Assembly (NCBI GenBank): GCA_046482545.1
Contig: JAWOEX010000021.1
Span: 103,041-167,040 of the forward strand
Length of the DNA stretch: 64,000 nt
Direction of reading: 5' to 3'
Source: Candidatus Thorarchaeota archaeon
GTDB lineage: Archaea > Asgardarchaeota > Thorarchaeia > Thorarchaeales > Thorarchaeaceae
This document shows, one piece after another, positions 1-64,000 of this stretch (positions are counted from its first letter, which is position 1; each line of letters starts with the position of its first letter). A program made the translations under genes and the position numbers. The notes below the pieces were generated by a model, which was not told where the DNA came from, ran no database searches, and was given only the letters and a program-made list of their open reading frames with translations.

Positions 1-780
1 TGTCTTCCGCAGTCTTTTGCCATTCGGTCAGGAACTCAAGCACTTCAGTCTTGTATTCAGCGGCTAGCTCAGGGTCAAGAACTTCAGAAGCAGCTTCCAT
101 AGACAGTAATGGTGGTGCTCGGAAAACTTCTAAATCTTTAATCATAAATACGCAAGTTCTGCCTATCTCATCAACCCATTCTACTTTTGCTATCCCGAGC
201 TCTTCAAAGGGAGCAAGAATCGAATCAACACTGACACTAGGGAGTCCTGTGACCATCTTCAGCCATTCTTCAAGATCCTCCTTTGAGATGCCCCCTTTCC
301 ACAGCTTTGGAAATACGGCCCGAGAAACCTCATCAGCAAACAGTCGGGCCAGTCTGGACTCGTCAGCCATTCCTGCAAGGCGAATAATCCGGCGATACGT
401 ATTCTCAAGCTCTTCTTGCATCTCTGCATCGGTCATCGATACGACTGCGCTCATGAGTGGGGAAACCACTGATGTGATTGCAGCCTCGTATACCTTCGGA
501 TCCTCTGAAGGACCTAGTAACAACGATATACAGTATTGTTCTTCCTCTCGTACAATACCGGTATAATACGAAGCAACATTGTATTCTTCTCCACCGATGC
601 GAACCGAAAGTGTGGAGAATCCAGCTGCAGCTTCTCCCATTGCATGAGACGTAAAAATTCGCATGGCTTCAGTGTTAAGGTCTTCTTGATAGTATTCGGC
701 AAAATCCTCCGGCACCTTGGCCTTGAGAACAGCCCCTATCTTGCTATCCCAGTCAATCAACAGCATGGCGACAGGCATTT
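1..780 (-). CDS. Hypothetical alpha/beta protein, partial (runs off the window start). Start ATG is the complement of 778-780. It is absent from the ORF track because it is incomplete.
   Basis: Manual translation of the minus strand from 780 gives an uninterrupted frame MPVAMLLIDWDSKIGAVLKAKVPEDFAEYYQEDL...EWQKTAED to position 1. The plus-strand ORFs 51..566 and 536..820 are S-rich and lie antisense to it. Confidence 0.5.
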
Positions 781-835
781 TTCTTCCCTCTTCGGGCCTA
801 CGAACAGCTGGGTTGTTTAAATCTACGTTAGTACT

Positions 836-870
836 GAACGTGAGCTACATTTGTATCGAACGTGAGCTAC
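836..870. promoter_or_regulatory. Two copies of 13-nt direct repeat GAACGTGAGCTAC, spaced 22 nt
   Basis: Exact repeat at 836-848 and 858-870 in the intergenic region between divergent genes. Confidence 0.35.
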
Positions 871-1224
871 GATAAAAAGCTTGTCGCTAATCACTTCGCA
901 TTAGAATAATCGTTACATAAGTATCTGTAGTGTCCAGGAATCTATATCAAAGAAATCAGATTATCAGGTATTGGCTTATCTGTAGGATATCTGTCTGGCA
1001 AGTGTCTGAAGAAGACTTTCAATGAAGAGAACATAGGGGGCTCCATTAATCTCTGTGAGCCATCTCACTTTTTGTTTCAACATCAAATCACATCGCGACT
1101 AATTTTGCCGCCTCTTTCTGAACTCTTTTGTTCATCTGATAATTCGTGAGAAGATGACAAGTCTTATATGTTCCACGAGACCCATTGTAGGATAACATAT
1201 CCTATGATTTGGTGGATAAATGTC

Positions 1225-1788
1225 ATGAAAAGGGCGTTGGTCCTCGTTTGCCTGCTTGTATCCTTTACGCATTTCTTTGCTCCTATAACCAAAATCAGTA
1301 CATCTAATCATGTACCAGCTGCCGCGAGAATAGAACTGACAATCGATTTTGGCAACGGAACAGAACTAGTCTATTCTCAGGTAGAGGCAGAAACTGTTCT
1401 TGATGCGATTCGAAACGTCACATCAGTCGAAGTAGATTGGTATGGAGACCGAGCCTTTGTGACATCAATAGCAGGTGTGACAAACGAGGCAGAAACTGGT
1501 CTATGGTGGCAATACTGGGTAAATGGTCATCTGGGATCGGTGGCAGCAAACAAATACGATCTCAATGACAATGACACAGTTGCTTGGCGCCGAATTCCAC
1601 CAGAGTATACTGCCGCCACACAAAACAGCAGTGATCCTTTAGCCCTTCTTGCTTTGATAATTCTGCCAATTATTGGGATATCTGCAATATTAGGTATGTA
1701 CATCAGGAGACACGAAAATGATCAACAAAACAATAATCGCATTACTAATGATAACTTTGGTTTTCACCCCCCTTATGTCAACCACTGA
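1225..1788 (+). CDS. Secreted/membrane-anchored DUF4430-like protein (N-terminal signal peptide, C-terminal TM)
   Basis: Internal Met followed by a hydrophobic signal (MKRALVLVCLLVSF). Motif WYGDRAFVTSIAG...GLWWQYWVNGHLGSVAANKYDLNDNDTVAWRR resembles the DUF4430 fold. C-terminal hydrophobic anchor. Confidence 0.45.
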   Translation: MKRALVLVCLLVSFTHFFAPITKISTSNHVPAAARIELTIDFGNGTELVYSQVEAETVLDAIRNVTSVEVDWYGDRAFVTSIAGVTNEAETGLWWQYWVNGHLGSVAANKYDLNDNDTVAWRRIPPEYTAATQNSSDPLALLALIILPIIGISAILGMYIRRHENDQQNNNRITNDNFGFHPPYVNH

Positions 1789-2458
1789 GTACCATACAAT
1801 CCTCCAACCCACGTCAAATGGCGAGACTACCATTTCATGGAGCATTGAAGAAAGCCCAGATGTACCAGTTGAGTGGGGATGGAGCGGTGAAGGAGCTTGG
1901 ATGACAGAGGAGGAATCTTCAATGACCTTCCGCATCACCAACATTACTGACGTTGTCGAAGGTACTCTACACATTGGCAATCTAACCATAACCACCAATG
2001 ATACCACCATCGCGAGGGAACTCGTCATTGGAGTCTGGGGTTTGACACCTTTCTTCCCCGGGCTGGTCGTACCAATAGGCGACGAAAATATGCAAATCTT
2101 AAACGAAACAGCCAGAGCCTCTGCAGAAAGAGTATCAGGGAACTATATGAACGGGACAATGATTGTATCAGAGCAAGCGATTGAAGTAGATGACACAAGC
2201 TATGAGTGCATCACCTTCGACTATGAACAGGATTCTTCTGGATATGCCCAACCACAGATTACCCATCTTGCATACGATTGTGAAACAGGGGTCCTTGTAT
2301 GGGCAAACACTAGCTACTCGTTTGGTACACCTTACAATCTGTGTCTTTCGCTTGAAATGATAGCCCCACCATCTCCGAGCTCCATTCTTGCACTTGTGGG
2401 GATTGCAGTAATCGCTGTTGTTGCAATTATTATCATAATCAAGGTACGAGAGGGATAA
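1718..2458 (+). CDS. Cell-surface protein with N-terminal signal peptide, N-glycosylation sequons and C-terminal TM anchor
   Basis: Signal-like N-terminus. Many N-x-T/S sequons. C-terminal SPSSILALVGIAVIAVVAIIIIIKVREG anchor. Confidence 0.45.
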   Translation: MINKTIIALLMITLVFTPLMSTTEYHTILQPTSNGETTISWSIEESPDVPVEWGWSGEGAWMTEEESSMTFRITNITDVVEGTLHIGNLTITTNDTTIARELVIGVWGLTPFFPGLVVPIGDENMQILNETARASAERVSGNYMNGTMIVSEQAIEVDDTSYECITFDYEQDSSGYAQPQITHLAYDCETGVLVWANTSYSFGTPYNLCLSLEMIAPPSPSSILALVGIAVIAVVAIIIIIKVREG

Positions 2459-2482
2459 TCCTGCAGTAATGAAGGGATAGAC

Positions 2483-3118
2483 ATGAATCGGGGGCATTTA
2501 GAGCAGTACCACATCCGCCGAACGCGGTACGTTCCGATTGCCTCCCTAATGACCGCGCTCGCCCTCATAGGCATGTATGCACTTGTTGGTATCCCCAATG
2601 TTGAGCTAGGAACAGTCATTCTCTTCGTCACAGCGCTAGTATTCGGACTAAAAATGGGAATAGGCAGCATGTTGATAACGGCTGCCCTCTATGGATCATT
2701 GAATCCATGGGGTGGGCTTATTCCACAGATATGGATTAGTCAAGTGTTAGGATGGCTTTTGATTGTAATAGTTGGAAGCCTTCTCGGACATTCAGGGCCC
2801 AACTTAAAGCAATCACAACGAAACGGATTAGAGTTCTTTATACTCGGTGCTTTTCTAACAATCTATTTTGATGCGGTAACAAATCTTGGATATTCGCTGT
2901 CAACAGGTATTCCCTACGCCACCGCACTTATAGTGGGACTGCCCCTTATGGTGATTCATGTACTATCAAATGCTTTCCTCTTTGGGATTGTCGTTCCCCA
3001 ACTTGAGTCAACCATAAGAAGGGAGTTTGGTAATGATATATGGGAGCCCGTTATCAAAAATGATGACACAAACAATCCGAAAACTGTGGAAGCATCTCAC
3101 TTGATAAAAGAGGGGTAG
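2483..3118 (+). CDS. Polytopic membrane protein (ECF S-component-like)
   Basis: About six hydrophobic helices. Adjacent to the DUF4430 gene. Confidence 0.4.
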   Translation: MNRGHLEQYHIRRTRYVPIASLMTALALIGMYALVGIPNVELGTVILFVTALVFGLKMGIGSMLITAALYGSLNPWGGLIPQIWISQVLGWLLIVIVGSLLGHSGPNLKQSQRNGLEFFILGAFLTIYFDAVTNLGYSLSTGIPYATALIVGLPLMVIHVLSNAFLFGIVVPQLESTIRREFGNDIWEPVIKNDDTNNPKTVEASHLIKEG

Positions 3119-3126
3119 ATGAACTC

Positions 3127-3765
3127 TTGCATTGGAAAGAACAGATTAAGAAGCTTGTACAGCCAGCGGAGGGGCGTGTGTCTCCCGCCTTCAAACCGCA
3201 CCATGTTGCTGTTGCAATTGTGATGATTGGTCGAAGACAACCCCTTGGGCGATACGAACTCTGTGACACCATGTCAATTGGTGAGGGGAGTGCCAGAACT
3301 CTGCTAAGACGCCTAGGAGAAAGGGATTACATCACAGCCGAGGGACGACAAGGGCAGAAACTGACACATACAGGTCAAGAGATATTCGAGGCAATGATCA
3401 ATGATATTCCGCGAGGGCTCTATCTGGATGTTGAAGGGCTCGCAATGTATGAAATCTCCTACGGCAATTTGGTGAAACAGAAGGCGGAAGAGGTCACGGA
3501 TGGTATAAGACAACGTGATGAAGCAATAATCCAAGGAGGCTATGGTGAAGCAGGAGCAACAACATTGGTCTGCAAGGAGGGACTGCTGCTCATGCCGCCG
3601 AATAATTTCAACCCTCTCCTCAAATACGAAGACGAGACACTACTAATTATGGATAGTTTGCGACCCAAGGATGGGGATGTAGTAGTAATTGGATCAGCGA
3701 ATAATAGTGGACTGGCAAGAGAAATCGCAATGGCATCTTCTATGACGCTCCTTGGTGAGGAATAG
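3127..3765 (+). CDS. Hypothetical wHTH-containing protein
   Basis: ORF translation. The N-terminal segment LGRYELCDTMSIGEGSARTLLRRLGERDYI looks like a winged helix. Confidence 0.4.
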   Translation: MHWKEQIKKLVQPAEGRVSPAFKPHHVAVAIVMIGRRQPLGRYELCDTMSIGEGSARTLLRRLGERDYITAEGRQGQKLTHTGQEIFEAMINDIPRGLYLDVEGLAMYEISYGNLVKQKAEEVTDGIRQRDEAIIQGGYGEAGATTLVCKEGLLLMPPNNFNPLLKYEDETLLIMDSLRPKDGDVVVIGSANNSGLAREIAMASSMTLLGEE

Positions 3766-3767
3766 GC

Positions 3768-4574
3768 ATGCAATCTGACATTTACGGCAACGTGCCGGAC
3801 ATAGTTATAGATGTCCACGAAACGAAGGGCAAGCGGAAGAACGCAGTGAAGCATCTTATGTCCATGTTGGACAAAGAAGAAATTAACTATACAGTAGAAA
3901 AGCTGCCGATTGGCGATGTTCTAGGCACTGACGGGATTGCAATCGAGCGAAAAACCGTAAATGATCTTGTGCATACCTTGACAGGAAGCAAATCTGGCGT
4001 CCCACGTCTTAAGAAACAGATGGACGCTCTTCTTGAATATGAGCAACCATACTTACTCATTGAGAACTTGCTTGCAGTCCGCCGCGACCCGATGAAAGGA
4101 TGTGTGTATATCCCCTTTTCTTCAAAGAAGACGAAAAAGAAAGGGGGATATTACGTGACCATGGAGCGTGCAAGTTTCATCCATCCAAATTCGCTGGATG
4201 GATTGATTGATAGCATACGTGATCGCGGTATTGATATTCTAGAGGGTTTCAACGCGCTTCATTCAGCTGGACTTCTTTTCGGTATCCTAAATGAACAAGA
4301 CTGGGATGAAAGAGAGGTTACGCGGTTACCTGTAATTAGGACCCGGAAAGGGCTTGATAGCATGAGCGATGAACAGGAGTTCTTTGTGGCAGGTTTCCCT
4401 AACATCAACGCTGTCAGAGCAAAACAACTCTTGGAAAAATTCGGGAGCCCTTTCGAGGTTGTTACACGTACAGACGAATGGGGAGAAGTTCACGGAATAG
4501 GGCCCAAGACCGTTGAGGGGGTACGGAAAATGCTGTTTTCTAGTTATGAACCAGAGAAAGAAGACACGCCGTAG
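3768..4574 (+). CDS. ERCC4-domain nuclease (short XPF/Hef/Mus81-type, no helicase) with C-terminal (HhH)2
   Basis: ERK-type active-site motif GIAIERKTVNDL. C-terminal HhH motif GFPNINAVRAKQLLEKFGSPFEVVTRTDEWGEVHGIGPKTVEGV. Confidence 0.65.
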   Translation: MQSDIYGNVPDIVIDVHETKGKRKNAVKHLMSMLDKEEINYTVEKLPIGDVLGTDGIAIERKTVNDLVHTLTGSKSGVPRLKKQMDALLEYEQPYLLIENLLAVRRDPMKGCVYIPFSSKKTKKKGGYYVTMERASFIHPNSLDGLIDSIRDRGIDILEGFNALHSAGLLFGILNEQDWDEREVTRLPVIRTRKGLDSMSDEQEFFVAGFPNINAVRAKQLLEKFGSPFEVVTRTDEWGEVHGIGPKTVEGVRKMLFSSYEPEKEDTP

Positions 4575-4636
4575 CATTTAATAAACGATAACTATTTTAT
4601 GACCAAATAATAGTTACAAAACAAGGATGGTTACAT

Positions 4637-5725
4637 ATGGGCGACGATGTACGTATAGCCATAGCTGGACTGGGAAATTGTGCCTCTGCACTCATACAGG
4701 GTGTGCATTACTACAAAGATGCAAAAGCAGATGAAGAGGTTCCGGGCCTAATGCATGTTGACTTTGGGGGATATTTTCCGAAACACCTCAAGTTTGTGGC
4801 GGCTTTCGAAGCAAATGAGCGGAAGATAGGCAAAGATATCTCTGAAGCAATTTGGGAAGACCCAAATTGTTGTGAGAATTTTGTACCTGATTTACCCAAA
4901 ACAGGTGTCGAGGTATTACCTGGCCCAATTTCGGATGGTGTTGCAGACCACATGATGGATTCATTCTATGCCTATGATGATGATATTGAGCCCGTTGATG
5001 TGGCTGAAGAGCTCAAAGAAGCAGAAGCCGATATGTTGATTAACTATCTACCTGTGGGAAGCGCTGAAGGGGCACGGATATATGCAAAGGCGGCTCTCGA
5101 AGCCGGTGTTGCATTTGTCAATGCTATCCCCGAGTTTATTGTTTCCGACCCGAATGACCCAATAACCACGCAGTTCAGGGAGAAAGGCATACCATGTGCT
5201 GGTGATGATATCAAAAGCCAGCTAGGTGCTACCATTCTGCACAGAGTCTTGGCACAGCTGTTTGACAAGCGTGGTCTGATTGTTAATAATACATATCAGC
5301 TGAATATTGGAGGTAATACTGACTTCGAAAATATGCAGGTTGAGGATCGGCTGAGCAGCAAGCGAGTCAGTAAGACAGAAGCGGTCACAAGCTGCGTCAA
5401 GTATCATCTACCGACCAAAATCGGTCCGAGTGACTATGTCCCATTCCTTGACGATAATAAGATATGCTACATCTCCATGCGAGCCAATTCGTTCGGAGAC
5501 CTTCCAGTAGATGTGGATCTCAAGCTTTCAGTTCAGGACTCACCAAACAGTGCTGGAGTCATCATTGATGTGGCCAGAGCAATAAAGATAGCACTTGACC
5601 GGGGTGTAGGTGGCGAACTCTCAAGCATCAGTTCATACTCGTTCAAACACCCAAGATATCAAATTGATGACTTTGAGGCACGAAAGAGAGTAGATGAATT
5701 CATAGCTGGAGAAAGAGAGCGCTAG
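4637..5725 (+). CDS. myo-inositol-1-phosphate synthase (archaeal-type)
   Basis: 362 aa. N-terminal Rossmann segment RIAIAGLGNCASALIQGV. Overall match to archaeal MIPS-family signatures. Confidence 0.75.
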   Translation: MGDDVRIAIAGLGNCASALIQGVHYYKDAKADEEVPGLMHVDFGGYFPKHLKFVAAFEANERKIGKDISEAIWEDPNCCENFVPDLPKTGVEVLPGPISDGVADHMMDSFYAYDDDIEPVDVAEELKEAEADMLINYLPVGSAEGARIYAKAALEAGVAFVNAIPEFIVSDPNDPITTQFREKGIPCAGDDIKSQLGATILHRVLAQLFDKRGLIVNNTYQLNIGGNTDFENMQVEDRLSSKRVSKTEAVTSCVKYHLPTKIGPSDYVPFLDDNKICYISMRANSFGDLPVDVDLKLSVQDSPNSAGVIIDVARAIKIALDRGVGGELSSISSYSFKHPRYQIDDFEARKRVDEFIAGERER

Positions 5726-5758
5726 GTGTACAGAACAGTACCCTAGCCTTTCCCCCAT

Positions 5759-6883
5759 CTATATTTCCGTGAAGCTTTTCGCTTTATCTTCATCAAGTCG
5801 TTGGATAACCTCGACTAATAACCTCACAGCGTTTTCCACATCATCGAAATCAAGCATTCCATGATGAGAATGAATATGTCTTGTGGGTATACCTATGAAC
5901 AATGAGGGGGCACCCATGCCGGTTATATGGATAATACCAGCATCTGTACCACCACTCTTCAAGAACGCCGGCTGATGCTTCACGCCAATTTCCTCAGCGA
6001 TATCTAAAACGAATCTTCTAAATCTAGGGTTCGGTATCATTGAACCGTCGCCAGCAGAAATCGAGACGCCATTGCCCATCTTCTGGACGAGATCTTTTGC
6101 ACCGGGAACATCACCGGATATGTCAACGTCGAGGGCGAAACCTAAATCAGGTTTGACCATTTGTGCAGCCGTCCTAGCTCCTCGAAGACCCACTTCTTCC
6201 TGTGCGGTGGATACAGCATAAATGGTATTGGGATGATTCAGGTTATTGGTGCTAAGACGACGTAACACTTCTAACACAATGAAAACACCAATTCTATCGT
6301 CGAAGGCTTTTGCCACCCCGACGATGGTTTCATGAGTAGTTTCTTCCTCATTATCATCGTCTTCCTCTTTCCGAATCCGATCCATTGTTCGGAATTGTGC
6401 GTGGGGTACAGCTGGGTCGCCAACTTGGATACCTAACCCCTCTACTTCCTCCTTGGAACTGCAGCCAATATCGATATACATGTCTTTCATTTTAACTGGT
6501 TTCTTCCTTGTTTCATCATCCAGCACATGTGGAGGTGGGGCCCCAATCACCCCGATTATTTTGTCGTCCCCATTAGATGGTTTGATAACAACCTCATGAG
6601 TTAGCAATGTCTGATCCCACCAGCCTCCTAAGCTGTGGAATTTCAAGAAACCATCTTTTTTTATCTCAGTAACAACGAAGCCTATTTCATCGATATGCCC
6701 TGCAAGCATGATTTTTGGTCCAGAATCTCCGCGTTTGAAAATGACAGAGCCCATCCTATCATACAACACTTCGTCTGCAAATTCCTCTCCATAATCTCGT
6801 GCAAGCCTCTGAGCCTCATGTTCAAAACCACTAGGGCCAAAGGCATTGCATAGACGCTCCAAAAAATCGATATCTAAGTCCAT
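5759..6883 (-). CDS. M42 family (TET/FrvX) aminopeptidase
   Basis: Motifs MLAGHIDEIGFVVTEI and HSHHGMLDFDD. Typical M42 peptidase length. Confidence 0.75.
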   Translation of the reverse strand: MDLDIDFLERLCNAFGPSGFEHEAQRLARDYGEEFADEVLYDRMGSVIFKRGDSGPKIMLAGHIDEIGFVVTEIKKDGFLKFHSLGGWWDQTLLTHEVVIKPSNGDDKIIGVIGAPPPHVLDDETRKKPVKMKDMYIDIGCSSKEEVEGLGIQVGDPAVPHAQFRTMDRIRKEEDDDNEEETTHETIVGVAKAFDDRIGVFIVLEVLRRLSTNNLNHPNTIYAVSTAQEEVGLRGARTAAQMVKPDLGFALDVDISGDVPGAKDLVQKMGNGVSISAGDGSMIPNPRFRRFVLDIAEEIGVKHQPAFLKSGGTDAGIIHITGMGAPSLFIGIPTRHIHSHHGMLDFDDVENAVRLLVEVIQRLDEDKAKSFTEI

Positions 6884-7019
6884 TATTACACTTCATCCTT
6901 CTTGTGCTATCACGCAGGAATTCACTATAATTATGCTTATCGGCAGGACCAATCAAAGAATATAGAATAATATCATCTAGTCATGATTTTCGGCATATAA
7001 GAAGCAAGAATGGGTAGGT

Positions 7020-7586
7020 TTACAGTACCACGTTTTTTGCAAGCATCTCAAAAGCTTCTTCCACGTTCTGACCTGTTAGGGCACTGGTTTCCAGATACCC
7101 CGCTAAATCCTTCTTGATAACATATTCACGAGCTACTTCGGAACTGATAGTCCGTTGATCGTCCAAATCAACTTTGTTGGCCAGTACAATGATTGGAATG
7201 GACTCGTCTAGGGCTTTCTCGGTTTCTGCAATCCAATTGTCAAGAACATTGAATGTTGATTTCCGGGTGGTGTCGAAGACCAGCAAGGCTCCCTTTGCCC
7301 CGCGATAGTAGCTGTTTCGGATGAAGTCAAATCGCTTTTGTCCTGCCAAATCCCATATGAGAAGCTTAACTCGCTTCTCATTGCCACTTGAATCGTTTAC
7401 CGGTACTATCTTCACGGCGAATTGGCTTCCAATGGTTACTATGTATTGTTCAGTAAAGCGGTTGGTTAGAAATCGGTTGACTAGAGCGGTCTTTCCGCTA
7501 CCTCCAGCTCCTATCATGACCACTTTTCGTACAACGTGGAAATCTTGAGATGGTGAATTTGACACCGAATAATCCATTTCAATCAT
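7020..7586 (-). CDS. Small GTPase of Ras superfamily (Rab-like)
   Basis: P-loop GAGGSGKT. G3 motif WDLAGQKRF. Rab-type YYRGAKGALLVFD. G4 motif NKVD. G5 motif ETSALTG. Confidence 0.75.
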   Translation of the reverse strand: MIEMDYSVSNSPSQDFHVVRKVVMIGAGGSGKTALVNRFLTNRFTEQYIVTIGSQFAVKIVPVNDSSGNEKRVKLLIWDLAGQKRFDFIRNSYYRGAKGALLVFDTTRKSTFNVLDNWIAETEKALDESIPIIVLANKVDLDDQRTISSEVAREYVIKKDLAGYLETSALTGQNVEEAFEMLAKNVVL

Positions 7587-7796
7587 CCCATAGCCTTCGT
7601 CTTAGACAATTCATGTTGGTACAAGGGAAGCGTTTAGGCCTTATTTCTATATGATACATATAGCCTTTTTCGGGTCAGACAATCACTGCGCATTGAGACA
7701 TCTAGACAATCAGGATTGGCGCGTTATTTTCTCCATTACACTACGAACCAGAAGATATTATATCGCTACGAAGAGCTAGAATTTTACGCCGGGAGG

Positions 7797-7994
7797 ATGA
7801 CGAAGATGCAATTGGTAACAGTAAAAATGAATCAACTTTACATTAAATCGCTAGACAAGCTTGTTGAACTAGGCATGTATCCTTCCCGTAGCGAAGCTAT
7901 ACGAGTTGCAATACGAGATCTCCTGCAGAAAGAACTATGGCCGGAGGAGGGCATGCCAGCTAAACAAGAGCTGCGTGCTGAGACCTCCGAATAG
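7797..7994 (+). CDS. Ribbon-helix-helix (CopG/Arc family) DNA-binding protein
   Basis: The segment MTKMQLVTVKMNQLYIKSLDKLVELGMYPSRSEAIRVAIRDLL fits the RHH pattern. A likely internal start at 7797 falls within ORF 7716..7994. Confidence 0.5.
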   Translation: MTKMQLVTVKMNQLYIKSLDKLVELGMYPSRSEAIRVAIRDLLQKELWPEEGMPAKQELRAETSE

Positions 7995-8083
7995 GGGCCT
8001 AATCAGGAATAATATATAAGCGAAACAACTAACACAATATACTTTAGTAGCACAATTCAAAGAGAAAACGGGGCACGAGAATA

Positions 8084-8614
8084 ATGAATCTGGGAATTCT
8101 TCTGAAGAGTATGAAACTAGCCTTTCGATCGAAGAGACGCGTTCTTTCATTCATAGTCATTTATTCAATACTCATCGTGCTGGTAGCAAAAGGGATTCAA
8201 GGTTCAGCTGGTTCCCTTCTGGAAATGCTCTTGTGGCCCCTGACTGCGCTGGTGGTTGCAACAGTGTATGCCATATTGATATCGCAGTTCCGTAAGCGTG
8301 ATGTAAGCATCCTCAAATGCATCGGCTGGACAAATCACGATGTGATGCTTCTGGTGGTAGGTGAGGTGGTTGTCGTTTCATTAGCCGCGTTTTTCCTAGT
8401 TTTCCAAGTCAGTGTCGAAATCCTAGGGTTGGTTGCCTATTTTGAGGGGTTGGACACAGGACTCCTCCAAATGCTACTGGACCTTATCGCAGTCGAATGG
8501 CAGCCAATGCTCGTTACACTCATCTATATCGTAGTGCTACAGCTTCCAGGAGTCGGTCTAGCACATTACCGCATGATGAAAATACCGCCTATGCAGGCGC
8601 TAAGGGAGGAATAG
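8084..8614 (+). CDS. Small membrane protein (FtsX-like permease fragment?)
   Basis: Four hydrophobic helices. Lies directly upstream of an ABC ATPase. Confidence 0.4.
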   Translation: MNLGILLKSMKLAFRSKRRVLSFIVIYSILIVLVAKGIQGSAGSLLEMLLWPLTALVVATVYAILISQFRKRDVSILKCIGWTNHDVMLLVVGEVVVVSLAAFFLVFQVSVEILGLVAYFEGLDTGLLQMLLDLIAVEWQPMLVTLIYIVVLQLPGVGLAHYRMMKIPPMQALREE

Positions 8615-8616
8615 GC

Positions 8617-9303
8617 ATGACTAATCCAATCCTAAGAGCAGAAGAAGTGAACAAGGAGTACGGTCGGGGAAAGAAGACAGTAGCTGCACTCAAGAGTGTT
8701 GATATAGAAGTAGCCCCGGGCGAGTTTGTGGCGGTCCATGGACCATCTGGATGTGGTAAGTCAACTCTCTTGCATGTCATGGCTGGACTCGAACAGCCAA
8801 CTTCTGGTCGAATTCTGATTGATGGCGTTGATGTAACATTGGTCAGTGAAAGGGACCTTCCACGCCTCCGCGCAAAGAAGATTGGATTTGTCTTTCAATC
8901 ATTCCTCCTCATCGAAGATTTGACCTCATTTGAGAACGTACAGTCAGTTTTGTGGCCAGATGAGGAATTGAACAAGAAGAAACAGGAAGCGAAGGCCCTT
9001 CGAGTATTGCGCGAAGTTGATATGTTAGAACGTAAAGATCATTTTCCACGCCAACTTAGCGGCGGAGAACAACAACGGGTAGCCATAGCTCGTGCACTTG
9101 TTAATGATCCGCCGATTCTCTTTTGCGATGAACCCACGGGCAATCTTGACTCAGAAAGTGGCGAGTCAATCATGAAAATCATCGCCAAGCTGAACAAGGA
9201 AAAAGGTATGACTGTAATTCTTGTTACGCACGATGAAAGTCTGGCAAAATTCGCCCAGAGAATCCTTCGTATGAAAGATGGCGTAATCACCTCCGATAAG
9301 TAA
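8617..9303 (+). CDS. ABC transporter ATP-binding protein (MacB/LolD-like)
   Basis: Walker A GPSGCGKST. Signature LSGGEQQRVAIARAL. Walker B ILFCDEPTGNLD. Start ATG at 8617. Confidence 0.8.
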   Translation: MTNPILRAEEVNKEYGRGKKTVAALKSVDIEVAPGEFVAVHGPSGCGKSTLLHVMAGLEQPTSGRILIDGVDVTLVSERDLPRLRAKKIGFVFQSFLLIEDLTSFENVQSVLWPDEELNKKKQEAKALRVLREVDMLERKDHFPRQLSGGEQQRVAIARALVNDPPILFCDEPTGNLDSESGESIMKIIAKLNKEKGMTVILVTHDESLAKFAQRILRMKDGVITSDK

Positions 9304-9387
9304 AGAAAATTGCGGATAATTTGCAGTGGCTAAGGTTTTGGAGCAATAGAGAGAATTTGTCAGAAAATGAAGAGTGTGTAGGAATCC

Positions 9388-10215
9388 ATGGCCATTGAGG
9401 ATTGTAAGGAAGCTCAGGCTATTGCAGAGGCAAGAGCCAAAGAGGGTAAAAACAAAGTTGCTATGAATTTATTCTACAAGACAGCAGAATGCTGGAACCG
9501 CTGGGAATCGTTTGTGAAGGCTGCTCAAGCGTATGAAAGAGCGTACGAACACGGGATGTTGTGCCATGAGTACAGTACTGCAATTGACTATCTCCTCAAG
9601 GGAGCAATGGCGTGGATAAGACAAGGAGAATACGAGAAGTTTGAACTTGATTATCAAATAGCTGCTGAAGGGCATATTATGGCTGCAGAGAAAGACAAGA
9701 ACCCCCAACACTTCATTGAGGGGGCGTTCTGTGCCATCGTTGGAGGAGATATAGATTTCGCCAAGGAGCTTATCCATGCGTCAGTAGAGACCTTGAAAGG
9801 AACTGCAAAGGAAAAAACAAACCTTGCCTTGATGCTTCTTGAATATCAGTTCGGTGATGCTGACAGATACATCGAATCTGCTCTAAAGAGAGTGCTCGAT
9901 AGGAAAGGGGTGAAGAAAGTTCGACAAATTTTTACATTGACCTTTGAAGGATTTGTGCGAACTTCTCTAGAATCTGAAGCGGCTGTAACTGTTACAAGCC
10001 TTTCAGAAAGCACAGGGTTGTCAGAGAATGTAGTGGAATCGCTTGTCAGAAGAGGCACAAGAAATGGACACATTCCTGCATTTCTTGATGAGGAAGCCCT
10101 CGAACTGATAGTTGATTCGGACCGCTTCGACCTGTCGAGGCTGAAACGAAGAAAAGGACCTATACAAAGCCGTGAACTGGAGGATCCAGGAGCTTGGGAT
10201 ATGGAACTAGACTGA
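9388..10215 (+). CDS. Hypothetical alpha-helical protein
   Basis: ORF with no recognisable motifs. Confidence 0.4.
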   Translation: MAIEDCKEAQAIAEARAKEGKNKVAMNLFYKTAECWNRWESFVKAAQAYERAYEHGMLCHEYSTAIDYLLKGAMAWIRQGEYEKFELDYQIAAEGHIMAAEKDKNPQHFIEGAFCAIVGGDIDFAKELIHASVETLKGTAKEKTNLALMLLEYQFGDADRYIESALKRVLDRKGVKKVRQIFTLTFEGFVRTSLESEAAVTVTSLSESTGLSENVVESLVRRGTRNGHIPAFLDEEALELIVDSDRFDLSRLKRRKGPIQSRELEDPGAWDMELD

Positions 10216-10374
10216 TATACTTTGTCTGTAACCATCAAAACTTTCGCAGTTTTGAAGGTTACCTCAGAAAGATTTTTACCACAACTAAACCGGTTATGTT
10301 TAAGAATCAATAAATATGCAATAACGTTTTTAGTATGGGTTCAGAATTGCGCAACAACGCGCCTGGTGATATGA

Positions 10375-10593
10375 ATGTCTGAAGGGCTAAGGTGGTTCCG
10401 GTGTCCAGTTTGCAAGAAGACAATATACTGGAAGCTGCCAACTGACACCCTAAAACAAGTAGAGCGATTTCCAGCACCTCTTGTGATTAAACACGAAGAT
10501 CACTACCTCATCGTTTATGTTGACAGTCATTATCAGCTGGCTGACACGGAAATAGCTGTAGCATTTGTCGAGGGCATGGGCGAGCAGGAATAG
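10375..10593 (+). CDS. Small zinc-ribbon protein
   Basis: CPVCKK motif in a 72-aa ORF. Confidence 0.3.
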   Translation: MSEGLRWFRCPVCKKTIYWKLPTDTLKQVERFPAPLVIKHEDHYLIVYVDSHYQLADTEIAVAFVEGMGEQE

Positions 10594-10654
10594 CGGAATC
10601 TCATTTTATGATTCTAGCATCCTCTTTTTTGCGGAACACCAGAAAACCGTTCAT

Positions 10655-11206
10655 TCAGATTTTGTCAAGTCCGTTATCCAGAGCCCATTCAAGGACTTGT
10701 TGAGCCTGAGAACTGGATAGTCTCCACCCGCGCAGATTAGATACGAGTTTACGGATACCACCTAACCAATCTCGAAGCACACTGTTGACTCGTGCTCGAA
10801 GTGATTCGTCCTCCAATTCTTCCAGAAGAGGCAAGAACTTGCCAACCAGACTTTGGGACAGAGCCAGAACGGTTTCAACCCTTGCTAGCCACTCCTCACG
10901 TGGGAGGCCATCGAGGGTCTGAGCCACAGAGAGGTGATAATCATATTGAGCTGTCAAGTATCTCAAACGCCAGCTTAAAAATTCAATAAGTAAAGTAGCA
11001 TGAGCATTACTCGGAGCAGTTTTGATTACTAAGTCAAGAAAACGCTGTGTCATCGCATCAGCTGACTGGCTGGCATCGAAATACAGGGCTATCGCTTGCT
11101 GGTAGTCTTGGCTCGTCAGATAGTCTGCAGCTTCTTTTGTTGCTTCCTTGAACCGTTGGATGACCTCTTTTGTCGGTTTACCTTCAGCGTATTCCATCTT
11201 GGTCAC
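10655..11206 (-). CDS. Hypothetical helical protein
   Basis: ORF only. Confidence 0.4.
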   Translation of the reverse strand: MTKMEYAEGKPTKEVIQRFKEATKEAADYLTSQDYQQAIALYFDASQSADAMTQRFLDLVIKTAPSNAHATLLIEFLSWRLRYLTAQYDYHLSVAQTLDGLPREEWLARVETVLALSQSLVGKFLPLLEELEDESLRARVNSVLRDWLGGIRKLVSNLRGWRLSSSQAQQVLEWALDNGLDKI

Positions 11207-11218
11207 ACACTACTATGG

Positions 11219-11623
11219 CTATTCGTGGAGGTGGTGGAGCTCGGTCTCTAATACCACATCGAGCTGGTCCAACCAACCTCGAAAGTCTTCCATTTTATCC
11301 TCTGGTTTTCTAGAAAAGTAACCTTCCCATACACATTTGTCACTTAATGGACAAAAGCCTGTTGAATGAATTAGGCGTAATTTGAGTTCTCGCATCCGTT
11401 TCAGGAGAAGGTGTGAAACCTCCTCAAAGGATGAAACCATGACACATACGCGCAGCAAAGAAATCTCGGAGTTTTGAACCGGAATCAACCGGATAAAATT
11501 GCTTCGCGTTCCAATGAGTAAAACAGTTTCTCCTTCTTTGAAGCCCACATCATTTTGGAGCGCTCCAAGGCTGATTCTACCATCCAGTACTGTAGCAAGA
11601 ATTCCGTTCGTCAGCTCCTTCAT
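11219..11623 (-). CDS. AbrB/MazE (SpoVT-AbrB swapped-hairpin) domain protein with a Cys-containing C-terminal domain
   Basis: N-terminal segment DGRISLGALQNDVGFKEGETVLLIGTRSNFIRLIP resembles the AbrB fold. Confidence 0.4.
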   Translation of the reverse strand: MKELTNGILATVLDGRISLGALQNDVGFKEGETVLLIGTRSNFIRLIPVQNSEISLLRVCVMVSSFEEVSHLLLKRMRELKLRLIHSTGFCPLSDKCVWEGYFSRKPEDKMEDFRGWLDQLDVVLETELHHLHE

Positions 11624-11945
11624 TCATAGCACACTCCTTGCCCACCCGGTTGCTAATCGTAGTTCTTGATCTCATAGCCAACGCCACTCCGTCCAATCGG
11701 ATTCGGTCGGAACAACAGCGACATCTCTGTAACCAAGCAATTGCGCACTGTCGAGTATAGGTTCTCGATATCTGCAGAAATGTTCCCATCCTGCCTTAAT
11801 AAGTTGAACATAATCCATTTCAACAAGCACACATTCATCCTACTAACTTCTGTTAGTCAATTTAGCCCAAGTTTCTTGCGCTTTGCTTCTATATTGTAAA
11901 TATCAACTGGTAGTGATATGTATGTTTTTTGCAGATATGGCTAAG

Positions 11946-12926
11946 TTAGAGTGGTGGTTCATTGAGCCGCTTATATTCATCTGTTGCATTGGTCCAGTTG
12001 ATGAAATCCTGACTTGGAGGGCGCTCTTCATACAAGCGCTGTCTATCCGCTTCTAGACAGCTGATATCTTCGCGTTCCAGCTCAGCCATACACAAGACGC
12101 AATTGCCGCTTTCCTCTGCGGCGTTCATACTTGGCTTGAGCCATTCTTTCCAACTAAGTGAGCGCATGAGATGATGGTCCACAACTAGTGTTTCCACAGC
12201 ATTTGCAAGCGTAACCAAACAAAAGAGAGCTGTTTGTCGATTTTGTTCATCAAATAAATGTCTCGGTAGATAAATCGGCGGGCCACCGACTATCATGACA
12301 TCCGAATTCAATGATAACAGATATGACAGAGTTTTCCTGTTCGATGGGCCCTGAATATCTGGCGCAAAAACTACTGTGGCGTCCTTGTGCTTTACACAGG
12401 TGACGACCACATAGCCCAATGGCTTAGCGTCAGGGCCATGTGGTAACGATTCACTATAAGAAACGGTCGTATCACCAAATTCGAATTCTCTACCATCCGT
12501 CCAGACCAGTTCCTCAGCAGCATCGCCAACATGTTTTCTGAAATAGTAAGCTCTCTTCCGCTGGGATGGGTTGATGTTATCACGGTGGTCTTTGAGCAAG
12601 ACTCGCTTGTTCTCAAACATGTGATTGGTGTCTTCTAGCGAACTGAAGTTATAGCGATAATTTGTAAACGTCGGCCGAACATGATCATAGTGATAGTGCG
12701 ATATTGAGAGTACATCGGATTTTCTTGCCAATTCAAAAATGTCTGCAAGAGCGGTTTTCAGAGCATCATACTCCAGAGGGTGCGGCTCCAAACCAAAACG
12801 CATTGCCAGACCAGCTGACGGATCAAAGAGAATGGTGATGTCAGGAGTTGTAACTTGAGTACAGAGCGACCTTACACCCATGCTTTCAGAGGCTACAGCA
12901 TGAATCTCGGTATCTCCTATCTTCAA
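11946..12926 (-). CDS. MBL-fold metallo-hydrolase
   Basis: ISHYHYDHV matches the HxHxDH metal-binding motif. Confidence 0.5.
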   Translation of the reverse strand: MKIGDTEIHAVASESMGVRSLCTQVTTPDITILFDPSAGLAMRFGLEPHPLEYDALKTALADIFELARKSDVLSISHYHYDHVRPTFTNYRYNFSSLEDTNHMFENKRVLLKDHRDNINPSQRKRAYYFRKHVGDAAEELVWTDGREFEFGDTTVSYSESLPHGPDAKPLGYVVVTCVKHKDATVVFAPDIQGPSNRKTLSYLLSLNSDVMIVGGPPIYLPRHLFDEQNRQTALFCLVTLANAVETLVVDHHLMRSLSWKEWLKPSMNAAEESGNCVLCMAELEREDISCLEADRQRLYEERPPSQDFINWTNATDEYKRLNEPPL

Positions 12927-13516
12927 CGTGATACCTTCCGAAAATATCCCAGTATATAGTCAGATCCGGATTTTGTAAGCTCGGCCTCGTATGATCGAGT
13001 CACCGGGTTATTGAGTTCAAACGTTGCAAACATTTGCCAATCACTGGGTATCAATTCATCCTTTCGTTGCCTAATATCATCTACACTAAAGGGGCCAATT
13101 GTTCCTTCCCGATGGTTTTCCTTGAAATCATCAACCACAGCACTGTTAACGAAAATCAAGAAATGTTCCAAGAGATTTCCTGCCGTATCAACAAGGCGTT
13201 CCGAAACGAGTCCCTGGTATTTGTATTCCTTCACAGACGTTGCCTCTGTCTCCTCTTGTACCTCCCTGAGTGCAGCTTCCTTGACATGCTCACCGGGCTC
13301 GATTTTTCCACCAACAAGACTTAACAAATTCTCATACGGAGCTCTCTTACGCTTCATGAAGAGGTAACTGTCCTGCTGCTTGAGAATCGTAACGACAATA
13401 GGCGTGATTCCAGGCACTTCAAGTCCCTCTTGTGCAATCTCTCTCATACTGACTGAATATGGCAATTTAAATTTGAATGGTTTAAGAAGCCTACCTGCAG
13501 GAAAACAGAAAGCCAA
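12923..13516 (-). CDS. NUDIX hydrolase
   Basis: Nudix box GGKIEPGEHVKEAALREVQEETEA. The true start is probably internal. Confidence 0.65.
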   Translation of the reverse strand: MAFCFPAGRLLKPFKFKLPYSVSMREIAQEGLEVPGITPIVVTILKQQDSYLFMKRKRAPYENLLSLVGGKIEPGEHVKEAALREVQEETEATSVKEYKYQGLVSERLVDTAGNLLEHFLIFVNSAVVDDFKENHREGTIGPFSVDDIRQRKDELIPSDWQMFATFELNNPVTRSYEAELTKSGSDYILGYFRKVSR

Positions 13517-13560
13517 GATTCATAGACCCTCAGCCATCTCCTTTTCTTCGGGTTTCAATA

Positions 13561-15021
13561 GTGGGTGCATTACTGGATGAAGAAGTCAGGAAAAAAGTCC
13601 TGAACAAAATCACGCCTACCAAAGAAGAAATTCTTAACCAACAGAAAATGATAGCTAGACTTTCTAATCAATTGGAAACGTATGGGAAACGGCGGGGAAT
13701 TAAGTATGAAACCATAGAAGCCCATGGTTCCACAGGTAAGAAGCAGACTCAGCTTAAAGGATCCTCAGATATCGATTTGTTTGTAGCTTTGAATCCAAGC
13801 GATTATGATAGGATTCTCTCTTTATCCCAAGATGAGAGAGACAGAAAGCTCACTGAATTGTTGGATGGATTTGTTGATAACTGGTTCTACCCTGCGTTCA
13901 AAGAGCTGAACCCCACCAAACTCCAAAAAATCTATTCTGAGCATCCTTACCTTTCGCTTCACTTGGAAGGACAGGAGATTGATGTTGTTTGTTGCTTCAA
14001 TTTGTCAAGAGATGAGATTGCAGCAGAAGGAACAATTACGGCGGTGGATCGAACACTCCATCACACTAGCTATATCATCAAACATTTGAAGAAATCCATG
14101 CGATCAGATATTCGGATACTCAAATCATTCGTCAGGGCTGCTCACGTATACGGAGATAAATGCGCTATTGGAAGAATGGGATTTACGGGTTACGCTCTGG
14201 AACTCTTAGTCATCAACTCTGGTGATTTTGAAGGGGCTATTAGGCAAATCAAAGCATTAGAAAAGAAACCTATTGACCCTGCGGATAGGTCTCTCGATGA
14301 GCTGAAGAACAAACATGAATTTCATGACGACTACATCTTCATAATTGACCCAACGGATTATGATAGAAACGTTGCAGCTAGTTTCGATTCGAGAGGATAC
14401 AAATGGCTCAAATTGCGTTGTGATGAGTTACTGAAGACTGCGAAAAGGGCAGAAGAACATAACATGGTTCATCTACTGATTGAGGGAGAAATTCCCACAG
14501 AGCCACTACCACAGTGGCTGAAGCCTCACTCACTTTCTGTTGAATTTCAATCAGTCCAACCAGTGCACTACACCATCTTGAGGGATAAGCTATACAAGCT
14601 AGCGAGCAAAATTGTTGCACGCATGAAAGAGGAAAGAACCGGCGAGAAGAGATTTGGGAAGACTCTAGCTGAAGTCTATTTTGAAAATGATAGATTCGCT
14701 CTTGGTATTGTGGTGGAAAAAGCCAATATCTCGCCGGAGTATGACCGAAAGGGGCCCCCGTTAAAGATGGATGAAGCTTGCACGAAATTTATGAAAGCGA
14801 ACTCTCAAGTTTTCAAGCAGGGAGGTTATCTTTGGTCCAAGGAAAAGAGAAAATTCACCTCCGCAAATGCATTCTTCCAGTATTTAGTAAAAAGAGAGAC
14901 CATAAAGGGCTTAGAACGGACCAAGAAATCAATTGTTTCAGACCGAGTATTGAACACGCTTTATCGTTATGTCATGCAGGTGGAAGAAATTCCAGTTGAG
15001 AGAGGTAATCAGATTGGCTAA
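13561..15021 (+). CDS. cca: tRNA CCA-adding enzyme, archaeal class I
   Basis: Matches archaeal CCA enzyme blocks: GSTGKKQTQLKGSSDIDLFV, EHPYLSLHLEGQEIDVVCCF, TAVDRTLHHTSYI, GFTGYALELLV, FIIDPTDYDRNVAASF. Confidence 0.8.
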   Translation: MGALLDEEVRKKVLNKITPTKEEILNQQKMIARLSNQLETYGKRRGIKYETIEAHGSTGKKQTQLKGSSDIDLFVALNPSDYDRILSLSQDERDRKLTELLDGFVDNWFYPAFKELNPTKLQKIYSEHPYLSLHLEGQEIDVVCCFNLSRDEIAAEGTITAVDRTLHHTSYIIKHLKKSMRSDIRILKSFVRAAHVYGDKCAIGRMGFTGYALELLVINSGDFEGAIRQIKALEKKPIDPADRSLDELKNKHEFHDDYIFIIDPTDYDRNVAASFDSRGYKWLKLRCDELLKTAKRAEEHNMVHLLIEGEIPTEPLPQWLKPHSLSVEFQSVQPVHYTILRDKLYKLASKIVARMKEERTGEKRFGKTLAEVYFENDRFALGIVVEKANISPEYDRKGPPLKMDEACTKFMKANSQVFKQGGYLWSKEKRKFTSANAFFQYLVKRETIKGLERTKKSIVSDRVLNTLYRYVMQVEEIPVERGNQIG

Positions 15022-16087
15022 CAGAAATGTCACGATTGTAACAAATAGAGACATAGGTCTCCATCAAGCTCCCTTCCCAAAGCCCCACTTGGAGGCCTTC
15101 GAAACACCTCTAAGAGTAGAAATTATCGAAGACCATCTGCTCAAAAGCGGTCTTCTAACCAGTTCGGATATTGTTGAAGTGCCACGTGCATCACCACGAG
15201 AGATTTTGGACGTTCATACCCCTTATGTGCTTGACAGCGTTACGATAATGAGTGACCTCGGAAGTGGTGTGTTAGGAGAATCAGCATATGCAAGCCCCGG
15301 ACTGCTGCGAAGTGCCCTTGGTGCGGTTGGAGGCAGTATTGGAGCCATGCAAATGGTTACCGAGCAGGATGCAATACATGCATTTGCACTGATAAGGCCG
15401 CCAGGTCACCATGCATCAACATCGTCGCCAATGGGCCTCTGTTTCTTCAACAACATGGCTATCGCAGTTAAGCACGCATTACAAAAGGAGGGAATAGAAC
15501 GGATTTCTATTCTTGATTTTGATAATCATCATGGCAATGGAACCTCTGAAATATTCTATTCGGAAGAGAAAGTACAGTATATTTCCATCCACGAATACGA
15601 TTACGATATGTGTGGAGTAGGGCATTATCACGAAATTGGACATGCAGATGCTGTCGGGACTAATATCAATATCCCGCTAGTAGATATGTCACCCGATGTT
15701 TCCTACGAGCAAGCACTCGAAAGAATCATTGTACCAGCCATCCAAAGATTCGAGCCTTCTTTGATCGGAGTTTCAGCGGGTTATGACGCCCACTACGCGG
15801 ACCCAGTCGGTAACATGAATGTAGATTCAAGCACCTTTTGGCGCTTTGGAAAAGAGGTGTCTCACCTTGTTGAATCAACAAGTGCCATCGGGTCGTTTTG
15901 GACTTTGGAAGGAGGGTACAATCTCTTTACCCTTGGCCTGTCTGTTGAAGCCAGCCTACGAGGTCTTCGAGGGGAAGAAATGCCGGTTCTTAGAGATCAA
16001 ATAGAGAGGACAATAGACAGCAATGTTATAGAGAGGAATGGGGATATCATAGACATCGTCCAAGAAACTATCGAACTCCATCGATAG
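14969..16087 (+). CDS. Histone-deacetylase family enzyme (AcuC/acetylpolyamine amidohydrolase-like)
   Basis: RPPGHHA and DFDNHHGNGT motifs. Real start likely downstream of the cca stop. Confidence 0.7.
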   Translation: MSCRWKKFQLREVIRLANRNVTIVTNRDIGLHQAPFPKPHLEAFETPLRVEIIEDHLLKSGLLTSSDIVEVPRASPREILDVHTPYVLDSVTIMSDLGSGVLGESAYASPGLLRSALGAVGGSIGAMQMVTEQDAIHAFALIRPPGHHASTSSPMGLCFFNNMAIAVKHALQKEGIERISILDFDNHHGNGTSEIFYSEEKVQYISIHEYDYDMCGVGHYHEIGHADAVGTNINIPLVDMSPDVSYEQALERIIVPAIQRFEPSLIGVSAGYDAHYADPVGNMNVDSSTFWRFGKEVSHLVESTSAIGSFWTLEGGYNLFTLGLSVEASLRGLRGEEMPVLRDQIERTIDSNVIERNGDIIDIVQETIELHR

Positions 16088-16164
16088 CAACCCCCAAAAG
16101 AATCCCACACAAACTGAAAGATTTTAAGTTCCTAATTCAGACAACATCTTAGAGGAACCAAATA

Positions 16165-16458
16165 GTGGCAAAAAAGAGACGATCCGGCGGACGTAGCAAA
16201 AACAAGTCGGGCAGAACAGGAACAGTCCAATGCTCTAAATGTGGAGCAATTGTTCCTGCTGACAAAGCAAAGAAGTATACAAGAACAGTATCTCCAGTTG
16301 ATCCTCAGCTTGCTCGCGAGCTGCGAGAACAGGGAGCTTACATTCGGACTAGCAGAAGAACTGAGTATTACTGCATAAGTTGTGCTGTCCATTATGGTAA
16401 GGTGAATATCCGCTCTGAGGAAGACCGAAGAGACATAAATGACAGATATCACAGGTAG
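16165..16458 (+). CDS. rps26e: Ribosomal protein S26e
   Basis: MAKKRRSGGRSKNKSGR...VQCSKCGAIVPADKAKK...YYCISCAVHYGKV matches the S26e zinc-ribbon architecture. Confidence 0.7.
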   Translation: MAKKRRSGGRSKNKSGRTGTVQCSKCGAIVPADKAKKYTRTVSPVDPQLARELREQGAYIRTSRRTEYYCISCAVHYGKVNIRSEEDRRDINDRYHR

Positions 16459-16518
16459 ATTCCAAAACACACAATGCAATTTGCGTCTGGATTAACTTCA
16501 AGCACATGATGCGTCCCT

Positions 16519-17127
16519 TTGATAGGGGTATGCCATATGCCGATATCCATCTTTCTCAGGTTTGTTTTGACTTTTCCAGATATATCAACCAAGGGAGATT
16601 TCCTCCTCCGAGACCTTCCCGGATCAGGTAATAGAATGGATGTCCTCTGTAGATGTCTTTCCGCTTGTTTTGGTTGGGGACCAACAATAATCCCAACAAA
16701 GGAAATCGGACTTAGGGCAATTCTATCCAATAGTATAACTCTCGTATTTTCGAGTCCAGAGAATCCAGCCAAGATGGGTGAGACAGACTGGGCAAGAGGC
16801 ATCCGAGATGCCCTAAAGGGTAATCCGCCAGAATACATATCTGTTCTTGACTTGGACCTAGAAGAGAACATCAAGGATTTGATTGATTATTCATCCTCAC
16901 ATCTCTGGCTTTTACACGAGCAAGGTAAAAATAGCATACAGACATGGAAAGCTGCTCTGCAGAACAGTTTTATTCTAGGGTCCCACAAAGGCTACGACTC
17001 ACATGCGCTCAAAGTAGCAAGAGAATATGGTATTCCCCAGCTTTCAGTCGGGCCGTTACCCTATCTCGGTAGCCATTGTATCGCAAGTGTTATCACAGAA
17101 GCAGAAAGGAGGAAAAACGATGTCTGA
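16519..17127 (+). CDS. trmY: SPOUT-class tRNA pseudouridine-N1 methyltransferase (TrmY/COG1901-like)
   Basis: DLPGSGNRMDVLCRCLSACF resembles the conserved TrmY block DLPGSAGRLDILCRC. Confidence 0.55.
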   Translation: MIGVCHMPISIFLRFVLTFPDISTKGDFLLRDLPGSGNRMDVLCRCLSACFGWGPTIIPTKEIGLRAILSNSITLVFSSPENPAKMGETDWARGIRDALKGNPPEYISVLDLDLEENIKDLIDYSSSHLWLLHEQGKNSIQTWKAALQNSFILGSHKGYDSHALKVAREYGIPQLSVGPLPYLGSHCIASVITEAERRKNDV

Positions 17128-17488
17128 CTCAGAACTCGTAGATATGGAAAATCCCCCGAAGGCCATCGATAGGCTCGTAGATGCCAATACAAAAGGAATG
17201 CTCTGGATCTATATACTTCGTTTGTTGCAAGAACGACCACACTACGGCTATGAGATAAAAGAACTTGTCACAGAAAGATTCGGGTTCTCGCCTGCCACAG
17301 TCAGTGGATATGCCATCATTTACCGCCTTAAGAGAGATGGGTTAATAGAGGAAGAAGAAGGAGAGGAGTCCACTAGGAAATATTACGGAATAACCGACAG
17401 GGGGAGTAGGGCTATGAAAGAAGCCAAAAAATTTCTTCAAACGACGCTAGACACCGTTTTCGATATGACGCCGTTAGATGATGAATAG
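17120..17488 (+). CDS. PadR family transcriptional regulator
   Basis: MLWIYILRLLQERPHYGYEIKELV...YAIIYRLKRDGLIEEEE. Internal start at 17120 with an upstream GGAGG. Confidence 0.6.
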   Translation: MSDSELVDMENPPKAIDRLVDANTKGMLWIYILRLLQERPHYGYEIKELVTERFGFSPATVSGYAIIYRLKRDGLIEEEEGEESTRKYYGITDRGSRAMKEAKKFLQTTLDTVFDMTPLDDE

Positions 17489-17550
17489 CCCTGTAAAGTC
17501 ACAATTTTTCTTCTGGTTTTTTCACAACACACCTAGAAAAGGCGATTAGA

Positions 17551-18258
17551 TTAACTTCTTTCTGAGGGGGGCTCGCTGCGCGCTTCAATCTGCATCTTTG
17601 CGTAGCTCAACCTCTGCCCAACCGTAATATGAGACAGAATGCCTACTATAACAACAAAAAATGCTAGTATATTTGGAATATCCAATGTCGAAATTACAAA
17701 ATCTGATGCGGAAGGTGGGAAAAATGCTAGTATCTGCAGCCAGATATTTGTTTCAGGTACAGCTAACAGGATTATTCCAAGCATAACCAACAGAAGCTTC
17801 TCTTGTCTCTCTGCAAGTCCTACAGCACAGTCATCCATGCCACCAACAGATTCAGCTTTAGCTCGAGAAAAGCTGGCCATTATCATACCGAATAATGTGA
17901 AAAAGCCCCAGAACCAAGGAACATACTTACCGGGTGAACCAGCAGGGCCTAGCATCAGTCCGAGGAGGAAAAGAAACTCGGCATATCTATCCAATGTATG
18001 ATCGAAAGTAGCTCCAAAAGGAGTTGCCAAATCCGCGGCTCTGGCAACAGCGCCATCGAACATGTCAAGCACGATGGCAAATATCATCACAGCTAGGCCA
18101 ATGAGTAAAGAGCCAGCATAAAAGAAATATGTACTAGTCAAAGCGACTAAAACAGTCAACCCAGTAATCATGTTGGGTGTCAAACCAGTTCTGGCAAGAA
18201 ATCTCCCTATAGGCATCATAGCTCGTTTATACTGTTTTCGAAGCTTTCCTAGTACCAT
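17551..18258 (-). CDS. CDP-alcohol phosphatidyltransferase family protein (archaetidylinositol-phosphate/DIPP synthase-like)
   Basis: DMFDGAVAR...D motif. Multi-TM protein. MIPS is present in the same window. Confidence 0.65.
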   Translation of the reverse strand: MVLGKLRKQYKRAMMPIGRFLARTGLTPNMITGLTVLVALTSTYFFYAGSLLIGLAVMIFAIVLDMFDGAVARAADLATPFGATFDHTLDRYAEFLFLLGLMLGPAGSPGKYVPWFWGFFTLFGMIMASFSRAKAESVGGMDDCAVGLAERQEKLLLVMLGIILLAVPETNIWLQILAFFPPSASDFVISTLDIPNILAFFVVIVGILSHITVGQRLSYAKMQIEARSEPPSERS

Positions 18259-18327
18259 CTATCATTCCCTTTCCTTAAAGATATGCCGCGCCATTTGGAA
18301 ATATAATATACATCTTGTGGAGGGGTA

Positions 18328-20001
18328 TCAATCGCTCTGTAAGACATCCTTTAGTCGATTAACTACCCACTCTCGGCCTAGAAGGTTTACGAATGGTCCC
18401 AGTCTTGGCCCAGATCTGCGGGATATCAAGAGCCTGTAAAATACACCAAAAGCTTGTCCCACTTTGAGACCGATTTCCCGCGCATTATCGAAGACTGCGG
18501 CCTGGATCTCTTCATCTTCCAGTGGGCCAGTTTTAAGCAGGTTGAGCATCTTCCGGAGAAACTCTCTCTCGTTTGCAGTAAGGTTTTTGGTAAATTCCTC
18601 TGACACTGTATCCCTGATGCTCACTCTATCACGGTTAGAACCAAACTCTTTCACCCAGTTCTTCGCTCTCTCCAATCGGGTACGGATAAGAGAGGTCATA
18701 TCTTCAGATACACATTCAACATCGTATTGTTTCTTGATAGCCTCTTCACAACGGCTCATAACGGCCTCGGGTCCAAGGAAAGCCTCGAGCTGAGATACAA
18801 CGATTGCAAACTTGAACGGAAGGCGAGGGGTATAATCTTCACTTACAGAATGAACTTGGGTAAGAGGATATATCAAGCGGGCCAACTCTATCTCTTCTTC
18901 GGTGGCTTCCTCTATCCTGTAGTAGAGTCGCTCAAACCTGTCATATTCATCGATAAGCTCGGGCAGGCGTTCTGGTTCGATGTTTATTGCTCGTTTCAAA
19001 TCGGTTTTGAGCATGAGATATCTGTAAACCTCTGGTGGCGCGATTTCAGCCCATGCTTTGGGAGTGAATATGATTCCCTCAGAAGTTGCCATATCCCGAC
19101 CACCAATACGAACCCATTCGTAGGAAACCTTCACCGGGCCCTGCTTATCGAAAACTCTACGTGAAACTTCTAGGCCAGTATCATACGATCCTCCTTTTAC
19201 TGAATGATCCTTGCCAGCCGGTTCGCATGTAACATCATAGATATACCACTTCGCAGGCCAATCAACCCTCCAAGTAAGCTTGACTTTGACTTCTTCAAGA
19301 GGTAATGTATCGGAATATCCACATTCCTGACACTCGAACGTTACCGAATCCTTCTCTTCATCATAGTATGTCACTCTGTTTGGTTCAATTGTACCCTTTG
19401 TGCCAGACTGAAGATGCCCACATTTAGGACAGACAACTGATACAGGATACCATGACTCCATTCCTTTCAGGTATTCCTTACGTTGATTCTCATCAAAATC
19501 GCTTGCCACATATTCGACCATTATCTCTCTGATTGTCTCAGTATGACGAAGACATATCCTCACAGCCTCCAGCATTTCTTCTGTCTCGTAAATCTTGCTT
19601 GTCCAAACAACATCAGGATTAACACCAAAATCTGGAAAAGTTTCAATCAACTCGTTAGCATAATGGGCTCCGAAGCTCTCACAGCACCCAAATTCATCAG
19701 GTATCCGTGAATAAGGAATGCCAGACCATTCATCTATCGGTAGAGAGACGCCATCGGGAAAAGAACGAATTGGATCATAATCATCAACAACAAACATCAT
19801 TCTCGCGTTTTTCCCCAAATCCTGAAGTCTTCGCGTAATCACATCTGCAATGATTATTTCCCGCATGAATCCAATATGAATGCTGCCGCTTGGACTCTTA
19901 CCTGTGGACAGCAAGTACTGCTCGGTATCACGTTCCAAGACTTCTTCGACAACATCGTCAATCCAGTGAATAGAAAATTCATCTTCGACTTGCGGGGGCA
20001 T
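18328..20001 (-). CDS. lysK: Lysine--tRNA ligase, class I (archaeal LysK-type)
   Basis: SPSGSIHIGFMREII is a HIGH-like motif close to class-I LysRS HVGNFRE. CPKCGH...CQECG zinc knuckle. 557 aa. Confidence 0.55.
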   Translation of the reverse strand: MPPQVEDEFSIHWIDDVVEEVLERDTEQYLLSTGKSPSGSIHIGFMREIIIADVITRRLQDLGKNARMMFVVDDYDPIRSFPDGVSLPIDEWSGIPYSRIPDEFGCCESFGAHYANELIETFPDFGVNPDVVWTSKIYETEEMLEAVRICLRHTETIREIMVEYVASDFDENQRKEYLKGMESWYPVSVVCPKCGHLQSGTKGTIEPNRVTYYDEEKDSVTFECQECGYSDTLPLEEVKVKLTWRVDWPAKWYIYDVTCEPAGKDHSVKGGSYDTGLEVSRRVFDKQGPVKVSYEWVRIGGRDMATSEGIIFTPKAWAEIAPPEVYRYLMLKTDLKRAINIEPERLPELIDEYDRFERLYYRIEEATEEEIELARLIYPLTQVHSVSEDYTPRLPFKFAIVVSQLEAFLGPEAVMSRCEEAIKKQYDVECVSEDMTSLIRTRLERAKNWVKEFGSNRDRVSIRDTVSEEFTKNLTANEREFLRKMLNLLKTGPLEDEEIQAAVFDNAREIGLKVGQAFGVFYRLLISRRSGPRLGPFVNLLGREWVVNRLKDVLQSD

Positions 20002-20048
20002 TCTTCATCCTCATGTTGGGGCTTCAAGAACCGCCTAAATAGATTGCT

Positions 20049-21923
20049 CTATATTGCAAATTCAGATACTATCAGATTTCGAGACTCAGAAGTGAAGATG
20101 AGATATACCGGTATGGCGGCCAATACAACCACTACACCTACTGCCAGCAACATCATTGCAACAGAAATAGGAAGATAGAGAATGGATGGAACCGCAGCCT
20201 CTGGAACAAGAAAATATATGCTGAAAAGAATTGCTCCGAGTATAGCTGGGATTCCTGATTTCATCCCCATTTCAATGCCTTCAGCAATCATGGTTTGAGC
20301 AATGAAGCTCGGTTTTGCACCAACAGACCGCATGATGGTGTAGTCCCGTAATCTGCCAAAAACTGATACGAGTAAATAATTCATCAAGCTCAATAACGCA
20401 CTTGCTAAGGCCATTATTGCTAGTGGTTGAAGAAGGGTCCAAATACCAGCAACGTACTCTATATTGCCTTCGAGCGTTTGTTGTTGATGATGAACAGCCA
20501 ATCCATAGTCAGAGGCGGTATCCTCAATTTGCGACATGAGTGTTGGATTATAGTCATCCAGCTGAACCAGAAAGAGATTCGGCCCAGATACACCCCAGAT
20601 ATCCTGCATTTCCGAAAAGGAAATCATTGCGACCATACCGCCATTCAGGATATCAAAGGTAATCGCAGCTACATCGAAGGAAACCCCTTCAACACCCAAG
20701 CTCTGTATCATAGGATCTTCGAACAGGGTGTTTGCCATCCTGCCACCAATTGCGGTCTTTCGTGTCCCTGCAAACTCTCCAAGAGAAAGCTTCTCCTCTT
20801 CCCCTTCGAAATACCAGTCTGATATGCAGTTCTCCCAGTGAATACCTACAATCAAAGCGGAACCAGTTCTGTCACCGCCTATCCGTTCGTATTCACCGGT
20901 TTCAGGATTTTGAATATAAGCGGGACCCTCGGAGACAGAAGTATAGTCAATCAGCCGTGCCTCCGTTTTCATAATCCCGCTCATATTCCCGAGTTTGTCC
21001 ATCATTTCATTGGATATCAAATCCGCATCATCTAGATAACTGAACGAATCATTGAGTGTATCACCCGAGAAGGAATACGCGGAGTAATATCTGGCTAGCA
21101 GGTCTGGATTCCCTATGGCTACCACATTGGTTCCCATCGCTCGTGAAACATAGGTGTCTGTAGTTGTCTGCACAACACCCCCACCAACCCACAGCAGGGA
21201 TGCGAGCGCAATACTCAGGCCAACTGCCACTACTATTTTCTTTGAATCGGCAATCTTGCGGCTAAATCCCCGTGTCGCCACTCTGAAAGAGAGGCCAAAG
21301 GAATCAAAGAATCCTCGTTTGTGCACCTCTGTGGCCGCATTAGGATTCATCGCAGAGACCGGCGATTCGTGGACAGCATCATAAATGGGTTTCTGAGCTG
21401 CAACGTAACCACTGCCGGTATAGATGAGAGCGAGAATTAGCAATTGAAACCAAGGAAATTCAAAAGTAAATTGGGCACCTGGCAGCATGGTGCCAAGCCA
21501 CATCATACCACCTAAGTAGAACATAGTGCCAAAAGCAAAACCAAGAACCAGACTGCCGATTATCAGAATCATTGCCTGAGCCATGAAGTGATCAAACACA
21601 GTGTCCATCAGGGTTCCAATCGATTTCATCAGTCCAATATCCTTACGTCTACTGCTCATCTCTAGAGAAACTGTACTCGTTATTACAACAGCACCGAGAA
21701 GGATGACAAGAATTAACGAGGTCCAAATGAATCCCTCAAAGAATACAGTCAGCGAGGAGGTTGAAGCTTCAGAGGTTATCAAGAACGTAATGTCAAGCAG
21801 TACATTACCAAACAGGAATAAGAAAACGGTTGCTGCTACCACCGTAGTCATGGTAGCCATCACAAGAGCAGTACGTAGAGGTCTTCTTTTGAGATCTTGT
21901 GATGCGTGGTCTTGTCTATGCAT
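20049..21923 (-). CDS. ABC transporter permease, FtsX/MacB-like with large extracytoplasmic domain
   Basis: N- and C-terminal four-TM bundles flank a soluble domain. Overlaps the ATPase gene by 8 nt. Confidence 0.65.
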   Translation of the reverse strand: MHRQDHASQDLKRRPLRTALVMATMTTVVAATVFLFLFGNVLLDITFLITSEASTSSLTVFFEGFIWTSLILVILLGAVVITSTVSLEMSSRRKDIGLMKSIGTLMDTVFDHFMAQAMILIIGSLVLGFAFGTMFYLGGMMWLGTMLPGAQFTFEFPWFQLLILALIYTGSGYVAAQKPIYDAVHESPVSAMNPNAATEVHKRGFFDSFGLSFRVATRGFSRKIADSKKIVVAVGLSIALASLLWVGGGVVQTTTDTYVSRAMGTNVVAIGNPDLLARYYSAYSFSGDTLNDSFSYLDDADLISNEMMDKLGNMSGIMKTEARLIDYTSVSEGPAYIQNPETGEYERIGGDRTGSALIVGIHWENCISDWYFEGEEEKLSLGEFAGTRKTAIGGRMANTLFEDPMIQSLGVEGVSFDVAAITFDILNGGMVAMISFSEMQDIWGVSGPNLFLVQLDDYNPTLMSQIEDTASDYGLAVHHQQQTLEGNIEYVAGIWTLLQPLAIMALASALLSLMNYLLVSVFGRLRDYTIMRSVGAKPSFIAQTMIAEGIEMGMKSGIPAILGAILFSIYFLVPEAAVPSILYLPISVAMMLLAVGVVVVLAAIPVYLIFTSESRNLIVSEFAI

Positions 21924-22665
21924 TAGGTATCAGCTCTCCGTCTACCATCTCAAATCTACGGACATCATCAAGCGACAACAACTGTTGATCATGTGTCATA
22001 GTTACCACTGTCTTTCCTTCTTGGTTCAAGGCAGTAAGCAGGTCCCTAACCATCTGTGCAGTATCTACGTCAAGATTGGCAGTAGGTTCATCAGCAAGAA
22101 TTACAGGCGGATCATTTGCCATTGCCCGAGCAATAGCTACTCTCTGTTGTTCTCCAGAGCTGAGCTGCCAAGGAAGATGATCTTCGCGATGAGACAGTCC
22201 TACCCGTTCAAGCAAATCAGAAGCATCAGACTGTATGGTGTTGAGTTCTCGCTCAGAAAGCTGCATAGGAAACATCACGTTCTCAAGGGCAGTTAGGGTA
22301 GAAATCAGGTTGTAACTCTGAAATATGAAACCTGTATATGTTAGTCTAAAGGTTGCTCTGAAGGCTTCATCATAGTCACCTATTGGCACATCCAACACGT
22401 GAACTCTGCCAGAGGTTACATAATCGATGCAGCCAATGATATTGAGCAATGTTGTCTTGCCTGAACCTGAAGGGCCACTGATTGCCACAAAGTCTCCTGG
22501 AATAATTTCCATAGTCACATTCTGTAGCGCATCAATTTTTCGATTACCAAGTTCATAAGTTCTATAGACTTTATCCAGCCTGACCGCATGTGTAGCTCCC
22601 TCCAAGTCATCCAAGTTAAGCTCAGTATCAGCTTCATTGCTACCAAGCAAAGTGTCTTCAGACAT
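21916..22665 (-). CDS. ABC transporter ATP-binding protein
   Basis: GPSGSGKTT, LSSGEQQRVAIARAM, ILADEPTANLD. Confidence 0.8.
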   Translation of the reverse strand: MSEDTLLGSNEADTELNLDDLEGATHAVRLDKVYRTYELGNRKIDALQNVTMEIIPGDFVAISGPSGSGKTTLLNIIGCIDYVTSGRVHVLDVPIGDYDEAFRATFRLTYTGFIFQSYNLISTLTALENVMFPMQLSERELNTIQSDASDLLERVGLSHREDHLPWQLSSGEQQRVAIARAMANDPPVILADEPTANLDVDTAQMVRDLLTALNQEGKTVVTMTHDQQLLSLDDVRRFEMVDGELIPNA

Positions 22666-22739
22666 TGTTGTTTTCCTCGCAGCCTACATTTTGGTCGGAT
22701 TGATTCCTATGTCATTAGAGCATGTAGATTGCTTTTGAA

Positions 22740-23504
22740 TCACTTCAGAGAAAGACCCAGTTCAGATATGGCTTCCGATGCCCATTCCTTCACAACTAGA
22801 GGCTTCTCTCTTCCAAATACCTTTAGCTTCTGGACTATATCCGCGTCCAACAGGCTGCTAACATAATATGAAACCAAACTCTTGTCCAGTGAAAGAATCC
22901 GACTAAGTTCTGCCTGTGTAATCTCAGAATTGGTTAAGCACTTTTCCACAATGGAAGCGACCGTCGGATTTCGAATTAGTGCAGCGAGTTCTAGGTTTCG
23001 CTTTTCCGATGTGAAGCCAGAGATGAAGAGATGACGCGTATTGCCCATTCTGTGGGAAACTACGAGTCCGGCGTCTTCCATATTAGAAAGATGGTATTGA
23101 AGCGCACCCATGGCACAATCCAAGTGTCGTCTCAATTCACGCAAATGGATACCGGGAAAATTCTCAATCTCATCCAGAATTCTCGCTCTTAATGTGACAC
23201 CCTGTTCTTTTTCTCCTGCATCGACCGAGATGGTTCCTATAACCAGTATAGATGGTATAATATTGCCCAGAGTGTTGGTAAGGGTGTTGTCCATTATTAC
23301 AGATGTACCCATCCTCATTGATGCAAAGCTCATATCACAGTCAACAGCTGCTTGATGCATAGATGCAACCTCACTAATTTCGTCAGCTGAAATTACTGCT
23401 GAGCCTCTCTGAACACTAGAAATCAAGAAGACCGCAAGACCGGACATCATGAGAACCATTACTGTCGCAGCCAACAGTCCTTTGGTACTTTTTCCAACAC
23501 TCAT
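22740..23504 (-). CDS. Membrane-anchored transcriptional regulator with two winged-helix (ArsR-like) domains
   Basis: N-terminal TM helix. Two wHTH segments: HLRELRRHLDCAMGALQYHLSNMEDAGLV and ITQAELSRILSLDKSLVSYYVSSLLDADIV. Confidence 0.5.
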   Translation of the reverse strand: MSVGKSTKGLLAATVMVLMMSGLAVFLISSVQRGSAVISADEISEVASMHQAAVDCDMSFASMRMGTSVIMDNTLTNTLGNIIPSILVIGTISVDAGEKEQGVTLRARILDEIENFPGIHLRELRRHLDCAMGALQYHLSNMEDAGLVVSHRMGNTRHLFISGFTSEKRNLELAALIRNPTVASIVEKCLTNSEITQAELSRILSLDKSLVSYYVSSLLDADIVQKLKVFGREKPLVVKEWASEAISELGLSLK

Positions 23505-23581
23505 TGTTTTTTACCGTGCATCAGATATTATCCTTTACAATTAAGGGATACGTTTGTTACATCGCCGTACGAGCACCTACT

Positions 23582-24136
23582 TTATCCTCGCGGGGGGTAA
23601 CTCATCTTAATGTGGAAGGTACAGGTTTCGTCCCCGATTGCCATGCATGTTTCTTCCTCAATCTGCAGTGTCTCGTATTCAATACGGTTATAGTCAGTCA
23701 GGTATTCCATAATCGATTCAATGAAACCCCGCAAGTAGTAGCAAGCCGGCTCATCAGATTCCATACTAGCAGCATAAGGATTCTCCTTGATTTCGATTAT
23801 TGCTTCCTCATCAAGAAATAGCTTGTAGAGCTTGGCTATTTCAATTTCTCCAAAAGGTACTATCAGCCGCTCCAAGGCCATAGCAATGAATTCAATTATT
23901 CCTTTGAAATCGCCAGGGGGAGTCTGCTCTCCTATCTTAAAATATTCCCGTTGTGCTTCCAATCCGGCTAGCCTTCCAGCACTATAGTAGAGGTCTCTAA
24001 CGCGATCGGGAAATAGGACCTCAATTCTAGCACCGAGTTTTGTCCAAGTCTTTGCAAAAAAGGCCTTCATAAGCTCAGTCGAATCGAGCCGTCCCTTCCA
24101 CCATTCTATGGTTTTTTTATCTGACATCAGGAGCAC
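23582..24136 (-). CDS. V4R-domain protein
   Basis: C-terminal segment EPACYYLRGFIESIMEYL...EETCMAIGDETCTFHI fits the V4R Cys pattern. Confidence 0.5.
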   Translation of the reverse strand: MLLMSDKKTIEWWKGRLDSTELMKAFFAKTWTKLGARIEVLFPDRVRDLYYSAGRLAGLEAQREYFKIGEQTPPGDFKGIIEFIAMALERLIVPFGEIEIAKLYKLFLDEEAIIEIKENPYAASMESDEPACYYLRGFIESIMEYLTDYNRIEYETLQIEEETCMAIGDETCTFHIKMSYPPRG

Positions 24137-24198
24137 TCCATAGTGAATGTTGCTATCTTCTCATAAGTGCTTTATTGTGATTTCTATCATTAGAGGCA

Positions 24199-24675
24199 TC
24201 ACCAGACAAGCCGCACATTCCATATGCAGCGGTCAGAGCCCGTTGCCCTAGACATTTCTTGAAAGACTTTGGCATCAACACCCTTGAGTTCTAATATGGA
24301 CTCCAAGATGCCACTGAAGATTTCTCCATAGCCAAAACCCCTCATGCCTTCAAGATGTACATCTTGGCACCATACACATTCTTCATCTGTTATTCGTACA
24401 CTTCCTCGAGCTGTATCCATATCGATTTCATCTGGCTTCCTGTCGTAAAGGGCTCTGAACACTACCTCAACTAGCTTTGATACATCTTCTCGAGTTTGGA
24501 TAGTTTCTGGTGTGTTCTCGGCAATATCTGAGTTGAGATACAAGTTGGTAGATATATCTCGCCCCACCTTCCGAAGTTGTTCGTTGGCTTTTTCGATACT
24601 GTCAGTGGAAGCCAAAACCCGGTCAACAATTCGAGAGTAAAGAGTTACCAGTAGTGGATTTTTAACGCTAACCAT
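24199..24675 (-). CDS. V4R-domain protein
   Basis: EECVWCQDVHLEGMRGFGYGEIFSGILESILEL...SDRCIWNV. Paralog of 27212..27763. Confidence 0.5.
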   Translation of the reverse strand: MVSVKNPLLVTLYSRIVDRVLASTDSIEKANEQLRKVGRDISTNLYLNSDIAENTPETIQTREDVSKLVEVVFRALYDRKPDEIDMDTARGSVRITDEECVWCQDVHLEGMRGFGYGEIFSGILESILELKGVDAKVFQEMSRATGSDRCIWNVRLVW

Positions 24676-24705
24676 TTTGGGTTGACCTCTAACTTAATTC
24701 GTGAG

Positions 24706-25704
24706 TTACAAGGTTCTGCCAATCATGACAAGACCATCTTTCCTGTATTTCCCAATTGTCCGAATAACCTTATTGAGAGGTGTATCAGTCATCTCAGCGA
24801 TTTGTTCTGGTGTATGATGCCCATCACAGAGGCTGATAATGTTCTGATCTTCTGAATCAACTTCCGACTCCTTGCCTTCGTACATGGGACATTTGACAAA
24901 GCGACCCATAGCACGTTCGACCTCTTGATCTTTCTCTGCACGCGGAAGGTCAACAATTCGTTTTGTAGCCGCCCAGCGCAGCAATTCCATGATGCGCTCA
25001 TGGGGCTGTAGCATAGCCTCTGCAATATCCTCTACACTCGTCTTGTCGTCAACAAGCATTAAGACATCGAATCCAAAATTGCGATACTTCTCTTTCATCG
25101 CTTTGTACAAATCGGAATCCAGAGATAGGGCATTCGAGTACTGTTCATGACGTTTTGGTATAGTATCTGACTTCAGAGTGAAGTCTTGCGGTTGCAGTTC
25201 CTCTTCAGGTTCTTTTCTTTCTTTAGGCTCTGGTTCTTTCGCTGGTGCTTCTTCGACAGCCGGCTCAGGTTTCGCTTCAGAGAGACTTGGCTCGCTCTCG
25301 GTAGAAGCTGCCTTAATTGCAATGCTTTCTAGAACCTCTAAGTTGGATTCTGCGGACTCCTCAAAATCATCAGGGGGAGGAGGCAAATCAATTCCTTCAA
25401 GTAATCGAAGAACATTCTTTGTCTTAGCGATTGCGAGTCCCAGCTGGAGCTCCGGTTCATAGAGAACTGTAAGAATCCAGTTAATATCAACTGGTGATAG
25501 TACAACGAGACCCTTTTCGGTGTCGATGGTCATAAGGCGCAAATCTGATTCATAGAGAGCGATGCTGTCCTTCACCCGCGGAAAGAGCTCGTCAGGAAAT
25601 GAAAAGCTAACGAAAGGTCTGCCAACTTTCGTCATCAATGAATAACCAAGCACTTGTTCGTCAAACCGAAGCTTGGATAGCGCTCGCTCTAAGTCACTGG
25701 ACAT
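24706..25704 (-). CDS. Roadblock/LC7 (MglB-like) domain protein with acidic linker and C-terminal Cys-containing wHTH-like domain
   Basis: N-terminal block LRFDEQVLGYSLMTKVGRPFVSF...GLVVLSPVDINWILTVLYEPELQLGLAIAKT is Roadblock-like. E/P/K-rich linker. C-terminal segment CPMYEG...LCDGHHTPEQIAEM. Start taken at MSSDLERAL. Confidence 0.5.
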   Translation of the reverse strand: MSSDLERALSKLRFDEQVLGYSLMTKVGRPFVSFSFPDELFPRVKDSIALYESDLRLMTIDTEKGLVVLSPVDINWILTVLYEPELQLGLAIAKTKNVLRLLEGIDLPPPPDDFEESAESNLEVLESIAIKAASTESEPSLSEAKPEPAVEEAPAKEPEPKERKEPEEELQPQDFTLKSDTIPKRHEQYSNALSLDSDLYKAMKEKYRNFGFDVLMLVDDKTSVEDIAEAMLQPHERIMELLRWAATKRIVDLPRAEKDQEVERAMGRFVKCPMYEGKESEVDSEDQNIISLCDGHHTPEQIAEMTDTPLNKVIRTIGKYRKDGLVMIGRTL

Positions 25705-25924
25705 TATCTGTGTACCTCTTCTGGGGATTGGGGCAGACCTAAACCTATCTCTGCATGAGAATGCAACCGCGGCAATCTGAAAAGGATTGCGGTTGAATCC
25801 TCGCATGACGACAGTCTCAGTTTGTCCTAATCAATCTAAAGGTGACATACTGGCCGTAGCATATTAACGCCAGTAACACAGGGATTCCATACCAAGAAAA
25901 TGATTAAGAGTGATTGAATGTTAG

Positions 25925-26554
25925 ATGAATAGTGCTAGAAAAGGTGGATATCACAAAATGCGAAATCTATTGGGAGCAATTGCTTCTGTTCTGCTTGGAT
26001 CCTATCTGTCATTCATGTTGATCGAAGGGAATGTTCTCCCATATTCTTCACCTTCTGATGCTTTGTGGTTTCTTATCGCCGGAGGAACTATACTCAATTC
26101 TGCGGTGACAGGTATATTCCAACCGAACTTCATTATACCCTATATTGGCATCTGGCTGATTATGGGGCTTATATCAGGCGTATTCTCAATATCGAAAAGC
26201 AATACTGTTAGAACCGCTTTGTGGATAGCGGTGATTATTGCAATCTTATCAATCCTGTCAGCATTTCTGCAAAATCCCTCAATCTGGTTTGGGGACATGT
26301 TGGAACGGAATTCGTTCTTGCTAGCCCAGTTCGTTCAAGCTATACCAACTTCGCTTCTTTCTCTTCCAAGTGCGATACCTATGGTTTATGTTAAACAGGT
26401 GCTCTTTTCTGAGGGTGAACCAAAACCACCCAACGAGATTCGGACCAGATGTGAATGTGGAGCGGTATATAAGTCAAAGCCTATGCTCTGCGCCGAATGT
26501 GGCAGGGAGCTACATGACCCGGACTCCGAATCTCCAAAACAACAACAAGTGTAG
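25925..26554 (+). CDS. Membrane protein with C-terminal zinc ribbon
   Basis: Five TM helices. C-terminal CECGAVYKSKPMLCAECG. Confidence 0.45.
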   Translation: MNSARKGGYHKMRNLLGAIASVLLGSYLSFMLIEGNVLPYSSPSDALWFLIAGGTILNSAVTGIFQPNFIIPYIGIWLIMGLISGVFSISKSNTVRTALWIAVIIAILSILSAFLQNPSIWFGDMLERNSFLLAQFVQAIPTSLLSLPSAIPMVYVKQVLFSEGEPKPPNEIRTRCECGAVYKSKPMLCAECGRELHDPDSESPKQQQV

Positions 26555-26556
26555 TC

Positions 26557-27075
26557 CTAGCGTTTTCGAGTAATGGCACCGCCCAGTACGCCGCCAATAG
26601 TTGCCCCAATAATTGGGTAGATAGTAGATTCAAGAAGGATTTGAAGTATGGTGAGCGATGCGGTTCCCAGAATAGCTGTGAAATTAACACCCGGAGCAAT
26701 AAAGAACACAAGCAACCAATTCAAAACAGCTCCGGAAATGACTGAGAAAATGGATGCCATAACTCCATTCGGAATCCCACGCGCTATCAGTCCAGCTATC
26801 AACCCCGCTGTGCCCCAAGCTAGAAACATGAGGACGGTGGCACCTTGAGCTCCAAAGCCGAGATAGGATGCCAAGCTAGTTGAACCGAGAGCACTCGGAT
26901 AGAGTACAGTACTGACCACCGCAATTCTCAGCTCAAGGTCATTCCGTGACAAGAAATCTATGACTATTAGAGGATCTATGATATCCTCCGGTATGAATTC
27001 GCCAAAGGCAAGAATTACAAATACAATCATATATGCTGCTACTAGGCCAATGACAGTACCAAGATTCTGTCCCAA
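26557..27075 (-). CDS. Polytopic membrane protein
   Basis: Hydrophobic ORF of 172 aa. Confidence 0.45.
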   Translation of the reverse strand: MGQNLGTVIGLVAAYMIVFVILAFGEFIPEDIIDPLIVIDFLSRNDLELRIAVVSTVLYPSALGSTSLASYLGFGAQGATVLMFLAWGTAGLIAGLIARGIPNGVMASIFSVISGAVLNWLLVFFIAPGVNFTAILGTASLTILQILLESTIYPIIGATIGGVLGGAITRKR

Positions 27076-27211
27076 AACTAAGGTCCTCCGCGCTTATGGG
27101 ATGATTCTAACACATGTACATTTATGGTTATTCTATATGGCCTTATAACCTATTTCTTAGGTGAATGACCTAGAAAGATTAAGCTGAATCCGTCAATAGC
27201 CAATTCCACTA

Positions 27212-27763
27212 TTAATTGGCCTTTATTGTCCATGTGCACGTTTCATCGCCCACAGCCTGACAAGACTCTTGGTAGGATTCGCCCTTGAAACCCCGCAAGT
27301 CAAGTACTGCTTGAAATACGCCGCTAACAAGATTGCAATATTGCAGTCCGGGCATTTCTGTTATTTGAACATCTTGACAGATTACACAGTTATCATCTGT
27401 GAACTTAATCGTCTTCTTGTCGTCACTTATCCAAGTAGATGTGAACTCTTGGCCCGAATTGACCTTATACGCTAATCTGAGTGTGGATGCAAACTCATGA
27501 AACTCACCCGCGTGTTCGCTTATCTTTTCCGCATAGTCCATTAGAAGGTGTTCTCCAACACGAAAACCAATATCCTTCAGCTGACCGTTGATTACTTCCA
27601 CGCTTTGAGAGTGCTGAATCAAGTAGTTCATCAGCTCTCTATATACGGACTGGAACAGTGGTTTAGCCACTTTGTCAATCTTTAGGGCCCATGCAAGCTT
27701 TCCTTTCAATCCCATTGTGTTTCCCTCATCGTCATTCTTTTCGTGTTCTATTCGTGCGAACAA
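27212..27763 (-). CDS. V4R-domain protein
   Basis: DNCVICQDVQITEMPGLQYCNLVSGVFQAVLDL...ESCQAVGDETCTWTI. Confidence 0.5.
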   Translation of the reverse strand: MFARIEHEKNDDEGNTMGLKGKLAWALKIDKVAKPLFQSVYRELMNYLIQHSQSVEVINGQLKDIGFRVGEHLLMDYAEKISEHAGEFHEFASTLRLAYKVNSGQEFTSTWISDDKKTIKFTDDNCVICQDVQITEMPGLQYCNLVSGVFQAVLDLRGFKGESYQESCQAVGDETCTWTIKAN

Positions 27764-28661
27764 ACTTGACTCGCTTACCCCGGTATGGCACTATTGACTG
27801 GAGTACTTGGAAATACTGAATGCCTAATTCATCGGCGATTTCTTGGACTGTGTGGTTACCATCACAGAACTCCAGAACTTGCCTGTGTTCACGCTTCGCT
27901 TTTCCAATGTTGCCACTGTAGACTGGACATTCCACAATTTCTCGTGTGTCAGCCTCCTGTTCTGATGGGCATTGAACCGAGACTACTCGCTTGGGTATAA
28001 GCCACTCTACAACAGGAATGATCCTATCTACTTGTTTGTCCAGTATCTCAGCTATCTGGAATATAGTCCGCTTCTCATCAGCCATAAGTAGAACGTCTAG
28101 CGCTAGATTTCCAAACTTTTCAATCATCACAGTGTGGAGATCGGAGCCGCTTTTCATGGCTTCAGAATACAGTTCGTCCTTGTGAACGATGCAACCATGG
28201 CGGACCACAAAATCGTGGTTTTCATCTGCGGATATTTCAGGTTCCTGCTCTTGAATCTCGTCCCTTTCGCGTTCTTCATGTGGGTCCTCGCTTATAGTAT
28301 AATCCGTAGACATAGGTGGATCCGGGAGAGCAGTATCCTGCAATGCCGTAACCACATCTCTAGTAGTTTGAAGAGAGGCGCCTAATGGTTTCTCAGGTAC
28401 AAATAGAACACCAAGTACCCAGTTTTCATCAACACGCGAAAGAACGACCGTTCCTGCATCGGTGAGAACATTCACAAGTTTAAGTGATGACGCGTGCGCC
28501 TTCATCGTCCCTTTTAGCTGAGGCAAGATTTCTTCTGGCATGGAGAAGGAGAGAAATGGCTCCCCATCAGTAGTGAAAAGTGAATAGGCGCTGACTGATT
28601 CATCGAATCGCAGCTTCCCGAATACATGATCCAAATCCAAAGGCGTTTCACGTCCGTCCAC
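27732..28661 (-). CDS. Roadblock/LC7 domain protein with C-terminal Cys-containing wHTH-like domain (paralog of 24706..25704)
   Basis: LRFDESVSAYSLFTTDGEPFLSF...GTVVLSRVDENWVLGVLFVPEKPLGASLQTT. C-terminal segment VECPVYSGN...EFCDGNHTVQEIADELG. Confidence 0.5.
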   Translation of the reverse strand: MDGRETPLDLDHVFGKLRFDESVSAYSLFTTDGEPFLSFSMPEEILPQLKGTMKAHASSLKLVNVLTDAGTVVLSRVDENWVLGVLFVPEKPLGASLQTTRDVVTALQDTALPDPPMSTDYTISEDPHEERERDEIQEQEPEISADENHDFVVRHGCIVHKDELYSEAMKSGSDLHTVMIEKFGNLALDVLLMADEKRTIFQIAEILDKQVDRIIPVVEWLIPKRVVSVQCPSEQEADTREIVECPVYSGNIGKAKREHRQVLEFCDGNHTVQEIADELGIQYFQVLQSIVPYRGKRVKFVRTNRTRKE

Positions 28662-28700
28662 AACGAATAGAGTACTTAGAGATATATTGCAGTCTTTGAT

Positions 28701-29801
28701 TTAAGTAGCTTCTTCGGCTAGCTCATGTTTATCGGGCGGATTTTCGAGAAAGGAAATAACATCAGAAAGAGAAGGGTGCTCAGTAGATACTGAACTAACA
28801 TATAGAGCAGCAACAGAATTTGCTAGCAACAGACACTCCCGGGGACTCAGTTCGAGCAAGGTCCCAAGAATAGTGCCCGCATTCCAAGCATCCCCAGCTC
28901 CACAGGAAACTCGACTTTTCACTTCAAACGCAGCTACAGTAATTTCCGAATCTGGAGTCACTGATGCACTGTAGTGAGGGGTATGTAAGGCAACTTGAAT
29001 TGCGCACTCAGAAGCCACTTGCTTGGCAGCTTCCAGCCATTTTCTCGGTTTTCCTCTGACACTGAGCCAATCCTTATCTCCAGAAGGAAGATTGTGGGCG
29101 AAGTAGCAAATTTCATTCTCGTTTGCACTGAGAATATCTACTAGGCCCCTGCATAACACCTCCTGTACAAGTGGTTCAACGATGGATGGGTTGTTGGAAG
29201 GATCTCCCATATCCATGAAAGTAATGGCATCTGAACTATCCCTGATGGCCCCGTAGAGGTCTTCAGCGAGGGCTGCTGCTCTCTCATTGTGGTTTAGACA
29301 GACAAGTGCTACTAAGGGACTTGCAAAAATTGCTTCAAGGTCATCATTGGTCAAATCACTGAATTGAAAGTTGGCTGCTGCTCCACTATCGCTTATCATG
29401 AGATTGACATTCCTGCCATTGTGCGCTGTTTCAATTGAAACCGTATACGAAAGGGTTCCGTCAGTATGAACATGCTTCAAATCAAGGTCGGGATGAACTA
29501 GGGTTCTCAGCAAATTCTTTCCCCATTCACTTGTTTTCACAATTAGATGCGGCTGGACATTAAGTGAAAACAGAGCCGAGGCTGTATTGACTGCATTGCC
29601 GCCTCGGCGGATAAATTGTTCTGTGCCCATTAGATTACCACCTCCTTGATTAGCCAAGCGGTCCAAACCATCTGTGAATTCTTTATAGGAGGGGTATACC
29701 ACGAAATGGTCAACGAAAAAATCTGGCAATATTACTGGAGGGCTAAAACCAAAGGGACCAGATAGTGCTTGTAGAAGATATTCAACTTCCAGTTTTGTCA
29801 C
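28701..29801 (-). CDS. PfkB-family carbohydrate/nucleoside kinase
   Basis: The C-terminal anion-hole motif GAGDAWNAG is typical of the ribokinase superfamily. Confidence 0.6.
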   Translation of the reverse strand: MTKLEVEYLLQALSGPFGFSPPVILPDFFVDHFVVYPSYKEFTDGLDRLANQGGGNLMGTEQFIRRGGNAVNTASALFSLNVQPHLIVKTSEWGKNLLRTLVHPDLDLKHVHTDGTLSYTVSIETAHNGRNVNLMISDSGAAANFQFSDLTNDDLEAIFASPLVALVCLNHNERAAALAEDLYGAIRDSSDAITFMDMGDPSNNPSIVEPLVQEVLCRGLVDILSANENEICYFAHNLPSGDKDWLSVRGKPRKWLEAAKQVASECAIQVALHTPHYSASVTPDSEITVAAFEVKSRVSCGAGDAWNAGTILGTLLELSPRECLLLANSVAALYVSSVSTEHPSLSDVISFLENPPDKHELAEEAT

Positions 29802-29861
29802 CGCCAGGGTTTAGCCAAAGTGAGTCCGATTTCGGCTTATGCCTTGTCAATCAGCTTGTGC

Positions 29862-30071
29862 TCATCTTTCTATGTACTGTTCTATCGCTTCCACATTCTC
29901 AGAGTATTGAGTGTGACGCCGTAGATCGACAACAAGGCCGATGGAACGGGCCTCATTGACTGTCAGCCCTGCCTCAGATAGTTCTCCCCGGCTAAATCCA
30001 CGGCCAGATCTTCGGTCCTTGGTGTGAGGGGATTTCACAATTGGCTGAGCGCTATCTTCAAAACTCATCAT
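29862..30071 (-). CDS. rpl13e: Ribosomal protein L13e
   Basis: RSGRGFSRGELSEAGLTVNEARSIGLVVDLRRHT matches the L13e core GRGFSLEEL...ARTIGI.VD.RR. Confidence 0.6.
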   Translation of the reverse strand: MMSFEDSAQPIVKSPHTKDRRSGRGFSRGELSEAGLTVNEARSIGLVVDLRRHTQYSENVEAIEQYIER

Positions 30072-30151
30072 CTAAAGCTCCTTTAGATGACGGGACGCAC
30101 AACTGTTCTATTATACTTTCGCGGTTGAAGTAACAGTGTATCGATACAAAA

Positions 30152-30985
30152 TTAGAACTCATCAATTGTTGTCTGCTCTATCGAAGTGTGCGTAAGCATT
30201 CTTTGGAGTTTCTTTCTTTGGCGCGTGTTGATTTTTCCTAGAAATTTCATCATCTGAAAAGCATTAAGAGGGGCGTTACCTGCAAAATGGTTATTGAAAT
30301 AGCCTAGTACAGTATCCGCCTTCTGCTGAATTTCATGAAGCCTTGGAACCCAATTCTCTAGTTCTTCAAGCGAATAGAGATAGTCATACCATGGATTTCG
30401 ACCATGCCCATGCCAGCGTATATACGTGAAATCTGTTGTCACTCGCAAGTCTATTGGCAGTTTTGGTTCATCGACTATAACGTGTGCAATTTCGTAGTCC
30501 TCTAGTAGGGCCCATGTTTTCTTTTCCAACCAGCTTTCATGTCTAAATTCCATAGCATATCGAAAAGAATCATCCAAGCCAGATAAGAAGGTCTCAAGAT
30601 TGCCCATTGAGGATTTCTTCCATGGCGGTAACTGGATGAGAAGTACCTGTAGCCTATGATCCAATGGCTCCATCAATGAGAAGAAACGTTTTAGAACATC
30701 ACCGGCCTCACCCTCGAGCCGTAATCTGCTATCGTGAGTTACATCTCGAGGTAACTTAGCCGTGAAAAACTTGTCTTCAGGAAGGGTCTTTTCAAGATGG
30801 CGGATGAAAGAGGGCTTCGGAAGGGCATAGAATGTTGAGTTGATTTCTGCAGTATCAAAGTAGGTTAGATACTGTTTTAGCAAGGAAGAGCCGGAATGAT
30901 AGAAGATTCCCATCCAGTCATCTTTGTAGGACCAGCCGCTCGTCCCGATATGAAGACCTTCAATCAATGCTGCCATCTCACTCAT
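30152..30985 (-). CDS. DUF72 (UPF0759) family protein
   Basis: Length and overall pattern of about 277 aa resemble DUF72. Confidence 0.45.
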   Translation of the reverse strand: MSEMAALIEGLHIGTSGWSYKDDWMGIFYHSGSSLLKQYLTYFDTAEINSTFYALPKPSFIRHLEKTLPEDKFFTAKLPRDVTHDSRLRLEGEAGDVLKRFFSLMEPLDHRLQVLLIQLPPWKKSSMGNLETFLSGLDDSFRYAMEFRHESWLEKKTWALLEDYEIAHVIVDEPKLPIDLRVTTDFTYIRWHGHGRNPWYDYLYSLEELENWVPRLHEIQQKADTVLGYFNNHFAGNAPLNAFQMMKFLGKINTRQRKKLQRMLTHTSIEQTTIDEF

Positions 30986-31084
30986 ATTGAAAGATGTTAT
31001 TCGTTCTTTTGAATGAGCTTGCTACAGCATTGAAGGCGAAACTCATAAGGTACTCTATTAATGAAATAGTGTAAGAGGTCTTGT

Positions 31085-31393
31085 ATGAAAGCCGTCGATA
31101 TCAAGGTCAAGCTAGAGAATCTCGTCACACATCAAGGAGACTTCAGTGATTCTAGCTTCAAAATGAAATGTGATGCGTCCTACGAGGATTTGATGCTTGT
31201 TTTGGAAGGAGATAAGCGAAGGGTAAGATTGCATGCGAGAAATATAGCCAATGCTCACCTCGAAAAGGATGCACTTCGCGTTAGTGGCATGAACTTCGAA
31301 GTAACGGAAGATAACAAGCCTAGCGTTGTCAGCGGTTCGGTACGCCTAGAGCTTGGTGACGAAGCGAAAGCATGGTATGAAGAGATTTGGTAG
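31085..31393 (+). CDS. Hypothetical small protein
   Basis: ORF only. Confidence 0.3.
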   Translation: MKAVDIKVKLENLVTHQGDFSDSSFKMKCDASYEDLMLVLEGDKRRVRLHARNIANAHLEKDALRVSGMNFEVTEDNKPSVVSGSVRLELGDEAKAWYEEIW

Positions 31394-32760
31394 AAGACAG
31401 TTTTATATCAAATCACTATACGGATAACACACATGATTGGGAGCAGATGATGTTGCAGGATAGGATCGAATACGTAGAGTTCCGATTAGCTGACATATAT
31501 GGGCGGCTCAAGGGAATGACTGTACCTTGTAAGCCAGCAAAGTCAGTTGAAGAACTTCTTGATGATCCCCTGATGGAAAAAGGTACCAGTATAGATGGGA
31601 GCTCAATTGTAGGCCTCTCAAGGGTAGAATCATCCGATTTGTTTCTACAACCAGAACCAGCCACAGCGGTAGAGCTTCCATATTGGGATGTTCGTACTGC
31701 AGCGGTGATGTGTTTTGTCAGGGAGAAAATGTTTGAAGATACAGAAGCTGAGTACTATCCAAGGGATACAAGGGGTCGCCTTCATCATGTTTGTGAAGAA
31801 TACTTTCGGGACAATATGCAGCTTATGATCAAGACCGAACCGGAGTTCTACGCAATTACACCAGATGGACAGCCTATCGATAGAGGAGAGTATGCAGATA
31901 TATACCCCAAAAGTCCCACTACGTCGTATCTTCTCAATCTTTCAAATGCTTTGAGATTCGTTGGTATGGAATTACGGGTTATCCATCATGAAGTCGGATT
32001 AGCCCAGCAGGAAATCGAAATCAACTACAGTGATGCCAGACACATGGCGGATATGTTGCTACTCTTTAAGAATCTCGCAAGAGCCGTGGCAATGGAACAA
32101 TCAATGGACGTGACATTCATGCCAAAGCCATTCGATGGAGAAGCAGGAAACGGTCTCCACTGCCATCTGCAGCTATGGGAGGATGGGGAGAACCTATTCG
32201 GTTCCGATAATGCAGGAAGTCTTTCAGAAGCAGCTGAGATGTTCGTAGCGGGTCTGCTTGAGCATGCTCCAGCAATCACTGCAATTGCAAATCCAACAGT
32301 GAACTCGTACAAACGCCTTGTACCTCATCAAGAAGCACCCGTGTATATTTCATGGGGTGATAGGAACCGTACAGCATTAATTCGAGTTCCACTATTCAAA
32401 TCCAAGAATGATGCTGCGATAGAATTTAGATCCCCTGATCCCTCTACAAACCCATATCTTCTTTTTTCAGCACTTATCGCAGCTGGTATGGATGGCATCG
32501 AGAAGGAACTGGAGCCAGCCTCGCCAGTATCCAAAGATGTCTTCAAGATGTCGGATAGCGAAAGGGAGCAACTTGGTATCGGTTCGTTGCCTTCAACACT
32601 TGGTTTTGCACTCAAGTACCTAGAAGAGGACGATGTCATCACCCAAGCGATCGGAGAGGAGATTGCTGAGGACTTCATTCAGCTGAAGAAGGATGAGTGG
32701 CTAGACTACGTAAACCGCAGTATTACCGATTTTGAATGGAATCGCTACAGGAATACCTAG
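31387..32760 (+). CDS. glnA: Glutamine synthetase family enzyme (type I-like)
   Basis: NPTVNSYKRLVPHQEAPVYISWGDRNRTALIRVP matches the GS signature NSYKRLVPGYEAPV..W..RNRSA.IRIP. Also NGLHCHLQLW. Confidence 0.75.
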   Translation: MVEDSFISNHYTDNTHDWEQMMLQDRIEYVEFRLADIYGRLKGMTVPCKPAKSVEELLDDPLMEKGTSIDGSSIVGLSRVESSDLFLQPEPATAVELPYWDVRTAAVMCFVREKMFEDTEAEYYPRDTRGRLHHVCEEYFRDNMQLMIKTEPEFYAITPDGQPIDRGEYADIYPKSPTTSYLLNLSNALRFVGMELRVIHHEVGLAQQEIEINYSDARHMADMLLLFKNLARAVAMEQSMDVTFMPKPFDGEAGNGLHCHLQLWEDGENLFGSDNAGSLSEAAEMFVAGLLEHAPAITAIANPTVNSYKRLVPHQEAPVYISWGDRNRTALIRVPLFKSKNDAAIEFRSPDPSTNPYLLFSALIAAGMDGIEKELEPASPVSKDVFKMSDSEREQLGIGSLPSTLGFALKYLEEDDVITQAIGEEIAEDFIQLKKDEWLDYVNRSITDFEWNRYRNT

Positions 32761-32846
32761 TAGGGATCAACGCCTCAATCATGCTCGTCGGAGGGACTCA
32801 ATGTTAATATTGGTGAGCATATACATATTAAAAGAGGTTCACGAAG

Positions 32847-33626
32847 ATGAGTGAGGAATGTGAAAGCAAGGCCCTAGGTGCACCCATTGCCAAAATAGTA
32901 CAAACAGAAGAATTAGAACTTGATGAGCCATTGCTGGTATGTGGCTTTCCATCTGCTGGAGTTGTTGGAACTATAGCTGCCAATACCATCATGGACCAGC
33001 TCGATATGAAGGAAGTAGCTCATCTTCGTTCTAGGCATTTGCCATCAGCTACGGTATTTCTAGATGGTAGGCTCAGGCACCCATTCAGAGTATACGCAAG
33101 TAAAGATGAAAACCTCCTTGTAATGACGACGGAACTTCCCGTTGCGGAAGAAGGAATGTACGAAGTTAGCAGTGCGATTTTGGATTGGGCTGCTAGCGTA
33201 GGAGTAAGAGAAACCGTAATACTGGATGGTATTCCTGTTCAGGGTATCCCCTCCAATCGCAAAGTTTTGTATGCAGCTGAAGTGGAGAAACTAGAGGATC
33301 TTGAGGGGGATGAGAATGTTGAGATGCTTCAGAAAGGTATCATAACAGGCATTGCCGGGTCCATACTCTCAGAAACACTTTGTAGACCTATGGTTGGTTT
33401 TGCGTTTCTCACACCTGCTATTGCTGTTGTCCCCGATCCTGAGGGGGCAGCCATGCTGTTGGAGACACTCAGCAGGCACTATGAAATAGATATTGACACG
33501 GTTGAACTCAAAGAAAGTGCCGAGAATATCCGCAAGAAAATGAGAGAAATGGCCGAGCAGGTAGATGGGATGCGCAGAAAAAAACCAGGTGTTGAACATC
33601 CTGGTTTCGACAGGATTTACGCCTAG
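32847..33626 (+). CDS. PAC2-family (proteasome assembly chaperone-like, COG1938) protein
   Basis: LLVCGFPSAGVVGTIAANTIMDQL. Overall alpha/beta pattern matches archaeal PbaA/B. Confidence 0.5.
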   Translation: MSEECESKALGAPIAKIVQTEELELDEPLLVCGFPSAGVVGTIAANTIMDQLDMKEVAHLRSRHLPSATVFLDGRLRHPFRVYASKDENLLVMTTELPVAEEGMYEVSSAILDWAASVGVRETVILDGIPVQGIPSNRKVLYAAEVEKLEDLEGDENVEMLQKGIITGIAGSILSETLCRPMVGFAFLTPAIAVVPDPEGAAMLLETLSRHYEIDIDTVELKESAENIRKKMREMAEQVDGMRRKKPGVEHPGFDRIYA

Positions 33627-33761
33627 TTGGGGCCTTTGTACATCCATCTGGCAGTTGAAAGAAACAGGTCTTTCAACTGCATAATCCCAAGTACAGCTAC
33701 ATATACATAACAAGCTGGCAAGCTAGACACAGTAGTGCTCAGCAATCATGGGGCTGTAGAC

Positions 33762-34313
33762 CTATTCACCACAGTCTTTGTAGGCCATTGCTGCCCCTTC
33801 AGCGTTACGTTTCCCCACTTTGCCAGGCCAATTCTCTTCTATTACTTCCTGAACAGTCTCAAGTTTGACCAACCCTGTCGCTTTTGAGAAAGCACCGAGT
33901 GCAGGAGTATTAACAACCGGCAGACCAGATACTAATAGACCCAACTTCAAAGCAATCCCTGTTCCATCAAACGTATAGATTCGCCCACGTTCAATACCGA
34001 GATTATCAGGCTCTTTTTGAGTATTGATTATGACTTTTCCACCATCTTTCAGGCCTTCACTTACATCCACGAGGTCAATTATGGTCGGGTCCAGCACTGT
34101 GACAATATCGGGCTCATAAACTTGGCTTCGAACATTAATCGGTTCGTCTGAAATCCGCGTGAAAGCCCGTACAGGAGCACCTCTACGTTCAGCCCCGAAG
34201 TAAGGGAATCCCTGCACACCCTTATAGCCATCCTTGTAAGCCGCCTTAGCAAGAAGCTCAGCTGAAGTAACACCGCCCTGGCCGCCTCTGCCATGCCATC
34301 GAACTTCTATCAT
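33762..34313 (-). CDS. 2-oxoacid:ferredoxin oxidoreductase gamma subunit
   Basis: MIEVRWHGRGGQGGVTSAELLAKAA...GFPYFGAERRGAPV. Confidence 0.65.
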   Translation of the reverse strand: MIEVRWHGRGGQGGVTSAELLAKAAYKDGYKGVQGFPYFGAERRGAPVRAFTRISDEPINVRSQVYEPDIVTVLDPTIIDLVDVSEGLKDGGKVIINTQKEPDNLGIERGRIYTFDGTGIALKLGLLVSGLPVVNTPALGAFSKATGLVKLETVQEVIEENWPGKVGKRNAEGAAMAYKDCGE

Positions 34314-34383
34314 CTTTGAATCCCCAAAGCAGTCATGAGGAGGGGGGCAAGGGTACAGTAAAACCTTTTCGCTGTGACACATA

Positions 34384-35748
34384 TCAGAAGTCTTCAACCA
34401 GAGCCTCAGTTACACCTCGAGCTGAGCGTGCTGCCTGTTGAAGACCAACTCCGCTTCCAGCCGTGTCTGTTCCCACGATGTAAAGTCCATTAGCTGGTGT
34501 CCTGGGGCCAGGTCGATCCAAATCAGTTTGCCCAGGAATGAGAGCTGCCCGTGTTGCATATGAAGACTGCATGTGCTCCATTTCTATATGATCTAACACC
34601 GCAGGGAAGTATTCAGCCAGTATTTCATCTTTCACTCTTCCAGCCAGTTCTTCAGGAGAGTCATCAATGATAATCGTGGCTAATCCTAGAAGCTCCTTAC
34701 CTTCAGGGGCACAAGAAGAATCAAAACTAGATACCGAAACAATCCACGTAGGTGGCCGTGGATGAACTATCACACGAGACTTGCAATCACCAATGACGAC
34801 TTCATCTAGGCCCAACCACAAGGTCATTCCCTTGGTTACCCTGAAATCACTCCATCGTTCGAAGAAGTCGTTTGTTTCTTCATCGTCGGAATCGATTATG
34901 TCTGGCATAGACCAAAGCGGAATATTGCTCACAATTCGGTCGTGATTAATCTCTCGACCTCCTGCTGCGATTCCAGTTACATTCCCGTCTGCAATCCGAA
35001 CGCTGTCTACCGGTGTATCAAGCACATAATTACCATTGATGTTGTCTGTAACCCGCTGCCGAATGCCAAGCATCCCCCCAATAACATAGCCTTCATCATA
35101 TTCATCCGAACCAAAAAGCAGCTTCTTCAGGGATTTAATCTTTGAAGTGTCTTTGTCTGTGTCCTTCAAAGTTCGGAGAGCTTCGTATGCTGACGCTTCT
35201 TCAACGGGTACACCGGCTGCCATGTATATTGCGCTCTCCATCACATCCAGTATCACTTGATTTTCGACATTGTTGTTCTTCATGAATTCAAGAAAGGAGA
35301 TGTCCTTGTATTCCTTCATTTCCTCAAGACTCATTGTCTTGATTTTAGCGCCTATTCTAGCTAGAGTCAATCGACCTTTAAGAGAAGTCAAAGGCCATCT
35401 CAGGGTCTCACTAACGCTGGTAGGTATGGTCCCAACCTTGTCGTATACCCGAAAGAACCAGCCTTCATGTAATACAAACTCGGGGGGTGGATCAAGATGT
35501 TCTCTGAGGAACTCTGTGAACGCTCCTCTCTTGACGCGAGTGATTACATGGAGACCATTATCAACTCGATAGCCATCGATGTGATAGCCATGCCAAACCC
35601 CTCCTAAGTGATTGTTCTTCTCGATGATAAGTGATTTCATGCCTTTTGAGGTTAAGGAGAGGGCTGCGAGCAGACCACCTGCACCTCCACCAGCAATGAT
35701 AGCATCATACTCTGATGGCGCAACTTCGTCAATGGGTATTTTATCCAT
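34384..35748 (-). CDS. FAD-dependent oxidoreductase (phytoene-desaturase-like/COG1233)
   Basis: YDAIIAGGGAGGLLAALSL...IIEKNNHLGG dinucleotide-binding motif. Confidence 0.6.
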   Translation of the reverse strand: MDKIPIDEVAPSEYDAIIAGGGAGGLLAALSLTSKGMKSLIIEKNNHLGGVWHGYHIDGYRVDNGLHVITRVKRGAFTEFLREHLDPPPEFVLHEGWFFRVYDKVGTIPTSVSETLRWPLTSLKGRLTLARIGAKIKTMSLEEMKEYKDISFLEFMKNNNVENQVILDVMESAIYMAAGVPVEEASAYEALRTLKDTDKDTSKIKSLKKLLFGSDEYDEGYVIGGMLGIRQRVTDNINGNYVLDTPVDSVRIADGNVTGIAAGGREINHDRIVSNIPLWSMPDIIDSDDEETNDFFERWSDFRVTKGMTLWLGLDEVVIGDCKSRVIVHPRPPTWIVSVSSFDSSCAPEGKELLGLATIIIDDSPEELAGRVKDEILAEYFPAVLDHIEMEHMQSSYATRAALIPGQTDLDRPGPRTPANGLYIVGTDTAGSGVGLQQAARSARGVTEALVEDF

Positions 35749-35809
35749 AGGTGGTCACAAGCATCCGCTTATTGTTCAGTTTACTAAATATTTCCAATCA
35801 GCCAATACG

Positions 35810-36910
35810 CTATAATGAAATCAAGCGGTCAGTATCCGCAGACTTGTACGCAACATCAACTAATCGATGCGCTTTAAGAGCATCACGAAAAGATGGATCC
35901 ACATCCTCATTTGCTTGAACAGATTTCAGAAAGGCGTAGCTAAGAGCGGAGTATCTTTCTGATCCTACAGCGGTAATTGTTTGCAATTGTTCCGTGTTCA
36001 ATTCCTCCGGATCCAAACCCAATTTTTCCAGTAGAACTTCATTAGCATCATCTACAGAAATGATATTTGGGGTCCCACCTTTCAAATGGTATTCTAAGTA
36101 ACGTTCGTCAGAGCTAAGATCAACAGCAATGTATCCTTCTTGGAAGAAAAGCTCTATGAACCGCTCATTGGGGCGGTCCACCCAGTGCCAGACAGAATCT
36201 AGGGTGCTTACTGCACCGTTGATATGGGTCAAGGTTACTGATGCTTGATCTTCAACCTCCCGTTCAGAGAAAAAGTTGACTCTCGAGAATACATTTTCAA
36301 CATCACCCATTAACCACAGCAACAAGTCCAAATCGTGTATGCTATGCTCAATAAGGGTGCCACCTCCGGCTATTGATTTGTCACCTCTCCATTGGCTATA
36401 GTAGCTGTAATCAACGGGAAAGTGTTGATCATCACGAATATGAGCAAGCATGGGCTGTCCGAGATTCTTTCTCTCGATAAGCCGCTTGGCATAAAGAAGC
36501 AATTGATCGTATCGCAAGACCAGTCCCACGCCAGTTCGGATGCTGTGTCTATTGACAGATCCCATCAAATCACGTGTCTGCGGAGTGCTGTGTGTTAATG
36601 GTTTCTCACAGAAGATGTCTTTCTCTTGTTCTGCGACAGCTTTGACGATGTCGGTGTGTCGATTTGTAGGTGTACAGACATAAACAACATCAATATCATC
36701 ATCGGCAGCCAAGTCTTCATATTCTGTATATGTTGTTTGTACATCATAGAGTGCGGCAACTCGTTCCAACGTCTCCTCATCGATGTCACACAGAGCAGTA
36801 ATATCAAGATTCAGAAGTCCTGAGTTTTTCAATGCAGCCAAACTCATCAGGTGCATATTACCGATGTTGCCTGCACCAATCAACCCCACATGAATCCTTT
36901 GCAAGGCCAA
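35810..36910 (-). CDS. Gfo/Idh/MocA family oxidoreductase
   Basis: IHVGLIGAGNIGNMHL Rossmann motif. About 366 aa. Confidence 0.7.
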   Translation of the reverse strand: MALQRIHVGLIGAGNIGNMHLMSLAALKNSGLLNLDITALCDIDEETLERVAALYDVQTTYTEYEDLAADDDIDVVYVCTPTNRHTDIVKAVAEQEKDIFCEKPLTHSTPQTRDLMGSVNRHSIRTGVGLVLRYDQLLLYAKRLIERKNLGQPMLAHIRDDQHFPVDYSYYSQWRGDKSIAGGGTLIEHSIHDLDLLLWLMGDVENVFSRVNFFSEREVEDQASVTLTHINGAVSTLDSVWHWVDRPNERFIELFFQEGYIAVDLSSDERYLEYHLKGGTPNIISVDDANEVLLEKLGLDPEELNTEQLQTITAVGSERYSALSYAFLKSVQANEDVDPSFRDALKAHRLVDVAYKSADTDRLISL

Positions 36911-37031
36911 CTTAACACCAACGAATGGTATATCACAAGGGCATAAGAGTCTTGTTTACCAACTATTATGAGGATTGTTGCCCCTAAAACTCGTCAAAGA
37001 AGCCGCATTCATCTCAAAAGAGTGACCTTTC

Positions 37032-38870
37032 ATGAGTCCAGCAGAACAAACAGTACAGGAGGCACGAGATGCCATACGAAATGGTGAGGAGAAGCTAGCA
37101 GCTGAATTGCTAAAAAAAGCAGCAAGGCAGCTGGCCGCAGAAGGAAAGCCCCAGTGGGCGAAGAATCTCTATCTTGAAGCATGTGAGCTCTATAGTGAGA
37201 TTGGTGACAAGAAGGCATGTTTCAATCTGATAGAACAAGCGACCCTCACGTTTATCCGTCAAGATTCGGACCCTGAAGTACACGAGGCAATCGTAGCCCT
37301 CAATGAGAATGGTGGAAAGATTGCAGAAAAATGGGATGAATACAAGACAGCAGCTGATTTCTATTTTCGAAGCAAAGATTTTGCATCCGATACAAAGGTC
37401 AAGGACAGACTCACTATTCGAGCAGCAGATGCCCTAGAGAATTTAGCAGATATACATGAAGAGAACAAGGAATTCGAAGAATCGATCAACCTCCTGAAAA
37501 AGGCGGGCCGTCTGTATTATACTGTTGATGATGAAGAGCTGGGGCGTAGAATGCATGATAGAGCAATTCGACTGGCCATGAAATGGGTTGATTCTGCAGA
37601 AAGTGAGCAGGATTATCTTTCAGCAGGCAATGCACTTGCAGAAGCAGCTCAAATCATGCAAAGTGAAGATGAGGCTGCTGAGGCTATTCCGCTAATGATG
37701 AGAGCAGGAGAGAAATACGAACAGGCAGAGCTGTTCGAAAAGGCAGGAAACATCTATGATGCAGCCCAAGAAGCCTATGGATTTGAGCGGCTTTCAAGCG
37801 GCCAAAAAAAGGCGGCCAGCAAAGCTGCAGAAGCCTACACAAAAATGAGAGGGGCACCTAATGTTCTAGCACCCCTTCTTATCAGAGCAGGTAAGCTATA
37901 TCGGAAAGCTGGACGAATTATGAAAGCCAGGTGGTCCTATAAGCGTGCGAGTAAGCTGTTCGGCGAACTTGCTGATGCTGCAGCTGTCGAGGAAGACGAC
38001 GAAACTGAGAACAGGTACCGCCGTTATAGGGCCATGTGCCTGCAGGAATGGGGGCAAGAGGAAAAGGCCAATGAAATCTATGAAAAGGTCATTGAGTACT
38101 ACATCAGCAGAGCGCGAATAGAAAAAGAAGGGGAAAATAAAGAGAGGCAAGCGATGTCTCTGGAAGAAGCTGCTGAGGTAATGCGAGAAGCTGGCCAACA
38201 AGAAGAAGCTGAGGAAACTCTAAGCCTAGCACTTGCAATTTATGTTGAGCTAGCTAAGACATCATCTGAAGCAGATAAACCCGGTGAAGCATCGGAGTAC
38301 TACAGCAAAGCTGCCGAGTGTTGCAACAAACTTGGGTCTGACAAGGAAGCATCTTCATTTCACAAAAAAGCAAGTGAACAAGCAAAAGAAGCAGCACACA
38401 TGTACGAAGAGCTGGGAGTCTCTGAACTGAGCGCTATCTGGAGTAGGACAGCTGGCAGAGAAGCACTACGTTCAGGAAATTCTGATACCATAGAAGAAGG
38501 AATACAATTGCTGCGGCAGTCTTGTGCCATTTTCAGTGATATTGGTGAGAAAACTGATGCTTTCGAGGATCTATTCAGTATATTCGAGGCACTCTTCACT
38601 AATTTCCCTGAAAAGAAGACCGAGATAGAAAACACGTTCCAAGCACTGGAGGAGATTGCGAGAGCTCAAAACCAAGAAGAGATGACATCTATAATCCCTG
38701 TACTAAAGGGGTTGAAACAGAAAAACTTCACAATCGCTCTTATGGCCTTTCAAGAAAATGAGGATGATTTGATTGAAAAATCTGAGCGACTCCGACGAAT
38801 GTTAGATACTCTTCCCGGACCAAAGAGGGGGCGATCCTCTCCATTATCCAAGTACGGCCGAATCGCGTAG
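37032..38870 (+). CDS. Large Glu/Ala/Lys-rich alpha-helical repeat protein (TPR-like)
   Basis: 612 aa with recurrent EEA/KAG helical repeats. Confidence 0.45.
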   Translation: MSPAEQTVQEARDAIRNGEEKLAAELLKKAARQLAAEGKPQWAKNLYLEACELYSEIGDKKACFNLIEQATLTFIRQDSDPEVHEAIVALNENGGKIAEKWDEYKTAADFYFRSKDFASDTKVKDRLTIRAADALENLADIHEENKEFEESINLLKKAGRLYYTVDDEELGRRMHDRAIRLAMKWVDSAESEQDYLSAGNALAEAAQIMQSEDEAAEAIPLMMRAGEKYEQAELFEKAGNIYDAAQEAYGFERLSSGQKKAASKAAEAYTKMRGAPNVLAPLLIRAGKLYRKAGRIMKARWSYKRASKLFGELADAAAVEEDDETENRYRRYRAMCLQEWGQEEKANEIYEKVIEYYISRARIEKEGENKERQAMSLEEAAEVMREAGQQEEAEETLSLALAIYVELAKTSSEADKPGEASEYYSKAAECCNKLGSDKEASSFHKKASEQAKEAAHMYEELGVSELSAIWSRTAGREALRSGNSDTIEEGIQLLRQSCAIFSDIGEKTDAFEDLFSIFEALFTNFPEKKTEIENTFQALEEIARAQNQEEMTSIIPVLKGLKQKNFTIALMAFQENEDDLIEKSERLRRMLDTLPGPKRGRSSPLSKYGRIA

Positions 38871-38882
38871 TTCTTTAGGCCC

Positions 38883-39332
38883 TTGATGGCAATGCATGTA
38901 CTGGTGAATCCATTGCCAACGCATCATGATACGCTTACATTTTCGACTCAAGGTCACTGTGATATGATTGACATCACGGACGCTGTGAGCAAGAAAGTGA
39001 AATCCAGTCCGCTCGAGAGCGGAATATGCACCGTATTCTGCCCTGGATCAACAGGCTCAGTCATAACAATTGAGTATGAAGAAGGTCTTCTGGAAGACTT
39101 CCCGGCGACAATGGGGCGAATCGCTCCTAAAGATACAGAATACAAACATCATCTGCGATGGCATGACGGCAACGGCCATAGTCACTGTAGAGCGTCAACA
39201 GTCGGCCCTTCCATGACAATTCCGTTTGTAAATAAGAAACTAACACTAGGCACTTGGCAACAAATTGCCTTTGCTGACTTTGACAACAAAGCGAGAAACA
39301 GAACACTTGAGATAATGCTCATTGGTGAATGA
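38883..39332 (+). CDS. YjbQ/UPF0047 family protein
   Basis: ITDAV...GICTVFCPGSTGSVITIEYEEGLLEDF...HSHCRASTVGPSMTIPF...LGTWQQI. Confidence 0.65.
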   Translation: MMAMHVLVNPLPTHHDTLTFSTQGHCDMIDITDAVSKKVKSSPLESGICTVFCPGSTGSVITIEYEEGLLEDFPATMGRIAPKDTEYKHHLRWHDGNGHSHCRASTVGPSMTIPFVNKKLTLGTWQQIAFADFDNKARNRTLEIMLIGE

Positions 39333-39602
39333 CTACAGAAGTGCAGCATCGCTTGGGGGGTCCCATTTCAGCTGGCGTTGACCATGGTCGTCATCATTCG
39401 AGTCCCAGACCCTTGCTGCCAAGTACTTCATGCGAAGCGATCTACGCAAACGATGAAGCTGGAAAGGTACATTCCAGCCCACAGGGCTATTGCGATACTC
39501 AGTTGTTTCCATAAGCTCCCGTACGCTATCCAATTCTTTCTTGACTTGAGCCTTCACACTCTCGAGGTCTCGGCTTATCAAGAATCGTTCCCTATCGGTC
39601 AT
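39333..39602 (-). CDS. Hypothetical small protein
   Basis: ORF only. Confidence 0.3.
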   Translation of the reverse strand: MTDRERFLISRDLESVKAQVKKELDSVRELMETTEYRNSPVGWNVPFQLHRLRRSLRMKYLAARVWDSNDDDHGQRQLKWDPPSDAALL

Positions 39603-39734
39603 GGTTCAGTACCTCGGCAATAACAAAACAAATATCTCAATAGATAATACAAAAGTGAGTAATACAGCTCAGTGTCATTCTAGCACGGGATGGAAACAGC
39701 AGGAAATGATCTGTAGTGTTTCCAGCATAAATTG

Positions 39735-40253
39735 CTATATCTTCTCTCTCTTTATTGGTACCCTCTTCATCGTGGTACCGCACACTGGGCAATTGCGTGA
39801 CCCTGACGCAGGGCGTTGATGTCCACATGCCGGACAAAGAAGAATCCATTCTATCTTGTGAGTCATTTTCTTCCCAATTTCTTCTACAGGCAGCCCAATC
39901 GATTTCGCAGTATTTAGGAGAGCGAAGTCGCTGGATACAATAGTAGCATCAAATCCCTGTTCATCTTTCCAGACTGCCAAAGCGAGTAGTTGAACGTCCG
40001 TTTCTGATAAGACGGAAGCATCACCAGTTTTCGCCGCGGCCGTTTTTACCTCGTTGAGGTGTCGTGGTAAGGGATCTTGAACAGACAGCTTCCCAGTATC
40101 TATCAACCTTTGAGCCCGGGTTTTGCTCGGTCGGTTGTGAAGCTCATCAATCACACTGCGAGCTGTGAAGAACTGTGCATCGCGCCTTGCTTCTGCCCAT
40201 TTGCTAAGTAGGGCTCCAGTATCGAGCACAAATATGTCCTCCATCAGGCACAC
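39735..40253 (-). CDS. nob1: Nob1-like PIN-domain endonuclease with C-terminal zinc ribbon
   Basis: PIN N-terminus FVLDTGALL. C-terminal CPACGH...CPVCG ribbon. Confidence 0.6.
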   Translation of the reverse strand: MCLMEDIFVLDTGALLSKWAEARRDAQFFTARSVIDELHNRPSKTRAQRLIDTGKLSVQDPLPRHLNEVKTAAAKTGDASVLSETDVQLLALAVWKDEQGFDATIVSSDFALLNTAKSIGLPVEEIGKKMTHKIEWILLCPACGHQRPASGSRNCPVCGTTMKRVPIKREKI

Positions 40254-40259
40254 CTGTAG

Positions 40260-41129
40260 TTACAGCGTTCGGGGCACGATTCTGGTATTGAGTCGGTCAT
40301 AGTAGTTGTCAGACATGCGTATAAAACGCGTAATCACATCGGATTTCTTGATCCACACTGTTTCGCCCGGTTCAACTTCTAATCTTCTTTGTCCGTCAAT
40401 TACGGCAAGGCCGTGAGCTCCAGGTTTCACCAGCTCCAGCTCCACCGTGCTATCATCAGAGACAACTATGGATTTCAATTCAAAACGTGGTGGGCACACA
40501 GGAACGAATATCAAACCACCAACATCAGGGGCAACAATCGAGCCACCCGCAGCAAGGGCGTAGGCGGTAGATCCTATAGGAGTAGATAGCATAGCTCCGT
40601 CAGCTCGACCATAGTCTATTCGAACACCATCCACATACACCTGAAATGTCAGTAATCGACCCGGAATGGATGATGCAACATAGACCTCGTTAAGTGCATA
40701 ACCAAATTCCCGATCACCAACACCCGAAACCAAATTGATGTTCTTGTCAATAACGCAATCATTGGCCAACACTTTCTGTAGAGAACTCACAGCCGTAGTT
40801 GTGCTGCTTTCGGTCAGAAATCCAACATTTCCGCGATTCACACAAAACAGAGGGTTTTCCCGATTGCTGAGTTGGGAGAGTGTATAGAGGATGGTTCCAT
40901 CGCCGCCTATGGTGATAACGAAATCTGTTTCAAATTCCGAGATAGGGCGCTCTTCCGCAACGGAGTGGATACCGACACACGATCCTTCATCGACTTGAAT
41001 GGCAATATCTTGTGATATGAGAAAGCTAGCAATACGCTCGGCTATCTTCCTTGTATCAAGCCGACCAGGTTTACAGACAATACCCACAGCGCGCCGGTCA
41101 CTCATTATCTGCGGTTTTCGCTCTATCAC
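40260..41129 (-). CDS. nadK: NAD kinase
   Basis: GGDGTIL motif and NRGNVGFL. Confidence 0.8.
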   Translation of the reverse strand: MIERKPQIMSDRRAVGIVCKPGRLDTRKIAERIASFLISQDIAIQVDEGSCVGIHSVAEERPISEFETDFVITIGGDGTILYTLSQLSNRENPLFCVNRGNVGFLTESSTTTAVSSLQKVLANDCVIDKNINLVSGVGDREFGYALNEVYVASSIPGRLLTFQVYVDGVRIDYGRADGAMLSTPIGSTAYALAAGGSIVAPDVGGLIFVPVCPPRFELKSIVVSDDSTVELELVKPGAHGLAVIDGQRRLEVEPGETVWIKKSDVITRFIRMSDNYYDRLNTRIVPRTL

Positions 41130-41320
41130 AACCGTGCACTTCCCGTTGTTGTGGATGGCATCCTCGACTCTTTATTCTTATTATTGGTCGGTCATATGAT
41201 AAATCTAATAGTTTAGAGAGTATCGGGAATCCACAAACCGATTCGCCATAAAGCATTTTAATGCAATATCTGTCTCCACATAAGAAACGGTCTGCAAGAC
41301 ACGACAGGAGAGAATCGAAA

Positions 41321-41719
41321 GTGAGTATCAAAAGAACAGAAGTGAAGAACCTGAAGTCTGGATCATATATGTTGATTGACGATGAACCATGCAAGATTGT
41401 CTCTGTAGAAAAATCTAAACCTGGCAAGCACGGTTCTGCAAAAGCAAACATAACAGCTGTGGGCTTCTTCGATAATAGGAAAAGAAATGTCGTTATGCCG
41501 GCAGACCGAATGGCGGAAGTCCCAATCATCGACAAAAGAACTGCAACAGTCATTGCTGATCAAGGGAAAACACTGAATCTGATGGATACTGAAACATACG
41601 AGTCATTCGAAGTGCCACGACCAGAAGACGCGGATGTAGCATCAGAGATTGAGGTGAACTGTACTGTCGAATATTGGGATGTCATGGGGCAGAAGGTCAT
41701 CATGCGCGTTAAGAGTTGA
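41321..41719 (+). CDS. eif5a: Translation initiation factor 5A (aIF-5A)
   Basis: KPGKHGSAK hypusine loop. SGSYMLIDDEPCKIV. Probable GTG start at 41321 within ORF 41261..41719. Confidence 0.8.
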   Translation: MSIKRTEVKNLKSGSYMLIDDEPCKIVSVEKSKPGKHGSAKANITAVGFFDNRKRNVVMPADRMAEVPIIDKRTATVIADQGKTLNLMDTETYESFEVPRPEDADVASEIEVNCTVEYWDVMGQKVIMRVKS

Positions 41720-41980
41720 CCGAGGACTATCAGTAGGATAGTATGTTGCCCTCCTATGACGGCAGCATTATTGTGCCCAATCCATAATGTGCTCAGCTAC
41801 TCAGTCATTTCCCTCCTGCAATTCCACTACTTCATGCAATATTCCGAGTGAGGTATATATCTTCATCTTTGAACAAGCTTCAAATAGCCGGAAAATTGGA
41901 TTACAATCCCCACTGTGTATTTAGTCGATATTCATTTATCAGAGGCATGTCATAGGGATGCTTAGCCAGATGTAAGGCGG

Positions 41981-42424
41981 GTGCCGTTTCAGCTCATGCA
42001 CGAATTGGATTCTACAGATGAAAGAATCATTGAGATTCTGAAGAGAAATGCTCGTAGCTCCTTAAGAGACATGGCAGACGAGGATGGAGTAAACCTTAGC
42101 GCCAGTTCCATACGAAATCGGATGCTGAAGCTCGAACAGGATGGTGTCATCAAGAATTACACCGTTGATGTCGACTATAGGAAAATGGGCTTTGCAATCC
42201 AAGTGATAGTGCTCATTCGGGCAAAACCAAAGAAGATTGATATGGTTGTCAAGGAGTTGAAAGAACACAAGAATGTGCACAACACGTACCGAACTACTGG
42301 ATCTGTTAACGTGGTCTGTCTCGTAAGAGCAAAGAATATGGAATCACTAACAGACTTCCTAGAAAATGGCCTTGAGAAGTTCGATGGAATCGAGAAATTC
42401 GAAAGCCTGCTTATTCTTGAATGA
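41981..42424 (+). CDS. Lrp/AsnC family transcriptional regulator
   Basis: DERIIEILKRNARSSLRDMADEDGVNLSASSIRNRMLKLEQDGVI plus a RAM domain. Confidence 0.8.
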   Translation: MPFQLMHELDSTDERIIEILKRNARSSLRDMADEDGVNLSASSIRNRMLKLEQDGVIKNYTVDVDYRKMGFAIQVIVLIRAKPKKIDMVVKELKEHKNVHNTYRTTGSVNVVCLVRAKNMESLTDFLENGLEKFDGIEKFESLLILE

Positions 42425-42429
42425 GAGAA

Positions 42430-42517
42430 TGGTGCGGAGGGCGAGATTTGAACTCGCGAACTCCTACGAGACTAGAGTCTGAGTCTAGCACCTTTGGCCT
42501 GGCTTGGTAACCTCCGC
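42430..42517 (-). tRNA. tRNA-Leu (anticodon CAG)
   Basis: The reverse complement folds as a cloverleaf. Acceptor GCGGAGG/CCTCCGC. Anticodon stem CTAGA/TCTAG with loop CTCAGAC. Long variable arm. T-arm GCGAG-TTCAAAT-CTCGC. 3' ACCA. Confidence 0.8.
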
Positions 42518-42747
42518 ATAATCAACCAGTAACATTCGCCTAATCCTAGAAGTTTTGCCCTTCTTTTTACATTTTTGGATAAACAGATGTACGGTTGATT
42601 TGTTCTTCATAGGAAGGTAGTGATCTCATTTTGCATCTTGGAGAAACATGAATATCATCAACCTTTTTACGTCAATTCATTTCCTGCGGTACAAGATATC
42701 TCAGCTTAAGCTATTGATACAGATTTATTGAGTCAAAAGAGTCTCCG

Positions 42748-43752
42748 GTGAAGCCGATGGAATATGCAATTGAAGTAAAAGGGCTCACAAAGCGATTTGA
42801 CGATTTCACAGCAGTCGACAATATCAGTTTCGGAGTTGAAAAAGAAGCGGTATTCGGCTTTTTGGGTCCAAACGGAGCTGGAAAAACCACGACAACACGC
42901 ATGCTCACAGGGATTTCAACACCAACTGCAGGAACAGCTCGGATAATGGGTTATGACATCCAAAAACAGTCGTTCCGTGCCAAGGAACAAATGGGTGTTG
43001 TTACAGATATCTCGAATGTGTACAATGATCTTACCGCATGGCAGAATCTCATATTCACCGGCAAGCTCTACGGGCTTCATCAAGAGGTGCGAGAAGACAG
43101 GGCTCATGAACTGCTTGACATGTTCGGATTGGAACAAGTCCGGGATGAAAACGTACGGGAATTTTCAGGGGGTATGAGACGTCGACTCACTATAGCCATG
43201 GCGCTCATCAACGACGCAAGTGTGCTATTCTTGGATGAGCCCACCACGGCCTTGGATGTTCAAAGCGTGAGAATAATCAGAGAACTCATCAGAAAACTCA
43301 ATAATCAGGGAAAAACCATTTTCCTTACAACCCATAATATGGCAGAAGCCAATGAGTTGTGTACAGAGATAGCCATCATCAATCAAGGCAGAATAGGAAC
43401 CATCGGCACACCAGAAAAGCTGAAACAAGCAATGGATAGAGTTCACTCAGTCGAGGTCATCTTCGAAAACCGCACTTCTCAAATCATCAGGGATTTGGGT
43501 GACTTAAATAGTGTACGAGAAGTCGAAAAACGCGGCGATAAGGTTCGATTGTATACAACAGAACCTTCGGCCACGCTTTCGGAGGTTTTTGCGTTCGCAG
43601 AAGACAGGAATCTGAAGCTGATAAGCGTTAACACTCTAAGCCCCACACTTGAGGATGTGTTTCTTGAGCTCACAGGAGAAAAAATCGTGAAAAGAAGAGA
43701 GCAGGGGAAAGTTAGAGCAGGTGGCAGAGGGCGACCAGCAGGGAGGAGATAA
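42748..43752 (+). CDS. ABC transporter ATP-binding protein (ABC-2 type)
   Basis: GPNGAGKTTT, FSGGMRRRLTIAMAL, LFLDEPTTALD. Confidence 0.8.
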   Translation: MKPMEYAIEVKGLTKRFDDFTAVDNISFGVEKEAVFGFLGPNGAGKTTTTRMLTGISTPTAGTARIMGYDIQKQSFRAKEQMGVVTDISNVYNDLTAWQNLIFTGKLYGLHQEVREDRAHELLDMFGLEQVRDENVREFSGGMRRRLTIAMALINDASVLFLDEPTTALDVQSVRIIRELIRKLNNQGKTIFLTTHNMAEANELCTEIAIINQGRIGTIGTPEKLKQAMDRVHSVEVIFENRTSQIIRDLGDLNSVREVEKRGDKVRLYTTEPSATLSEVFAFAEDRNLKLISVNTLSPTLEDVFLELTGEKIVKRREQGKVRAGGRGRPAGRR

Positions 43753-43755
43753 ACA

Positions 43756-44526
43756 ATGGAACGCAGTGATGGCTTATTGGACCGCATCAGAAAAGAGGCG
43801 TCACGAGCATGGGCCATAGGCTGGAAAGACATACGTGTCTACTACCTGTCGCCACCTACGCTGATGTTCGGCGTTATGTTTCCGTTTGCGCTCTTCTTCA
43901 CCTTTACAGTTGGACGGAATCTGAGTATCACCCAAATGCTGCCGGTCCTATTCTCACAAACCGTGTTCTGGGCATCCTCCACCGTGGGTCCTGTTGTCAT
44001 TCCACTAGAACGACGCATGAAAACATTCGACCGTTATCTCTCGGCACCTATGTCTCTGCTTTCTGTTATCATTGGCAAGTCGCTGGCAGGTATTGCCTTC
44101 GGTTTGATGGTATCAATCGTGCCGCTGACAATTGGCTTCCTGTTCTTCTCTCTTCACATTGCAGATATTCTACTCTTCTCGCTGGGGATTCTGCTTTCAT
44201 GTGTAGCATTTGCGGCAATGGGTATTATGTTTGCTAGTGTACCCACAGAAAATGTCGGTAACATAATGATGCCAATGAATTTCATCCGCATTCCGCTTCT
44301 GTTTATAAGCGGTATATTTATTCCAATCGAAAGTTTGCCTGTTGCAGGTCAGATTCTCTCGCTTATATCACCGCTAACTCATACGCTCATACTGGTCAGG
44401 CTTGGAATGGGTGTTGAATCCTTTCCAATACCTCCTGCAGCAAGCGTATTAGCACTTATCCTTACTAGTATGATATTCTTCGTAGTCAGTATACAATTCC
44501 ACGAAATCAATAAACGAAGAGAATAG
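43756..44526 (+). CDS. ABC-2 family transporter permease
   Basis: Six TM helices, directly downstream of the ATPase. Confidence 0.7.
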   Translation: MERSDGLLDRIRKEASRAWAIGWKDIRVYYLSPPTLMFGVMFPFALFFTFTVGRNLSITQMLPVLFSQTVFWASSTVGPVVIPLERRMKTFDRYLSAPMSLLSVIIGKSLAGIAFGLMVSIVPLTIGFLFFSLHIADILLFSLGILLSCVAFAAMGIMFASVPTENVGNIMMPMNFIRIPLLFISGIFIPIESLPVAGQILSLISPLTHTLILVRLGMGVESFPIPPAASVLALILTSMIFFVVSIQFHEINKRRE

Positions 44527-44591
44527 AAATCATTGCCGTACAATCTCCGAGCAGTGTCCGGCAGGATATCGGCGGTCAAACTACTGAGGGA

Positions 44592-45290
44592 CTACTGTAA
44601 CTTGCGTATCTTATCGAGTAGTGCACTCATATCTGGACAGGCGCCTCTTTTCCCTCTCAGAATCTCGATGTGCCTTAGTGTTCCATCTTTGTCGATCAGA
44701 AAGATAACGCGCTTTCCGTAGCCCTTCTCCGGAACAAAGCAGTCATACTTCAGCGTAACGTCGCCGAGTGGAACGTAGTCGGAAAGAAGGGGAAAGGCAA
44801 GCCCGCCAATCTCTTCGACCCACTTGTTATTGGCATCCACTGAATCCATGTTGATAGCTAGCACCTGGGTATTCAGTTCCTCAAAATCTTCGAGATGGTT
44901 CTTATAGAAGGTAACATAGTCCTTGCAGGCTTCGTTCAGTTCACCCGGATGAAACGCAAGGAGAACGTTCTTTTCCCCTCGGAAATCGGATAACTGAATT
45001 TCTTTACCGTGTTGATTCAGCAATGAAAATTCTGGTGCCGTTTCGCCTTCATTCAAGCATACATTCTGTTCACGTAATAGCAAATTATTCACCTCCAGTA
45101 TGATTTTTTGTCTATGTTGATTTCTTATCTTAAAAAGTTCACGATTGTTAATATTTTGGCAAATCTTATCGGGAATATGTGGAGATTTTTGCAGATGGTT
45201 CACAGAGAGAAGGAAGAGAATGAGCTCAGTGCTGTTTTGAATCATTGCGCAAGACGTTTCGTAGGTATTCCCAGTCACCAATCTTGTCAA
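44592..45290 (-). CDS. Thioredoxin-fold AhpC/TSA (redoxin)-like protein
   Basis: APEFSLLNQHGKEIQLSDFRGEKNVLLAFHPG...ACKD. The true start may be internal. Confidence 0.45.
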   Translation of the reverse strand: MTRLVTGNTYETSCAMIQNSTELILFLLSVNHLQKSPHIPDKICQNINNRELFKIRNQHRQKIILEVNNLLLREQNVCLNEGETAPEFSLLNQHGKEIQLSDFRGEKNVLLAFHPGELNEACKDYVTFYKNHLEDFEELNTQVLAINMDSVDANNKWVEEIGGLAFPLLSDYVPLGDVTLKYDCFVPEKGYGKRVIFLIDKDGTLRHIEILRGKRGACPDMSALLDKIRKLQ

Positions 45291-45978
45291 CCACGTCTTG
45301 AGAAGCCAATGCTACATCGGGCCGACCGTCGAATATGACTCTTCCCTCATGTAGTACCATCAGTGATTCAGCCCAATTCTCATAATAGAATCGGTTATGG
45401 GTTGTATACATGACACTAATGTCCTGCCTGCGTAAATTGCGTATTATTTCCACGAGCCTCATTACCATCTGATAGTCCAGACCGCTGAATGGTTCGTCTA
45501 AAAGCAGTATCTTTGGATTCAGGGCGAGGATACCAGCTAGCGCAATCCGTTTTGCCTGGCCATGGCTCAGTTCGTTGATTGATCGATTTTTGTAATCTGC
45601 CATACCAACCATTTCCAGTGTCCTTTCCACCCTTTGGACTACATCCTGATGTGATAGACCTTGATTCTTCGGACCGAAGGCCACATCTTCCCACACCGTA
45701 GGAGCAAACAGCTGATCATCTGGGTTCTGAAAGAGAAGTCCAATATCCTGCCGAATCCTCCATAGATTAGAGGGCTTTAGTTCTCGTCCCAGTACTCTGA
45801 TGCTCCCTGAATCTGGTCGCAGAAGACCGACAATGAGCCGAAGCAGAGTGGTTTTGCCAGACCCATTCAACCCTACTATCGCCTTCAATTCTCCCTTCGC
45901 CAGCTCTAAATTGATTTCTTGCATAGTAAACTCACTGTAACTGAACGATACATCCTTGATATCTGTGGCATTAACCAA
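45226..45978 (-). CDS. cbiO: ECF/cobalt transporter ATPase CbiO/EcfA
   Basis: GLNGSGKTTL, LSHGQAKRIALAGIL, LLLDEPFSGLD. Confidence 0.8.
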   Translation of the reverse strand: MVNATDIKDVSFSYSEFTMQEINLELAKGELKAIVGLNGSGKTTLLRLIVGLLRPDSGSIRVLGRELKPSNLWRIRQDIGLLFQNPDDQLFAPTVWEDVAFGPKNQGLSHQDVVQRVERTLEMVGMADYKNRSINELSHGQAKRIALAGILALNPKILLLDEPFSGLDYQMVMRLVEIIRNLRRQDISVMYTTHNRFYYENWAESLMVLHEGRVIFDGRPDVALASQDVVDKIGDWEYLRNVLRNDSKQH

Positions 45979-46751
45979 TTGCAGAAAACCTCCGTGACTA
46001 GGGGGAACAACACCAGAAAGAAGCTGGCAAAAAGCGCAGCAAGCAGAAGTGCAGTATCCCCACGTTTGAATCCAGTTGCATCCATTATGTTTGCCCTTCC
46101 AAACCCACGCAGTAGCATTGCCTCGTATACAGATTCACTTCTCTGTAAGGCGCGACCAATTGTAGAACCCACCATGAAGCCGGTGGACTTTATCCTGCTC
46201 CATCTTTTCCCCTTCTGATATCCCCGTAATGCCTGGGCATCTTGCATTGTCTCCCGCTCTTCAACAAAAAGTGGAATGTATCTGAGCATTATAAGAAGAG
46301 AGGCAATGATTGAGCTCGGAATATGGAGAGACCTCAATCCCGCTGTGAACTCGGATAGGCTCATGTGTGAGAAAGTCACCATGAAAAGTAGTAGCAGAGT
46401 CATCATTCTAAAACCAAGAAAAAGACCTAACTCCAGTCCTTCCCAGTACAACGGGACATTCAACAATGGGACCCGAAAAAGTTCAGTATCACCAAAAATG
46501 AATGGCATGAAGAATATCCAGAATAGGATAACCAGTTCAAGTCTTGTGACTAATGGCAAAACACGGTGCCATGCAGTGTGCGCAACAGTTCCAAAAACCA
46601 GAATACACGCTATGATGAGAACAACAGCTACGATGCTCCGTTGTAGTGAAATAACTATACCAAGAAAAAAAGAGAAGAGAATGATTCCTGCCGGTGAGAA
46701 CCGTTCCAGATTCTCTCTAGCACTGGAGAAGGGAAGGAGGAATCGCTCCAT
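45906..46751 (-). CDS. cbiQ: ECF transporter T component CbiQ/EcfT
   Basis: Polytopic protein with AxxxRG-like motif MLLRGFG. Confidence 0.6.
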   Translation of the reverse strand: MERFLLPFSSARENLERFSPAGIILFSFFLGIVISLQRSIVAVVLIIACILVFGTVAHTAWHRVLPLVTRLELVILFWIFFMPFIFGDTELFRVPLLNVPLYWEGLELGLFLGFRMMTLLLLFMVTFSHMSLSEFTAGLRSLHIPSSIIASLLIMLRYIPLFVEERETMQDAQALRGYQKGKRWSRIKSTGFMVGSTIGRALQRSESVYEAMLLRGFGRANIMDATGFKRGDTALLLAALFASFFLVLFPLVTEVFCNWLMPQISRMYRSVTVSLLCKKSI

Positions 46752-46805
46752 TCATCTTACACTTCCAAGTCCAATCCGGGGAGGAGTATTTTAGATTGAA
46801 ATGAA

Positions 46806-47138
46806 TTACGCTTGTTCAGTTCTGCGGGCAAGCAACCAGAAGAGGAATACGCCCAGCGCAAAGACAGCAACTATCCCGATGGCACCGGTTATGACATCAG
46901 TCACTGCACCTTCTTCGAGAAAAGCGAAAATGCCCTCGAATGAAGAACGGGGCTCTCCTACACCCGCGAATTCAAAGAGTGACCATTCGAAACCGTCGGG
47001 CATATTGGATGCAAATCCGCCCAGAATAATGACGGAAACAGCTGCTATGAGGACTATGAGAATCAATACTACAAACTTCATAGCGTTTTGTCCTTCCATT
47101 TTACACACCCTCCGCATCAGGTACGACAGATATTTCAT
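46806..47138 (-). CDS. cbiN: CbiN/NikL-like small membrane component
   Basis: Two TM helices with PDGFEW motif. Confidence 0.5.
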   Translation of the reverse strand: MKYLSYLMRRVCKMEGQNAMKFVVLILIVLIAAVSVIILGGFASNMPDGFEWSLFEFAGVGEPRSSFEGIFAFLEEGAVTDVITGAIGIVAVFALGVFLFWLLARRTEQA

Positions 47139-47787
47139 CTAGTTCGCTTGAGTCCAAGAAGGAAACCAGCTCCGGTCTTGATTTCACGAAATACAGTAGA
47201 ATGACAAAAGTCAGAATTGCCTCACCCACAGCGATGATTACGTGAACGCTTGTAATTGCAATCAGGGATTCAAATCCAAACCCCGGAACTGTGAGAAGCT
47301 CGATTCCCAGTAGCATAGCTGCAATAATCGTTGTTACAAAGGATGCAATCGCTGTGGCAATTAGTACGGCACGCTTCTTGTCTAGAAAGCTTCCCAACAT
47401 CTTGAAGAGACCCTTCGCTAGAATCCACCCAAATAAACATGAAAACACACCCATATTGAATAGATTGAGACCAAAGGTAAGAAGTCCGCCATCACCATAT
47501 AGTGCTTGAACGAATAGCACCAGTGCCATTATCAATATCCCAGCCCATGGTCCAAGCATAACCGCTAGGAGAGTCGATCCCACAAGGTGTCCGCTAGATG
47601 CTGGTGGTACAGGAAAATTGACTAGCTGTACAGCAAATATGACAGCAGCCATCACTCCAATATAGGGCACGAGCCGTTCACTGTATCTATTATGAATAAT
47701 CTTCACTGAAATAATTAATATCAAACCGCTGACAACGAAGAGGAGAAGCTGTAGCCATAGCGGAACAATACCATCAGGTACATGCAT
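47101..47787 (-). CDS. cbiM: Ni/Co ECF transporter substrate component CbiM/NikM
   Basis: N-terminus MHVPDGIV matches the canonical MHIPDG. Seven TM helices. Confidence 0.75.
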   Translation of the reverse strand: MHVPDGIVPLWLQLLLFVVSGLILIISVKIIHNRYSERLVPYIGVMAAVIFAVQLVNFPVPPASSGHLVGSTLLAVMLGPWAGILIMALVLFVQALYGDGGLLTFGLNLFNMGVFSCLFGWILAKGLFKMLGSFLDKKRAVLIATAIASFVTTIIAAMLLGIELLTVPGFGFESLIAITSVHVIIAVGEAILTFVILLYFVKSRPELVSFLDSSELDEISVVPDAEGV

Positions 47788-47950
47788 TTTAATTCGTGTT
47801 ACTCCTTTTGAATTCGTGTTACTGTAAGGGCGCAGCAGTTATATTTGTTATGAATTTTTGGAATGATGTGACACGGAAGTGGTATTATCGTGACACAATG
47901 TGTTACCATAACCACAAAGTTATAGCAAACAATGAAGCACCAAAAGATGG
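47788..47950. promoter_or_regulatory. nikR-cbiM divergent intergenic region with repeated GTGTTAC/GTGACAC heptamers (candidate NikR operators)
   Basis: AATTCGTGTTACT at 47791-47803 and 47811-47823. GTGACAC twice and GTTACCATAAC further on. Confidence 0.35.
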
Positions 47951-48385
47951 TTGCGTAGCATGACTATCCAGAGATTTGGCGTTTCAGTACCCGAAGATCT
48001 ACTAGCGAAATTCGACAGAATCGTCGAAAAGAGAGATTATGTTGGCAGATCTGAAGCGATACGAGACGCGATGCGCCAGTTCATATCACAGTGGGAATGG
48101 GAGAACAAGCAAGAGGGGAGAACAGCTGCGCTGAACATTGTATATGAGCATCAGCCAAGATTGATGGCTAAGCTAATCGAAGTTCAGCATTCAGCCGAGG
48201 CACATGTGAAATCCACGGTTCATATTCACTTAACAAAGAAGCACTGCTTTGAGGTTCTCAGCATCGAAGGGAGAAAGGGGCAAATCCAACAACTAGCTGA
48301 TACAATAGCGGGCCTCCCAGGAATAGTTGCTTCACAGCTGTTTGTGTATTCGCTGGAAGATGGAGAAAGTCCCCATGAGCATTAA
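47951..48385 (+). CDS. nikR: Nickel-responsive regulator NikR
   Basis: N-terminal RHH segment RFGVSVPEDLLAKFDRIVEKRDYVGRSEAIRDAMRQFI. C-terminal metal-binding domain with H/C residues. Divergent from cbiM. Confidence 0.75.
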   Translation: MRSMTIQRFGVSVPEDLLAKFDRIVEKRDYVGRSEAIRDAMRQFISQWEWENKQEGRTAALNIVYEHQPRLMAKLIEVQHSAEAHVKSTVHIHLTKKHCFEVLSIEGRKGQIQQLADTIAGLPGIVASQLFVYSLEDGESPHEH

Positions 48386-48403
48386 TGAACTGCTGTGTAG
48401 GTT

Positions 48404-48700
48404 CTAATCCGAAAGACGTTGTATTTTGAAGACGACGGTACCACCTGACGTGTATGGTTTGCCTGGATCCAAGCACTGCACATAGTACGTATCTTTTTCA
48501 TGCGATAGGCCAATTTCATTAGCAGGTACTCCAGAACGAATAGCCAGCAAATATGGCATCCATGAGGATGATGCCCATACACAGTAGGCATCCGTCTTCT
48601 CAAGATTTAGCGCAGCTCCTTCTATGATGATTTCATCACCTTGCTCGAAGACAGGGCAAGTCCCTTCTACCTGTTCAACCGCTATTTTGATTCCTTTCAT
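48404..48700 (-). CDS. Hypothetical small protein (likely start MKGIKI)
   Basis: Within ORF 48404..48775, the upstream 5' part overlaps a conserved noncoding element. Confidence 0.35.
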   Translation of the reverse strand: MKGIKIAVEQVEGTCPVFEQGDEIIIEGAALNLEKTDAYCVWASSSWMPYLLAIRSGVPANEIGLSHEKDTYYVQCLDPGKPYTSGGTVVFKIQRLSD

Positions 48701-48785
48701 TGCGAGTAGTAATGACTGTGACTCCAAATAAACGAGCTGACTGTCCCTAACCGTTGCTGCGAAGCTCACGTACAAAGCCCCTGCT

Positions 48786-48880
48786 GACCTGAGGACCTTC
48801 GGGTACCTTGGGGGCAGCGACGCTGGCAGGGGAAGGGTGGAGCACAGAAGTTTCCTCAGTTGGGTTCACTCAACTGTAAG
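48786..48880 (+). repeat. Short conserved element, copy 1 (second copy at 56853-56925)
   Basis: About 80% identity over roughly 75 nt: GGTACCTTGRGGGC...ACGCTGG..AGGGG.AGGGTGGA.CACAGAAGTTTC. Confidence 0.5.
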
Positions 48881-49078
48881 AAATGGGTTATCAGGAAGGT
48901 GTAGAAGACAAACTAGCACTACTTGAAGAACGCATCATAGAAAATCCAAAAACCATCAGATGGCGGGTTAGAGCTTTTTTAGGACGCAAGTTGCCTGTCA
49001 GGAAGGTTGTTGAAGAAGAGAATCTGAAAGTAGGTTAGAATCTTCTCTATTGCCTACCGCCATTGTTCACGTGTTGAT

Positions 49079-49582
49079 TCATTCTTTCCAGTAGTATTCA
49101 AAATCGCAGCAATCCTCGCCTTGCATAAGCGTTTTTGACCGTCTCAATCTAACATCTGGATGGATTGCAGGGGTTGCTGGAAAGTCCTGTTTACAGTGAA
49201 GGAGATAGCCAATTTCGGTTGCGTCAAGTTTCTCAAATACTCTGGCATGGACACACTGAGTGACCATGCAGAGTGATTTGGTTTCGTCTTCTTCTGTTAT
49301 AGTGACCTCTTCGATGTTGTTCTTGTTCAGGTCGTTGACCCATTGATGCAACAGTAGCTTGACGTCTTCAAAGTTTTGAATGGGCTCATCTAGTTCTTCA
49401 ACAATACTCCTAACATCTTCAACTGCTTGGCGTTCGGCCCAATCAGAAACCATTTGGTGAGCTCTCTGTTCACCAAGACTCTTTTCCAAGGCGCGTACGA
49501 GTGATACAAGTTGTGAGGCAATGGCTTCAAAGTGCTCTTCAACAGTGATATCCATCTGATGCTCAAACTTCGAATTGGACAA
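49079..49582 (-). CDS. Hypothetical Cys-rich protein (paralog of 61240..61752)
   Basis: The C-terminal Cys pattern C-x3-C ... C ... CC-x-FE is shared with the paralog. Confidence 0.45.
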   Translation of the reverse strand: MSNSKFEHQMDITVEEHFEAIASQLVSLVRALEKSLGEQRAHQMVSDWAERQAVEDVRSIVEELDEPIQNFEDVKLLLHQWVNDLNKNNIEEVTITEEDETKSLCMVTQCVHARVFEKLDATEIGYLLHCKQDFPATPAIHPDVRLRRSKTLMQGEDCCDFEYYWKE

Positions 49583-49656
49583 GTTTCGTTCCTCATCTTA
49601 GAATTGAAAGCCAACTACATATCTTTATCTGAAAATTACAAGGAACTGCGACCTGC

Positions 49657-49917
49657 CTCATACCGGGAATCTACTGTTTGATTAACAGCAGATCTTCCAC
49701 AGTGTTTGCCACGGCGTGGCCATGATGACCCACCTCAGCCTTGTCACCGTAGCTGAGAAGATCAATCTAGACATGGTGAACAGCCGTGGGTTCTCCTGAA
49801 CTCGATGGAGTACCTTGTTTGAAGAGTGAGGGTTTCTGCTTAGAAGACTGGTCTTCCCTTAGGCTTTCGGCCGCGTGCGTCGTGTAAGAGCACTAGCCCA
49901 TTTGCCTAGTCGTGCTG
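49657..49917 (+). repeat. Long conserved element, copy 1 (second copy 56530-56795, minus)
   Basis: About 75-80% identity over roughly 260 nt, with indels. Contains a micro-ORF. Confidence 0.5.
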
Positions 49918-50024
49918 ATATCCGGTACTGTTGTCAGTCTAATGAACACATCTTTGGCCACGAGAAGGGCTTAATCAAATCTTGCAGAAATCCTATATTT
50001 TACTGCACTGATGTATTAATATTT

Positions 50025-51170
50025 TTAAGATTTACAAAGCTCTTGAATCATCTCATCCAAAAGACCAAGGCCTTCCTTCAAATGCTCTTTCTCGCCGCCA
50101 AAGCCGATACGTAGATGTTTGTCAAAGCCAAAATGCTCACCAGGTACAAGCAGCAGGCCTTTCTCCTTTCGTAGCCTCTCCACCAGCTCAAGTGAACTCA
50201 ACGGGAGATTATGCTTTGGAAAACACATACTTGAAGCCTGAGGAGGAACATAATCAAATACACCGCGACGTTCATCAAGCCAATTTTTCAACATTCCCCA
50301 GTTTTGACGCACGATTTCAGTAGCGCGATCTCGTAGCCATTCTCTCTTATTGGGTTGTAAGGCCACAGTTGCCAGCGCATCGCTGATTTTGGTTGGACAG
50401 ATTGTGATGTAATCCGAGTACGCCCACAATTCTTCAGCATGCTTCTTGTCTGTCGTTGCTATCCAGCCCAAACGCAGACCAGGGAGGCCATATGTCTTGG
50501 ACAGACTGTTGGTGACAACAACCTTGTCATATTGATCGAATATGGTTGGTGTCAACTCGCCATCCATCTCAGCGCCCTGATAAATCTCATCTGACAGAAT
50601 CCATACATCAGCATCCTCAGCAATATCAACGACTGGTTTCAATTGTTCAGAATCAAAAGTTGTGCCTGTTGGATTGTTTGGATTACAAATTGCTATAGCT
50701 ATGGTTTCTGAGCTGATGGCTTCCTTGAGCATCTCTACATCAAGATTCCATCCGCCACCCTCCATCTTGAGGTTCCATGGAATGATGCTACCACCTAGCG
50801 TTCGAACTACTCCATGAATCTGCATGTAGTTGGGCTGCATCAATATAATCTCATGCCCATTATCAGATTCATTCACAAAGTTCCACATGGAAATGAAATT
50901 AGCTTCCGCTCCACCGTTTGTGACCAAAATGTTTTCTGCATCAGCTCCTTTGTACATCGATGCTATAGTCTCTCTGAGTGGAATGGTGCCATTAGTCTGT
51001 GAATAACCCAGCTTCATGTTGAAGATTGTCTCGCGTTCTCGTTGGTCTGGAACAAGTTCCGCGATACTTAGTGGTTCAACACCACTTTCCGTAAGGACAA
51101 TATCAACAATATGTTCCCATTCACTTTGAATTCTCTCAAGTTCAAAAGGCTCTAACTTCACATGCTTCAC
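50025..51170 (-). CDS. Class I/II PLP-dependent aminotransferase (aspartate aminotransferase-like)
   Basis: 381 aa. Motifs NPNNPTG and SLSKTYGLPGLRLGW. Confidence 0.8.
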   Translation of the reverse strand: MKHVKLEPFELERIQSEWEHIVDIVLTESGVEPLSIAELVPDQRERETIFNMKLGYSQTNGTIPLRETIASMYKGADAENILVTNGGAEANFISMWNFVNESDNGHEIILMQPNYMQIHGVVRTLGGSIIPWNLKMEGGGWNLDVEMLKEAISSETIAIAICNPNNPTGTTFDSEQLKPVVDIAEDADVWILSDEIYQGAEMDGELTPTIFDQYDKVVVTNSLSKTYGLPGLRLGWIATTDKKHAEELWAYSDYITICPTKISDALATVALQPNKREWLRDRATEIVRQNWGMLKNWLDERRGVFDYVPPQASSMCFPKHNLPLSSLELVERLRKEKGLLLVPGEHFGFDKHLRIGFGGEKEHLKEGLGLLDEMIQELCKS

Positions 51171-51279
51171 CTACTGGTTATTCCAAATACCTCGGTCCGG
51201 TATTAACCTCTTGCAAGGGGGAAGAAGGAACACAGAATTCTTAGGGAGGTTGAGTTCACTCACCTGTAAGATAGGTGAT

Positions 51280-51382
51280 ATGGGGCCGAGAGCGGGAATT
51301 GAACCCGCGGCTAGGGAGCCACAATCCCCAAGGTTGCCAGAGGGCCTGCCCAATGTCATCAGGCAGTCTACCCCATCTCGGC
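51280..51382 (-). tRNA. tRNA-His (GUG) with about 25-nt intron in the D-loop
   Basis: The reverse complement is GGCCGAGA...GGGGATTGTGGCTCCCT...GCGGGTTCAATTCCCGC-TCTCGGC-C-CCA. Encoded G-1 plus discriminator C73. Anticodon loop TTGTGGC. A 35-nt stretch lies between D-stem halves GGGT/ACCT, with an internal hairpin CTGCC-N11-GGCAG. Confidence 0.55.
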
Positions 51383-51454
51383 CATTACTGTTTCTGAAAA
51401 ATCTGGGATGGCTTATTATCTTATTCCTTCTTGGCAGATATAACCATTCTAATC

Positions 51455-52235
51455 CAATTTAATGATCATACCATCGTGAGCAAGTTCGATATCCATGTCA
51501 GAAAACTGTTTCATTTTCTCACGCCCAGCTTCAACATCGTCAAGAAGCCACTTGCCTAAATGGGTGAATATGATGTGGTCAGTATAGGGTTTGAAGAAGG
51601 CTATAAAATCGAGGTTGCCTTTGTGACCTAAACTGCTTTGTTATCCGCAAACACTCTCCCCCTCGCTCGAATGAAACTTCCGTCGGCAATCACTAGATCC
51701 AAATCACCGAACTTATCGTGGTGCTTTTTTCAATCCAAACCATGTCCCCAGTGTACAAAAGACGATTGTCTCTTTCCAACAGATAGGCTGTAGATTCAAC
51801 TGCTTTACTGTGGATAGTCGGTATGGCTGTTACTGTATAGGAGCCGATACTTACTTCACCGGAAATAACCTGAATCTCGATGTCTTCGGACTGTTCAGGC
51901 GCACACACAGGAACATCAATGGAATCTACTTTTTAGGTTACGAAGAATGCATGGTCCGGGTGAAGATGAGTGATGAATACAACATCTGGATTACGTTCCA
52001 AGAATTCAAATTCGCCAACATCCAGAAGAATGCATCTATCAACCAGCACTCCAGAATATTTCGAATGACGGGGGGTTAGGGCTGTATTTGCCCGGGTCCC
52101 TAGAAACTCAATTTTGGTCATTTTGTTACAGGAACTAGTTTTCCTGGTAAGTGAAGGGTCTTTCGGGAGGCCCAAACATTCCCTAGAAGGTTTGTTCGCG
52201 AAACTTGACCGTAAATAAAAAGCGGTGGTAACCAT
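51455..52235 (-). pseudogene. MBL-fold metallo-hydrolase, fragmented by frameshifts/stops
   Basis: Three collinear minus-strand pieces: an N-terminal piece with VVFITHLHPDHAF, a middle piece LYTGDMVWIEKS, and a C-terminal piece HGHKGNLDFIAFFKPYTDHIIFTHL in different frames. Confidence 0.45.
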
Positions 52236-52329
52236 TGCTTTCTTTTTGAATAGCGGCTAGTCCGTATTCCACAAGCATTATACCTACTCACCCCTTCGCA
52301 AAAGTGTGGTCTTCTACGGAGAAAAGAAA

Positions 52330-53502
52330 ATGTTCGAAAAAGAAGGTCTGAACGCAAAGGAGGTGTTCGAGGAACTTAATCGGATACTTGAAGAGGACAC
52401 AGAATATGAGTCTGGAAGACCTGTTGCTTCAATGTCGTCAATTCCCTATCAGATATCCTCCGATATCATGGCTGAGCATATGGAACGGAATCTAGGCCGA
52501 AAGCACACATTTCATGGATCAGCCAAAATCGAGAAAGAAGTAATTGAAATGATCGGCGACTTAGTTCGTGTTGAGAATGCATGCGGGACAACGACATCAG
52601 GAGGCACTGAGTCGAATATCCTCGCAATGGTTGCCGCCAGAGAGATCGGAGACACTAACGAACCAGAAATCATCACTCCGGAAACAATACACTCCTCGGT
52701 AGAGAAGGCTGCATGGCTTCTAGGTGTGAAACTCGTCAAGACTCCAGTTGATTCCCAGTACAGAGCAATACCAGACGAAATTGAAAAAGCTATCAATGAT
52801 AATACGGTTGGCATATTCCTTACCGCGGGAACAACTTACGTTGGCCAGATAGATCCAATTGACCGTATTGGAAAAATAGCATCCGATGAATCTCTCCCGC
52901 TACATGTTGATGCGGCATTTGGGGGTTTTGTAATTCCATTTTTGCAGGAGTTGAATCTTGGAAACTATCCGTTTAGTTTTGAAGTTCCCGGTGTGACTAG
53001 CGTCAGCGTTGACCCTCACAAAACCGGTTTGGCACCAATCCCATCTGGTTCTCTTTTGTTCCGAAAAAAAGAACATCTCAGCGCTATAACGAGAGAAGTA
53101 CCCTATATTCCGTTCGATTGTCAAATTCCTACCTTGCTAGGTACACGGCCAGCTGCCCCTGTAATCGCAACATGGGCAATAATGAAGCATCTTGGCAGAG
53201 AAGGATACCAATCCATAGTGGAGGATTGTATGTCTGTAACACGGCTCGCACAAAAGAAGACACAGGAAAACCCACATCTACAGTGTGCCATTGAACCCAT
53301 CTTGAATATCCTCGGAATCATAAGCAATGACATAAGCATCGACAAAATCGTCACAGAAATGGAGAAACGAGGATGGATGATGGGCAATTGTCCCCTGCCC
53401 GTTAGTTTTCGGATAGTTATCGTCCCTCATGTAACTGAGGACGTAGTAAACACCTTTTTTGATGATTTGGACGAAATTGCCAGCTCTCTTGGAACACATT
53501 GA
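52330..53502 (+). CDS. mfnA: L-tyrosine/L-aspartate decarboxylase MfnA (PLP-dependent)
   Basis: SVDPHKTGLAPIPSGSLLFR lysine motif. Group II decarboxylase architecture. Start likely MFEKEG. Confidence 0.7.
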   Translation: MFEKEGLNAKEVFEELNRILEEDTEYESGRPVASMSSIPYQISSDIMAEHMERNLGRKHTFHGSAKIEKEVIEMIGDLVRVENACGTTTSGGTESNILAMVAAREIGDTNEPEIITPETIHSSVEKAAWLLGVKLVKTPVDSQYRAIPDEIEKAINDNTVGIFLTAGTTYVGQIDPIDRIGKIASDESLPLHVDAAFGGFVIPFLQELNLGNYPFSFEVPGVTSVSVDPHKTGLAPIPSGSLLFRKKEHLSAITREVPYIPFDCQIPTLLGTRPAAPVIATWAIMKHLGREGYQSIVEDCMSVTRLAQKKTQENPHLQCAIEPILNILGIISNDISIDKIVTEMEKRGWMMGNCPLPVSFRIVIVPHVTEDVVNTFFDDLDEIASSLGTH

Positions 53503-53503
53503 A

Positions 53504-53860
53504 TTACAAATCAACTTCGTGTTTCATTTCTTCAATCTCATCTTCAAGATCACGCACTCGATCAGACAGCTCAAGGATTTGGTTCAATAGAACAGAAATT
53601 ATGTAACCGTAATTAGCAGTATAGCCTTCTTCACGGCTGATAATCTTAGCCTCCTCCAAGCGCCGTGCAGCGTTTGTAATTGATTGCTTGGAAAGGTTTC
53701 GCTCCTTGAACCATTCGTTGACCTGATCGCGGACATCCATTGGAGCCAGAGGCTCTCCTTGGAGAGGGTCTAGAAGACTATAGAGAACCATCAATCCGGC
53801 GCTCATCCTTGGGTTCATTAACTTGGCAAATGCTAAATCGAGATCTGACCTCAATACCAT
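53504..53860 (-). CDS. Hypothetical HTH/coiled-coil protein
   Basis: ORF only. Confidence 0.35.
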   Translation of the reverse strand: MVLRSDLDLAFAKLMNPRMSAGLMVLYSLLDPLQGEPLAPMDVRDQVNEWFKERNLSKQSITNAARRLEEAKIISREEGYTANYGYIISVLLNQILELSDRVRDLEDEIEEMKHEVDL

Positions 53861-54063
53861 TCGCTTCCTTTAATATCTGAAATACTCATCCGAAGTAAAC
53901 GCCAGACAAGTGAAAAAGCTTCCTCAAGCTAGGAGAAATCCTGCGAGAGACAAGGATTGACAATTAGCGATACCAAAACGTTTACGCTGGGTATCATAAA
54001 CGGTGTTTCGAAACAGAAAGGTGAAAAGCCACAAGTTTTTACTCCATCAGAGAGATTCCCGTC

Positions 54064-54747
54064 ATGACCACTGAACTTGACCGCATCCATTTCGTCGCTG
54101 TAATCCATGTTGACCAAGACAGCGTAGATGATGCTCGTCAAATTGTGAAACAGGTTGAGCCAGATGTTGTGGCTGTGGAACTTGATAAACATCGATACAA
54201 TCAGTTGATGCAAGATGATGATGCCGTCCAAGAACCGCCGACCAATCAAATGAATGCAGCAGAGGGGTTCTTGAACCAGATAGCTCTTCTGGAAAGGAGC
54301 TTGGGACAACTGACGGGATCAGGCGCCGGAGAAGAGATGAAAGCAGCAATTGAAGAAGGACGAAAAATAGATGCCAAGATAGCTCTTGTTGATAGGCCCC
54401 TTGGAGAGATTATGAACTCATTATCCAAAGTACCGCTGGATGAGATTTACCGTTTTGCCAGTATGGTACCGGACCTAGATAATCTTCAATTAAAACAGGG
54501 AGATTTCGATTTGCTTAGCTTCCTGAAGGAAGAAAGCACTATTCCAGAAATGATGGAGCAGTTTCGGACGGAATTCCCCGAATTGACAGAAGTCCTGATC
54601 GACGAGAGGGATGAATACGTAGCCGAGGCGCTAGAATTCATATTGAGGGATGTCGATGGTCAGGTTGTCGTAATTCTGGGAGCAGGACACATCAAGGGAG
54701 TAAAGGAGAAACTAGCCAAGATACTAGAGACGAACGCTGCAGCGTAA
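54064..54747 (+). CDS. TraB/GumN family protein
   Basis: IHFVAVIHVDQDSVDDARQIVKQVEPDVVAVELDKHRY matches the TraB N-terminal signature. Confidence 0.6.
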   Translation: MTTELDRIHFVAVIHVDQDSVDDARQIVKQVEPDVVAVELDKHRYNQLMQDDDAVQEPPTNQMNAAEGFLNQIALLERSLGQLTGSGAGEEMKAAIEEGRKIDAKIALVDRPLGEIMNSLSKVPLDEIYRFASMVPDLDNLQLKQGDFDLLSFLKEESTIPEMMEQFRTEFPELTEVLIDERDEYVAEALEFILRDVDGQVVVILGAGHIKGVKEKLAKILETNAAA

Positions 54748-54748
54748 A

Positions 54749-55399
54749 TCACAGGTTTAGCGCCTCAATGACGTTTTGCACACCGTTGGCATTCTTTGCG
54801 CTCACCCGGAATACCGGAATGTTGGCATCGACCTCTCTGACATCCTCTACCAGTCCATCAACATCAAAGCCAATGGCATCCGCAAGGTCAATTTTGTTTA
54901 TTATAACCATGTCGGCCCGCTTGATTGTGAGGGGATGTTTCTGAATCATGTACGGACCTTCGGTGATGCTGACAACGACAATTTTCTTTTCAACACCAAG
55001 CGGATAGCCAGCAGGGCAGATGAGATTGCCTACGTTTTCGATGAAGACCACGTCATAGGTGGATAGGTCTACTTCCCTGAGAGCAACTCTGACCATTCTT
55101 GCATCAAGATGGCAGGCGGTTTCTGTGTTGATTTGGACTGTATCAATACCATGAGATGCAACCCTGTTAGCATCAATTCGTGTTGCAAGATCTCCAGCAA
55201 CCATCAAAATCCTATATTTCTCCGCAAGCTCGTCACACATTGCTTCGATAAGCTGGGTTTTTCCTGTGCCAACCGATCCCATGATGTCAAATGCTCGTAC
55301 TCCATGCTCTTTGAAGGTCTTTGTATTGATTTGAGCTGCTTCTTCGTTCGCTCCGAACAAATCTTTGCGAATGTCGATAGAAATCGTACGTTCTTTCAT
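54749..55399 (-). CDS. hypB: Hydrogenase/urease nickel-insertion GTPase HypB (UreG family)
   Basis: GSVGTGKT P-loop. CHLDA motif. ENVGNLICPA. Confidence 0.75.
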   Translation of the reverse strand: MKERTISIDIRKDLFGANEEAAQINTKTFKEHGVRAFDIMGSVGTGKTQLIEAMCDELAEKYRILMVAGDLATRIDANRVASHGIDTVQINTETACHLDARMVRVALREVDLSTYDVVFIENVGNLICPAGYPLGVEKKIVVVSITEGPYMIQKHPLTIKRADMVIINKIDLADAIGFDVDGLVEDVREVDANIPVFRVSAKNANGVQNVIEALNL

Positions 55400-55968
55400 G
55401 CTAGGCCATCTCCTGTTCCGGACAAATTGTTCTGCGTTTTAGCTTTTCTATAGATGTAATTCTCGATAATCAAGCGGATACTTTTCTCAACAAACAAAGC
55501 CAAAGAAGCCCACAGGCCAGCCTGAAAACAGTCTATAAGGGCGACAATAATCGCCGCTTCCAAGCTTTCGGTGAAAAATGCAAAAATCGTAATGCTCGGC
55601 AGGAATCCTCCGATAAGTGCGCCACCCAAAATCACCATAATCCTATAGTGAACAGAATCCCTGTCGGAGTTAACATGAATTGCCCAACCAGTCCCAACAC
55701 CAAGAAAGATGTTGCCAATCATAGGCAGAAGAAACGGTTCACCCCCAGCCATTGCACCACCAACCCCCACAATTGCACCAACTAGCATACCCCCTGCCAA
55801 ACCGCCAATGATACCACCCAACTCTGAAAACATGAAACCGGGAGTCAGTTCCAGAAGACCCGGTATAATGGGGATTCTCACAAGAAATCTAACACCTATG
55901 CCCATCGCTGCAACTATTGCCAAAGTGGTTACCAAAGGGGTATTTTGTGAAACTGAATTAGACGCCAT
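55396..55968 (-). CDS. Gly-rich polytopic membrane protein
   Basis: Hydrophobic ORF overlapping the hypB start by 4 nt. Confidence 0.45.
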   Translation of the reverse strand: MASNSVSQNTPLVTTLAIVAAMGIGVRFLVRIPIIPGLLELTPGFMFSELGGIIGGLAGGMLVGAIVGVGGAMAGGEPFLLPMIGNIFLGVGTGWAIHVNSDRDSVHYRIMVILGGALIGGFLPSITIFAFFTESLEAAIIVALIDCFQAGLWASLALFVEKSIRLIIENYIYRKAKTQNNLSGTGDGLA

Positions 55969-55974
55969 TTCGCT

Positions 55975-56427
55975 TTACTCTGAAATTTCAGGCCATTCGT
56001 TCAGCAAAAAGCTTCTGGTCTGCTCATACCAGTTATCCAGCTGCTTCAATATCTCGCGCTTCATAGCCTCTTCAGAAATCGCACGATACAGATAGTAGTA
56101 GCCGCCTCGTTCCAAGTGCTTCTCCTCACGTATTACAAGCCCCTTGTCGAGCAATTTCGTGAGCACCCTCTGAACAGTGCTTCTATCTCGTTCTATGCTC
56201 TCATCTGTGGCTAGCTCTTCGACTGTCTTCGGTCCAGTAAGCAAAGCGAAATATACATCGATTTCGCTTTTTCGTAGACCAAACGCACAACAAAGGAAAT
56301 CGGAAGGGCGCTCAAATGCTTCTGAGAAGAGTCCCTCAAGTGATTTGTTCAGAGGCATAACACGTAAATTGTACGGCGAGACAAAGATAAGGGTTGTGCA
56401 ACAACAAGCACAGCCGCACCAGCTCAT
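55975..56427 (-). CDS. TrmB/MarR-like HTH transcriptional regulator
   Basis: VYFALLTGPKTVEELATDESIERDRSTVQRVLTKLLDKGLV wHTH. Confidence 0.5.
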   Translation of the reverse strand: MSWCGCACCCTTLIFVSPYNLRVMPLNKSLEGLFSEAFERPSDFLCCAFGLRKSEIDVYFALLTGPKTVEELATDESIERDRSTVQRVLTKLLDKGLVIREEKHLERGGYYYLYRAISEEAMKREILKQLDNWYEQTRSFLLNEWPEISE

Positions 56428-56640
56428 ATAATACTGGACGGCAGAGAGAGACTTCTGTAAGACTTAACGCAAATCTTCGGACGTAAGAAGACGAGGGGAG
56501 TCTATTATATCCAGCATAATACTCTATTCTAGTAGGACTAGGCAAGTGGACTAGAGTGGTATACATGACGCACGCGACCGAAAGCTGCAAGGAAGATATG
56601 TGCTTCCAACCAGAAGTCCTTACTCTCCATAGAGAGAACT

Positions 56641-56727
56641 TCATCGAGCTCTGGAGAGTCCGCGGCTGTTCACCTTATCTAAACGGACCTTCTCAGTTAC
56701 GGTCACAAGGCTGAGATGGGTGATCAT
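56641..56727 (-). CDS. Candidate conserved micro-ORF (28 aa; second copy 49722..49799 on the plus strand)
   Basis: MITHLSLVTVTEKVRLDKVNSRGLS aligns with MMTHLSLVTVAEKINLDMVNSRGFS. Inter-copy nucleotide differences are enriched at third codon positions. Confidence 0.25.
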   Translation of the reverse strand: MITHLSLVTVTEKVRLDKVNSRGLSRAR

Positions 56728-57014
56728 GACCACACCGTGGCAAAGACTATGGAAGAACTTGCTATTGCCGGAGTGATGACCCGGGATGACGACAAGAGGA
56801 GGAAGCCTGTACCGCGGAAGGAATCCCATTCCGATGAACGCGGACAAAGGCCTTGCTAACGCAAGGGCCTACCGGTACCTTGAGGGCGGTTACGCTGGTA
56901 GGGGCAGGGTGGAACACAGAAGTTTCACGCAGCCGCAGAGACTGCAAAAAAAAAACAGGTTATAATACTGAATTTCAAAAGAAAAAGGTGCTGTTCCTTT
57001 ATTGAGGTAACATA

Positions 57015-57440
57015 ATGGACTTTCGCAGTGTCGTGAATCCGGACAATAAGAAAGAGGAATACGAAACGATTCCACAGAGAGAGAACCGAAAGTGTATAAA
57101 CTTGGCACCACTCAAGGGTATGCTTGAATCTGATCCTGTGCGCTCGAAAGTCCTGAAATTGCTCATCGAAGATGGGGGATGGGTCAGCACAACTGATTTG
57201 TTGAAGGCAGCAAGAAAGACAAGACCTCTGATTGGTGCAGTAACGATTGGAACTATCCTCAATAGCATCAATGAACTCGTTGCATCAAGGCTGGTGCTAA
57301 GCCGCACGTCACTCGCTTCAGGAATTGAATGGGCCGAATGGAGAATGAATCCAGATTGGCTTGGACCCACTCGCAAACTTGTGCAGATGCTAAGCAGACG
57401 TCAGCGGCGAATTGACCAGCAACCAGCCAACCGTAGGTAG
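57015..57440 (+). CDS. Hypothetical protein
   Basis: ORF only. Confidence 0.35.
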   Translation: MDFRSVVNPDNKKEEYETIPQRENRKCINLAPLKGMLESDPVRSKVLKLLIEDGGWVSTTDLLKAARKTRPLIGAVTIGTILNSINELVASRLVLSRTSLASGIEWAEWRMNPDWLGPTRKLVQMLSRRQRRIDQQPANRR

Positions 57441-57516
57441 CCAGATAGTAACGACCACAAATAGCAATTTATCAACTATTCAGTAATTGTTTTTGTTTAA
57501 AAGATGTTCAATTTTA

Positions 57517-57560
57517 CTCAATTATGGGTAGTTTACTTACATTGAGTAAACTATATATCC
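57517..57560. promoter_or_regulatory. Inverted repeat TTTACTCAAT-N-ATTGAGTAAA upstream of membrane-protein gene
   Basis: Perfect 10-bp palindrome arms in an AT-rich promoter region. Confidence 0.3.
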
Positions 57561-57580
57561 CGGGTATTTTTCATTGAGGT

Positions 57581-58210
57581 ATGCAATCTGATGAATCATC
57601 CACAGAAAAGGACATTGAAGATTACGACGATTTTGTCGATAATGGCGATTTCACTCTGAGGACTAAGAAGATAGCAGTCGCAGGAGTACTGGCGGCACTC
57701 TCAGTAGCAGTAGCGCCTATTGCACAAGTCATCCCCAGAATTCCCGGATGGCAGATAGCATTATTTGACCCCGTATCTATATTCTGGATTATCGCGTTCT
57801 TGATAGGGGGCATTGAGGTAGGTGTGACTAGTATGACGGTTGGTACAATCGCCTTGTTCTTTTTTGATCCGTCAGCACCCATAGGACCATTGCTCAAATT
57901 TGCTGCAACAGCCCCTATGATAATCATACCGTGGCTGGGAATGAAGGTTGGAGATACTGAAACCGCTGGAAAGGGGCTCGATAATCTTAGAAATTATGCA
58001 GCGCTGATGGTCGTTGGCACTATTATCAGACTTGTCATAATGATTCCGCTGAATCTCATAATTGTACCCCTCTTTTTTGGAATCGACAATACTGCCTTCC
58101 TGATTACATATGCTATCATATTGAACATAATCCAAGCATTTTGGGATACTGTTATCCCCTACGGGATAGTGCACAAAACTACTCTTTTTGAAGAGTTTGG
58201 TCTCTGGTAG
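57581..58210 (+). CDS. Polytopic membrane protein (possible ECF S component)
   Basis: Six TM helices. Upstream palindrome. Confidence 0.45.
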   Translation: MQSDESSTEKDIEDYDDFVDNGDFTLRTKKIAVAGVLAALSVAVAPIAQVIPRIPGWQIALFDPVSIFWIIAFLIGGIEVGVTSMTVGTIALFFFDPSAPIGPLLKFAATAPMIIIPWLGMKVGDTETAGKGLDNLRNYAALMVVGTIIRLVIMIPLNLIIVPLFFGIDNTAFLITYAIILNIIQAFWDTVIPYGIVHKTTLFEEFGLW

Positions 58211-58310
58211 CTCGGATGATTCGAGGAGGGGCACCCAATAATGGTTTAATAGGGTAATCTGCCACTTCAGGTTAGCTCGGTAATCAATACGTGTTCATGA
58301 GGTTATTTGG

Positions 58311-59126
58311 ATGGTCAGACGCTGTGAATTCTGCGATAGCCCTGTCCCGGCTGATGCCACTATCTGTCCGATTTGCCATGAAGAGATTGCAGTAGAGACT
58401 CTCGAAAGAGTCCTACCCATGCTGAAACGCCCTGAAACAGCCGAGATCAAGGCAATGGGACCACTAAAACGACTCTACGGAATAGTCAGACGGCCTGCAA
58501 CTGCGTTCAGAGACATAGCTCAGCGGCCTGATACTGTTGGTCCATTCCTAATCATTATCATGAATGCGGCAGTTATGGCTGGCTTCTTTTTGGCTGTATC
58601 ATCCAAGTTCACTGTAACTATAGTTGTAAACCAAACGTCCGGGCAAACAGGCACAAGCAGCATCCTATTCACCGACTATGGCAGCACCTTTCTTCTTTCC
58701 TCACTGCTCTCAATATTGCCGAACATATTACTAGGAATGGTATTCCTTCTGCTTGGTTCGATTTTTGCTCATCTAGCTTTCAAGGTCACAGGGGGAAAGG
58801 GTAGCAAAGGAAAAACCGTGTCTGTTGTCGGGTATAGCATGTTTCCAGTGGTGTTGATACGATTAGTGGGTCTGATACTGATACTGATGTTCATGCCAGC
58901 AGTTAATGTGAATAACCCTAGCACATGGAGCACCACCATTCAGCAAATCTATGATTCAGGAATGTGGCTTATTCTCGATTATTTGACAACCGCTTCATTT
59001 GTGTGGACCGGTTTCTTGCTCGTTTTTGGGATCAGGGAAGCCCACGATACGTCAACAATCTGGGCATTTGTAGTCGCAGTCCTATGCATGATTGTTTTGG
59101 GTTGGACTTTCTGGCAGGTGCACTAG
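58311..59126 (+). CDS. Yip1-domain membrane protein with N-terminal zinc ribbon
   Basis: CEFCDSPV...CPICHE ribbon followed by five TM helices. Confidence 0.5.
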   Translation: MVRRCEFCDSPVPADATICPICHEEIAVETLERVLPMLKRPETAEIKAMGPLKRLYGIVRRPATAFRDIAQRPDTVGPFLIIIMNAAVMAGFFLAVSSKFTVTIVVNQTSGQTGTSSILFTDYGSTFLLSSLLSILPNILLGMVFLLLGSIFAHLAFKVTGGKGSKGKTVSVVGYSMFPVVLIRLVGLILILMFMPAVNVNNPSTWSTTIQQIYDSGMWLILDYLTTASFVWTGFLLVFGIREAHDTSTIWAFVVAVLCMIVLGWTFWQVH

Positions 59127-59129
59127 GCT

Positions 59130-60065
59130 TCATAATATGATGCCGTAAAGCGGAATGATAACAAAGGCAACCAGACCGATAAGCGCTCCAACTTTATCTA
59201 ATGTGCTACCAATAAGGAGACGGCGATCATTACTTGGACCAGTAAGAGGTGTGGTTGCTGCACCAGTAACAACTGCAGCCCCGGCTATGAGGAGGAGCCA
59301 TAAATCCCAACTGGCAAATCCTAAGAACCATATCAGAGAATAGCACACAACCCCGATCATATTCAACACTGCAGCTACTCCAGCAGCTACCTTGTACCCA
59401 TAAACACGGGCCACCGTTCTGACATCTCTGAGCTTGTCGCCCTCTACATCTTCCGAGCCTTTGATAGTCTCTCGAGCTTGAAGAATCATGAAAGCAGTAA
59501 GGAAGAATAGCCACGAAGGAATTGGTATGAAAAGATGTCCTATGGCTTCGCCATAGACGAACGAACCATAGATGATACCAAAAGCAAAGGAAAACGCCAC
59601 CATGAAATTGCCTGCAAGACCAAGCTCCTTCACCTTAGAAGCATAAGCGTAGCCGACAATCTGGAAAACGATTACGATAAGAGTGCCAAGAGGGCCATTC
59701 AGCCAGGCAAAAACAATGCCAAGCAAACCGAGAAAGACAACATACGCCCAAGCTTGTCGGATGGTCATTCGCTTGCTCGGGAGCACTCTTTCAGGCCGAT
59801 TTATTCTGTCAACTTCTACGTCAAAGATATCATTGATTACATTCCCTGCCGCTGCCACAAAGAAGTAAGTCAGGTAGCCGAAGAGAAATGTATCTGCAAA
59901 TGAGATAAGGGGGGAATAAACAGGCATTGATTTGTAACCCATAGCGATACCTGCTAGAACGGTTAAGCCACCAATGAGACAGTTCTGTGGACGAATAATC
60001 GAGATTAGAGCAATGGGGTCGAATCGGTTTGTTGAATCTGATTCGGTGATGTCATCCTCGGACAT
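59130..60065 (-). CDS. UbiA-family prenyltransferase
   Basis: NDIFDVEVDRINRPERVLPS is the Asp-rich motif. Confidence 0.75.
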   Translation of the reverse strand: MSEDDITESDSTNRFDPIALISIIRPQNCLIGGLTVLAGIAMGYKSMPVYSPLISFADTFLFGYLTYFFVAAAGNVINDIFDVEVDRINRPERVLPSKRMTIRQAWAYVVFLGLLGIVFAWLNGPLGTLIVIVFQIVGYAYASKVKELGLAGNFMVAFSFAFGIIYGSFVYGEAIGHLFIPIPSWLFFLTAFMILQARETIKGSEDVEGDKLRDVRTVARVYGYKVAAGVAAVLNMIGVVCYSLIWFLGFASWDLWLLLIAGAAVVTGAATTPLTGPSNDRRLLIGSTLDKVGALIGLVAFVIIPLYGIIL

Positions 60066-60175
60066 AGCTAACTAGTTCTCCACAAATAGCCCGAACTTGA
60101 GTTCCGATTAAAGCTTATCGGCAGGAAGTCTCCCAAAGAGTTTTCTTCAACAGATTCATATCTCTACTGGACGTA

Positions 60176-61180
60176 CTATTCCCCGAGACCTTGAATTAAC
60201 TTCTTTCCCATATCTGTCAGCGATATTAGACCTTCCTGGAGAAGAGCCGTTAATCGTTCCAAATTGATGCTATCGCCAATTGATTGCCCCAGCCTCAGCA
60301 AGCCAATCTGATTCATCTCAAATAATAGCTGTATCAGCGCTCCTAATCTGTAAATTCCAAGGATGCCAACGCATTTTGTAAGCGCTCGCTTCACTCCCTC
60401 AACAACACCTTTTCGAGGGTCATCATATTCGTTTAATGCAGACTCTATCTCTAGAAAAGTACAACACATCGTCTTGCTGTTCTCATCAGGCGATTCCAGA
60501 AAATGACCAGGTGTCTCAAGCAGGAAAGGATTAGCCATATACTTTCGAATCTTGAATCGGGTAGATTCATCCGGTATTGAGTACCACGCATCTAAATGCT
60601 GATCCGAGAGTGGCTTGACCTCCAGACTAGAATCTGCATTAGAAGGACGCAATTGGGGTGCAGGTAAGAAAGAATGCCAGCCCGGAATCATCCGCAGGCC
60701 AGGACCATCCGTTTTGGAATGCCCTAACTCAAGGCGGCGTGCACAGTAATGCACGAGGTCATAGACAGCGTGCCTTCTTCTGCCGCCAAGATATACGAAT
60801 ATCGGTTCGTAATCAGCTTCATGGGCTGGGACTGCTTGATAGTCGTATACATATACATACTGTAAACAAGTACCTCCTCGCGGTCCCGGGAGATGCAGAA
60901 CCCGTCCAAAAACACCAATGAACTCCGTTGACTTCAGAGCCTCCACAGTGGACTTGGGTATTACTTCTCCAAGTGTCTTAACCAGATTTTGGTCACCAGT
61001 GGCAACGCCCTGCGTCAGAGGAAGGTGTTCTTGGAGAAGGTCTTGGTCATACTTCGCGTTGATACCGACTTCATGATTGTTGAAAGCCATCTTGTGCCGT
61101 TTGGGTTTCACTCGGAGGTACTCTCCAAATCGCTTCTCGACCATCTTTGTCATTTCCTGTCTAAATGGAACACTCAGCAA
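60176..61180 (-). CDS. Hypothetical protein
   Basis: ORF only. Confidence 0.4.
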   Translation of the reverse strand: MLSVPFRQEMTKMVEKRFGEYLRVKPKRHKMAFNNHEVGINAKYDQDLLQEHLPLTQGVATGDQNLVKTLGEVIPKSTVEALKSTEFIGVFGRVLHLPGPRGGTCLQYVYVYDYQAVPAHEADYEPIFVYLGGRRRHAVYDLVHYCARRLELGHSKTDGPGLRMIPGWHSFLPAPQLRPSNADSSLEVKPLSDQHLDAWYSIPDESTRFKIRKYMANPFLLETPGHFLESPDENSKTMCCTFLEIESALNEYDDPRKGVVEGVKRALTKCVGILGIYRLGALIQLLFEMNQIGLLRLGQSIGDSINLERLTALLQEGLISLTDMGKKLIQGLGE

Positions 61181-61239
61181 ATCACCTCACCCAATGACTC
61201 TTATGAGGGTTCGCTAGAAATTTCAAAGTAGGTGGACTC

Positions 61240-61752
61240 ATGAAAAGCTTTGAAGACCTCCCTAAGAGCGAGCTCCTCAAGATCATTGATGCTTATGCAA
61301 AGGCTTGGCAAGCAATGGACGGAGCTTATTTTCTAGCACTAGAAGACAAGTACGGAATGGATACAGCAATTGAAATGGACAAAGAAGCATGGAAGATATT
61401 CTCACCTATCGAAGCAAAACGTATTATGAGAGAATTTGATGTTAAACAGAACGGCGGACTTGAATCTCTGAAAAAGGCTCTGGACTACCGTGTATATGCA
61501 CGACTTAACAAACAATCTTCCGAGTTCACTGATGAGAACACGCTTCTTTTCAAAATGCACGAGTGCCGAGTCCAAGTAGCACGCAAACGGAAGAACCTGC
61601 CTGAATTTCCCTGCAAACAAGTCGGCATAATTGAATACAGTTACTTTGCAGAAACAATAGATCCTCGCATTCAAACCCGTTGCATTGCCTGTCCACCGGA
61701 TGAACACCCCGATGATTGGTACTGTGCCTGGGAATTCACCTTGGAAGAGTGA
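61240..61752 (+). CDS. Hypothetical Cys-rich protein (paralog of 49079..49582)
   Basis: Shared C-terminal Cys pattern. Confidence 0.45.
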   Translation: MKSFEDLPKSELLKIIDAYAKAWQAMDGAYFLALEDKYGMDTAIEMDKEAWKIFSPIEAKRIMREFDVKQNGGLESLKKALDYRVYARLNKQSSEFTDENTLLFKMHECRVQVARKRKNLPEFPCKQVGIIEYSYFAETIDPRIQTRCIACPPDEHPDDWYCAWEFTLEE

Positions 61753-62594
61753 TAGCGCTGCCTAGAATACGGTTCGGTCCTGCAGGCTATCCAAATGATG
61801 CCAACGGGAAACTCGATGAGGTTTTCCGAATCCTCTCAGAAGGAAATCTGAGCGCGCTCGAATATGCAGCTACCTATGGGCTGAGAATCGGTGAAAAGAA
61901 GGCTCAGAAGCTCGCCAGCTTGGCCAATCAGCATGACATAGCAATGAGCATGCACGGAGCATACTACATCAATCTCGCATCGAAGAAAGAGAAGACGCGG
62001 AAACGATCAAAAGCCCGACTCGTGAAGGCTCTACGATTTGCACCCCTTATGGGCGTAAAACGAATAGTCTTTCATCCAGGAACCTACGGTGGACTAGCAC
62101 CCGAAGAAGCTTTTCTCGTCATTCGTGATGCGATGAGAGAAGCAATAGAAGAAGCAGGACAAGAATCTGGAGATGCTGTACTAGCGCCAGAGGTTGCCGG
62201 GAAGAAGAACATGTTTGGTTCTCCGGGGCAAATCATAAGACTTTGTCAAGAAGTGAGTACCACGATTCCATGCATTGACTGGGCCCACCTATACGCCCGA
62301 ACCGGTGGTAACATAGGAGACAAAGACAGCTATTCCCAAGTACTGGATATTTTTGAAGATGCTCTTGGGAATACTTTCACCGACAATATGCATTTTCATG
62401 TCAGTAGTATTATCTTCAACCAAAATGGGGAAAAAGCACATAGACCGCTTGGTGCTGAGTGGGGTCCAGACATATTACCATTGATAGAGCTAGTGCTGGA
62501 GAACGGTTACAAGCCGACTTTCATATCGGAGACGCCCACCCCAATCAGGGGAGCGTTATATACAAAGATACTTTGCGATAAACTGAGTGAGTAA
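61716..62594 (+). CDS. nfo: Endonuclease IV (xylose-isomerase-like TIM barrel)
   Basis: MSMHGAYYINLAS, VFHPG, LAPEVAGKKN and IDWAHLYA resemble Endo IV metal-ligand blocks. Confidence 0.6.
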   Translation: MVLCLGIHLGRVIALPRIRFGPAGYPNDANGKLDEVFRILSEGNLSALEYAATYGLRIGEKKAQKLASLANQHDIAMSMHGAYYINLASKKEKTRKRSKARLVKALRFAPLMGVKRIVFHPGTYGGLAPEEAFLVIRDAMREAIEEAGQESGDAVLAPEVAGKKNMFGSPGQIIRLCQEVSTTIPCIDWAHLYARTGGNIGDKDSYSQVLDIFEDALGNTFTDNMHFHVSSIIFNQNGEKAHRPLGAEWGPDILPLIELVLENGYKPTFISETPTPIRGALYTKILCDKLSE

Positions 62595-63942
62595 AAAAAT
62601 GACTGAATACGCCTTTGTCCTCGGTAAGAATTGGACGCTTTCAATTGCAGAGCTTTTGGAATATCTGACTGACAGGGGAATCGATTATGACATTGTAGAC
62701 TATTCACGAACCTCCATCGTACTCGACCTTCACAGATATTTTGAACCCCGTGATCTTGGTGATATTCAGGAGGCCTTGGGTGGATGCTACAAAATCGGAA
62801 AAGTAGTATCCAGATTCAACAAGGATTTAGCAGTCAGGGCGTTCCCGGCAAAGGGGAATATTCACAGAGATGCAAGAGGAAGGCTGCGTGAATGTCCGTG
62901 GGTCGATAGAATATGGGACAGGGTTAGGGGCAAGAAAATCAAGTTTGGTTTCAGCACATATCCATTGGTGAACTATGAAAGTAAAATAGACCTGAAGAAG
63001 CTCACGCTAGGTCTCGATGAATGGACCAAAAGAAAGTTGACTGAGAGTGGAGCGAGAAGGGCGATCTATTACGCATACGATGAATCTAATCCCGATGACC
63101 CAGATGCACCTAATATGGCATTATGGCCTCAGACTGTTGCTGAACAGGAACTATACAAACCACCGAATTCAGAGATACTCGTTCTTCTTACGACGAACAG
63201 AATGTACATTGCGAATACGATTGTGCTCTACGACTCGATGCTTCAGAAGTACCGCGATGAATCTCGCCCGTATGTTGCAGCCGAAATTAGCACGAGTCCA
63301 AAAATCTGTAGGACTTTGCTGAATCTTGCAGGAGCTCGCAGGGGAGATACCGTACTCGATCCGTTTTGTGGAACCGGTACACTGCTCATGGAGGCGGCCC
63401 TGCTAGGAATGCATGTTATAGGAATTGACTTGGATGGGAACACAGCACAAGGGGCACGATCGAATCTTCAATGGCTTGAGAGAGACTTGGATGAAAAGAT
63501 TGAGTATAGGATAATCAGGGGGGACGCCCGAAAAGCCGATAGATTGATTCAAGAGACGATTGATGCAGTAGCTTTTGAACCAGAGCTCGGACCAGTTTTC
63601 GATAACCCACCACAACCAAAGAAAGCAAAATCCATCATCAGTGACCTCACCAAGCTCTATACACAGACACTCAATGCAGTAGCAATGAGACTGAGACCTA
63701 GTGGGCGCGTTGGAATGACATTGCCAGTTATCAATGCCGTAGGCAACCAAGTGAACGTGGATGTCTATAAGATGACAGAAGGAACACCTTTTAGCGTTAA
63801 GAAAATGCTGAGACGAAGCCAGCTTGGCAGCCAAGAGAAAATCGACGAGCGTGTTAAGCTGTATCCGAACAGAGAGACACTGCCAGAGCGTAAAAGGGGG
63901 CAGGTAGTTCAGCGCGATGTGTTGATGCTCAGCAAAGACTAG
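62587..63942 (+). CDS. THUMP-domain RNA methyltransferase (Trm-G10/Trm11-like m2G MTase)
   Basis: SAM motif LDPFCGTGTLLMEAALLGMHVIGIDLD with an N-terminal THUMP-like region. Confidence 0.5.
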   Translation: MSKKMTEYAFVLGKNWTLSIAELLEYLTDRGIDYDIVDYSRTSIVLDLHRYFEPRDLGDIQEALGGCYKIGKVVSRFNKDLAVRAFPAKGNIHRDARGRLRECPWVDRIWDRVRGKKIKFGFSTYPLVNYESKIDLKKLTLGLDEWTKRKLTESGARRAIYYAYDESNPDDPDAPNMALWPQTVAEQELYKPPNSEILVLLTTNRMYIANTIVLYDSMLQKYRDESRPYVAAEISTSPKICRTLLNLAGARRGDTVLDPFCGTGTLLMEAALLGMHVIGIDLDGNTAQGARSNLQWLERDLDEKIEYRIIRGDARKADRLIQETIDAVAFEPELGPVFDNPPQPKKAKSIISDLTKLYTQTLNAVAMRLRPSGRVGMTLPVINAVGNQVNVDVYKMTEGTPFSVKKMLRRSQLGSQEKIDERVKLYPNRETLPERKRGQVVQRDVLMLSKD

Positions 63943-64000
63943 AAAAGGTATCTGATGACATCGTCAACTATGGCGTAAGTCTCCAGCCGGTCCAAATCTC

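Follow-up and report, generated by a model that had tools for sequence, protein, structure and literature searches.

The gene analysed here, with a probability of about nine in ten, codes for a Rab-like small GTPase of a Thorarchaeota (Asgard) archaeon, a stand-alone protein with a single domain that most likely works as a GTP/GDP switch. This reading is founded on the family, motifs, predicted fold, host and synteny of the protein, which we describe for a stretch of 64,000 nucleotides, hereafter the window. The protein itself is already known: exactly this sequence has been deposited and named in GenBank, where the entry "Rab family GTPase [Candidatus Thorarchaeota archaeon]" (accession in Table 1) is 100% identical to the ORF, and the literature already contains descriptions and a crystal structure of this type of protein. 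Indeed, crystal structures and assays of a Rab of Thorarchaeota, Thor-Rab (KXH73347.1, from Thorarchaeota SMTZ1-45; PDB 7EZB, 7EZD and 7EZE), were published in 2024 by Tran et al. (Commun Biol 7:273, PMC10933270).

Table 1. Positions of the GTPase, its motifs, its neighbours and the other genes discussed (window coordinates)
Feature	Position	Strand	Details
Rab-like small GTPase CDS	7020..7586	minus	188 aa, ATG start; GenBank MFO7835936.1
G1 / P-loop GAGGSGKT, residues 26-33	7488..7511	minus	sequence reading; alike in 40/40 orthologues
Switch I / G2 YIVTIGSQF, residues 48-56	7419..7445	minus	alignment; holds T51 and RabF1-like IGSQF
G3 / switch II WDLAGQKRFDFIR, residues 78-90	7317..7355	minus	catalytic Gln83, RabF3-like segment
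RabF4/RabF5 region YYRGAKGALLVFDTT, residues 93-107	7266..7310	minus	RabF motif scoring
G4 NKVD, residues 137-140	7167..7178	minus	guanine specificity; alignment, orthologues
G5 ETSAL, residues 166-170	7077..7091	minus	alignment, orthologues
BRE/TATA-like element GAAAAAGGCTATATG	7657..7671	minus	~70-85 nt 5' of the GTPase start codon
RHH/CopG gene, 62 aa	7806..7994	plus	Pfam RHH_1; divergent from the GTPase
M42 aminopeptidase gene	5759..6883	minus	Pfam Peptidase_M42, 317 bits; 136 bp downstream of the GTPase
Ribosomal protein S26e	16165..16458	plus	Pfam 70.9 bits; NCBIfam 113.4 bits; MFO7835948.1
TRAPPC3-like protein	24199..24675	minus	233 bits to PDB 7YH3; Pfam TRAPP 33 bits
Second, more divergent TRAPPC3-like paralogue	27212..27763	minus	86 bits to 7YH3; Pfam TRAPP 34 bits
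Ribosomal protein L13e, 69 aa	29862..30071	minus	Pfam 46.6 bits; NCBIfam 72.4 bits; MFO7835964.1
tRNA-His(GUG), ~25 nt insertion	51284..51382	minus	Rfam tRNA 42.4 bits; D-loop insertion roughly 51342-51367

Sequence motifs of the GTPase

The Pfam family Ras (PF00071) matches the ORF with 163.2 bits (cut-off 21.6, E = 5e-48), a score that by sequence comparison is far above chance, and the NCBIfam model small_GTP (TIGR00231) reaches 90.7 bits (cut-off 42.5). All five G boxes (G1-G5) are found and none of them varies among 40 orthologues. By sequence, the ORF is a genuine Ras-superfamily small GTPase. Both stretches that the first-pass annotation had singled out as Rab hallmarks, WDLAGQKRF and YYRGAKGALLVFD, can indeed be read in it, with DLAGQ at residues 79-83. 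Residues 48-59 are invariant among the orthologues, and alignment places V50 at the position of the switch-I arginine of MglA and Thor-Rab, as given in PMC10933270. In the RabF4/RabF5 region the consensus is matched at 5/5 positions of YYRGA and at 4/6 of LVFDTT. A cysteine was sought over all 188 residues and is absent. The C-terminus (...AKNVVL) follows directly upon helix alpha-5, without a hypervariable tail and without a CC, CXC or CAAX prenylation motif, and a cysteine among the last six residues occurs in just 2 of 120 homologues.

Rab-like character and comparison with known GTPases

Against a set of reference sequences, BLASTP identity to the GTPase is 48% for Thor-Rab, 43% for Rab4A and 35-41% for Rab7/11/8/1, followed by Ran (34%), Rap/Rho/Ras (29-33%), Arf (23%) and MglA (22%, 30 bits). 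The same references served for the NJ tree and for RabF scoring; of these, RAN and RAB1A were checked and agree with the full-length PDB chains, and the Rab4A and Thor-Rab fragments were taken from PDB sequence-search output. With this set the GTPase matches 19 of 27 RabF consensus positions (IGSQF / KLLIW / RFDFIR / YYRGA / LVFDTT); Thor-Rab scores 19, eukaryotic Rabs 18-25, Ran 10, Ras/Rap 7-10, Arf 7, MglA 4 and Rho 3-4. In the PDB, the best sequence match is Thor-Rab 7EZB with 154 bits, after which come Rab4A, Rab14, Rab25, Ypt1, Rab11 and Rab7, and all of the 60 best matches are Rabs. The AF2 model (mean pLDDT 80.1, pTM 0.79) adopts a Rab fold, with low confidence for the first 13 residues of the N-terminal extension; when it was compared with the PDB by Foldseek, the best 50 matches were again all Rabs, 7EZB among them. 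Given these Rab-only best matches, 22% identity to MglA and a score for Era below the cut-off, the earlier description of the protein as Rab-type and not MglA- or Era-type holds. An Era/EngA-type GTPase was rejected on scores of 21.9 bits for Era (cut-off 237) and 23.6 bits for EngA (cut-off 306.7) and on the single domain of 188 aa.

The traits of the Thor-Rab type are all found in the window GTPase: it is encoded in an Asgard genome, consists of a stand-alone G domain with RabF motifs and has no cysteine at its C-terminus. Both proteins are single G domains from Thorarchaeota with a WDLAGQ switch II and a RabF score of 19/27, and both lack C-terminal cysteines and end right after alpha-5. 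Thor-Rab is nevertheless a paralogue and not an orthologue, with 48% identity and a place in a separate NJ clade. It carries Arg37 in switch I, where the window GTPase has V50, and its P-loop reads GDGAVGKT compared to the Ras-like GAGGSGKT. In addition, the beta2-beta3 hairpin of the window GTPase is three residues longer and, unlike Thor-Rab, the protein has an N-terminal extension.

The nearest eukaryotic Rabs are Rab4A, Rab14, Rab11/25, Ypt1/Rab1, Rab7 and Rab8. They share G1-G5, the catalytic Gln and, largely, RabF1-F5 with the GTPase, including an identical YYRGA, and its predicted fold superposes on theirs with TM values of 0.75-0.80. In contrast to them, the GTPase has neither a prenylatable cysteine nor a hypervariable tail, carries Leu instead of Thr in WDxAGQ, shows five inserted residues in the beta2-beta3 hairpin and fits no eukaryotic Rab subfamily. 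The archaeal Rab-like proteins described from Lokiarchaeum, Thermofilum, Caldiarchaeum and Thermoplasmatales (Surkont & Pereira-Leal 2016, PMC4915359) resemble it in their Rab motifs, the lack of a subfamily assignment and a place in a basal polytomy.

Phylogeny and orthologue group

Orthologues of the GTPase form a clade with 83% support in the NJ tree (200 bootstraps), in which every deeper node stays below 20%. At this low deep support the Asgard GTPase clades fall outside the cluster of eukaryotic Rab, Ran, Ras and Rho proteins; published ML and Bayesian trees likewise leave archaeal Rab-like proteins in a basal polytomy (PMC4915359). With this poorly supported basal position, the GTPase is better called Rab-like than a nested Rab. 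Since the analysis points to no partner, GAP, GEF or membrane anchor, "Rab" should here be read as a label of sequence and predicted fold and not of a demonstrated trafficking role.

The orthologues, so far from Thorarchaeota-type MAGs, are 63-85% identical, compared to 27-47% for the other Asgard and non-Asgard relatives recovered, and more than 100 Asgard clusters are 65-85% identical to the GTPase. The paralogues in the tree come from a scan of genome contigs for exact peptide patterns, which misses the 65-85% orthologues and returned relatives of 27-47% identity, mostly Asgard paralogues. The P-loop, helix alpha-1, both switches and the interswitch show no variation within the orthologue group, and the gene sits at one fixed genomic position in each related MAG contig examined. 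This fixed position, the invariant switches, the missing cysteines and tail and the extended beta2-beta3 hairpin raise a further reading, to which we give a small chance: the group might serve Thorarchaeota as a housekeeping switch with dedicated partners, or else an archaeal lineage near the stem of Rab, Ran, Ras and Rho. Such partners are possibly found among the conserved neighbours, namely the PCI-like 275-aa, the 134-aa and the 183-aa proteins. If either alternative were true, the orthologue group would model pre-eukaryotic Rab function better than the more divergent paralogue that was crystallised.

Gene neighbourhood

As the first-pass annotation had stated, the GTPase gene lies next to an M42 peptidase and an RHH protein (Pfam matches at 5759-6883 and 7716-7994). 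The RHH/CopG ORF spans 7716-7994 on the plus strand, with the gene call on Logan contig L001 confined to 7806-7994; the gene is the first of an RHH-FtsX-ABC ATPase run and adjoins the GTPase in 7/7 loci. The BRE/TATA-like element upstream of the GTPase is a putative promoter of its own, with a core AAAAGGCT(A/T)(T/A)AT(A/G) that is kept in 6/7 orthologous intergenic regions and takes a weaker form in locus L082. An obligatory operon with the M42 peptidase was considered and rejected, as the peptidase gene is absent from the orthologous locus L074 and has a TATA-like element CATAATTAT of its own; monocistronic transcription of the GTPase is plausible.

The claim that no GAP or GEF gene is adjacent agrees with our scan, in which TBC, DENN, Vps9, Sec7, longin and Roadblock matched no gene within ~10 kb. 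The conserved neighbour at 9388-10215 was considered as a hidden GAP/GEF and rejected, as AF2 and Foldseek give a PCI-like helical solenoid with a winged helix, unlike the folds known for GAPs and GEFs. The gene order of ~16 kb around the GTPase recurs in six other MAG contigs, which, where names were seen, belong to Thorarchaeota, Sifarchaeia or Lokiarchaeota. This synteny bears on the idea of a chimeric contig, on which the gene would be eukaryotic contamination or a recent acquisition from a eukaryote. The best named non-archaeal relatives are indeed eukaryotic Rabs, yet none of these exceeds 43% identity, set against the many Asgard clusters at 65-85%. Moreover, GC content is flat across the window (43-46%), the GTPase is surrounded by archaeal genes (for class I LysRS, an archaeal CCA-adding enzyme, aIF5A and S26e) and keeps an identical position in seven independent assemblies. 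Because synteny holds in independent assemblies, this idea is already refuted, and we give it the lowest probability of all, close to nil.

Roadblock/LC7 search

The several Roadblock/LC7 proteins that had been announced for the window could not be recovered: no scanned ORF matches Pfam Robl_LC7. The scan covered nearly all non-overlapping ORFs of >=90 aa and several shorter ones (Pfam, E <= 0.001), and ten ORFs without a family, mostly small, were re-scanned against Pfam at E <= 5. Searched against PDB sequences, the concatenated unassigned ORFs matched no Thor-RB, MKD1-RB, MglB or LAMTOR chain, and GenBank lists the five small unassigned ORFs that were checked there as "hypothetical protein". 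Nor did a Roadblock/LC7 gene turn up in the 7-8 kb around six orthologues of the GTPase. All these searches go by sequence, and a divergent Roadblock fold, visible by structure alone, would escape them.

These results weigh on the view that the protein is a prokaryotic polarity GTPase of the MglA type, paired with a nearby Roadblock (MglB-like) GAP. The bacterial MglA/MglB pair is also a prokaryotic Ras-superfamily switch, and Asgard genomes do hold Roadblock proteins and MglA-like GTPases (PMC10933270). However, besides the low identity to MglA, the G3 box differs (DLAGQ versus TVPGQ in MglA), V50 takes the place of the intrinsic arginine, and a Roadblock gene is found neither next to the GTPase nor elsewhere in the window. 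On these sequence grounds MglA membership is refuted, and we rate the pairing as highly improbable.

Host and other eukaryotic-signature genes

The host is confirmed as an Asgard (Thorarchaeota) archaeon, in line with the Asgard-like host proposed earlier. An exact-sequence look-up placed 15 window proteins, including the GTPase, all on a single GenBank contig (265,970 bp) whose source is given as "Candidatus Thorarchaeota archaeon", the synteny extends to the six other MAG contigs, and the NCBI taxonomy lists Thorarchaeota as a phylum within the kingdom Promethearchaeati. The argument first given for this host is weaker than its conclusion, because the markers cited are not Asgard-specific, the Roadblock genes are missing and the TRAPPC3 gene was overlooked. 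The markers themselves are present: S26e is found by Pfam and named "30S ribosomal protein S26e" in GenBank, L13e lies on the minus strand (stop codons interrupt the plus-strand frame), and the Rfam covariance model supports the intron-bearing tRNA as a tRNA-His(GUG) with a D-loop insertion. Its D-loop has 33 nt compared to 5 in the Rfam tRNA model, and the extra ~25 bases, which fold as a hairpin, are probably an intron; ARAGORN flagged no intron in this gene and called a different gene length. Introns in tRNA genes are common among archaea. Single Rab-like GTPases are also carried by Thermofilum, Caldiarchaeum and Thermoplasmatales (PMC4915359). Only some archaea have S26e and L13e, and the origin of L13e has been traced to TACK lineages, so that it is not specific to Asgard archaea (PMC3353972).

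The window also holds two TRAPPC3-like genes that the first-pass annotation did not mention and that are more Thorarchaeota-specific than its markers. By its sequence match, the product of the first is closely orthologous to Thor-TRAPPC3, a protein that has been crystallised, and this makes the gene the most diagnostic one for the host in the window; the second paralogue scores 41 bits against the eukaryotic TRAPPC3 6AQ3. They were considered as a linked GEF and rejected, being 17-20 kb away from the GTPase, and Thor-TRAPPC3 is seen as a ligand-binding homodimer (PMC10933270).

Together with a Yip1-family gene in the window, whose eukaryotic relatives like those of TRAPPC3 act on Rabs, these genes could be taken to point to a bona fide eukaryotic-type Rab, i.e., a lipid-anchored protein that is cycled by REP/GDI and specifies membrane identity or vesicle traffic. 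The RabF motifs and the Rab-like predicted fold would fit this as well. Against it stand the complete lack of cysteines, which by itself already contradicts this reading, the lack of a hypervariable tail, the position outside the eukaryotic Rabs in the NJ tree (deep nodes <20%) and the distance of the TRAPPC3-like genes, which are unlinked to the GTPase. No REP/GDI or Rab GGTase gene was found within the 64-kb window, and a published search found no REP or GGTase homologues in Thorarchaeota; in the same study GFP-tagged Asgard proteins were not membrane-targeted in HeLa cells, and homodimeric Thor-TRAPPC3 was thought to bind a ligand rather than to act as a GEF (PMC10933270). A eukaryotic-type Rab is thus very unlikely, if somewhat less so than the MglA-type pairing.

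Proposed mechanism

For the stand-alone Rab-like switch that we favour, we infer a GTPase cycle, a need for a GAP or GEF, a promoter and monocistronic transcription. The protein most likely acts as a GTP/GDP molecular switch, in which Mg-GTP would be bound and slowly hydrolysed by GAGGSGKT, switch-I Thr51, DLAGQ with Gln83, NKVD and ETSAL. Switch I and switch II would shift conformation, and partner proteins would read that state. An external GAP is probably needed for fast GTP hydrolysis, because an arginine is lacking at the switch-I position from which MglA and Thor-Rab derive a built-in arginine finger (PMC10933270). Geranylgeranylation would be impossible, since the protein is cysteine-free and ends right after helix alpha-5; any membrane association would take place via partners, in contrast to eukaryotic Rabs with their lipid tail. 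Transcription would start from the gene's own BRE/TATA-like promoter, divergent from the RHH-ABC transporter gene run.

In experiments, the paralogue Thor-Rab bound GDP and GTP-gamma-S and showed a slow intrinsic GTPase activity akin to that of Rab11B (PMC10933270). Thor-Rab is the sole Asgard Rab studied and, at 48% identity to the window GTPase, the paralogue from which the biochemistry comes.

Significance

The finding of this GTPase adds no new biology. Its practical value is that it correctly marks the window as Asgard (Thorarchaeota), and it gives one further case of a Rab-like switch that has neither a tail nor a cysteine. The paralogue that it represents stands out by its conservation, and no regulator gene is linked to it. 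Asgard Rab-like GTPases as a whole support a pre-eukaryotic origin of the building blocks of membrane trafficking, a case that has been made since 2015.

Identity and family of the GTPase

The Rab-like small GTPase of the window starts at an ATG; its position and the sequences WDLAGQKRF and YYRGAKGALLVFD are as the first-pass annotation had stated. The protein is 100% identical to the GenBank entry 'MAG: Rab family GTPase [Candidatus Thorarchaeota archaeon]'. Its residues 21-186 match the Pfam Ras family PF00071 (E = 5e-48, 163.2 bits against a gathering score of 21.6), and the NCBIfam model small_GTP (TIGR00231) gives 90.7 bits against a cut-off of 42.5. All five G boxes are present: GAGGSGKT (26-33), T51, DLAGQ (79-83, with the catalytic Gln83), NKVD (137-140) and ETSAL (166-170). 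GC content is flat along the window (43-46%). Judged from its sequence, the ORF is a real gene, and a chance ORF is excluded.

The protein had been described as Rab-type rather than MglA- or Era-type, and the comparisons agree. The best solved relative by sequence is the crystallised Rab of Thorarchaeota SMTZ1-45 (Thor-Rab, PDB 7EZB; 154 bits, 48% identity), a paralogue, followed by Rab4A, Rab14, Rab25, Ypt1, Rab11 and Rab7; the best 60 PDB sequence matches are Rabs without exception. An AlphaFold2 model built from 40 orthologues (mean pLDDT 80.1, pTM 0.79) has low confidence only in residues 1-13 and switch I, and its best 50 Foldseek matches in the PDB are likewise all Rabs, 7EZB among them (TM ~0.75-0.80). 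The Rab family motifs IGSQF, KLLIW, RFDFIR, YYRGA and LVFDTT account for 19 of 27 consensus positions, compared with 19 in Thor-Rab, 18-25 in seven eukaryotic Rabs, 10 in Ran, 7-10 in Ras/Rap, 3-4 in Rho/Rac, 7 in Arf and 4 in MglA. BLASTP identity is 34-43% to Rabs, 34% to Ran, 29-33% to Rap/Rho/Ras, 23% to Arf and 22% to MglA. Among the references of both comparisons, RAN and RAB1A agree with full-length PDB chains, and the Rab4A and Thor-Rab fragments were taken from PDB sequence search output. The Era and EngA equivalog models of NCBIfam score only ~22-24 bits against cut-offs above 230.

Departures from eukaryotic Rabs

Membrane attachment of eukaryotic Rabs is defined by a hypervariable tail and a prenylation motif, both of which are missing here. 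The GTPase contains no cysteine at all and ends two or three residues past helix alpha-5; among 120 homologues, only two have a Cys within the last six residues. The prenylated tail, a defining Rab feature, was looked for in the GTPase and is absent. Further differences are a Leu in the WDxAGQ motif where eukaryotic Rabs carry Thr (Leu is also found in nearly all Asgard relatives examined), a Ras-like P-loop (GAGG), a beta2-beta3 hairpin lengthened by an insertion of 5 residues, and an N-terminal extension (~20 residues), the first 13 residues of which are modelled at low confidence.

The orthologue group has 83% bootstrap support in a neighbour-joining tree of 43 sequences and 162 columns (200 bootstraps); the Asgard groups fall outside the eukaryotic Rab, Ran, Ras and Rho cluster, with all deeper nodes below 20%. 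This agrees with published trees, where archaeal Rab-like proteins form a 'basal polytomy' (PMC4915359). With no prenylated tail, and with support below 20% at the nodes where nesting in the Rab clade, another defining feature, would have to show, the right label is 'Asgard Rab-like GTPase'.

Host

An Asgard host had been proposed, and is established by exact-sequence matches, NCBI placement and shared gene order. Fourteen further window proteins, including S26e, L13e, LysRS, a Yip1-family protein, PAC2, a TRAPPC3-like protein and several hypothetical proteins, have exact matches on the same 265,970-bp GenBank contig as the GTPase; in the NCBI taxonomy, Candidatus Thorarchaeota belongs to the kingdom Promethearchaeati (Asgard). 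A gene block of ~16 kb (window 1-16100) recurs in six other MAG contigs (L074, L076, L078, L080, L081 and L082), whose GTPase orthologues are 68-85% identical. Its order is HDAC, CCA enzyme, NUDIX, three hypotheticals, a 275-aa protein, ABC ATPase, FtsX and RHH, then, in divergent orientation, the GTPase, M42, MIPS, ERCC4, DUF4443 and onwards to DUF4430. The exact matches to a Thorarchaeota contig and the recurring gene order also exclude eukaryotic contamination.

Single Rab-like GTPases are also known from Thermofilum, Caldiarchaeum, Thermoplasmatales and Aciduliprofundum (PMC4915359), and in our scan of genome contigs, MAGs of Thermoplasmata and Bathyarchaeia likewise gave distant relatives. 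S26e and L13e have a patchy distribution among archaea, L13e being traced to a Cren/Thaum/Korarchaeota ancestor (PMC3353972); they speak against most Euryarchaeota, yet do not favour Asgard over TACK. The TRAPPC3-like gene, which the first-pass annotation lacked, is more telling host evidence.

Ribosomal proteins, tRNA and the Roadblock claim

S26e lies where it had been placed. The L13e ORF is also present at its reported position, but on the minus strand, the plus frame having stop codons. Both pass the Pfam thresholds and fall slightly under their NCBIfam equivalog cut-offs (S26e 113.4 against 118 bits, L13e 72.4 against 96 bits), despite which GenBank lists them under these names. The sequences behind the NCBIfam models are ones from which the Thorarchaeota versions have diverged somewhat. 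The tRNA reported to bear an intron is a tRNA-His(GUG) with genome-encoded G-1 and 3' CCA. Its D-loop has 33 nt against 5 in the Rfam consensus, and the insertion of ~25 nt (roughly 51342-51367), probably an intron at a non-canonical position, folds as a 9-bp hairpin. ARAGORN called this tRNA at 80 nt and flagged no intron.

Several Roadblock/LC7 proteins had also been claimed, and this did not hold. No match was found among the window ORFs by Pfam (nearly all non-overlapping ORFs of at least 90 aa and several shorter ones, with a re-scan of ten ORFs without a family at E <= 5), by PDB sequence (concatenated unassigned ORFs against all PDB sequences, including Thor-RB, MKD1-RB, MglB and LAMTOR chains) or by the GenBank names of unassigned ORFs. 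A very divergent Roadblock fold, detectable through structure comparison alone, could still be present in the window.

Gene neighbourhood and transcription

The M42 peptidase and RHH neighbours are as first described, and no GAP or GEF gene is adjacent: known GAP/GEF families, Roadblock and longin gave no match within ~10 kb in the window or within 7-8 kb of the six orthologues. The conserved 275-aa neighbour was considered as a hidden GAP or GEF and rejected, since its fold is PCI-like and no known GAP or GEF fold. Its AlphaFold2 model (mean pLDDT 87.6) combines a helical, TPR-like solenoid with a winged helix, and the closest folds in the PDB belong to PCI subunits from the COP9 signalosome, the proteasome lid and eIF3 (E ~3e-4, with low TM of 0.3-0.44). 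Its named homologues are nearly all from Thorarchaeota; several homologues have precomputed PF01399 (PCI) hits and some PF14938 (SNAP). It is a stand-alone PCI-like protein, seemingly un-annotated as such.

The sequence GAAAAAGGCTATATG, ~70-85 nt upstream of the GTPase ATG, looks like an archaeal BRE/TATA element and is kept in six of seven orthologous loci, with a weaker form in L082. On the RHH side of the intergenic region there is a separate conserved ATATAAT element for that gene. The M42 gene follows 136 bp downstream of the GTPase on the same strand, with a CATAATTAT-type element in most loci, and is entirely missing in L074, the sole block difference noticed among the seven contigs. 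Since all three genes have their own promoter-like elements and M42 is missing in L074, the monocistronic transcription suggested before is plausible. The conserved pairing of RHH and GTPase belongs to a long stretch of synteny and does not by itself indicate that the two are functionally linked. In the divergent promoter region common to both genes, the TATA-like element of the GTPase is overlapped by a perfect inverted repeat (CTATATG-TAT-CATATAG); unlike the BRE/TATA core, this palindrome is not kept in the orthologous loci.

Features of the window (window positions)
Feature	Position	Strand	Remarks
M42 peptidase	5759-6883	-
Rab-like GTPase	7020-7586	-	188 aa; MFO7835936.1
Inverted repeat	7647-7663	-
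GAAAAAGGCTATATG element	7657-7671	-
RHH protein	7806-7994	+
275-aa protein	9388-10215	+	'hypothetical protein' MFO7835940.1
Conserved block proteins without Pfam family	10655-11206, 11219-11623, 11946-12926
S26e	16165-16458	+	Pfam 70.9 bits
V4R-domain gene	23582-24136	-	same region as TRAPPC3-like genes (23582-28661)
TRAPPC3-like gene	24199-24675	-	orthologue of crystallised Thor-TRAPPC3 (7YH3, 'TRAPPC3 from Thorarchaeota SMTZ1-45'), 233 bits; GenBank 'hypothetical'
309-366 aa proteins	24706-25806, 27732-28661	-	weak HTH_47 hit only
Divergent TRAPPC3-like paralogue	27212-27763	-	86 bits to 7YH3, 41 bits to eukaryotic TRAPPC3
L13e	29862-30071	-	69 aa; Ribosomal_L13e 46.6 bits
612-aa 'hypothetical protein'	37032-38870	+	N-terminal SNAP match 56.6 bits; TPR repeats
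Nickel/cobalt handling set	45226-48385		transporter genes CbiM, CbiQ, ABC ATPase (CbiO-like); regulator NikR (RHH + NikR_C)
tRNA-His(GUG)	51284-51382	-
Short adjoining ORFs	51693-51908, 51933-52235	-	beside tRNA-His
CobW/HypB-type metallochaperone GTPase	54749-55399		part of nickel/cobalt handling set, 6 kb further along
Yip1-domain membrane protein	58311-59126	+	76 bits; GenBank 'Yip1 family protein'

Other genes in or near the window

One of the 309-366 aa proteins, which have no meaningful PDB sequence relatives, is encoded immediately before each TRAPPC3-like gene in the same orientation; the pairs look like a duplicated two-gene module. The 612-aa protein, with its match to SNAP (soluble NSF attachment protein), adds a further helical-repeat protein with a eukaryotic flavour. 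The Yip1-domain gene lies 51 kb from the GTPase; eukaryotic Yip1 proteins interact with Rab/Ypt, but prokaryotes also carry the Yip1 domain widely. A second, larger multidomain GTPase is encoded ~1.7 kb before window position 1 (11883-12845 of L001, the Logan contig covering the locus), with ~120 N-terminal aa followed by a Ras/Roc-like G domain 31% identical to our GTPase; its L074 orthologue has 573 aa (from 16127 onward). The CobW/HypB-type protein is the sole other GTPase in the window. The short ORFs beside tRNA-His, the upstream one with a weak metallo-beta-lactamase hit (E = 6e-4, 20 bits), are possibly pieces of one MBL-fold gene, frameshifted, pseudogenised or split by an assembly error.

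Probable mechanism, conservation and meaning

In the work of Tran et al. (2024, PMC10933270), both GDP and GTP-gamma-S bound to Thor-Rab, whose GTP hydrolysis was as slow as that of human Rab11B; the protein has no prenylation cysteines, and neither REP nor GGTase homologues were found. By homology, our GTPase would be a nucleotide-dependent switch with slow intrinsic hydrolysis. R37 of Thor-Rab occupies the position of MglA's intrinsic arginine finger, where our GTPase has V50, and in this it resembles the further Thor paralogues of that study (PMC10933270). As V50 replaces the intrinsic arginine, a trans-acting GAP is likely.

Invariance across 40 orthologues (63-84% identity) is almost complete in the P-loop, in most of helix alpha-1 and in residues 48-59 (switch I and beta2) and 78-90 (beta3 and switch II), and the C-terminal half is variable. 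This pattern points to conserved putative partners reading the switch surfaces. Identity within the orthologue group is 63-85%, much higher than the 27-47% of the Rab-like relatives that our searches recovered in other lineages.

Recognition of Rab-like GTPases in Asgard archaea came with Lokiarchaeum, and an analysis followed in 2016 (PMC4915359); the structure and assays of a Thorarchaeota member date from 2024 (PMC10933270). The first-pass annotation is correct in substance save for the Roadblock claim and the L13e strand; its content was already known, and the exact sequence is in GenBank as 'Rab family GTPase'. We regard it as improbable that the protein serves as a core switch in Thorarchaeota with partners dedicated to it, or represents a lineage close to the stem of the Rab/Ran/Ras/Rho radiation. 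Mildly notable are the strong conservation of this paralogue and its fixed genomic position in all seven contigs, which make it a reasonable candidate for functional work.

Follow-up and report, generated by a model that had tools for sequence, protein, structure and literature searches.

Probable relics of a long TnpB-associated RNA in a Thorarchaeota genome

Introduction

The closest described counterparts of the RNA considered here are the omega RNAs of IS200/IS605 OMEGA elements, such as that of ISDra2, and the sotRNAs of archaeal IS1341-type elements (PMC4615843). The Thorarchaeota RNA resembles them in being a structured RNA that lies on the sense strand of tnpB, overlaps the 3' end of the gene and reaches the right end of the element. 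In known systems, an omega RNA starts within the 3' part of tnpB and continues past the right end of the element (PMC10691335, PMC10055086). The guide is supplied by the flanking sequence, and TnpB cuts the empty donor joint, whereupon the element is restored (PMC10055086, PMC10278001, PMC10691335). Standalone omega RNAs, as well as omega-RNA-encoding PATEs, that act in trans have also been described (PMC10691335, PMC10055086). A UUCA tetraloop has been reported for archaeal tnpB sense-overlapping transcripts and for a PATE-derived RNA (PMC4615843). In Asgard archaea, tnpB genes associated with aCas1 are followed by a hypervariable stretch with a T on its upstream side and GTTCACTCA on its downstream side; Altae-Tran et al. 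2023 (PMC10691335) propose that this stretch might be the guide.

Here, a 64,000-nt stretch of a Candidatus Thorarchaeota archaeon contig (JAWOEX010000021.1, assembly GCA_046482545.1), hereafter the window, was analyzed for a short repeat that a preliminary description had noticed beside nickel-related genes. With a probability of roughly 0.85, the repeat makes up the ~130 nt farthest from tnpB in a ~430-nt Thorarchaeota TnpB RNA, and the copies in the window are old, eroding relics or at best trans guide RNAs, not regulators of nickel genes.

Results

Repeated elements in the window and in related genomes

A repeat search identified a 95-nt ungapped direct repeat with 78% identity between positions 48760-48854 and 56832-56926, and the two copies of this short element matched each other at E 3e-17 in a blastn comparison within the window. 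Both copies have a G+C content of 0.59-0.63, while that of the window is 0.45. R1, a covariance model built from nine copies of the short element, matches 48772-48891 with 114.8 bits and 56844-56963 with 105.6 bits. The model also detected a partial third copy, c3 (Table 1), which aligns with copy 1 (c1) over 66 nt at 51216-51281 (73% identity, E 1e-5, blastn within the window). This stub retains GGAACACAGAA, the GTTCACTCA hairpin and the tail, and ends exactly at the 3' end of a tRNA-His gene on the minus strand (51281-51382). An integrase att site or a tRNA-linked island was considered for c3 and set aside, since no integrase is present and the fragment boundaries differ.

The long element recognized in the preliminary description is a true repeat as well: read on the minus strand, 49684-49916 matches 56531-56766 (236 nt, 77.5% identity, E 1e-47, blastn). 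W2 comprises this long element together with copy 2 of the short element. It aligns end to end, at 70% identity, with the tnpB-linked RNA of a related locus, L010, and at 81% over 394 nt with that of another, L025. At locus 1, the long piece is 79% identical to the L025 RNA over 264 nt, and c1 is 85% identical to it over 141 nt. When the reverse complement of 49637-49920 is joined to 48740-48880, the product (W1) aligns along the whole of W2, and only about 12-20 nt, within a K-turn-like hairpin, are missing. Both pieces are equally diverged from W2 (77.5-78%). W1 therefore appears to be one copy that was broken by a single ~0.9-kb inversion with one breakpoint in the RNA; this event would account for the inverted orientation of the long and short pieces, their equal divergence and the point at which copy 1 begins on its 5' side. 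The putatively inverted segment carries an ATC-hydrolase gene (49079-49582) and a 51-aa ORF.

Degenerate-pattern scans located the element in three Thorarchaeota MAGs and six metagenome contigs; two further metagenome matches were chance matches, and a scan of viral contigs returned none. In L004, L006, L009/L012, L010/L011 and L013, the long element runs directly into the short one on a single strand. Their order elsewhere is that of locus 2, namely the long element, the short element, a hairpin with TTCACTCA and then AGAAAnnGGTTAT. c1 and the L025 RNA share ..GGGTTATCAGGAA, after which the sequences diverge, and this point likely marks the element end; similarity among all copies is lost near GGTTAT. 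At L005, insertion of a mobile element into a gene was considered and dropped: the neighboring ORF is only a C-terminal DpdA remnant, and the arrangement is a rearrangement scar.

These comparisons revise the preliminary description in several respects. The repeat of about 75 nt in two copies is real, but its unit is longer (R1 matches 120 nt) and a third, partial copy exists; the search for additional copies that had been proposed as a check yielded copies in other Thorarchaeota contigs besides c3. The short element had been taken for an independent module on account of its differing orientation, which is contradicted by the contiguity of the long and short elements in six or more other loci and by the rejoining of the pieces at locus 1. 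What holds instead is the alternative raised at the time, that the similarity belongs to a longer duplicated block, with the short repeat as the end of the longer unit. The hairpin described after copy 1 and the stem with the A10 run after copy 2 are both present in the sequence (Table 1). The minus-strand ORF 56641-56847, proposed as the gene that follows copy 2, falls within the long element and can hardly be regarded as a gene. A His-rich ORF (MGDHDH../MGDHDHTVAKTMEEL.., 56716-56859), which at first seemed conserved, is a relic of the TnpB-tail frame (..VGDHDHAVARTVEDL in the TnpB P0092), and its start codons are not conserved.

Table 1. Positions of the RNA copies and their parts in the window
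Feature	Position	Strand	Basis
W2, contiguous tnpB-less copy of the ~430-nt TnpB-associated RNA	56531-56970	+	End-to-end alignment with the L010 RNA
5' piece of W1 (long element, locus 1)	49637-49920	-	blastn, alignment to L025
Putatively inverted segment (~0.9 kb) splitting W1	48740-49636		Pieces complementary in content, opposite orientation
Short element copy 1 (c1), 3' piece of the second, broken copy W1	48740-48898	+	R1 match
Short element copy 2, RNA part 3' of the former tnpB stop codon	56832-56963	+	Repeat, R1 match
c3, right-end stub, partial third copy (79 nt)	51203-51281	+	R1, 26.6 bits, E 1.8e-5
Terminal hairpin CAGTTG-N8-CAACTG with UUCA loop, containing GTTCACTCA (48864-48872)	48857-48876	+	Sequence
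Degenerate terminal stem GCAG..CTGC and A10 run of W2	56931-56956	+	Sequence comparison
K-turn-like hairpin CCGC-GGAA-GGAAT-CCC-ATTCC-GATGAAC-GCGG	56812-56843	+	Both flanking helices (16, 17) covary

Linkage to a divergent TnpB

The related loci connect the element to a nuclease gene. In L010, a 598-aa ORF overlaps the RNA, and in L013 a second copy of the ~430-nt RNA lies inside and just beyond the last ~140 codons of a 361-aa ORF. Both ORFs match Pfam PF07282 (Cas12f1-like TNB domain) above the cut-off, at E 1e-14 and 3e-13. The NCBIfam model guided_TnpB was matched at E 6e-22 over profile positions 82-387 with 78 bits, under its curated cut-off of 100 bits, which points to a divergent TnpB. 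A TnpB in the PDB, 9nzp, was matched at E 2.6e-7, and the linked protein has the RuvC plus TNB zinc-ribbon architecture. The TnpB core ends near residue 480, and the RNA begins at about residue 494 (GLGKW, encoded by GGACTAGGCAAGTGG).

R1 was run, with the ORF end on record, at five independent tnpB loci (L010, L016, L020, L023 and L025), where its matches on the tnpB strand reach 100-116 bits. In L010, L016, L020 and L023 the match begins 7 nt beyond the stop codon of tnpB, and in L025 it begins 55 nt beyond it. In four of the four loci retrieved from among the homologs of the L010 TnpB, R1 lies downstream of tnpB. The second copy in L013 represents a sixth, divergent lineage, in which the R1 match (2899-3016, 64 bits) lies at the 3' end of the 361-aa ORF on the same strand and overlaps its last ~35 codons. 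In the loci that carry tnpB, the full RNA overlaps the last ~105-140 codons of the gene. The long element is thus the RNA part that overlaps the TnpB tail, and the short element is what follows the stop codon. An origin as a retro-copy or SINE-like sequence, considered in view of 5'-truncated copies with a common 3' end, is needless given the transposon right end; W1 moreover extends about 45 nt farther upstream, into sequence that derives from tnpB.

At E<=1e-10, at least 656 homologs of the L010 TnpB were found. The best 120 of these are 66-82% identical and about 560 aa long, and those among them whose source names carry an organism are all from Thorarchaeota, with the exception of one from Promethearchaeia. 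Their product names include transposase, IS605 OrfB, RNA-guided endonuclease TnpB, zinc ribbon domain-containing protein and hypothetical protein. L025 lies on contig JBNJHH010000001.1 of GCA_051748335.1, an assembly that also holds the DNA of the window (on contig JBNJHH010000005.1), and encodes an intact 542-aa TnpB together with its RNA, which is the nearest relative of all three larger pieces in the window. The window itself contains no tnpB: tblastn with eight family members matched only C-terminal tails, at 56575-56772 and 49689-49909, the former being the W2 match of residues 472-537 of P0092. These tail-only matches show that the copies in the window are orphans or relics and not complete elements.

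Covarying structure on the plus strand

An alignment of six full-length copies (A1, 445 columns) was analyzed with RNAalifold, which returned 117 pairs, 34 of them with compensatory changes. In this alignment, 94.3% of the cells are paired, compared with 40-45% in controls with the 3' partners shifted by 1-3 columns, and 35 pairs have changes on both sides, compared with 4-9 in these controls. Among 500 shuffles, none matched the observed percentage paired, the number of pairs changed on both sides or the covariation score. For the short element alone, 15 distinct copies gave 94.6% paired cells against 42-53% in controls, and both-side changes in 11 of 24 pairs against 3-6, figures that lean towards the structure as this alignment was fitted to the covariance model. 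G-U cells exceed A-C cells by 67 to 16 in the full-length alignment and by 71 to 6 in the short-element alignment, which places the RNA on the plus strand of the window, pointing away from the adjacent minus-strand genes. An all-against-all column search for pseudoknots with six sequences was too noisy.

The stop codon of tnpB falls within a hairpin whose outer stem covaries and whose sequence (GGAGGGAy-nnn-rUCCC-GAUGA) carries the kink-turn signature. In L010, the TGA stop lies within CCCGATGA of this hairpin, and in W2 the relic TGA is at 56835-56837, inside the corresponding structure. By its sequence signature, the W2 hairpin is a predicted K-turn. The K-turn-like motif also explains a weak match to the SAM-I aptamer (E 0.077) that covers it in L010. 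Rfam models matched only two tRNAs in the window and gave no match at E<=10 around either locus; the HgcC model likewise gave none at E<=10 on W2, locus 1 or L010. A SECIS element, suggested by the K-turn and the Asgard context, was ruled out by the lack of a selenoprotein context and by the 430-nt unit.

In 13 of 15 copies, single-sequence folds recovered a terminal UUCA(C)-loop hairpin, whose arms differ in sequence yet pair. RNAalifold gave no consensus for this hairpin, given register shifts in the MAFFT alignment, so the single-sequence folds are its support. The spacing GAAGTTTC-(8-13 nt)-GTTCACTCA is found in c1, c3, L005 and L025, with close variants in the other copies. W2 differs: it has GCAGCCGCAGAGACTGCA10 where all other copies have ..TTGAGnTTCACTCA... 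In the minimum-energy folds of 7 of the 15 copies, the GAAA of the tail is paired to the UUUC that follows ACAGAAG, and register-shifted or variant stems occur in others.

Erosion of the tnpB-less copies

The copies differ in how many of the consensus base pairs they keep: 97-100% in tnpB-linked copies, 89% in W2, 87-91% in the tnpB-less copies L009 and L012b, and 78-83% in W1. Since most of the copies behind the consensus structure are tnpB-linked, this comparison is biased; with this in mind, the near-complete pairing of the tnpB-linked copies indicates that the tnpB-less copies are measurably eroded. The copies in the window are 79-85% identical to the intact element of the same genome.

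Three of the four tnpB-less copies begin within a few nucleotides of GGACTAGG, with AT-rich stretches upstream. Such starts and upstream stretches are unexpected under simple random decay. No left-end-like sequence precedes the tnpB-less copies: the regions upstream of W2, W1, L009 and L012b share no sequence or hairpin, and none resembles the region upstream of the L010 tnpB.

Discussion

A putative omega RNA with an unusually long scaffold

Position, structure and homology suggest that the Thorarchaeota RNA functions as an omega RNA. In a complete element, the RNA starts just after the TnpB catalytic core and overlaps the 3' end of tnpB, with the stop codon in the K-turn-like hairpin; it then runs through the short element and the terminal UUCA-loop hairpin up to the likely element end (..GGTTATCAGGAA). 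If it works as characterized TnpB systems do, the scaffold would bind TnpB, the sequence just beyond the element end would serve as the guide, and this guide would direct TnpB to cleave the empty donor site, so that the transposon may be retained or restored. The copies in the window are remnants of this guide-RNA and right-end region, and are ordinary in kind.

Several features set the Thorarchaeota RNA apart. Its scaffold of ~430 nt, of which ~320 nt lie in the ORF, is much longer than characterized TnpB omega RNAs. The K-turn-like hairpin that spans the stop codon is also unlike those RNAs, and, in contrast to IS200/IS605 elements, no Y1 TnpA, left end or TAM was found for the Thorarchaeota element. 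The terminal hairpin with its UUCA loop is shared with haloarchaeal sotRNAs (PMC4615843); the likeness to HgcC/sotRNA UUCA-tetraloop RNAs is at the level of the motif only, as the unmatched Rfam model of HgcC indicates.

Among the TnpB groups described for Asgard hosts, Cas1H-Asgard-1 and Cas1H-Asgard-2 are alike in their hosts and in the stretch from T to GTTCACTCA, which corresponds to the stretch from GAAGTTTC to GTTCACTCA here (PMC10691335). The Asgard aCas1-TnpB groups of that paper are unlike the present family in that the variable stretch folds here as the 5' arm of the terminal hairpin. The folds thus offer another reading of the published hypervariable stretch before GTTCACTCA: it is probably the 5' arm of this hairpin. 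In the complete elements retrieved, tnpB is always paired with a divergent neighbor of 1627-1777 aa, whose N-terminal ~720 aa are conserved. Pfam, NCBIfam, PADLOC and PDB sequence searches gave this neighbor no annotation and detected no Cas1 domain in it. The published aCas1s are reported to be extremely diverged (Makarova et al. 2020, CRISPR J).

Alternative explanations

The tnpB-less copies W2, L009 and L012b might instead be maintained as standalone guide RNAs with transcription of their own or as a domesticated K-turn/L7Ae RNP RNA, acting in trans with TnpB or without it, a reading that we consider unlikely. It would fit the retention of 87-91% of the consensus pairs despite a broken reading frame, the starts of three of the four copies near the RNA 5' end with TATA-like stretches 25-50 nt upstream, and the presence of a cognate TnpB gene in the same assembly; an ATC-hydrolase gene adjoins the tnpB-less copy both in L009 and at locus 1 of the window, a hint of long retention. 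W2 resembles standalone omega RNAs and PATEs in lacking a protein gene while its genome encodes the cognate TnpB elsewhere (PMC10055086, PMC10691335). Because trans-acting standalone omega RNAs are documented (PMC10691335), W2 could in principle be loaded by the L025 TnpB. The decay of W2, however, makes this the minority reading: the tnpB-linked copies keep nearly all of their pairs while the orphans are eroded, W1 keeps about 80% and is physically split, and W2 has an A10 run in place of the conserved terminal hairpin. The divergence of the window copies from the intact element of the genome speaks against maintenance as well. It also distinguishes them from PATEs, since they are diverged and partly broken and not near-identical recent copies, and mobility of W2 as a PATE is unsupported given that a left end was not found. 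Similarly doubtful is a broader proposal, in which the tnpB-less copies are retained, separately transcribed and retarget TnpB in trans, and in which the family constitutes a class of ~430-nt K-turn omega RNAs, possibly L7Ae-dependent, in a distinct Asgard transposon with a ~1,700-aa, possibly Cas1-derived, protein.

The tail resembles a BRE followed by a TATA box (AGAAA-nn-GGTTATAA), and the element end could accordingly be an outward archaeal promoter for a plus-strand gene such as 57015-57440. Co-directional genes start 30-60 nt downstream in W2, L004, L013 and L014, and an exact copy of AGAAATAGGTTAT stands before an unrelated gene at 27145 as well. The 13-mer, however, occurs three times in the window against 1.5 expected, with as many in 18 of 100 shuffles; the GAAA of the tail is engaged in the stems described above; and nothing suitable follows c3, which runs into the antisense tRNA-His, or L009. 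A promoter is accordingly improbable. The preliminary description had proposed a cis-regulatory leader, possibly a metal riboswitch-like RNA, a small RNA or a promoter cassette for the minus-strand genes near nikR and the TrmB-hypB operon. Copy 1 does lie 60-155 nt upstream of the minus-strand gene that starts at 48700, copy 2 lies ~430 nt upstream of the TrmB-membrane-hypB operon, and both neighborhoods are nickel-related. Its view of the repeat as a conserved, structured RNA-type element is borne out by the covariation, and the RNAalifold analysis it suggested was positive, whereas the regulatory role is contradicted by the strand of the RNA, by the remainder of the RNA, which separates copy 2 from the operon, and by the position of the homologs. 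In other genomes these stand beside unrelated genes (acetyl-CoA synthetase, phosphoglycerate kinase, L37ae, LSM/L37e, LRR and others) and follow tnpB in every complete element. The nickel neighborhood is thus coincidental, no Rfam riboswitch was matched, and a leader is very improbable. Hardly tenable at all is the idea that the genome holds duplicates of a housekeeping RNA, a divergent RNase P or SRP RNA. The length of ~430 nt, the resemblances of GGAAGUCC, ACAGAA, GCCGUGG and the K-turn, and one intact copy per window brought it to mind, as did a possible circular permutation. No RNase P, MRP or SRP model matched at E<=10 in 500-650-nt slices of W2, locus 1 and L010; the helix topology is unfit for a P4 pseudoknot, and the transposon nuclease gene that the RNA overlaps occurs in hundreds of copies. 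The housekeeping idea was ruled out by the covariance models and the tnpB linkage.

Implications

For the window, the attribution of the repeat to a TnpB RNA removes a false nickel-riboswitch lead and replaces it with transposon remnants, whose odd module orientation would be explained by one inversion. What is new is limited to the RNA structure of the family, which is absent from Rfam, the unusually long scaffold and the constant giant neighbor gene; the findings extend known biology and do not overturn it. The guide-RNA region of this TnpB family, which is very abundant in Thorarchaeota, now has a covariation-supported structure, and the constant pairing of this TnpB with a giant unannotated protein is brought to notice. 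These results are useful for the annotation of Asgard genomes and for the mining of compact RNA-guided nucleases.

A large protein encoded divergently from tnpB

A giant ORF of 1627–1777 aa lies divergently upstream of every complete tnpB in the TnpB family (L010, L015–L019, L020–L022, L023–L024, and L025). The two genes are separated by approximately 250 nt in L010, L015–L019, L020–L022, and L023–L024, and a 224-aa ORF is located between them in L025, the intact TnpB element of the assembly to which the window DNA belongs. The downstream neighbours vary among these loci. The giant proteins are homologous to one another, yet they share just 27–47% identity, whereas the accompanying TnpBs are 69–82% identical. 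Sequence searches of Pfam, NCBIfam, PADLOC, and PDB returned no match for the giant ORF; a PD-(D/E)xK-like motif, GRIDLVIF...ILEIKTK, was spotted by eye. Published Asgard transposons pair TnpB with an 'aCas1', to which the giant protein may correspond; alternatively, it may be a new partner protein.

Features of the TnpB-associated loci
Feature	Position	Strand	Remark
Giant ORF	L010 4832-9901	minus	upstream of tnpB
Short element before L37ae gene	L015 4193-4282		R1, shortened, 48 bits
Short element before L37ae gene	L016 4193-4322		R1, full-length, 100 bits
Short-element fragment and DpdA remnant	L005 3968-4396	+	PDB match
Weak R1 match	window 27145-27226	minus	13 bits, E 0.1
tRNA-His	window 51281-51382	minus	Rfam, ARAGORN
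47-aa ORF, begins MGDHDHTVAKTMEEL	window 56716-56859	+	TnpB C-terminal tail frame
CbiQ/ABC transporter cluster	L025 3951-5629	minus	near intact TnpB element
CbiQ/ABC transporter cluster	window 45906-47787	minus	near broken copy c1
ATC-hydrolase (PF14196) gene	L009 308-1168	+	adjoins tnpB-less RNA copy
ATC-hydrolase (PF14196) gene	window 49079-49582	minus	adjoins tnpB-less RNA copy, locus 1

Variable ends, relics, and neighbouring genes

R1, the covariance model of the short element at the right end of the TnpB-associated RNA, detected this element at two lengths ahead of the L37ae gene in different samples carrying an identical TnpB (P0015); the right end is therefore variable between populations. 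In L005, a short-element fragment adjoins what is left of a DNA-guanine transglycosylase of the DpdA type, a C-terminal piece that matches residues 357–427 of PDB 7ui4 (E 4e-16). Since the rest of the enzyme is absent, this junction looks like a rearrangement scar at the element end. The weak R1 match in the window, which terminates in an exact AGAAATAGGTTAT, is situated directly past the end of one gene and ahead of the next minus-strand gene. It may represent a further, strongly decayed right end or merely promoter-like sequence.

The right-end stub c3 stops exactly at the 3' end of a tRNA-His gene on the opposite strand. This tRNA measures 99 nt by Rfam and 80 nt by ARAGORN, and therefore probably contains a non-canonical intron; the 3' CCA seems to be part of the gene. 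The 47-aa ORF resembles a conserved His-rich micro-protein, but it is a relic of the frame that encoded the tail at the C-terminus of TnpB (P0092 has ..VGDHDHAVARTVEDL there), and its start codon is unconserved among the other RNA copies.

Within one genome, ECF-type cobalt/nickel transporter clusters occur within 2 kb of both the L025 element and short-element copy c1, probably by coincidence because the arrangements differ. An ATC-hydrolase gene directly adjoins a tnpB-less RNA copy at two loci, L009 and window locus 1, whose gene orders do not match exactly. This pairing may reflect synteny, which would imply long retention of the orphan copy across species.

Follow-up and report, generated by a model that had tools for sequence, protein, structure and literature searches.

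The window analysed here, a 64-kb stretch of Ca. Thorarchaeota DNA, carries on its minus strand, at 51383..51281, a sequence that reads as tRNA-His(GUG), in which G-1, C73 and CCA are encoded and the D-loop is interrupted. The Rfam tRNA model (RF00005) matches it with 42.4 bits (E=1.2e-5 for the window), well over the gathering score of 29. This match spans model positions 1-71 of 71, with 33 nt of the D-loop being handled as an insertion, and the outcome is alike for the orthologues at L015-17 and L019-21 (loci are cited by number). The tRNA-His match at 51383..51281 lies far above chance level. The isotype His(gtg) is assigned by ARAGORN to both the unspliced form and the form spliced in silico. 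G-1 opposite C73 is an identity element for HisRS, and both G-1 and C73 are also encoded in every intron-less Asgard orthologue retrieved. Judged by these features, 51383..51281 is a tRNA-His(GUG) gene of Ca. Thorarchaeota, whose expression and charging with histidine are predicted. It is probably the only tRNA-His of the organism.

From the 5' end, the gene comprises G-1 (51383), the first strand of the acceptor stem (GCCGAGA, 51382-51376), U8 and G9 between this strand and the D-stem, and the D-stem halves GGGU (51373-51370) and ACCU (51334-51331), all on the minus strand. These are followed by a single U and the anticodon arm GGGGA-UUGUGGC-UCCCU, whose 7-nt loop (51324-51318, with the anticodon GUG at 51322-51320) is uninterrupted, by the variable loop AGCC and by a T-arm GCGGG/CCCGC with the loop UUCAAUU. 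The second acceptor strand (UCUCGGC, 51291-51285) pairs with the first in 7 of 7 Watson-Crick pairs, and the discriminator C73 (51284) and the encoded CCA (51283-51281) complete the gene. The features on which the earlier note had based its reading of a minus-strand tRNA-His(GUG), namely G-1 opposite C73, the anticodon loop UUGUGGC and a perfect acceptor stem and T-arm, are thus all present, and its count of 35 nt between the D-stem halves is exact (51369-51335). The range that it gave, 51280-51382, omits G-1 and includes one base past the CCA, the gene itself being 51281-51383.

Besides the tRNA-His, the window contains only one other tRNA gene, tRNA-Leu(CAG) at 42430-42517 (minus strand), which is uninterrupted and has a long variable arm. 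It scores 49.7 bits with Rfam, and ARAGORN concurs. A permissive Rfam scan of the window found no further disrupted tRNAs. The 3' CCA is gene-encoded here, as it is in all of the Asgard tRNA-His loci retrieved; in archaea, CCA ends are stated to be added mostly after transcription (PMC5143459). Elsewhere in the window, a C/D-box snoRNA model (SNORD48) matches 63907-63968 on the minus strand with a score of 23.1 bits (E=0.37), below the threshold of 36. The match lies antisense to the 3' end of the open reading frame 62587..63942 and has no clear C box on reading, and it is probably due to chance.

The organization of the D-arm was examined by folding the 103-nt precursor. In the minimum-energy fold, the 5' strand of the D-stem, G10-U13 (51370..51373), pairs not with ACCU but with the GCCC at the 3' end of the insert (51342..51345; GCCU in L019), forming a 4-bp central helix, here called helix H. 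On one side, this helix is followed by the 3-nt bulge A14-G15-A (51367..51369) and then by a 9-bp hairpin with a 3-nt loop (51346..51366), built from CUGCCUGAU (51366-51358), GAC (51357-51355) and AUUGGGCAG (51354-51346). In the Boltzmann ensemble, helix H has a probability of about 0.73, the normal D-stem one of 0 in the precursor, and the pairs of the hairpin range from 0.74 to 1.0. The bulge A14-G15-A is unpaired with a probability of at least 0.93 and is invariant across alleles. On the 3' side of helix H, the adjoining U-C and U16 (51339..51341) show unpaired probabilities of 0.29, 0.86 and 0.90; the middle base is C or A among alleles, whereas U16 is invariant. The earlier note had proposed a hairpin CUGCC-N11-GGCAG compatible with a bulge-helix-bulge (BHB) intron. 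These elements do occur (CUGCC at 51366-51362, 11 nt, GGCAG at 51350-51346) and the compatibility stands, but the hairpin is longer than described, with its 9 bp and 3-nt loop, and it is the outer helix h within the intron, the central helix being GGGU/GCCC. Taking CUGC/GCAG as the central helix was considered and rejected; it would leave an 18-nt D-loop and would place variable columns inside an exon.

The splice motif is best modelled as a relaxed BHB of the hBH or bulge-helix-loop type rather than as a strict hBHBh', because the 3' site has no closing outer helix. A strict hBHBh', the substrate of alpha4 and alpha'2 EndA, would have a second 3-nt bulge on the opposite strand, with 2 bp or more of outer helix h' closing it, and none was found here. 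G18, G19, C20 and A21 cannot pair in register with G9 and U8, and G18 and G19 pair elsewhere in the ensemble. The best 3' helix that can be drawn, G9-C20 and U8-A21, has 2 bp and is preceded by a bulge of 5 nt. The minimum-energy fold of some alleles extends helix H by G9-U and U8-A pairs, so that a second bulge would blur. No intron is present at position 37/38, the insert lying at 15/16 with the anticodon loop intact. A self-splicing group I or II intron, whose ribozyme core takes up hundreds of nucleotides, was ruled out by the size of the insert, only 28 nt, and by the lack of any Rfam intron match, the matches at this locus being to tRNA only, even at E up to 1.

By the standard rule for a BHB, cleavage within each bulge falls after the second of its three bases. 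Applied to this fold, the rule places the cuts after G15 (51368/51367) and before U16 (51340/51339), and it thereby predicts a 28-nt intron on the minus strand, ACUGCCUGAUGACAUUGGGCAGGCCCUC (51340..51367), between tRNA positions 15 and 16, and a mature D-loop AGUGGCA. The earlier note had put the intron at about 25 nt, 3 nt too short. By alignment to the Rfam model, the 5' exon (51368..51383) consists of G-1, G1-A7, U8, G9, G10-U13, A14 and G15, and the 3' exon (51281..51339) runs from U16 (51339) to the CCA (51281); both are invariant in five alleles. The position of the junction was also approached by scoring deletions of 0-44 nt, starting at precursor positions 9-30, with a profile of six intron-less Asgard tRNA-His. 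For the window allele, the deletion 51367..51340 was the best of 666 products, with 54.4 bits versus 43.1 bits unspliced. The product spliced in silico was folded by ARAGORN into a canonical 74-nt tRNA-His(gtg). Its predicted D-loop, AGUGGCA, matches the 7-nt D-loops of the intron-less Asgard tRNA-His obtained from reference genomes and metagenomes, which read AAUGGCA, AAUGGUA and AGUGGUA.

It is rather improbable that the gene and its type of intron are as described but splicing takes place 1 nt upstream, at 14/15, with G15 removed and a mature D-loop A-N-UGGCA. This junction scores better in two to four alleles, L018 and L019 being those named (55.7 versus 54.4 bits), and the gain of 1.3 bits in these two arises from restoring AAUGGCA, the D-loop that most Thorarchaeota have. 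For the window allele, however, it would give ACUGGCA and a lower score (52.7 versus 54.4 bits). Only the junction at 15/16 yields an identical mature tRNA from all alleles; with 14/15, the mature tRNA would differ among alleles at one position, whereas the 75 other exon positions are invariant. The upstream junction also disagrees with where the rule puts the cut when the bulge A-G/A adjoins a helix of 4 bp. In addition, the G15-C48 pair is a standard tertiary pair of tRNAs, and retaining G15 provides it with the C48 of the variable loop.

Comparison with syntenic loci in four other lineages, recovered using both flanking genes as anchors, revealed how the insert varies. Five distinct alleles were distinguished (the window with L015-17; L018; L019-21; L033/34; L035), all of which share the order mfnA, tRNA-His and aminotransferase gene. 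The flanking proteins of the four other lineages are 75-97% identical to those of the window, and a Ca. Thorarchaeota metagenome-assembled genome (GCA_051748335.1, contig JBNJHH010000005.1) encodes a protein with 100% identity to the aminotransferase next to the gene. The intron has 28 nt in the window, L018, L033/34 and L035, and 29 nt in L019-21. Variable columns account for 16 of 29 in the intron versus 0 of 75 in the exons (Fisher p=2.6e-11, five alleles). Across the five alleles, helix H is paired in 100% of cells, with one change from G-C to G-U, and the nine pairs of the hairpin hold in 95.6% of cells, both partners having changed in two of these pairs and one partner in three. The slid-partner control gives a clear result; 98.7% of cells are paired with the proposed partners versus 39-57% when the partners are slid. 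Shuffle controls on the five alleles are weak; as many both-side changes as observed arise in 96 of 500 shuffles, and the covariation score is attained in 23 of 500. With five sequences, these shuffle controls are no more than suggestive. The pattern suggests that the intron helices are kept by wobble and compensatory changes while the sequence varies.

The surroundings of the gene differ among these alleles. Between 51170 and 51440, the window and L018 (GCA_053582745.1) share about 97% nucleotide identity from the mfnA side to the 5' exon, and identity falls to about 78% from the intron through the aminotransferase gene; the two introns differ from each other at about 11 of their 28 positions, and no alignment is possible in the 3' flank. 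The pattern resembles a breakpoint of homologous recombination at or inside the tRNA gene, with the window and L018 apparently being mosaics there. In the sister group, at L019-L021 and L033-L035, a 226-aa gene of the Lactamase_B family lies between mfnA and the tRNA-His gene; in the window (51384-52305) and in L018, the spacer between mfnA and the tRNA-His gene has only short unannotated ORFs. By this comparison, the spacer beside the tRNA-His gene appears as a variable region.

Within the spacer, a putative promoter was noted on the minus strand at 51410..51437, approximately 27-54 nt upstream of G-1. The sequence, CTGCCAAGAAGGAATAAGATAATAAGCC, is A/T-rich and TATA/BRE-like, and the five alleles with the intron share it without a difference. 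The core of the box, GGA(A)TAAG(A/C)TAATAAGCC, is found again ahead of intron-less tRNA-His genes of Thorarchaeota, Promethearchaeota and Hermodarchaeota (L001-L010, L023, L025, L027 and L031). The distance from the box to G-1 is roughly 40-55 nt in the intron-less lineages versus about 26 nt here. It is probable from this conservation that the box is a promoter. No similar box is evident upstream of the tRNA-Leu of the window, and the putative promoter is perhaps specific to the tRNA-His gene. The stretch between the box and the gene (51384..51409, minus strand) is presumed from its position to hold the transcription start and a short 5' leader that would be removed by RNase P.

Taken as a whole, the locus very probably encodes a functional Ca. 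Thorarchaeota tRNA-His(GUG) whose D-loop is interrupted at 15/16 by a 28-nt archaeal intron of the protein-spliced kind. The fold, the invariant exons versus the variable intron and the canonical cloverleaf of the spliced product support the proposal of the earlier note that the insert in the D-loop is a non-canonical BHB-type intron. We infer that this tRNA-His is transcribed, cleaved by EndA and ligated. In the precursor, the D-stem 5' strand G10-U13 would pair with the GCCC at the 3' end of the intron, giving the 4-bp central helix of the BHB. One side of this helix would carry the 3-nt bulge A14-G15/A and the stable 9-bp hairpin, while the 3' splice site on the other side, U-C/U16, would be single-stranded with no closing helix, as in a relaxed hBH or bulge-helix-loop motif. 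Both sites may then be cut by an EndA of the Asgard (alpha-beta)2 type, which has the L1 (Crenarchaea-specific) loop and tolerates relaxed motifs, and the exons may be joined by an RtcB-type ligase. After ligation, the D-stem GGGU/ACCU would form, closing the 7-nt D-loop AGUGGCA.

Two other readings dispense with splicing. That the insert is retained, giving a mature tRNA with an enlarged D-arm and an extra hairpin, is very improbable, even if the hairpin is stable and structurally conserved as a structural extension would be. The D-stem has a probability of 0 in the precursor because its 5' strand is occupied by the intron, and G18 and G19 are displaced, so that the core of D-loop and T-loop could not form as drawn. 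Moreover, the 4-bp helix, 3-nt bulge and hairpin make up exactly the geometry of an EndA substrate, and the 16 variable positions of 29 suggest little constraint beyond pairing. The orthologues function with a 7-nt D-loop, and we know of no tRNA with a D-loop of 35 nt. More improbable still is a pseudogene disabled by the insertion, with a working tRNA-His elsewhere in the genome. The 64 kb surveyed leave room for a second copy, and one published intron-rich tRNA-His of Asgard archaea was flagged as 'possible pseudo' (PMC11291895 Supplementary Data 4). Against this, exons and promoter-like box show 100% conservation across lineages in which the proteins encoded nearby share only about 75% identity, whereas a pseudogene would decay. 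The gene also occupies the site of the single intron-less tRNA-His of related Thorarchaeota, and the splice-competent structure of the insert appears to be kept through compensatory changes.

These intron-less relatives also bear on where the intron occurs. When 185,579 reference genomes were scanned with the anticodon arm and the T-arm, the matches lay mostly in Thorarchaeota, Promethearchaeota, Hermodarchaeota and Heimdallarchaeota. At L003, L007 and L009, an intron-less tRNA-His lies beside mfnA in the same divergent orientation, with MfnA 55-57% identical to that of the window; the tRNA-His at these loci and at L031 have the 7-nt D-loops AAUGGCA or AGUGGUA. In the protein database, identity to the MfnA of the window drops from 76% to 59% with no intermediates. 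The intron is present where the neighbouring MfnA is at least 76% identical, and the syntenic tRNA-His lacks it in every sampled lineage with MfnA at or below 59%, so that it marks one Thorarchaeota sub-lineage. Nor was it found in the other sampled Asgard tRNA-His, those of Hermodarchaeota, Promethearchaeota and Heimdallarchaeota. Among homologues of the aminotransferase at 61-66% identity, synteny with the tRNA is lost, and only L031 has a tRNA-His nearby, which is intron-less. At the closest MfnA outgroups, the upstream region is cut off or no tRNA adjoins, and no allele with window-type exons and no intron was found there. A metagenome scan for the exons separated by a gap of 0-30 nt gave no matches, a broader one returned only intron-less genes of the Thorarchaeota type, and a scan of viral contigs for tRNA-His found none.

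Since every sampled outgroup lacks the intron, one gain, at the root of this sub-lineage, would be the most parsimonious history. No second copy of the intron that would point to transposition from another tRNA was found in the 64-kb window.

Published work has placed introns of this kind in Asgard archaea and described enzymes able to remove them; endonucleases able to cut relaxed motifs are the (alpha-beta)2 type with the L1 loop and the epsilon2 type. [quoted passage not shown] 2018, PMC5829648). In Atabeyarchaeia and Freyarchaeia, introns were reported in 92-95% of tRNA genes, many of them non-canonical (Valentin-Alvarado et al. 2024, PMC11291895), and some of these intron-containing tRNAs escaped tRNAscan-SE (PMC11291895). 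For instance, the tRNA-His(GTG) of Atabeyarchaeia-2 has a single 39-nt intron in the D-arm from the 14th base, and introns after base 15 occur in the Gly-CCC, Pro-GGG, Ile2-CAT and Lys-CTT tRNAs of Freyarchaeia and in Trp-CCA of Atabeyarchaeia-2 (PMC11291895 Supplementary Data 4). With introns in the D-arm and after base 15 thus tabulated, both the class of the intron and its insertion site are already known in Asgard archaea. This agrees with the earlier note, which had taken non-canonical intron positions to be typical of TACK/Asgard-type archaea, since the host is a Ca. Thorarchaeota and D-arm and 15/16 introns are on record for Asgard tRNAs (PMC11291895).

The case described here shares with Atabeyarchaeia and Freyarchaeia the Asgard affiliation and the short introns at non-canonical positions (PMC11291895). 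Nevertheless, Thorarchaeota are a different class, and tRNA-His is intron-less in most of the Thorarchaeota lineages sampled. The window has two tRNA genes, only one of which bears an intron, versus 92-95% in Atabeyarchaeia and Freyarchaeia genomes. Relative to the tRNA-His of Atabeyarchaeia-2, compared by tabulated positions, the intron has 28 rather than 39 nt and lies at 15/16 rather than at about 13/14.

Biochemical evidence comes from more distant archaea. [quoted passage not shown] 2011, PMC3241643). As in the tRNA-His, the intron interrupts the D-loop of an otherwise ordinary tRNA (PMC3241643), and cleavage by the (alpha-beta)2 EndA depends on the Crenarchaea-specific (L1) loop. By analogy, the splicing of A. 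pernix pre-tRNA-Thr may be considered the best biochemical model for the mechanism proposed for the tRNA-His. It differs in being crenarchaeal, of another isotype and excised from a canonical BHB, whereas here the 3' side lacks an outer helix; the A. pernix intron is also experimentally confirmed, while that of the Thorarchaeota tRNA-His is predicted. A relaxed BHB intron in the D-loop likewise occurs in the pre-tRNA-Glu(UUC) of Methanopyrus kandleri, whose mature form was seen in RNA-seq and whose efficient cleavage requires an EndA that has the L1 loop (PMC5829648). That intron lies at 20b/21, on the 3' side of the D-loop, versus 15/16 here. The opposite side of its motif is disrupted (HBh', compared with the hBH-like motif here), and the M. 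kandleri precursor has an additional canonical intron at 37/38, which the tRNA-His lacks. In Thermoproteales, lineage-specific short non-canonical BHB introns and a broad-specificity EndA are likewise described (Sugahara 2008 and Fujishima 2010, as cited in PMC4090602 and PMC4033280). Multi-intron tRNAs and intron transposition are reported there as well, whereas here a single intron occurs in a single gene.

The intron affects how the gene is annotated, and detection of the tRNA-His gene depends on the intron allele. By default, ARAGORN calls a His(gtg) at 51281-51360, a truncated artefact that begins inside the intron. Because its intron mode permits introns only in the anticodon loop, this mode returns a spurious tRNA-Gly(ccc) of 95 nt, to which it assigns a 7-nt 'intron'. 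On the L018 and L019-21 alleles, no tRNA was reported by ARAGORN, and Rfam at its gathering threshold gave none in L018, though the gene there is intact by eye. The expectation of the earlier note that finders without models of non-canonical introns can miss such genes was thus borne out by ARAGORN, which truncates the gene, mis-calls it as tRNA-Gly and misses the L018-L021 alleles. tRNAscan-SE 2.0 does model such introns, its BHB training set being drawn from Crenarchaeota, Euryarchaeota and Thaumarchaeota (PMC8450103).

A more speculative idea, to which only a small chance is given, is that position 15/16 may be a preferred landing site of tRNA introns in Asgard archaea and that this locus captures one datable gain. 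If so, it would offer a before-and-after pair for how protein-spliced introns insert, for instance by reversed EndA and ligase reactions where a D-stem strand pairs with the incoming intron. It could also be asked whether an intron adjoining G15 determines which comes first, archaeosine modification or splicing.

The intron of the tRNA-His leaves the known splicing mechanism unchanged. It neatly exemplifies an intron restricted to one lineage, is useful for annotation and is unsurprising to a specialist. Because a widely used finder truncates or misses the gene, genomes of this lineage could appear to be without a tRNA-His. The locus also allows intron-bearing and intron-less alleles to be compared at one syntenic site, and it adds a Thorarchaeota data point to the intron-rich tRNAs of the archaeal relatives of eukaryotes.

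Follow-up and report, generated by a model that had tools for sequence, protein, structure and literature searches.

Probable relics of a TnpB-only insertion-sequence family with an omega-RNA-like scaffold in Thorarchaeota DNA

Cas12 and the eukaryotic Fanzors descend from TnpB nucleases. The guide scaffold of these nucleases is the omega RNA (reRNA), and the guide comes from the sequence immediately beyond the right end of the element. A tnpA gene in cis is optional and absent from most tnpB elements, and canonical IS200/IS605 transposition, which employs the Y1 transposase TnpA (peel-and-paste), makes no target-site duplication. Omega RNAs overlap the 3' end of tnpB (PMC12558985), and PATEs, which are protein-less, often encode omega RNAs whose use would require TnpB provided in trans by other elements (bioRxiv 10.1101/2023.03.14.532601). 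TnpB clades with Gly in place of the catalytic RuvC-II Glu and with an NADxN RuvC-III motif were described as having a "rearranged", probably active site (PMC10691335). The same study reported GGTTCACTCA downstream of aCas1-linked tnpB genes of Asgard archaea, following a hypervariable stretch (PMC10691335).

We analyzed a 64-kb stretch of Thorarchaeota DNA (the window), in which a first-pass annotation had described a repeat present in two copies. With a probability of about 0.85, these two copies, termed A and B, and a third fragment, termed C, are relics of a single TnpB-only insertion-sequence family of the IS200/IS605-IS1341 kind, which is found in Thorarchaeota and carries an omega-RNA-like scaffold. 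The conserved repeat in opposite orientations is real, as in a blastn comparison within the window 56500-56860 matched 49690-49911 in inverted orientation with 78% identity over 224 nt (E 2e-46), and the match of copy A was lengthened to 49658-49942 by nhmmer (E 8.6e-40). Neither repeat region contains a long ORF, and the blastn similarity goes well beyond the stop codon of the micro-ORF described there, both as previously stated. The boundaries of the repeat had been drawn too narrowly, family homology of copy B covering 56437-56963. The number of two copies was correct insofar as a single-copy query retrieves only A and B in the window, while the family profile adds a partial third at 48762-48891. 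The possibility that A and B are assembly duplicates had been raised as an objection; they are not, because they are 22% diverged and were seen again in the independent assemblies L001, L002, L008, L009, and L011.

Copy B represents a whole inserted element without tnpB, a "solo", with boundaries deduced from the family alignments (56437-56963, plus strand). It is composed of a left-end segment, the omega-RNA-like scaffold, and the right end. The left-end segment (56437-56534, plus strand), read from the alignments, contains a covarying hairpin (CTTCG...CGAGG in copy B, CTCGCA...TGCGGG in L008, GCTCAT...ATGAGC in L022) and a TATA-like box, TCTATTATATCC (56501-56512, plus strand), located ~25-30 nt upstream of the scaffold start. 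A TATA-like box followed after ~25 nt by ATG-NNN-GGACTAGG is the layout common to the solos L018, L022, L026, L027, and L035, and this box is a putative promoter driving solo transcription. According to nhmmer, structure, and strand counts, the scaffold of copy B extends from GGACTAGG to the right terminus ...CAGGTTAT (56535-56963, plus strand) and corresponds to positions 1-438 of the family profile (nhmmer, E 2.5e-110). A relic of the TnpB C-terminal tail was detected at 56569-56772 (plus strand) by tblastn with the TnpB of L031 (aa 405-474, 53% identity, E 5e-13); its start codon is gone, and three in-frame stops are present. Downstream of the position of the tnpB stop, the alignments show the right-end block GGTTACGCTGGTAGGGGCAGGGTGGAACACAGAAGTTTC (56888-56926, plus strand), the most conserved non-coding part. 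Copy A, identified by nhmmer and tblastn at 49663-49912 (minus strand), comprises the 5' 60% of the scaffold (family profile positions 2-233, nhmmer E 1.9e-50; alignment columns 1 to ~285) and matches TnpB aa 417-470 on the sense strand (tblastn). Its 3' end is truncated, the right end is missing, and the sequence is degraded. Adjacent to it, a left-end-like segment with an approximate outer boundary (49913-50003, minus strand) shows weak similarity to the left end of copy B (GATTTCTGCAAGATTT versus GACTTCTGTAAGACTT and TTCATTAGA versus TCTATTATA, A versus B). Copy C, found by nhmmer with the family profile (positions 303-439, E 6.7e-20) and missed by the first-pass annotation, is a right-end-only relic ending in ...TGTAAGAAATGGGTTAT (48774-48891, plus strand). 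It abuts 48892-49029, the last 46 codons of a 253-aa gene which is intact in relatives. Whether an inversion had cut a single element into A and C was also considered, but this idea is at odds with the orientation of the ATC-hydrolase gene; an independent insertion into the 253-aa gene and a later deletion account better for copy C.

The count of copies proposed in the first-pass annotation, by BLASTN or nhmmer, yielded, in addition to the third relic in the window, at least 20 homologues in related Thorarchaeota DNA (metagenome scan and nhmmer, E 1e-33 to 1e-144), with 2-4 family copies on single contigs. The metagenome scan used the looser DNA pattern GGTGAAYAGCCGYGGNYTCTCC. The strict patterns CTCAGCCTTGTNACCGTANCTGAG and TTTCGGYCGCGYGCRTCRTGTA had no matches in the contigs of the GTDB representative genomes, which is why these genomes gave no copies, and CTCAGCCTTGTNACCGTANCTGAG had none in metagenome contigs as well. 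Seven homologues coincide with the 3' part of a full-length tnpB (558-aa ORF) and the right transposon end that follows it. For the 558-aa protein PF07282 (Cas12f1-like_TNB) was recorded with 43.8-47.4 bits at a cut-off of 26.3 (L024, L017, L031), while PF01385 was below its cut-off (24.7 versus 30.5). Among solved TnpB/Cas12f chains, phmmer matched it to 9nzp (E 2.6e-8) and to ISDra2 8bf8 (E 0.005). The RuvC-I motif GxDxG and the RuvC-III motif NAD(R/K)N are present in the family TnpB. For RuvC-II, HMMER places Arg opposite the catalytic Glu of 9nzp and the register chosen by eye (AIGRL) places Gly, hence there is no acidic residue at this position in either register. Beside the seven full-length copies no Y1, serine recombinase, Cas1, or DDE domains were found, the neighbours being housekeeping genes. 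An intact tnpB of the family was not found in the 64-kb window using tblastn and nhmmer with the full-length copies, the matches being tail or scaffold fragments only (56507-56934, 49661-49913, and 48760-48891). At the element ends no terminal inverted repeats were seen by eye, the left boundary being approximate. Direct motifs are common to the left and the right end (TGTAAGA; GCAGAGA..GAC in B), each of which contains hairpins, and homology ends sharply at ...GGTTAT with unrelated flanks beyond. Solos laid out like copy B are L018, L022, L026-L028, L032, and L035-L037. Copy B fits a non-autonomous (PATE/MITE-like) derivative, as it has no nuclease gene, has kept both ends, is multicopy, and is polymorphic for presence and absence. 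The truncated copies A and C, which have not kept both ends, do not.

Copy B is absent from the syntenic site in the relatives L005, L006, and L007 (93% HypB identity), where the spacer measures 122 nt versus ~660 nt in the window. Copy A is likewise absent from its syntenic site, with a gap of 3-10 nt in L005-L007 and of 87 nt in L009. The close strains L008, L009, and L011 carry copy B. That close relatives have neither copy at these positions marks A and B as insertions that took place in this lineage. These empty sites and the membership in a TnpB transposon family bear out the degenerate small mobile element which had been offered before as one option. At site B, the left copy of the target duplication, AATACTG (56430-56436, plus strand), is present as a single copy at the empty site of the relatives (TATAATACTGGCTTTC), and the right copy (56964-56970, plus strand) also forms the first bases of the would-be guide segment after the right end. 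The duplication, established against the empty sites, is 8-9 bp long, with 9 nt (AATACTGGA) in the L008 orthologue and 10 nt in the window if the terminal TAT of the right end is counted. Exact flanking repeats, a 9-mer and an 8-mer, were also found in L031 and L022, and flanking duplication was not detectable in L024, L034, L035, L036, and L037. Since exact repeats are found in only 3 of the ~11 testable insertions, we do not claim the 8-9 bp duplication as general. Copy B landed between two divergent genes, directly upstream of the TrmB-ECF-HypB operon, and duplicated its 8-9 bp target. Copy A is probably an insertion of greater age or with later damage, which separated the aminotransferase and ATC-hydrolase genes of a pair and of which only the left end and 60% of the scaffold, counted from its start, remain. 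Copy C is probably a right-end stub that survived a deletion which also took most of the neighbouring gene. On this reading, three relics of one insertion sequence have reshaped two operon junctions and truncated one gene in the window.

The conserved module consists of the last ~100 tnpB codons and ~140 nt of non-coding right end. The sense strand of this module, ~430-480 nt in length, folds as a multi-helix RNA that starts ~300 nt before the tnpB stop and reaches exactly the right terminus of the transposon at ...GGTTAT. A structured RNA had been suggested before, and strong covariation supports it: the consensus structure contains 98 predicted pairs, 33 of them with compensatory changes. 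Of all cells 94.9% were paired, versus ~42% (range 39-45%) with slid partners, and the observed values were reached by 0 of 500 shuffles. Copy B forms 88 of the 98 consensus pairs and copy A 42 of its 62 retained pairs. Single-sequence folding, with z-scores of +1.20, -0.25, -0.34, and -2.93, was uninformative, the sense strand of copy A being the one value to stand out. Searching the whole window against Rfam at the gathering score, only tRNAs matched. No family, RF02656 and RF02657 included, matched 49400-57100 (E up to 10) or the loci of four intact copies (E up to 1). The lone other Rfam match was a sub-threshold chance hit on the opposite strand of a tRNA-His gene.

Counted over 98-124 predicted pairs, G·U and A·C combinations amounted to 222 versus 67 on the sense strand, which is the plus strand of the window for copy B and the minus strand for copy A, and to 86 versus 100 on the antisense strand. 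Together with alifold energies of -202.9 (sense) and -165.1 (antisense), these counts point indirectly to the tnpB-sense strand as the probable strand of the family RNA, opposite to the strand proposed by the first-pass annotation. One or two stems inspected by eye had seemed to favour that other strand by their G·U pairs, an impression overturned by the full count. By position and strand, the scaffold would be the omega (guide) RNA of TnpB. An antisense regulatory RNA directed against the tnpB 3' end and controlling the expression of TnpB or of the omega RNA is very improbable: Watson-Crick helices are strand-symmetric, and a few stems, e.g. CUUGAG/CUCGGG in L027, read well with G·U by eye on the antisense strand, but on the sense strand G·U exceeds A·C more than threefold and several G·U pairs are invariant. 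We give equally little credence to a structured or dual-function sRNA on the same strand (minus for B, plus for A) encoding a 25-28-aa peptide and possibly tied to nickel. Its micro-ORFs, MITHLSLVTV... in copy B (56641-56727, minus strand) and MMTHLSLVTV... in copy A (49722-49799, plus strand), lie antisense to the scaffold. Both peptides had been quoted exactly, an ATG ORF with similar peptides exists in the two window copies and in the L008 orthologue of B, and the genes nikR-cbiMNQO and hypB are found within a few kb of both copies. The ~13 reported differences were also confirmed, with 13 in 25 shared codons distributed 5/2/6 over codon positions 1/2/3. However, 6 of 13 at third positions is not a significant excess (one-sided binomial p=0.24), which leaves the proposed synonymous bias without a basis, and codon-structured variation was absent from 13 intact tails in the tnpB frame. 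The third position of the micro-ORF corresponds to sense position 1 and is therefore, given the lack of codon-position dependence, no more variable than the others. Furthermore, 13 of the 15 family members in the alignment have ATT, ATC, or TTT where the ATG should be, and in-frame stops occur in several. Neither start nor frame of the micro-ORF is thus conserved, and the probable RNA strand is the opposite one. Family members in other genomes adjoin unrelated genes, namely for ribosomal protein S3Ae, ABC transporters, GAPDH, an MFS transporter, and adenosine deaminase, which speaks against the nickel link. The peptide similarity is no argument either, as MVNSRGLS, for example, mirrors the conserved sense string SGESAAVH(H) in reverse complement. 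We judge the small ORF to be a mirror image of the scaffold sequence, not a gene, and the sRNA with peptide to be largely refuted. A His-rich peptide of the sense strand, MGDHDHTV / VGHHGHAV, considered as a nickel-binding leader, proved to be a decayed form of the TnpB tail, for which intact copies have MGDNDPAV. Pfam gave no matches for the small ORFs of the window. That the copies are decayed C-terminal tails of tnpB and nothing else, with no RNA-level function in the family, is improbable, although somewhat less so. Such pure pseudogenes would agree with the tblastn matches to the TnpB tail and with the stops and frameshifts in the tail frame of copy B. In every full-length copy and every metagenomic solo, the tail frame runs uninterrupted to a conserved stop, the solos keeping a TnpB-tail ORF of 101-107 codons, and hundreds of stand-alone ORFs of ~103 aa are annotated in Thorarchaeota, which also fits this explanation. 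Conservation, however, does not end at the tnpB stop but covers a further ~140 nt, the most conserved block among them, and the compensatory and invariant G·U pairs speak for the RNA. Moreover, in 13 members with intact tails column variability strongly tracked pairing (0.20-0.33 bits paired versus 0.58-0.74 unpaired) and did not depend on codon position in the tnpB frame.

Within the preferred TnpB-family reading, copy B itself might still be a live stand-alone guide-RNA gene, domesticated or parasitic, transcribed from a TATA box of its own and supplying in trans a TnpB encoded elsewhere in the genome, either for solo homing and retention or to regulate the adjacent TrmB-ECF-HypB promoter. 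We consider this unlikely. In its favour, the TATA-like box is suitably spaced, copy B forms 90% of the consensus pairs, the right terminus is intact and adjoined by a flank, the solo architecture recurs in many genomes, and there is a precedent in PATEs, whose omega RNAs are presumed to act in trans. Compared with the L008 orthologue, the 5' scaffold is 95.5% identical, versus 87-89% for neighbouring intergenic DNA and 94.5-98% at third codon positions of the flanking genes. The middle and 3' scaffold, on the other hand, diverge faster than the flanks (70-81% identity), and this comparison gave no clear sign of purifying selection on copy B. Pairing in B and L008 (84-90%) is lower than in the other family copies (94-100%, with L017 as outlier at 83.7%), and the window contains no tnpB. 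Copy B is thus more likely a decaying relic in the source genome than a working guide-RNA gene; an intact TnpB elsewhere might be able to use it in trans.

With the nickel-linked micro-peptide sRNA a false lead is removed from the window. What is gained is an omega-RNA-type scaffold from Asgard archaea, outside Rfam and rich in covariation, which could seed a new RNA family model. Such a model could re-annotate hundreds of ~103-aa "hypothetical proteins" of Thorarchaeota as TnpB-tail/omega-RNA solos. A more far-reaching reading, which we put forward only tentatively and hold to be rather doubtful, is that of a distinct Thorarchaeota TnpB-only lineage, in which an unusually long omega module of ~450 nt was freed hundreds of times in the form of promoter-bearing, ORF-keeping solos that integrate with an 8-9 bp duplication, copy B being a solo in a promoter region. 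If this were true, the solos with an ATG and a 101-107-codon tail ORF would be RNA-plus-peptide parasites, or helpers, of TnpB. The 8-9 bp duplication would then imply a mover other than Y1 TnpA, one candidate being a trans-acting enzyme of the Asgard Cas1 or the DDE type. Since TnpB is ancestral to Cas12 and Fanzors, the Asgard lineage could be of interest to researchers of RNA-guided nucleases, the points of interest being the long scaffold, the apparently rearranged RuvC-II site, the abundant solo guide modules, and the target duplication.

Like the omega RNA/reRNA of TnpB elements (ISDra2, the archaeal sotRNAs RF02656 and RF02657), the predicted family RNA is a structured RNA in sense orientation that extends from inside the tnpB 3' end to the right end, where family homology stops sharply and a variable flank occupies the would-be guide position. 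Unlike the omega RNAs in Rfam, its scaffold matches no Rfam family in sequence or structure. It is also much longer than known omega RNAs (~430-480 nt with ~21 helices, ~300 nt overlapping the ORF), to our knowledge longer than any of them, its host is a Thorarchaeota lineage, and its binding and guiding of TnpB are predicted. Unlike canonical IS200/IS605 elements with Y1 TnpA, copy B shows an 8-9 bp target duplication at its site. At the level of motifs, the family TnpB resembles the clades with rearranged RuvC-II (Altae-Tran et al., 2023) by the lack of an acidic RuvC-II residue (HMMER versus 9nzp), by AIGRL, and by NAD(R/K)N. As in the aCas1-linked TnpB groups of Asgard archaea, some right ends contain GGTTCACTCA; in the family, however, it lies inside a conserved hairpin before the terminus, and no cas1 or transposase gene is found beside the seven full-length copies. 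PATEs (Meers et al., bioRxiv 10.1101/2023.03.14.532601) differ from the family in several respects: the metagenomic solos keep a TATA-like box, an ATG, and the TnpB-tail ORF of 101-107 codons, an ORF that the window copies have lost, and site B carries a target duplication. Nevertheless, as with PATEs, many solos occur per lineage, TnpB and transposase would be needed in trans, and the solos without tnpB have kept both the ends and the guide-RNA scaffold.

The inverted two-copy repeat reported by the first-pass annotation was recovered by blastn, window 56500-56860 matching 49690-49911 with 78% identity over 224 nt (E 2e-46), and nhmmer widened the match on the copy A side to 49658-49942. As had been stated, neither region is spanned by a long ORF among the window ORFs examined. 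The two copies are no assembly artefacts, since they are 22% diverged and were found again in independent assemblies. No Rfam match was obtained in the repeat regions, neither at gathering scores nor at E values up to 10. The repeat is real and its explanation ordinary: with a probability of about 85%, copy A (49663-49912, minus strand) and copy B (56437-56963, plus strand) are relics of a TnpB insertion sequence which carry the guide-RNA scaffold of that element.

Two strict DNA patterns gave no matches in the genome collection, the first of them none in the metagenome collection either. A looser pattern matched 18 metagenome contigs, 15 of which carried clear homologues (E values from 1e-33 down to 1e-144, copies fetched later included), with 2-4 copies on some contigs. 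One copy of locus L031 forms the end of a 495-aa ORF, which matches the Pfam Cas12f1-like TNB domain. Taken to its true start, the ORF comprises 558 aa in L017 (6058-7734, +), L024 (1905-3581, -) and L034 (5599-7275, +). The 558-aa protein matches solved TnpB/Cas12f structures (9nzp, E 2.6e-8; ISDra2 TnpB, 0.005), and ~100 residues of its tail, the C-terminal coding part, fall beyond the region alignable to them. By tblastn, full-length tnpB was found in seven loci, while the other loci and the window hold just the last ~70-115 TnpB residues, on the strand opposite to the one annotated before. Housekeeping genes flank the full-length copies, and neither a transposase nor a cas1 gene was found among them; the element is therefore tnpB-only. 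An in-frame TAA near codon 69 marks the otherwise full-length tnpB of L031 (about 5985-5991) and L020 as a probable pseudogene. The tnpB of L025 is internally deleted, with aa 23-84 joined to 366-495.

The HypB encoded in the window is identical to a Thorarchaeota (Asgard) MAG protein, and the window shares sequence with assembly GCA_051748335.1. For a syntenic comparison the same neighbourhood was taken from relatives with 93% identical HypB (L004-L007, L012-L016). Both sites lack the insert there: the spacer that precedes the TrmB-ECF-HypB operon measures ~660 nt in the window versus 122 nt in the relatives, and the gap between aminotransferase and ATC-hydrolase genes ~440 nt versus 3-10 nt. 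Copies A and B are therefore lineage-specific insertions, and the degenerate mobile element considered before was right in kind. Strains with 99% identical HypB (L008, L009, L011) contain copy B; copy A is missing from L009. The target of site B is present once in the empty site of the relatives (TATAATACTGGCTTTC) and on both sides of the insert in the filled site (AATACTG in the window, AATACTGGA in L008), which proves a target-site duplication of 8-9 bp (window 56430-56436 and 56964-56970). In L031 an exact 9-nt repeat flanks the element: one unit lies ~109 nt before the tnpB start, the other directly after the right end, near 7614. An exact 8-nt repeat abuts the right end in L022; no such repeat was found in five other insertions checked. 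Insertion A parted the aminotransferase gene from the ATC-hydrolase gene, which abut in the relatives, and altered the aminotransferase C-terminus (...QELCKS* versus ...QEIRG*; 50025-50045, -). A third copy, the right-end stub C (48774-48891, +; nhmmer E 6.7e-20), directly adjoins the last 46 codons (48892-49029, +) of a gene whose intact form in relatives encodes 253 aa, an arrangement which points to an insertion and a subsequent deletion that would have destroyed most of the gene. Elsewhere in the window, a 100-aa ORF (~51933-52235, -) stands where L004-L007 carry a 226-aa Lactamase_B-fold gene, and may be a lineage pseudogene. In the tRNA-His gene (51281-51382, -), 80 nt long according to ARAGORN, Rfam aligns 99 nt with an early 33-nt insertion, possibly an archaeal intron or an extension of the tRNA.

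The module shared by the family begins at GGACTAGG, ~300 nt before the tnpB stop, passes the conserved stop CGATGA and continues for 135-150 nt. This last stretch holds the most conserved block (GGTGACA..CTGGCAGGGGAAGGGTGGAACACAGGAGTTTC), and beyond the terminus ...TGTAAGAAATGGGTTAT the flanks are unrelated. Family alignments place the scaffold of copy B at 56535-56963 (+); the 98 nt before it (56437-56534) form a left-end segment in which a covarying hairpin and, at 56501-56512, a TATA-like box occur. Using a 15-sequence alignment, RNAalifold predicted 98 pairs, of which 33 show compensatory changes, so that the structured RNA suggested earlier was correct in kind. In the alignment 94.9% of the cells were paired, compared to 39-45% with partners slid by 1-3 columns, and in none of 500 shuffles did pairing, compensatory counts or covariation score come up to those of the real alignment. 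Stems were found to swap sequence (AGAGTG/CACTCT, GGAACT/AGTTCC and GGGCC/GGCCC; CTCAG/CTGAG versus CTTGA/TCAAG). Column variability amounted to 0.20-0.33 bits at paired versus 0.58-0.74 bits at unpaired positions and barely followed codon position (0.485, 0.464, 0.531). RNA structure is therefore the main constraint on the module.

The competing explanation, a micro-ORF-bearing RNA linked to nickel genes and read antisense to tnpB, started from peptides that were quoted exactly for both copies. The synonymous bias claimed for them did not hold: the 13 nucleotide differences in 25 shared codons fall 5/2/6 on codon positions 1/2/3, no significant third-position excess (binomial p 0.24). The micro-ORF was rejected as a gene, its ATG being replaced by ATT, ATC or TTT in 13 of 15 aligned sequences and several of them containing stops. 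The conserved antisense stretch MVNSRGLS corresponds, in reverse complement, to the sense string SGESAAVH(H), which is itself conserved, and the His-rich sense peptides MGDHDHTV and VGHHGHAV are decayed TnpB tail (MGDNDPAV in intact copies). Family members in other genomes adjoin unrelated genes, which removes the nickel link. Wobble pairs were counted on the sense-strand alifold structure of our own 15-copy alignment (124 pairs) and gave 222 G·U versus 67 A·C on the sense strand, 86 versus 100 on the strand proposed before. Because of this excess, several G·U pairs invariant across the family alignment and the alifold energies (sense -202.9, antisense -165.1), the modelled RNA is assigned to the tnpB-sense strand, which the wobble pairs settle.

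Within the TnpB family, the window copies are decayed to different degrees. Copy B forms 88 of the 98 consensus pairs and has a complete right end, its tail ORF being lost (three stops, no ATG). Its 5' scaffold is 95.5% identical to the L008 orthologue (reference values: 94.5-98% at flanking-gene third codon positions, 87-89% in neighbouring intergenic DNA), whereas its middle and 3' scaffold (56800-56963) show just 70-81% identity to L008 2471-2640, with flanking genes at 98%. Exchange with other copies (gene conversion) or fast decay could account for this divergence. Of copy A, a left-end-like segment and the first ~285 alignment columns remain; the right end is missing, and only 42 of the 62 pairs it retains are formed. 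The metagenomic tnpB-less copies (solos) share a common layout of TATA-like box, ~25 nt, ATG-NNN-GGACTAGG, scaffold and right end. All of them keep the tail frame open over 101-107 codons (L018, L022, L026-L028, L032, L035-L037), yet the family DNA alignment is without codon periodicity. A tail profile search matched 782 protein clusters, a count biased toward intact ORFs because the protein database can contain these alone. Among the best 120, stand-alone ORFs of 98-135 aa make up nearly the whole set, a few reach 184 aa, and four contain the TNB domain; the few source-named ones are mostly hypothetical proteins, also a zinc-ribbon protein, of Thorarchaeota. Two points merit following up, the target duplication and the many solos that keep the ORF.

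Canonical IS200/IS605 and IS607 elements are not known to duplicate their target on insertion, in contrast to the 8-9 bp found at site B. In position, strand, structure and sharp end at the transposon terminus the module resembles the TnpB omega RNA (reRNA), and we infer that the scaffold is a putative omega RNA. The first descriptions of archaeal omega RNAs treated them as sense-overlapping transcripts (PMC12558985), and bacteria are known to carry PATEs, protein-less IS200/IS605 derivatives in which omega RNAs are encoded (bioRxiv 10.1101/2023.03.14.532601). Intact family copies matched no Rfam model even at E values up to 1; the scaffold family is of the Asgard omega-RNA type and absent from Rfam. 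The motif GGTTCACTCA, reported downstream of Asgard Cas1-linked tnpB (PMC10691335), is present in several right ends (window 48850-48870, L018, L030); the examined copies had no cas1 nearby, and any Cas1 link is therefore a guess. In the family TnpB no acidic residue aligns at the canonical glutamate position of RuvC-II, where the strand reads AIGRL by eye, placing a glycine there, and the RuvC-III motif is NAD(R/K)N. With this glycine (by-eye register) and the NADxN motif the protein resembles the TnpB clades with a "rearranged" RuvC-II site described by Altae-Tran et al. 2023 (PMC10691335).
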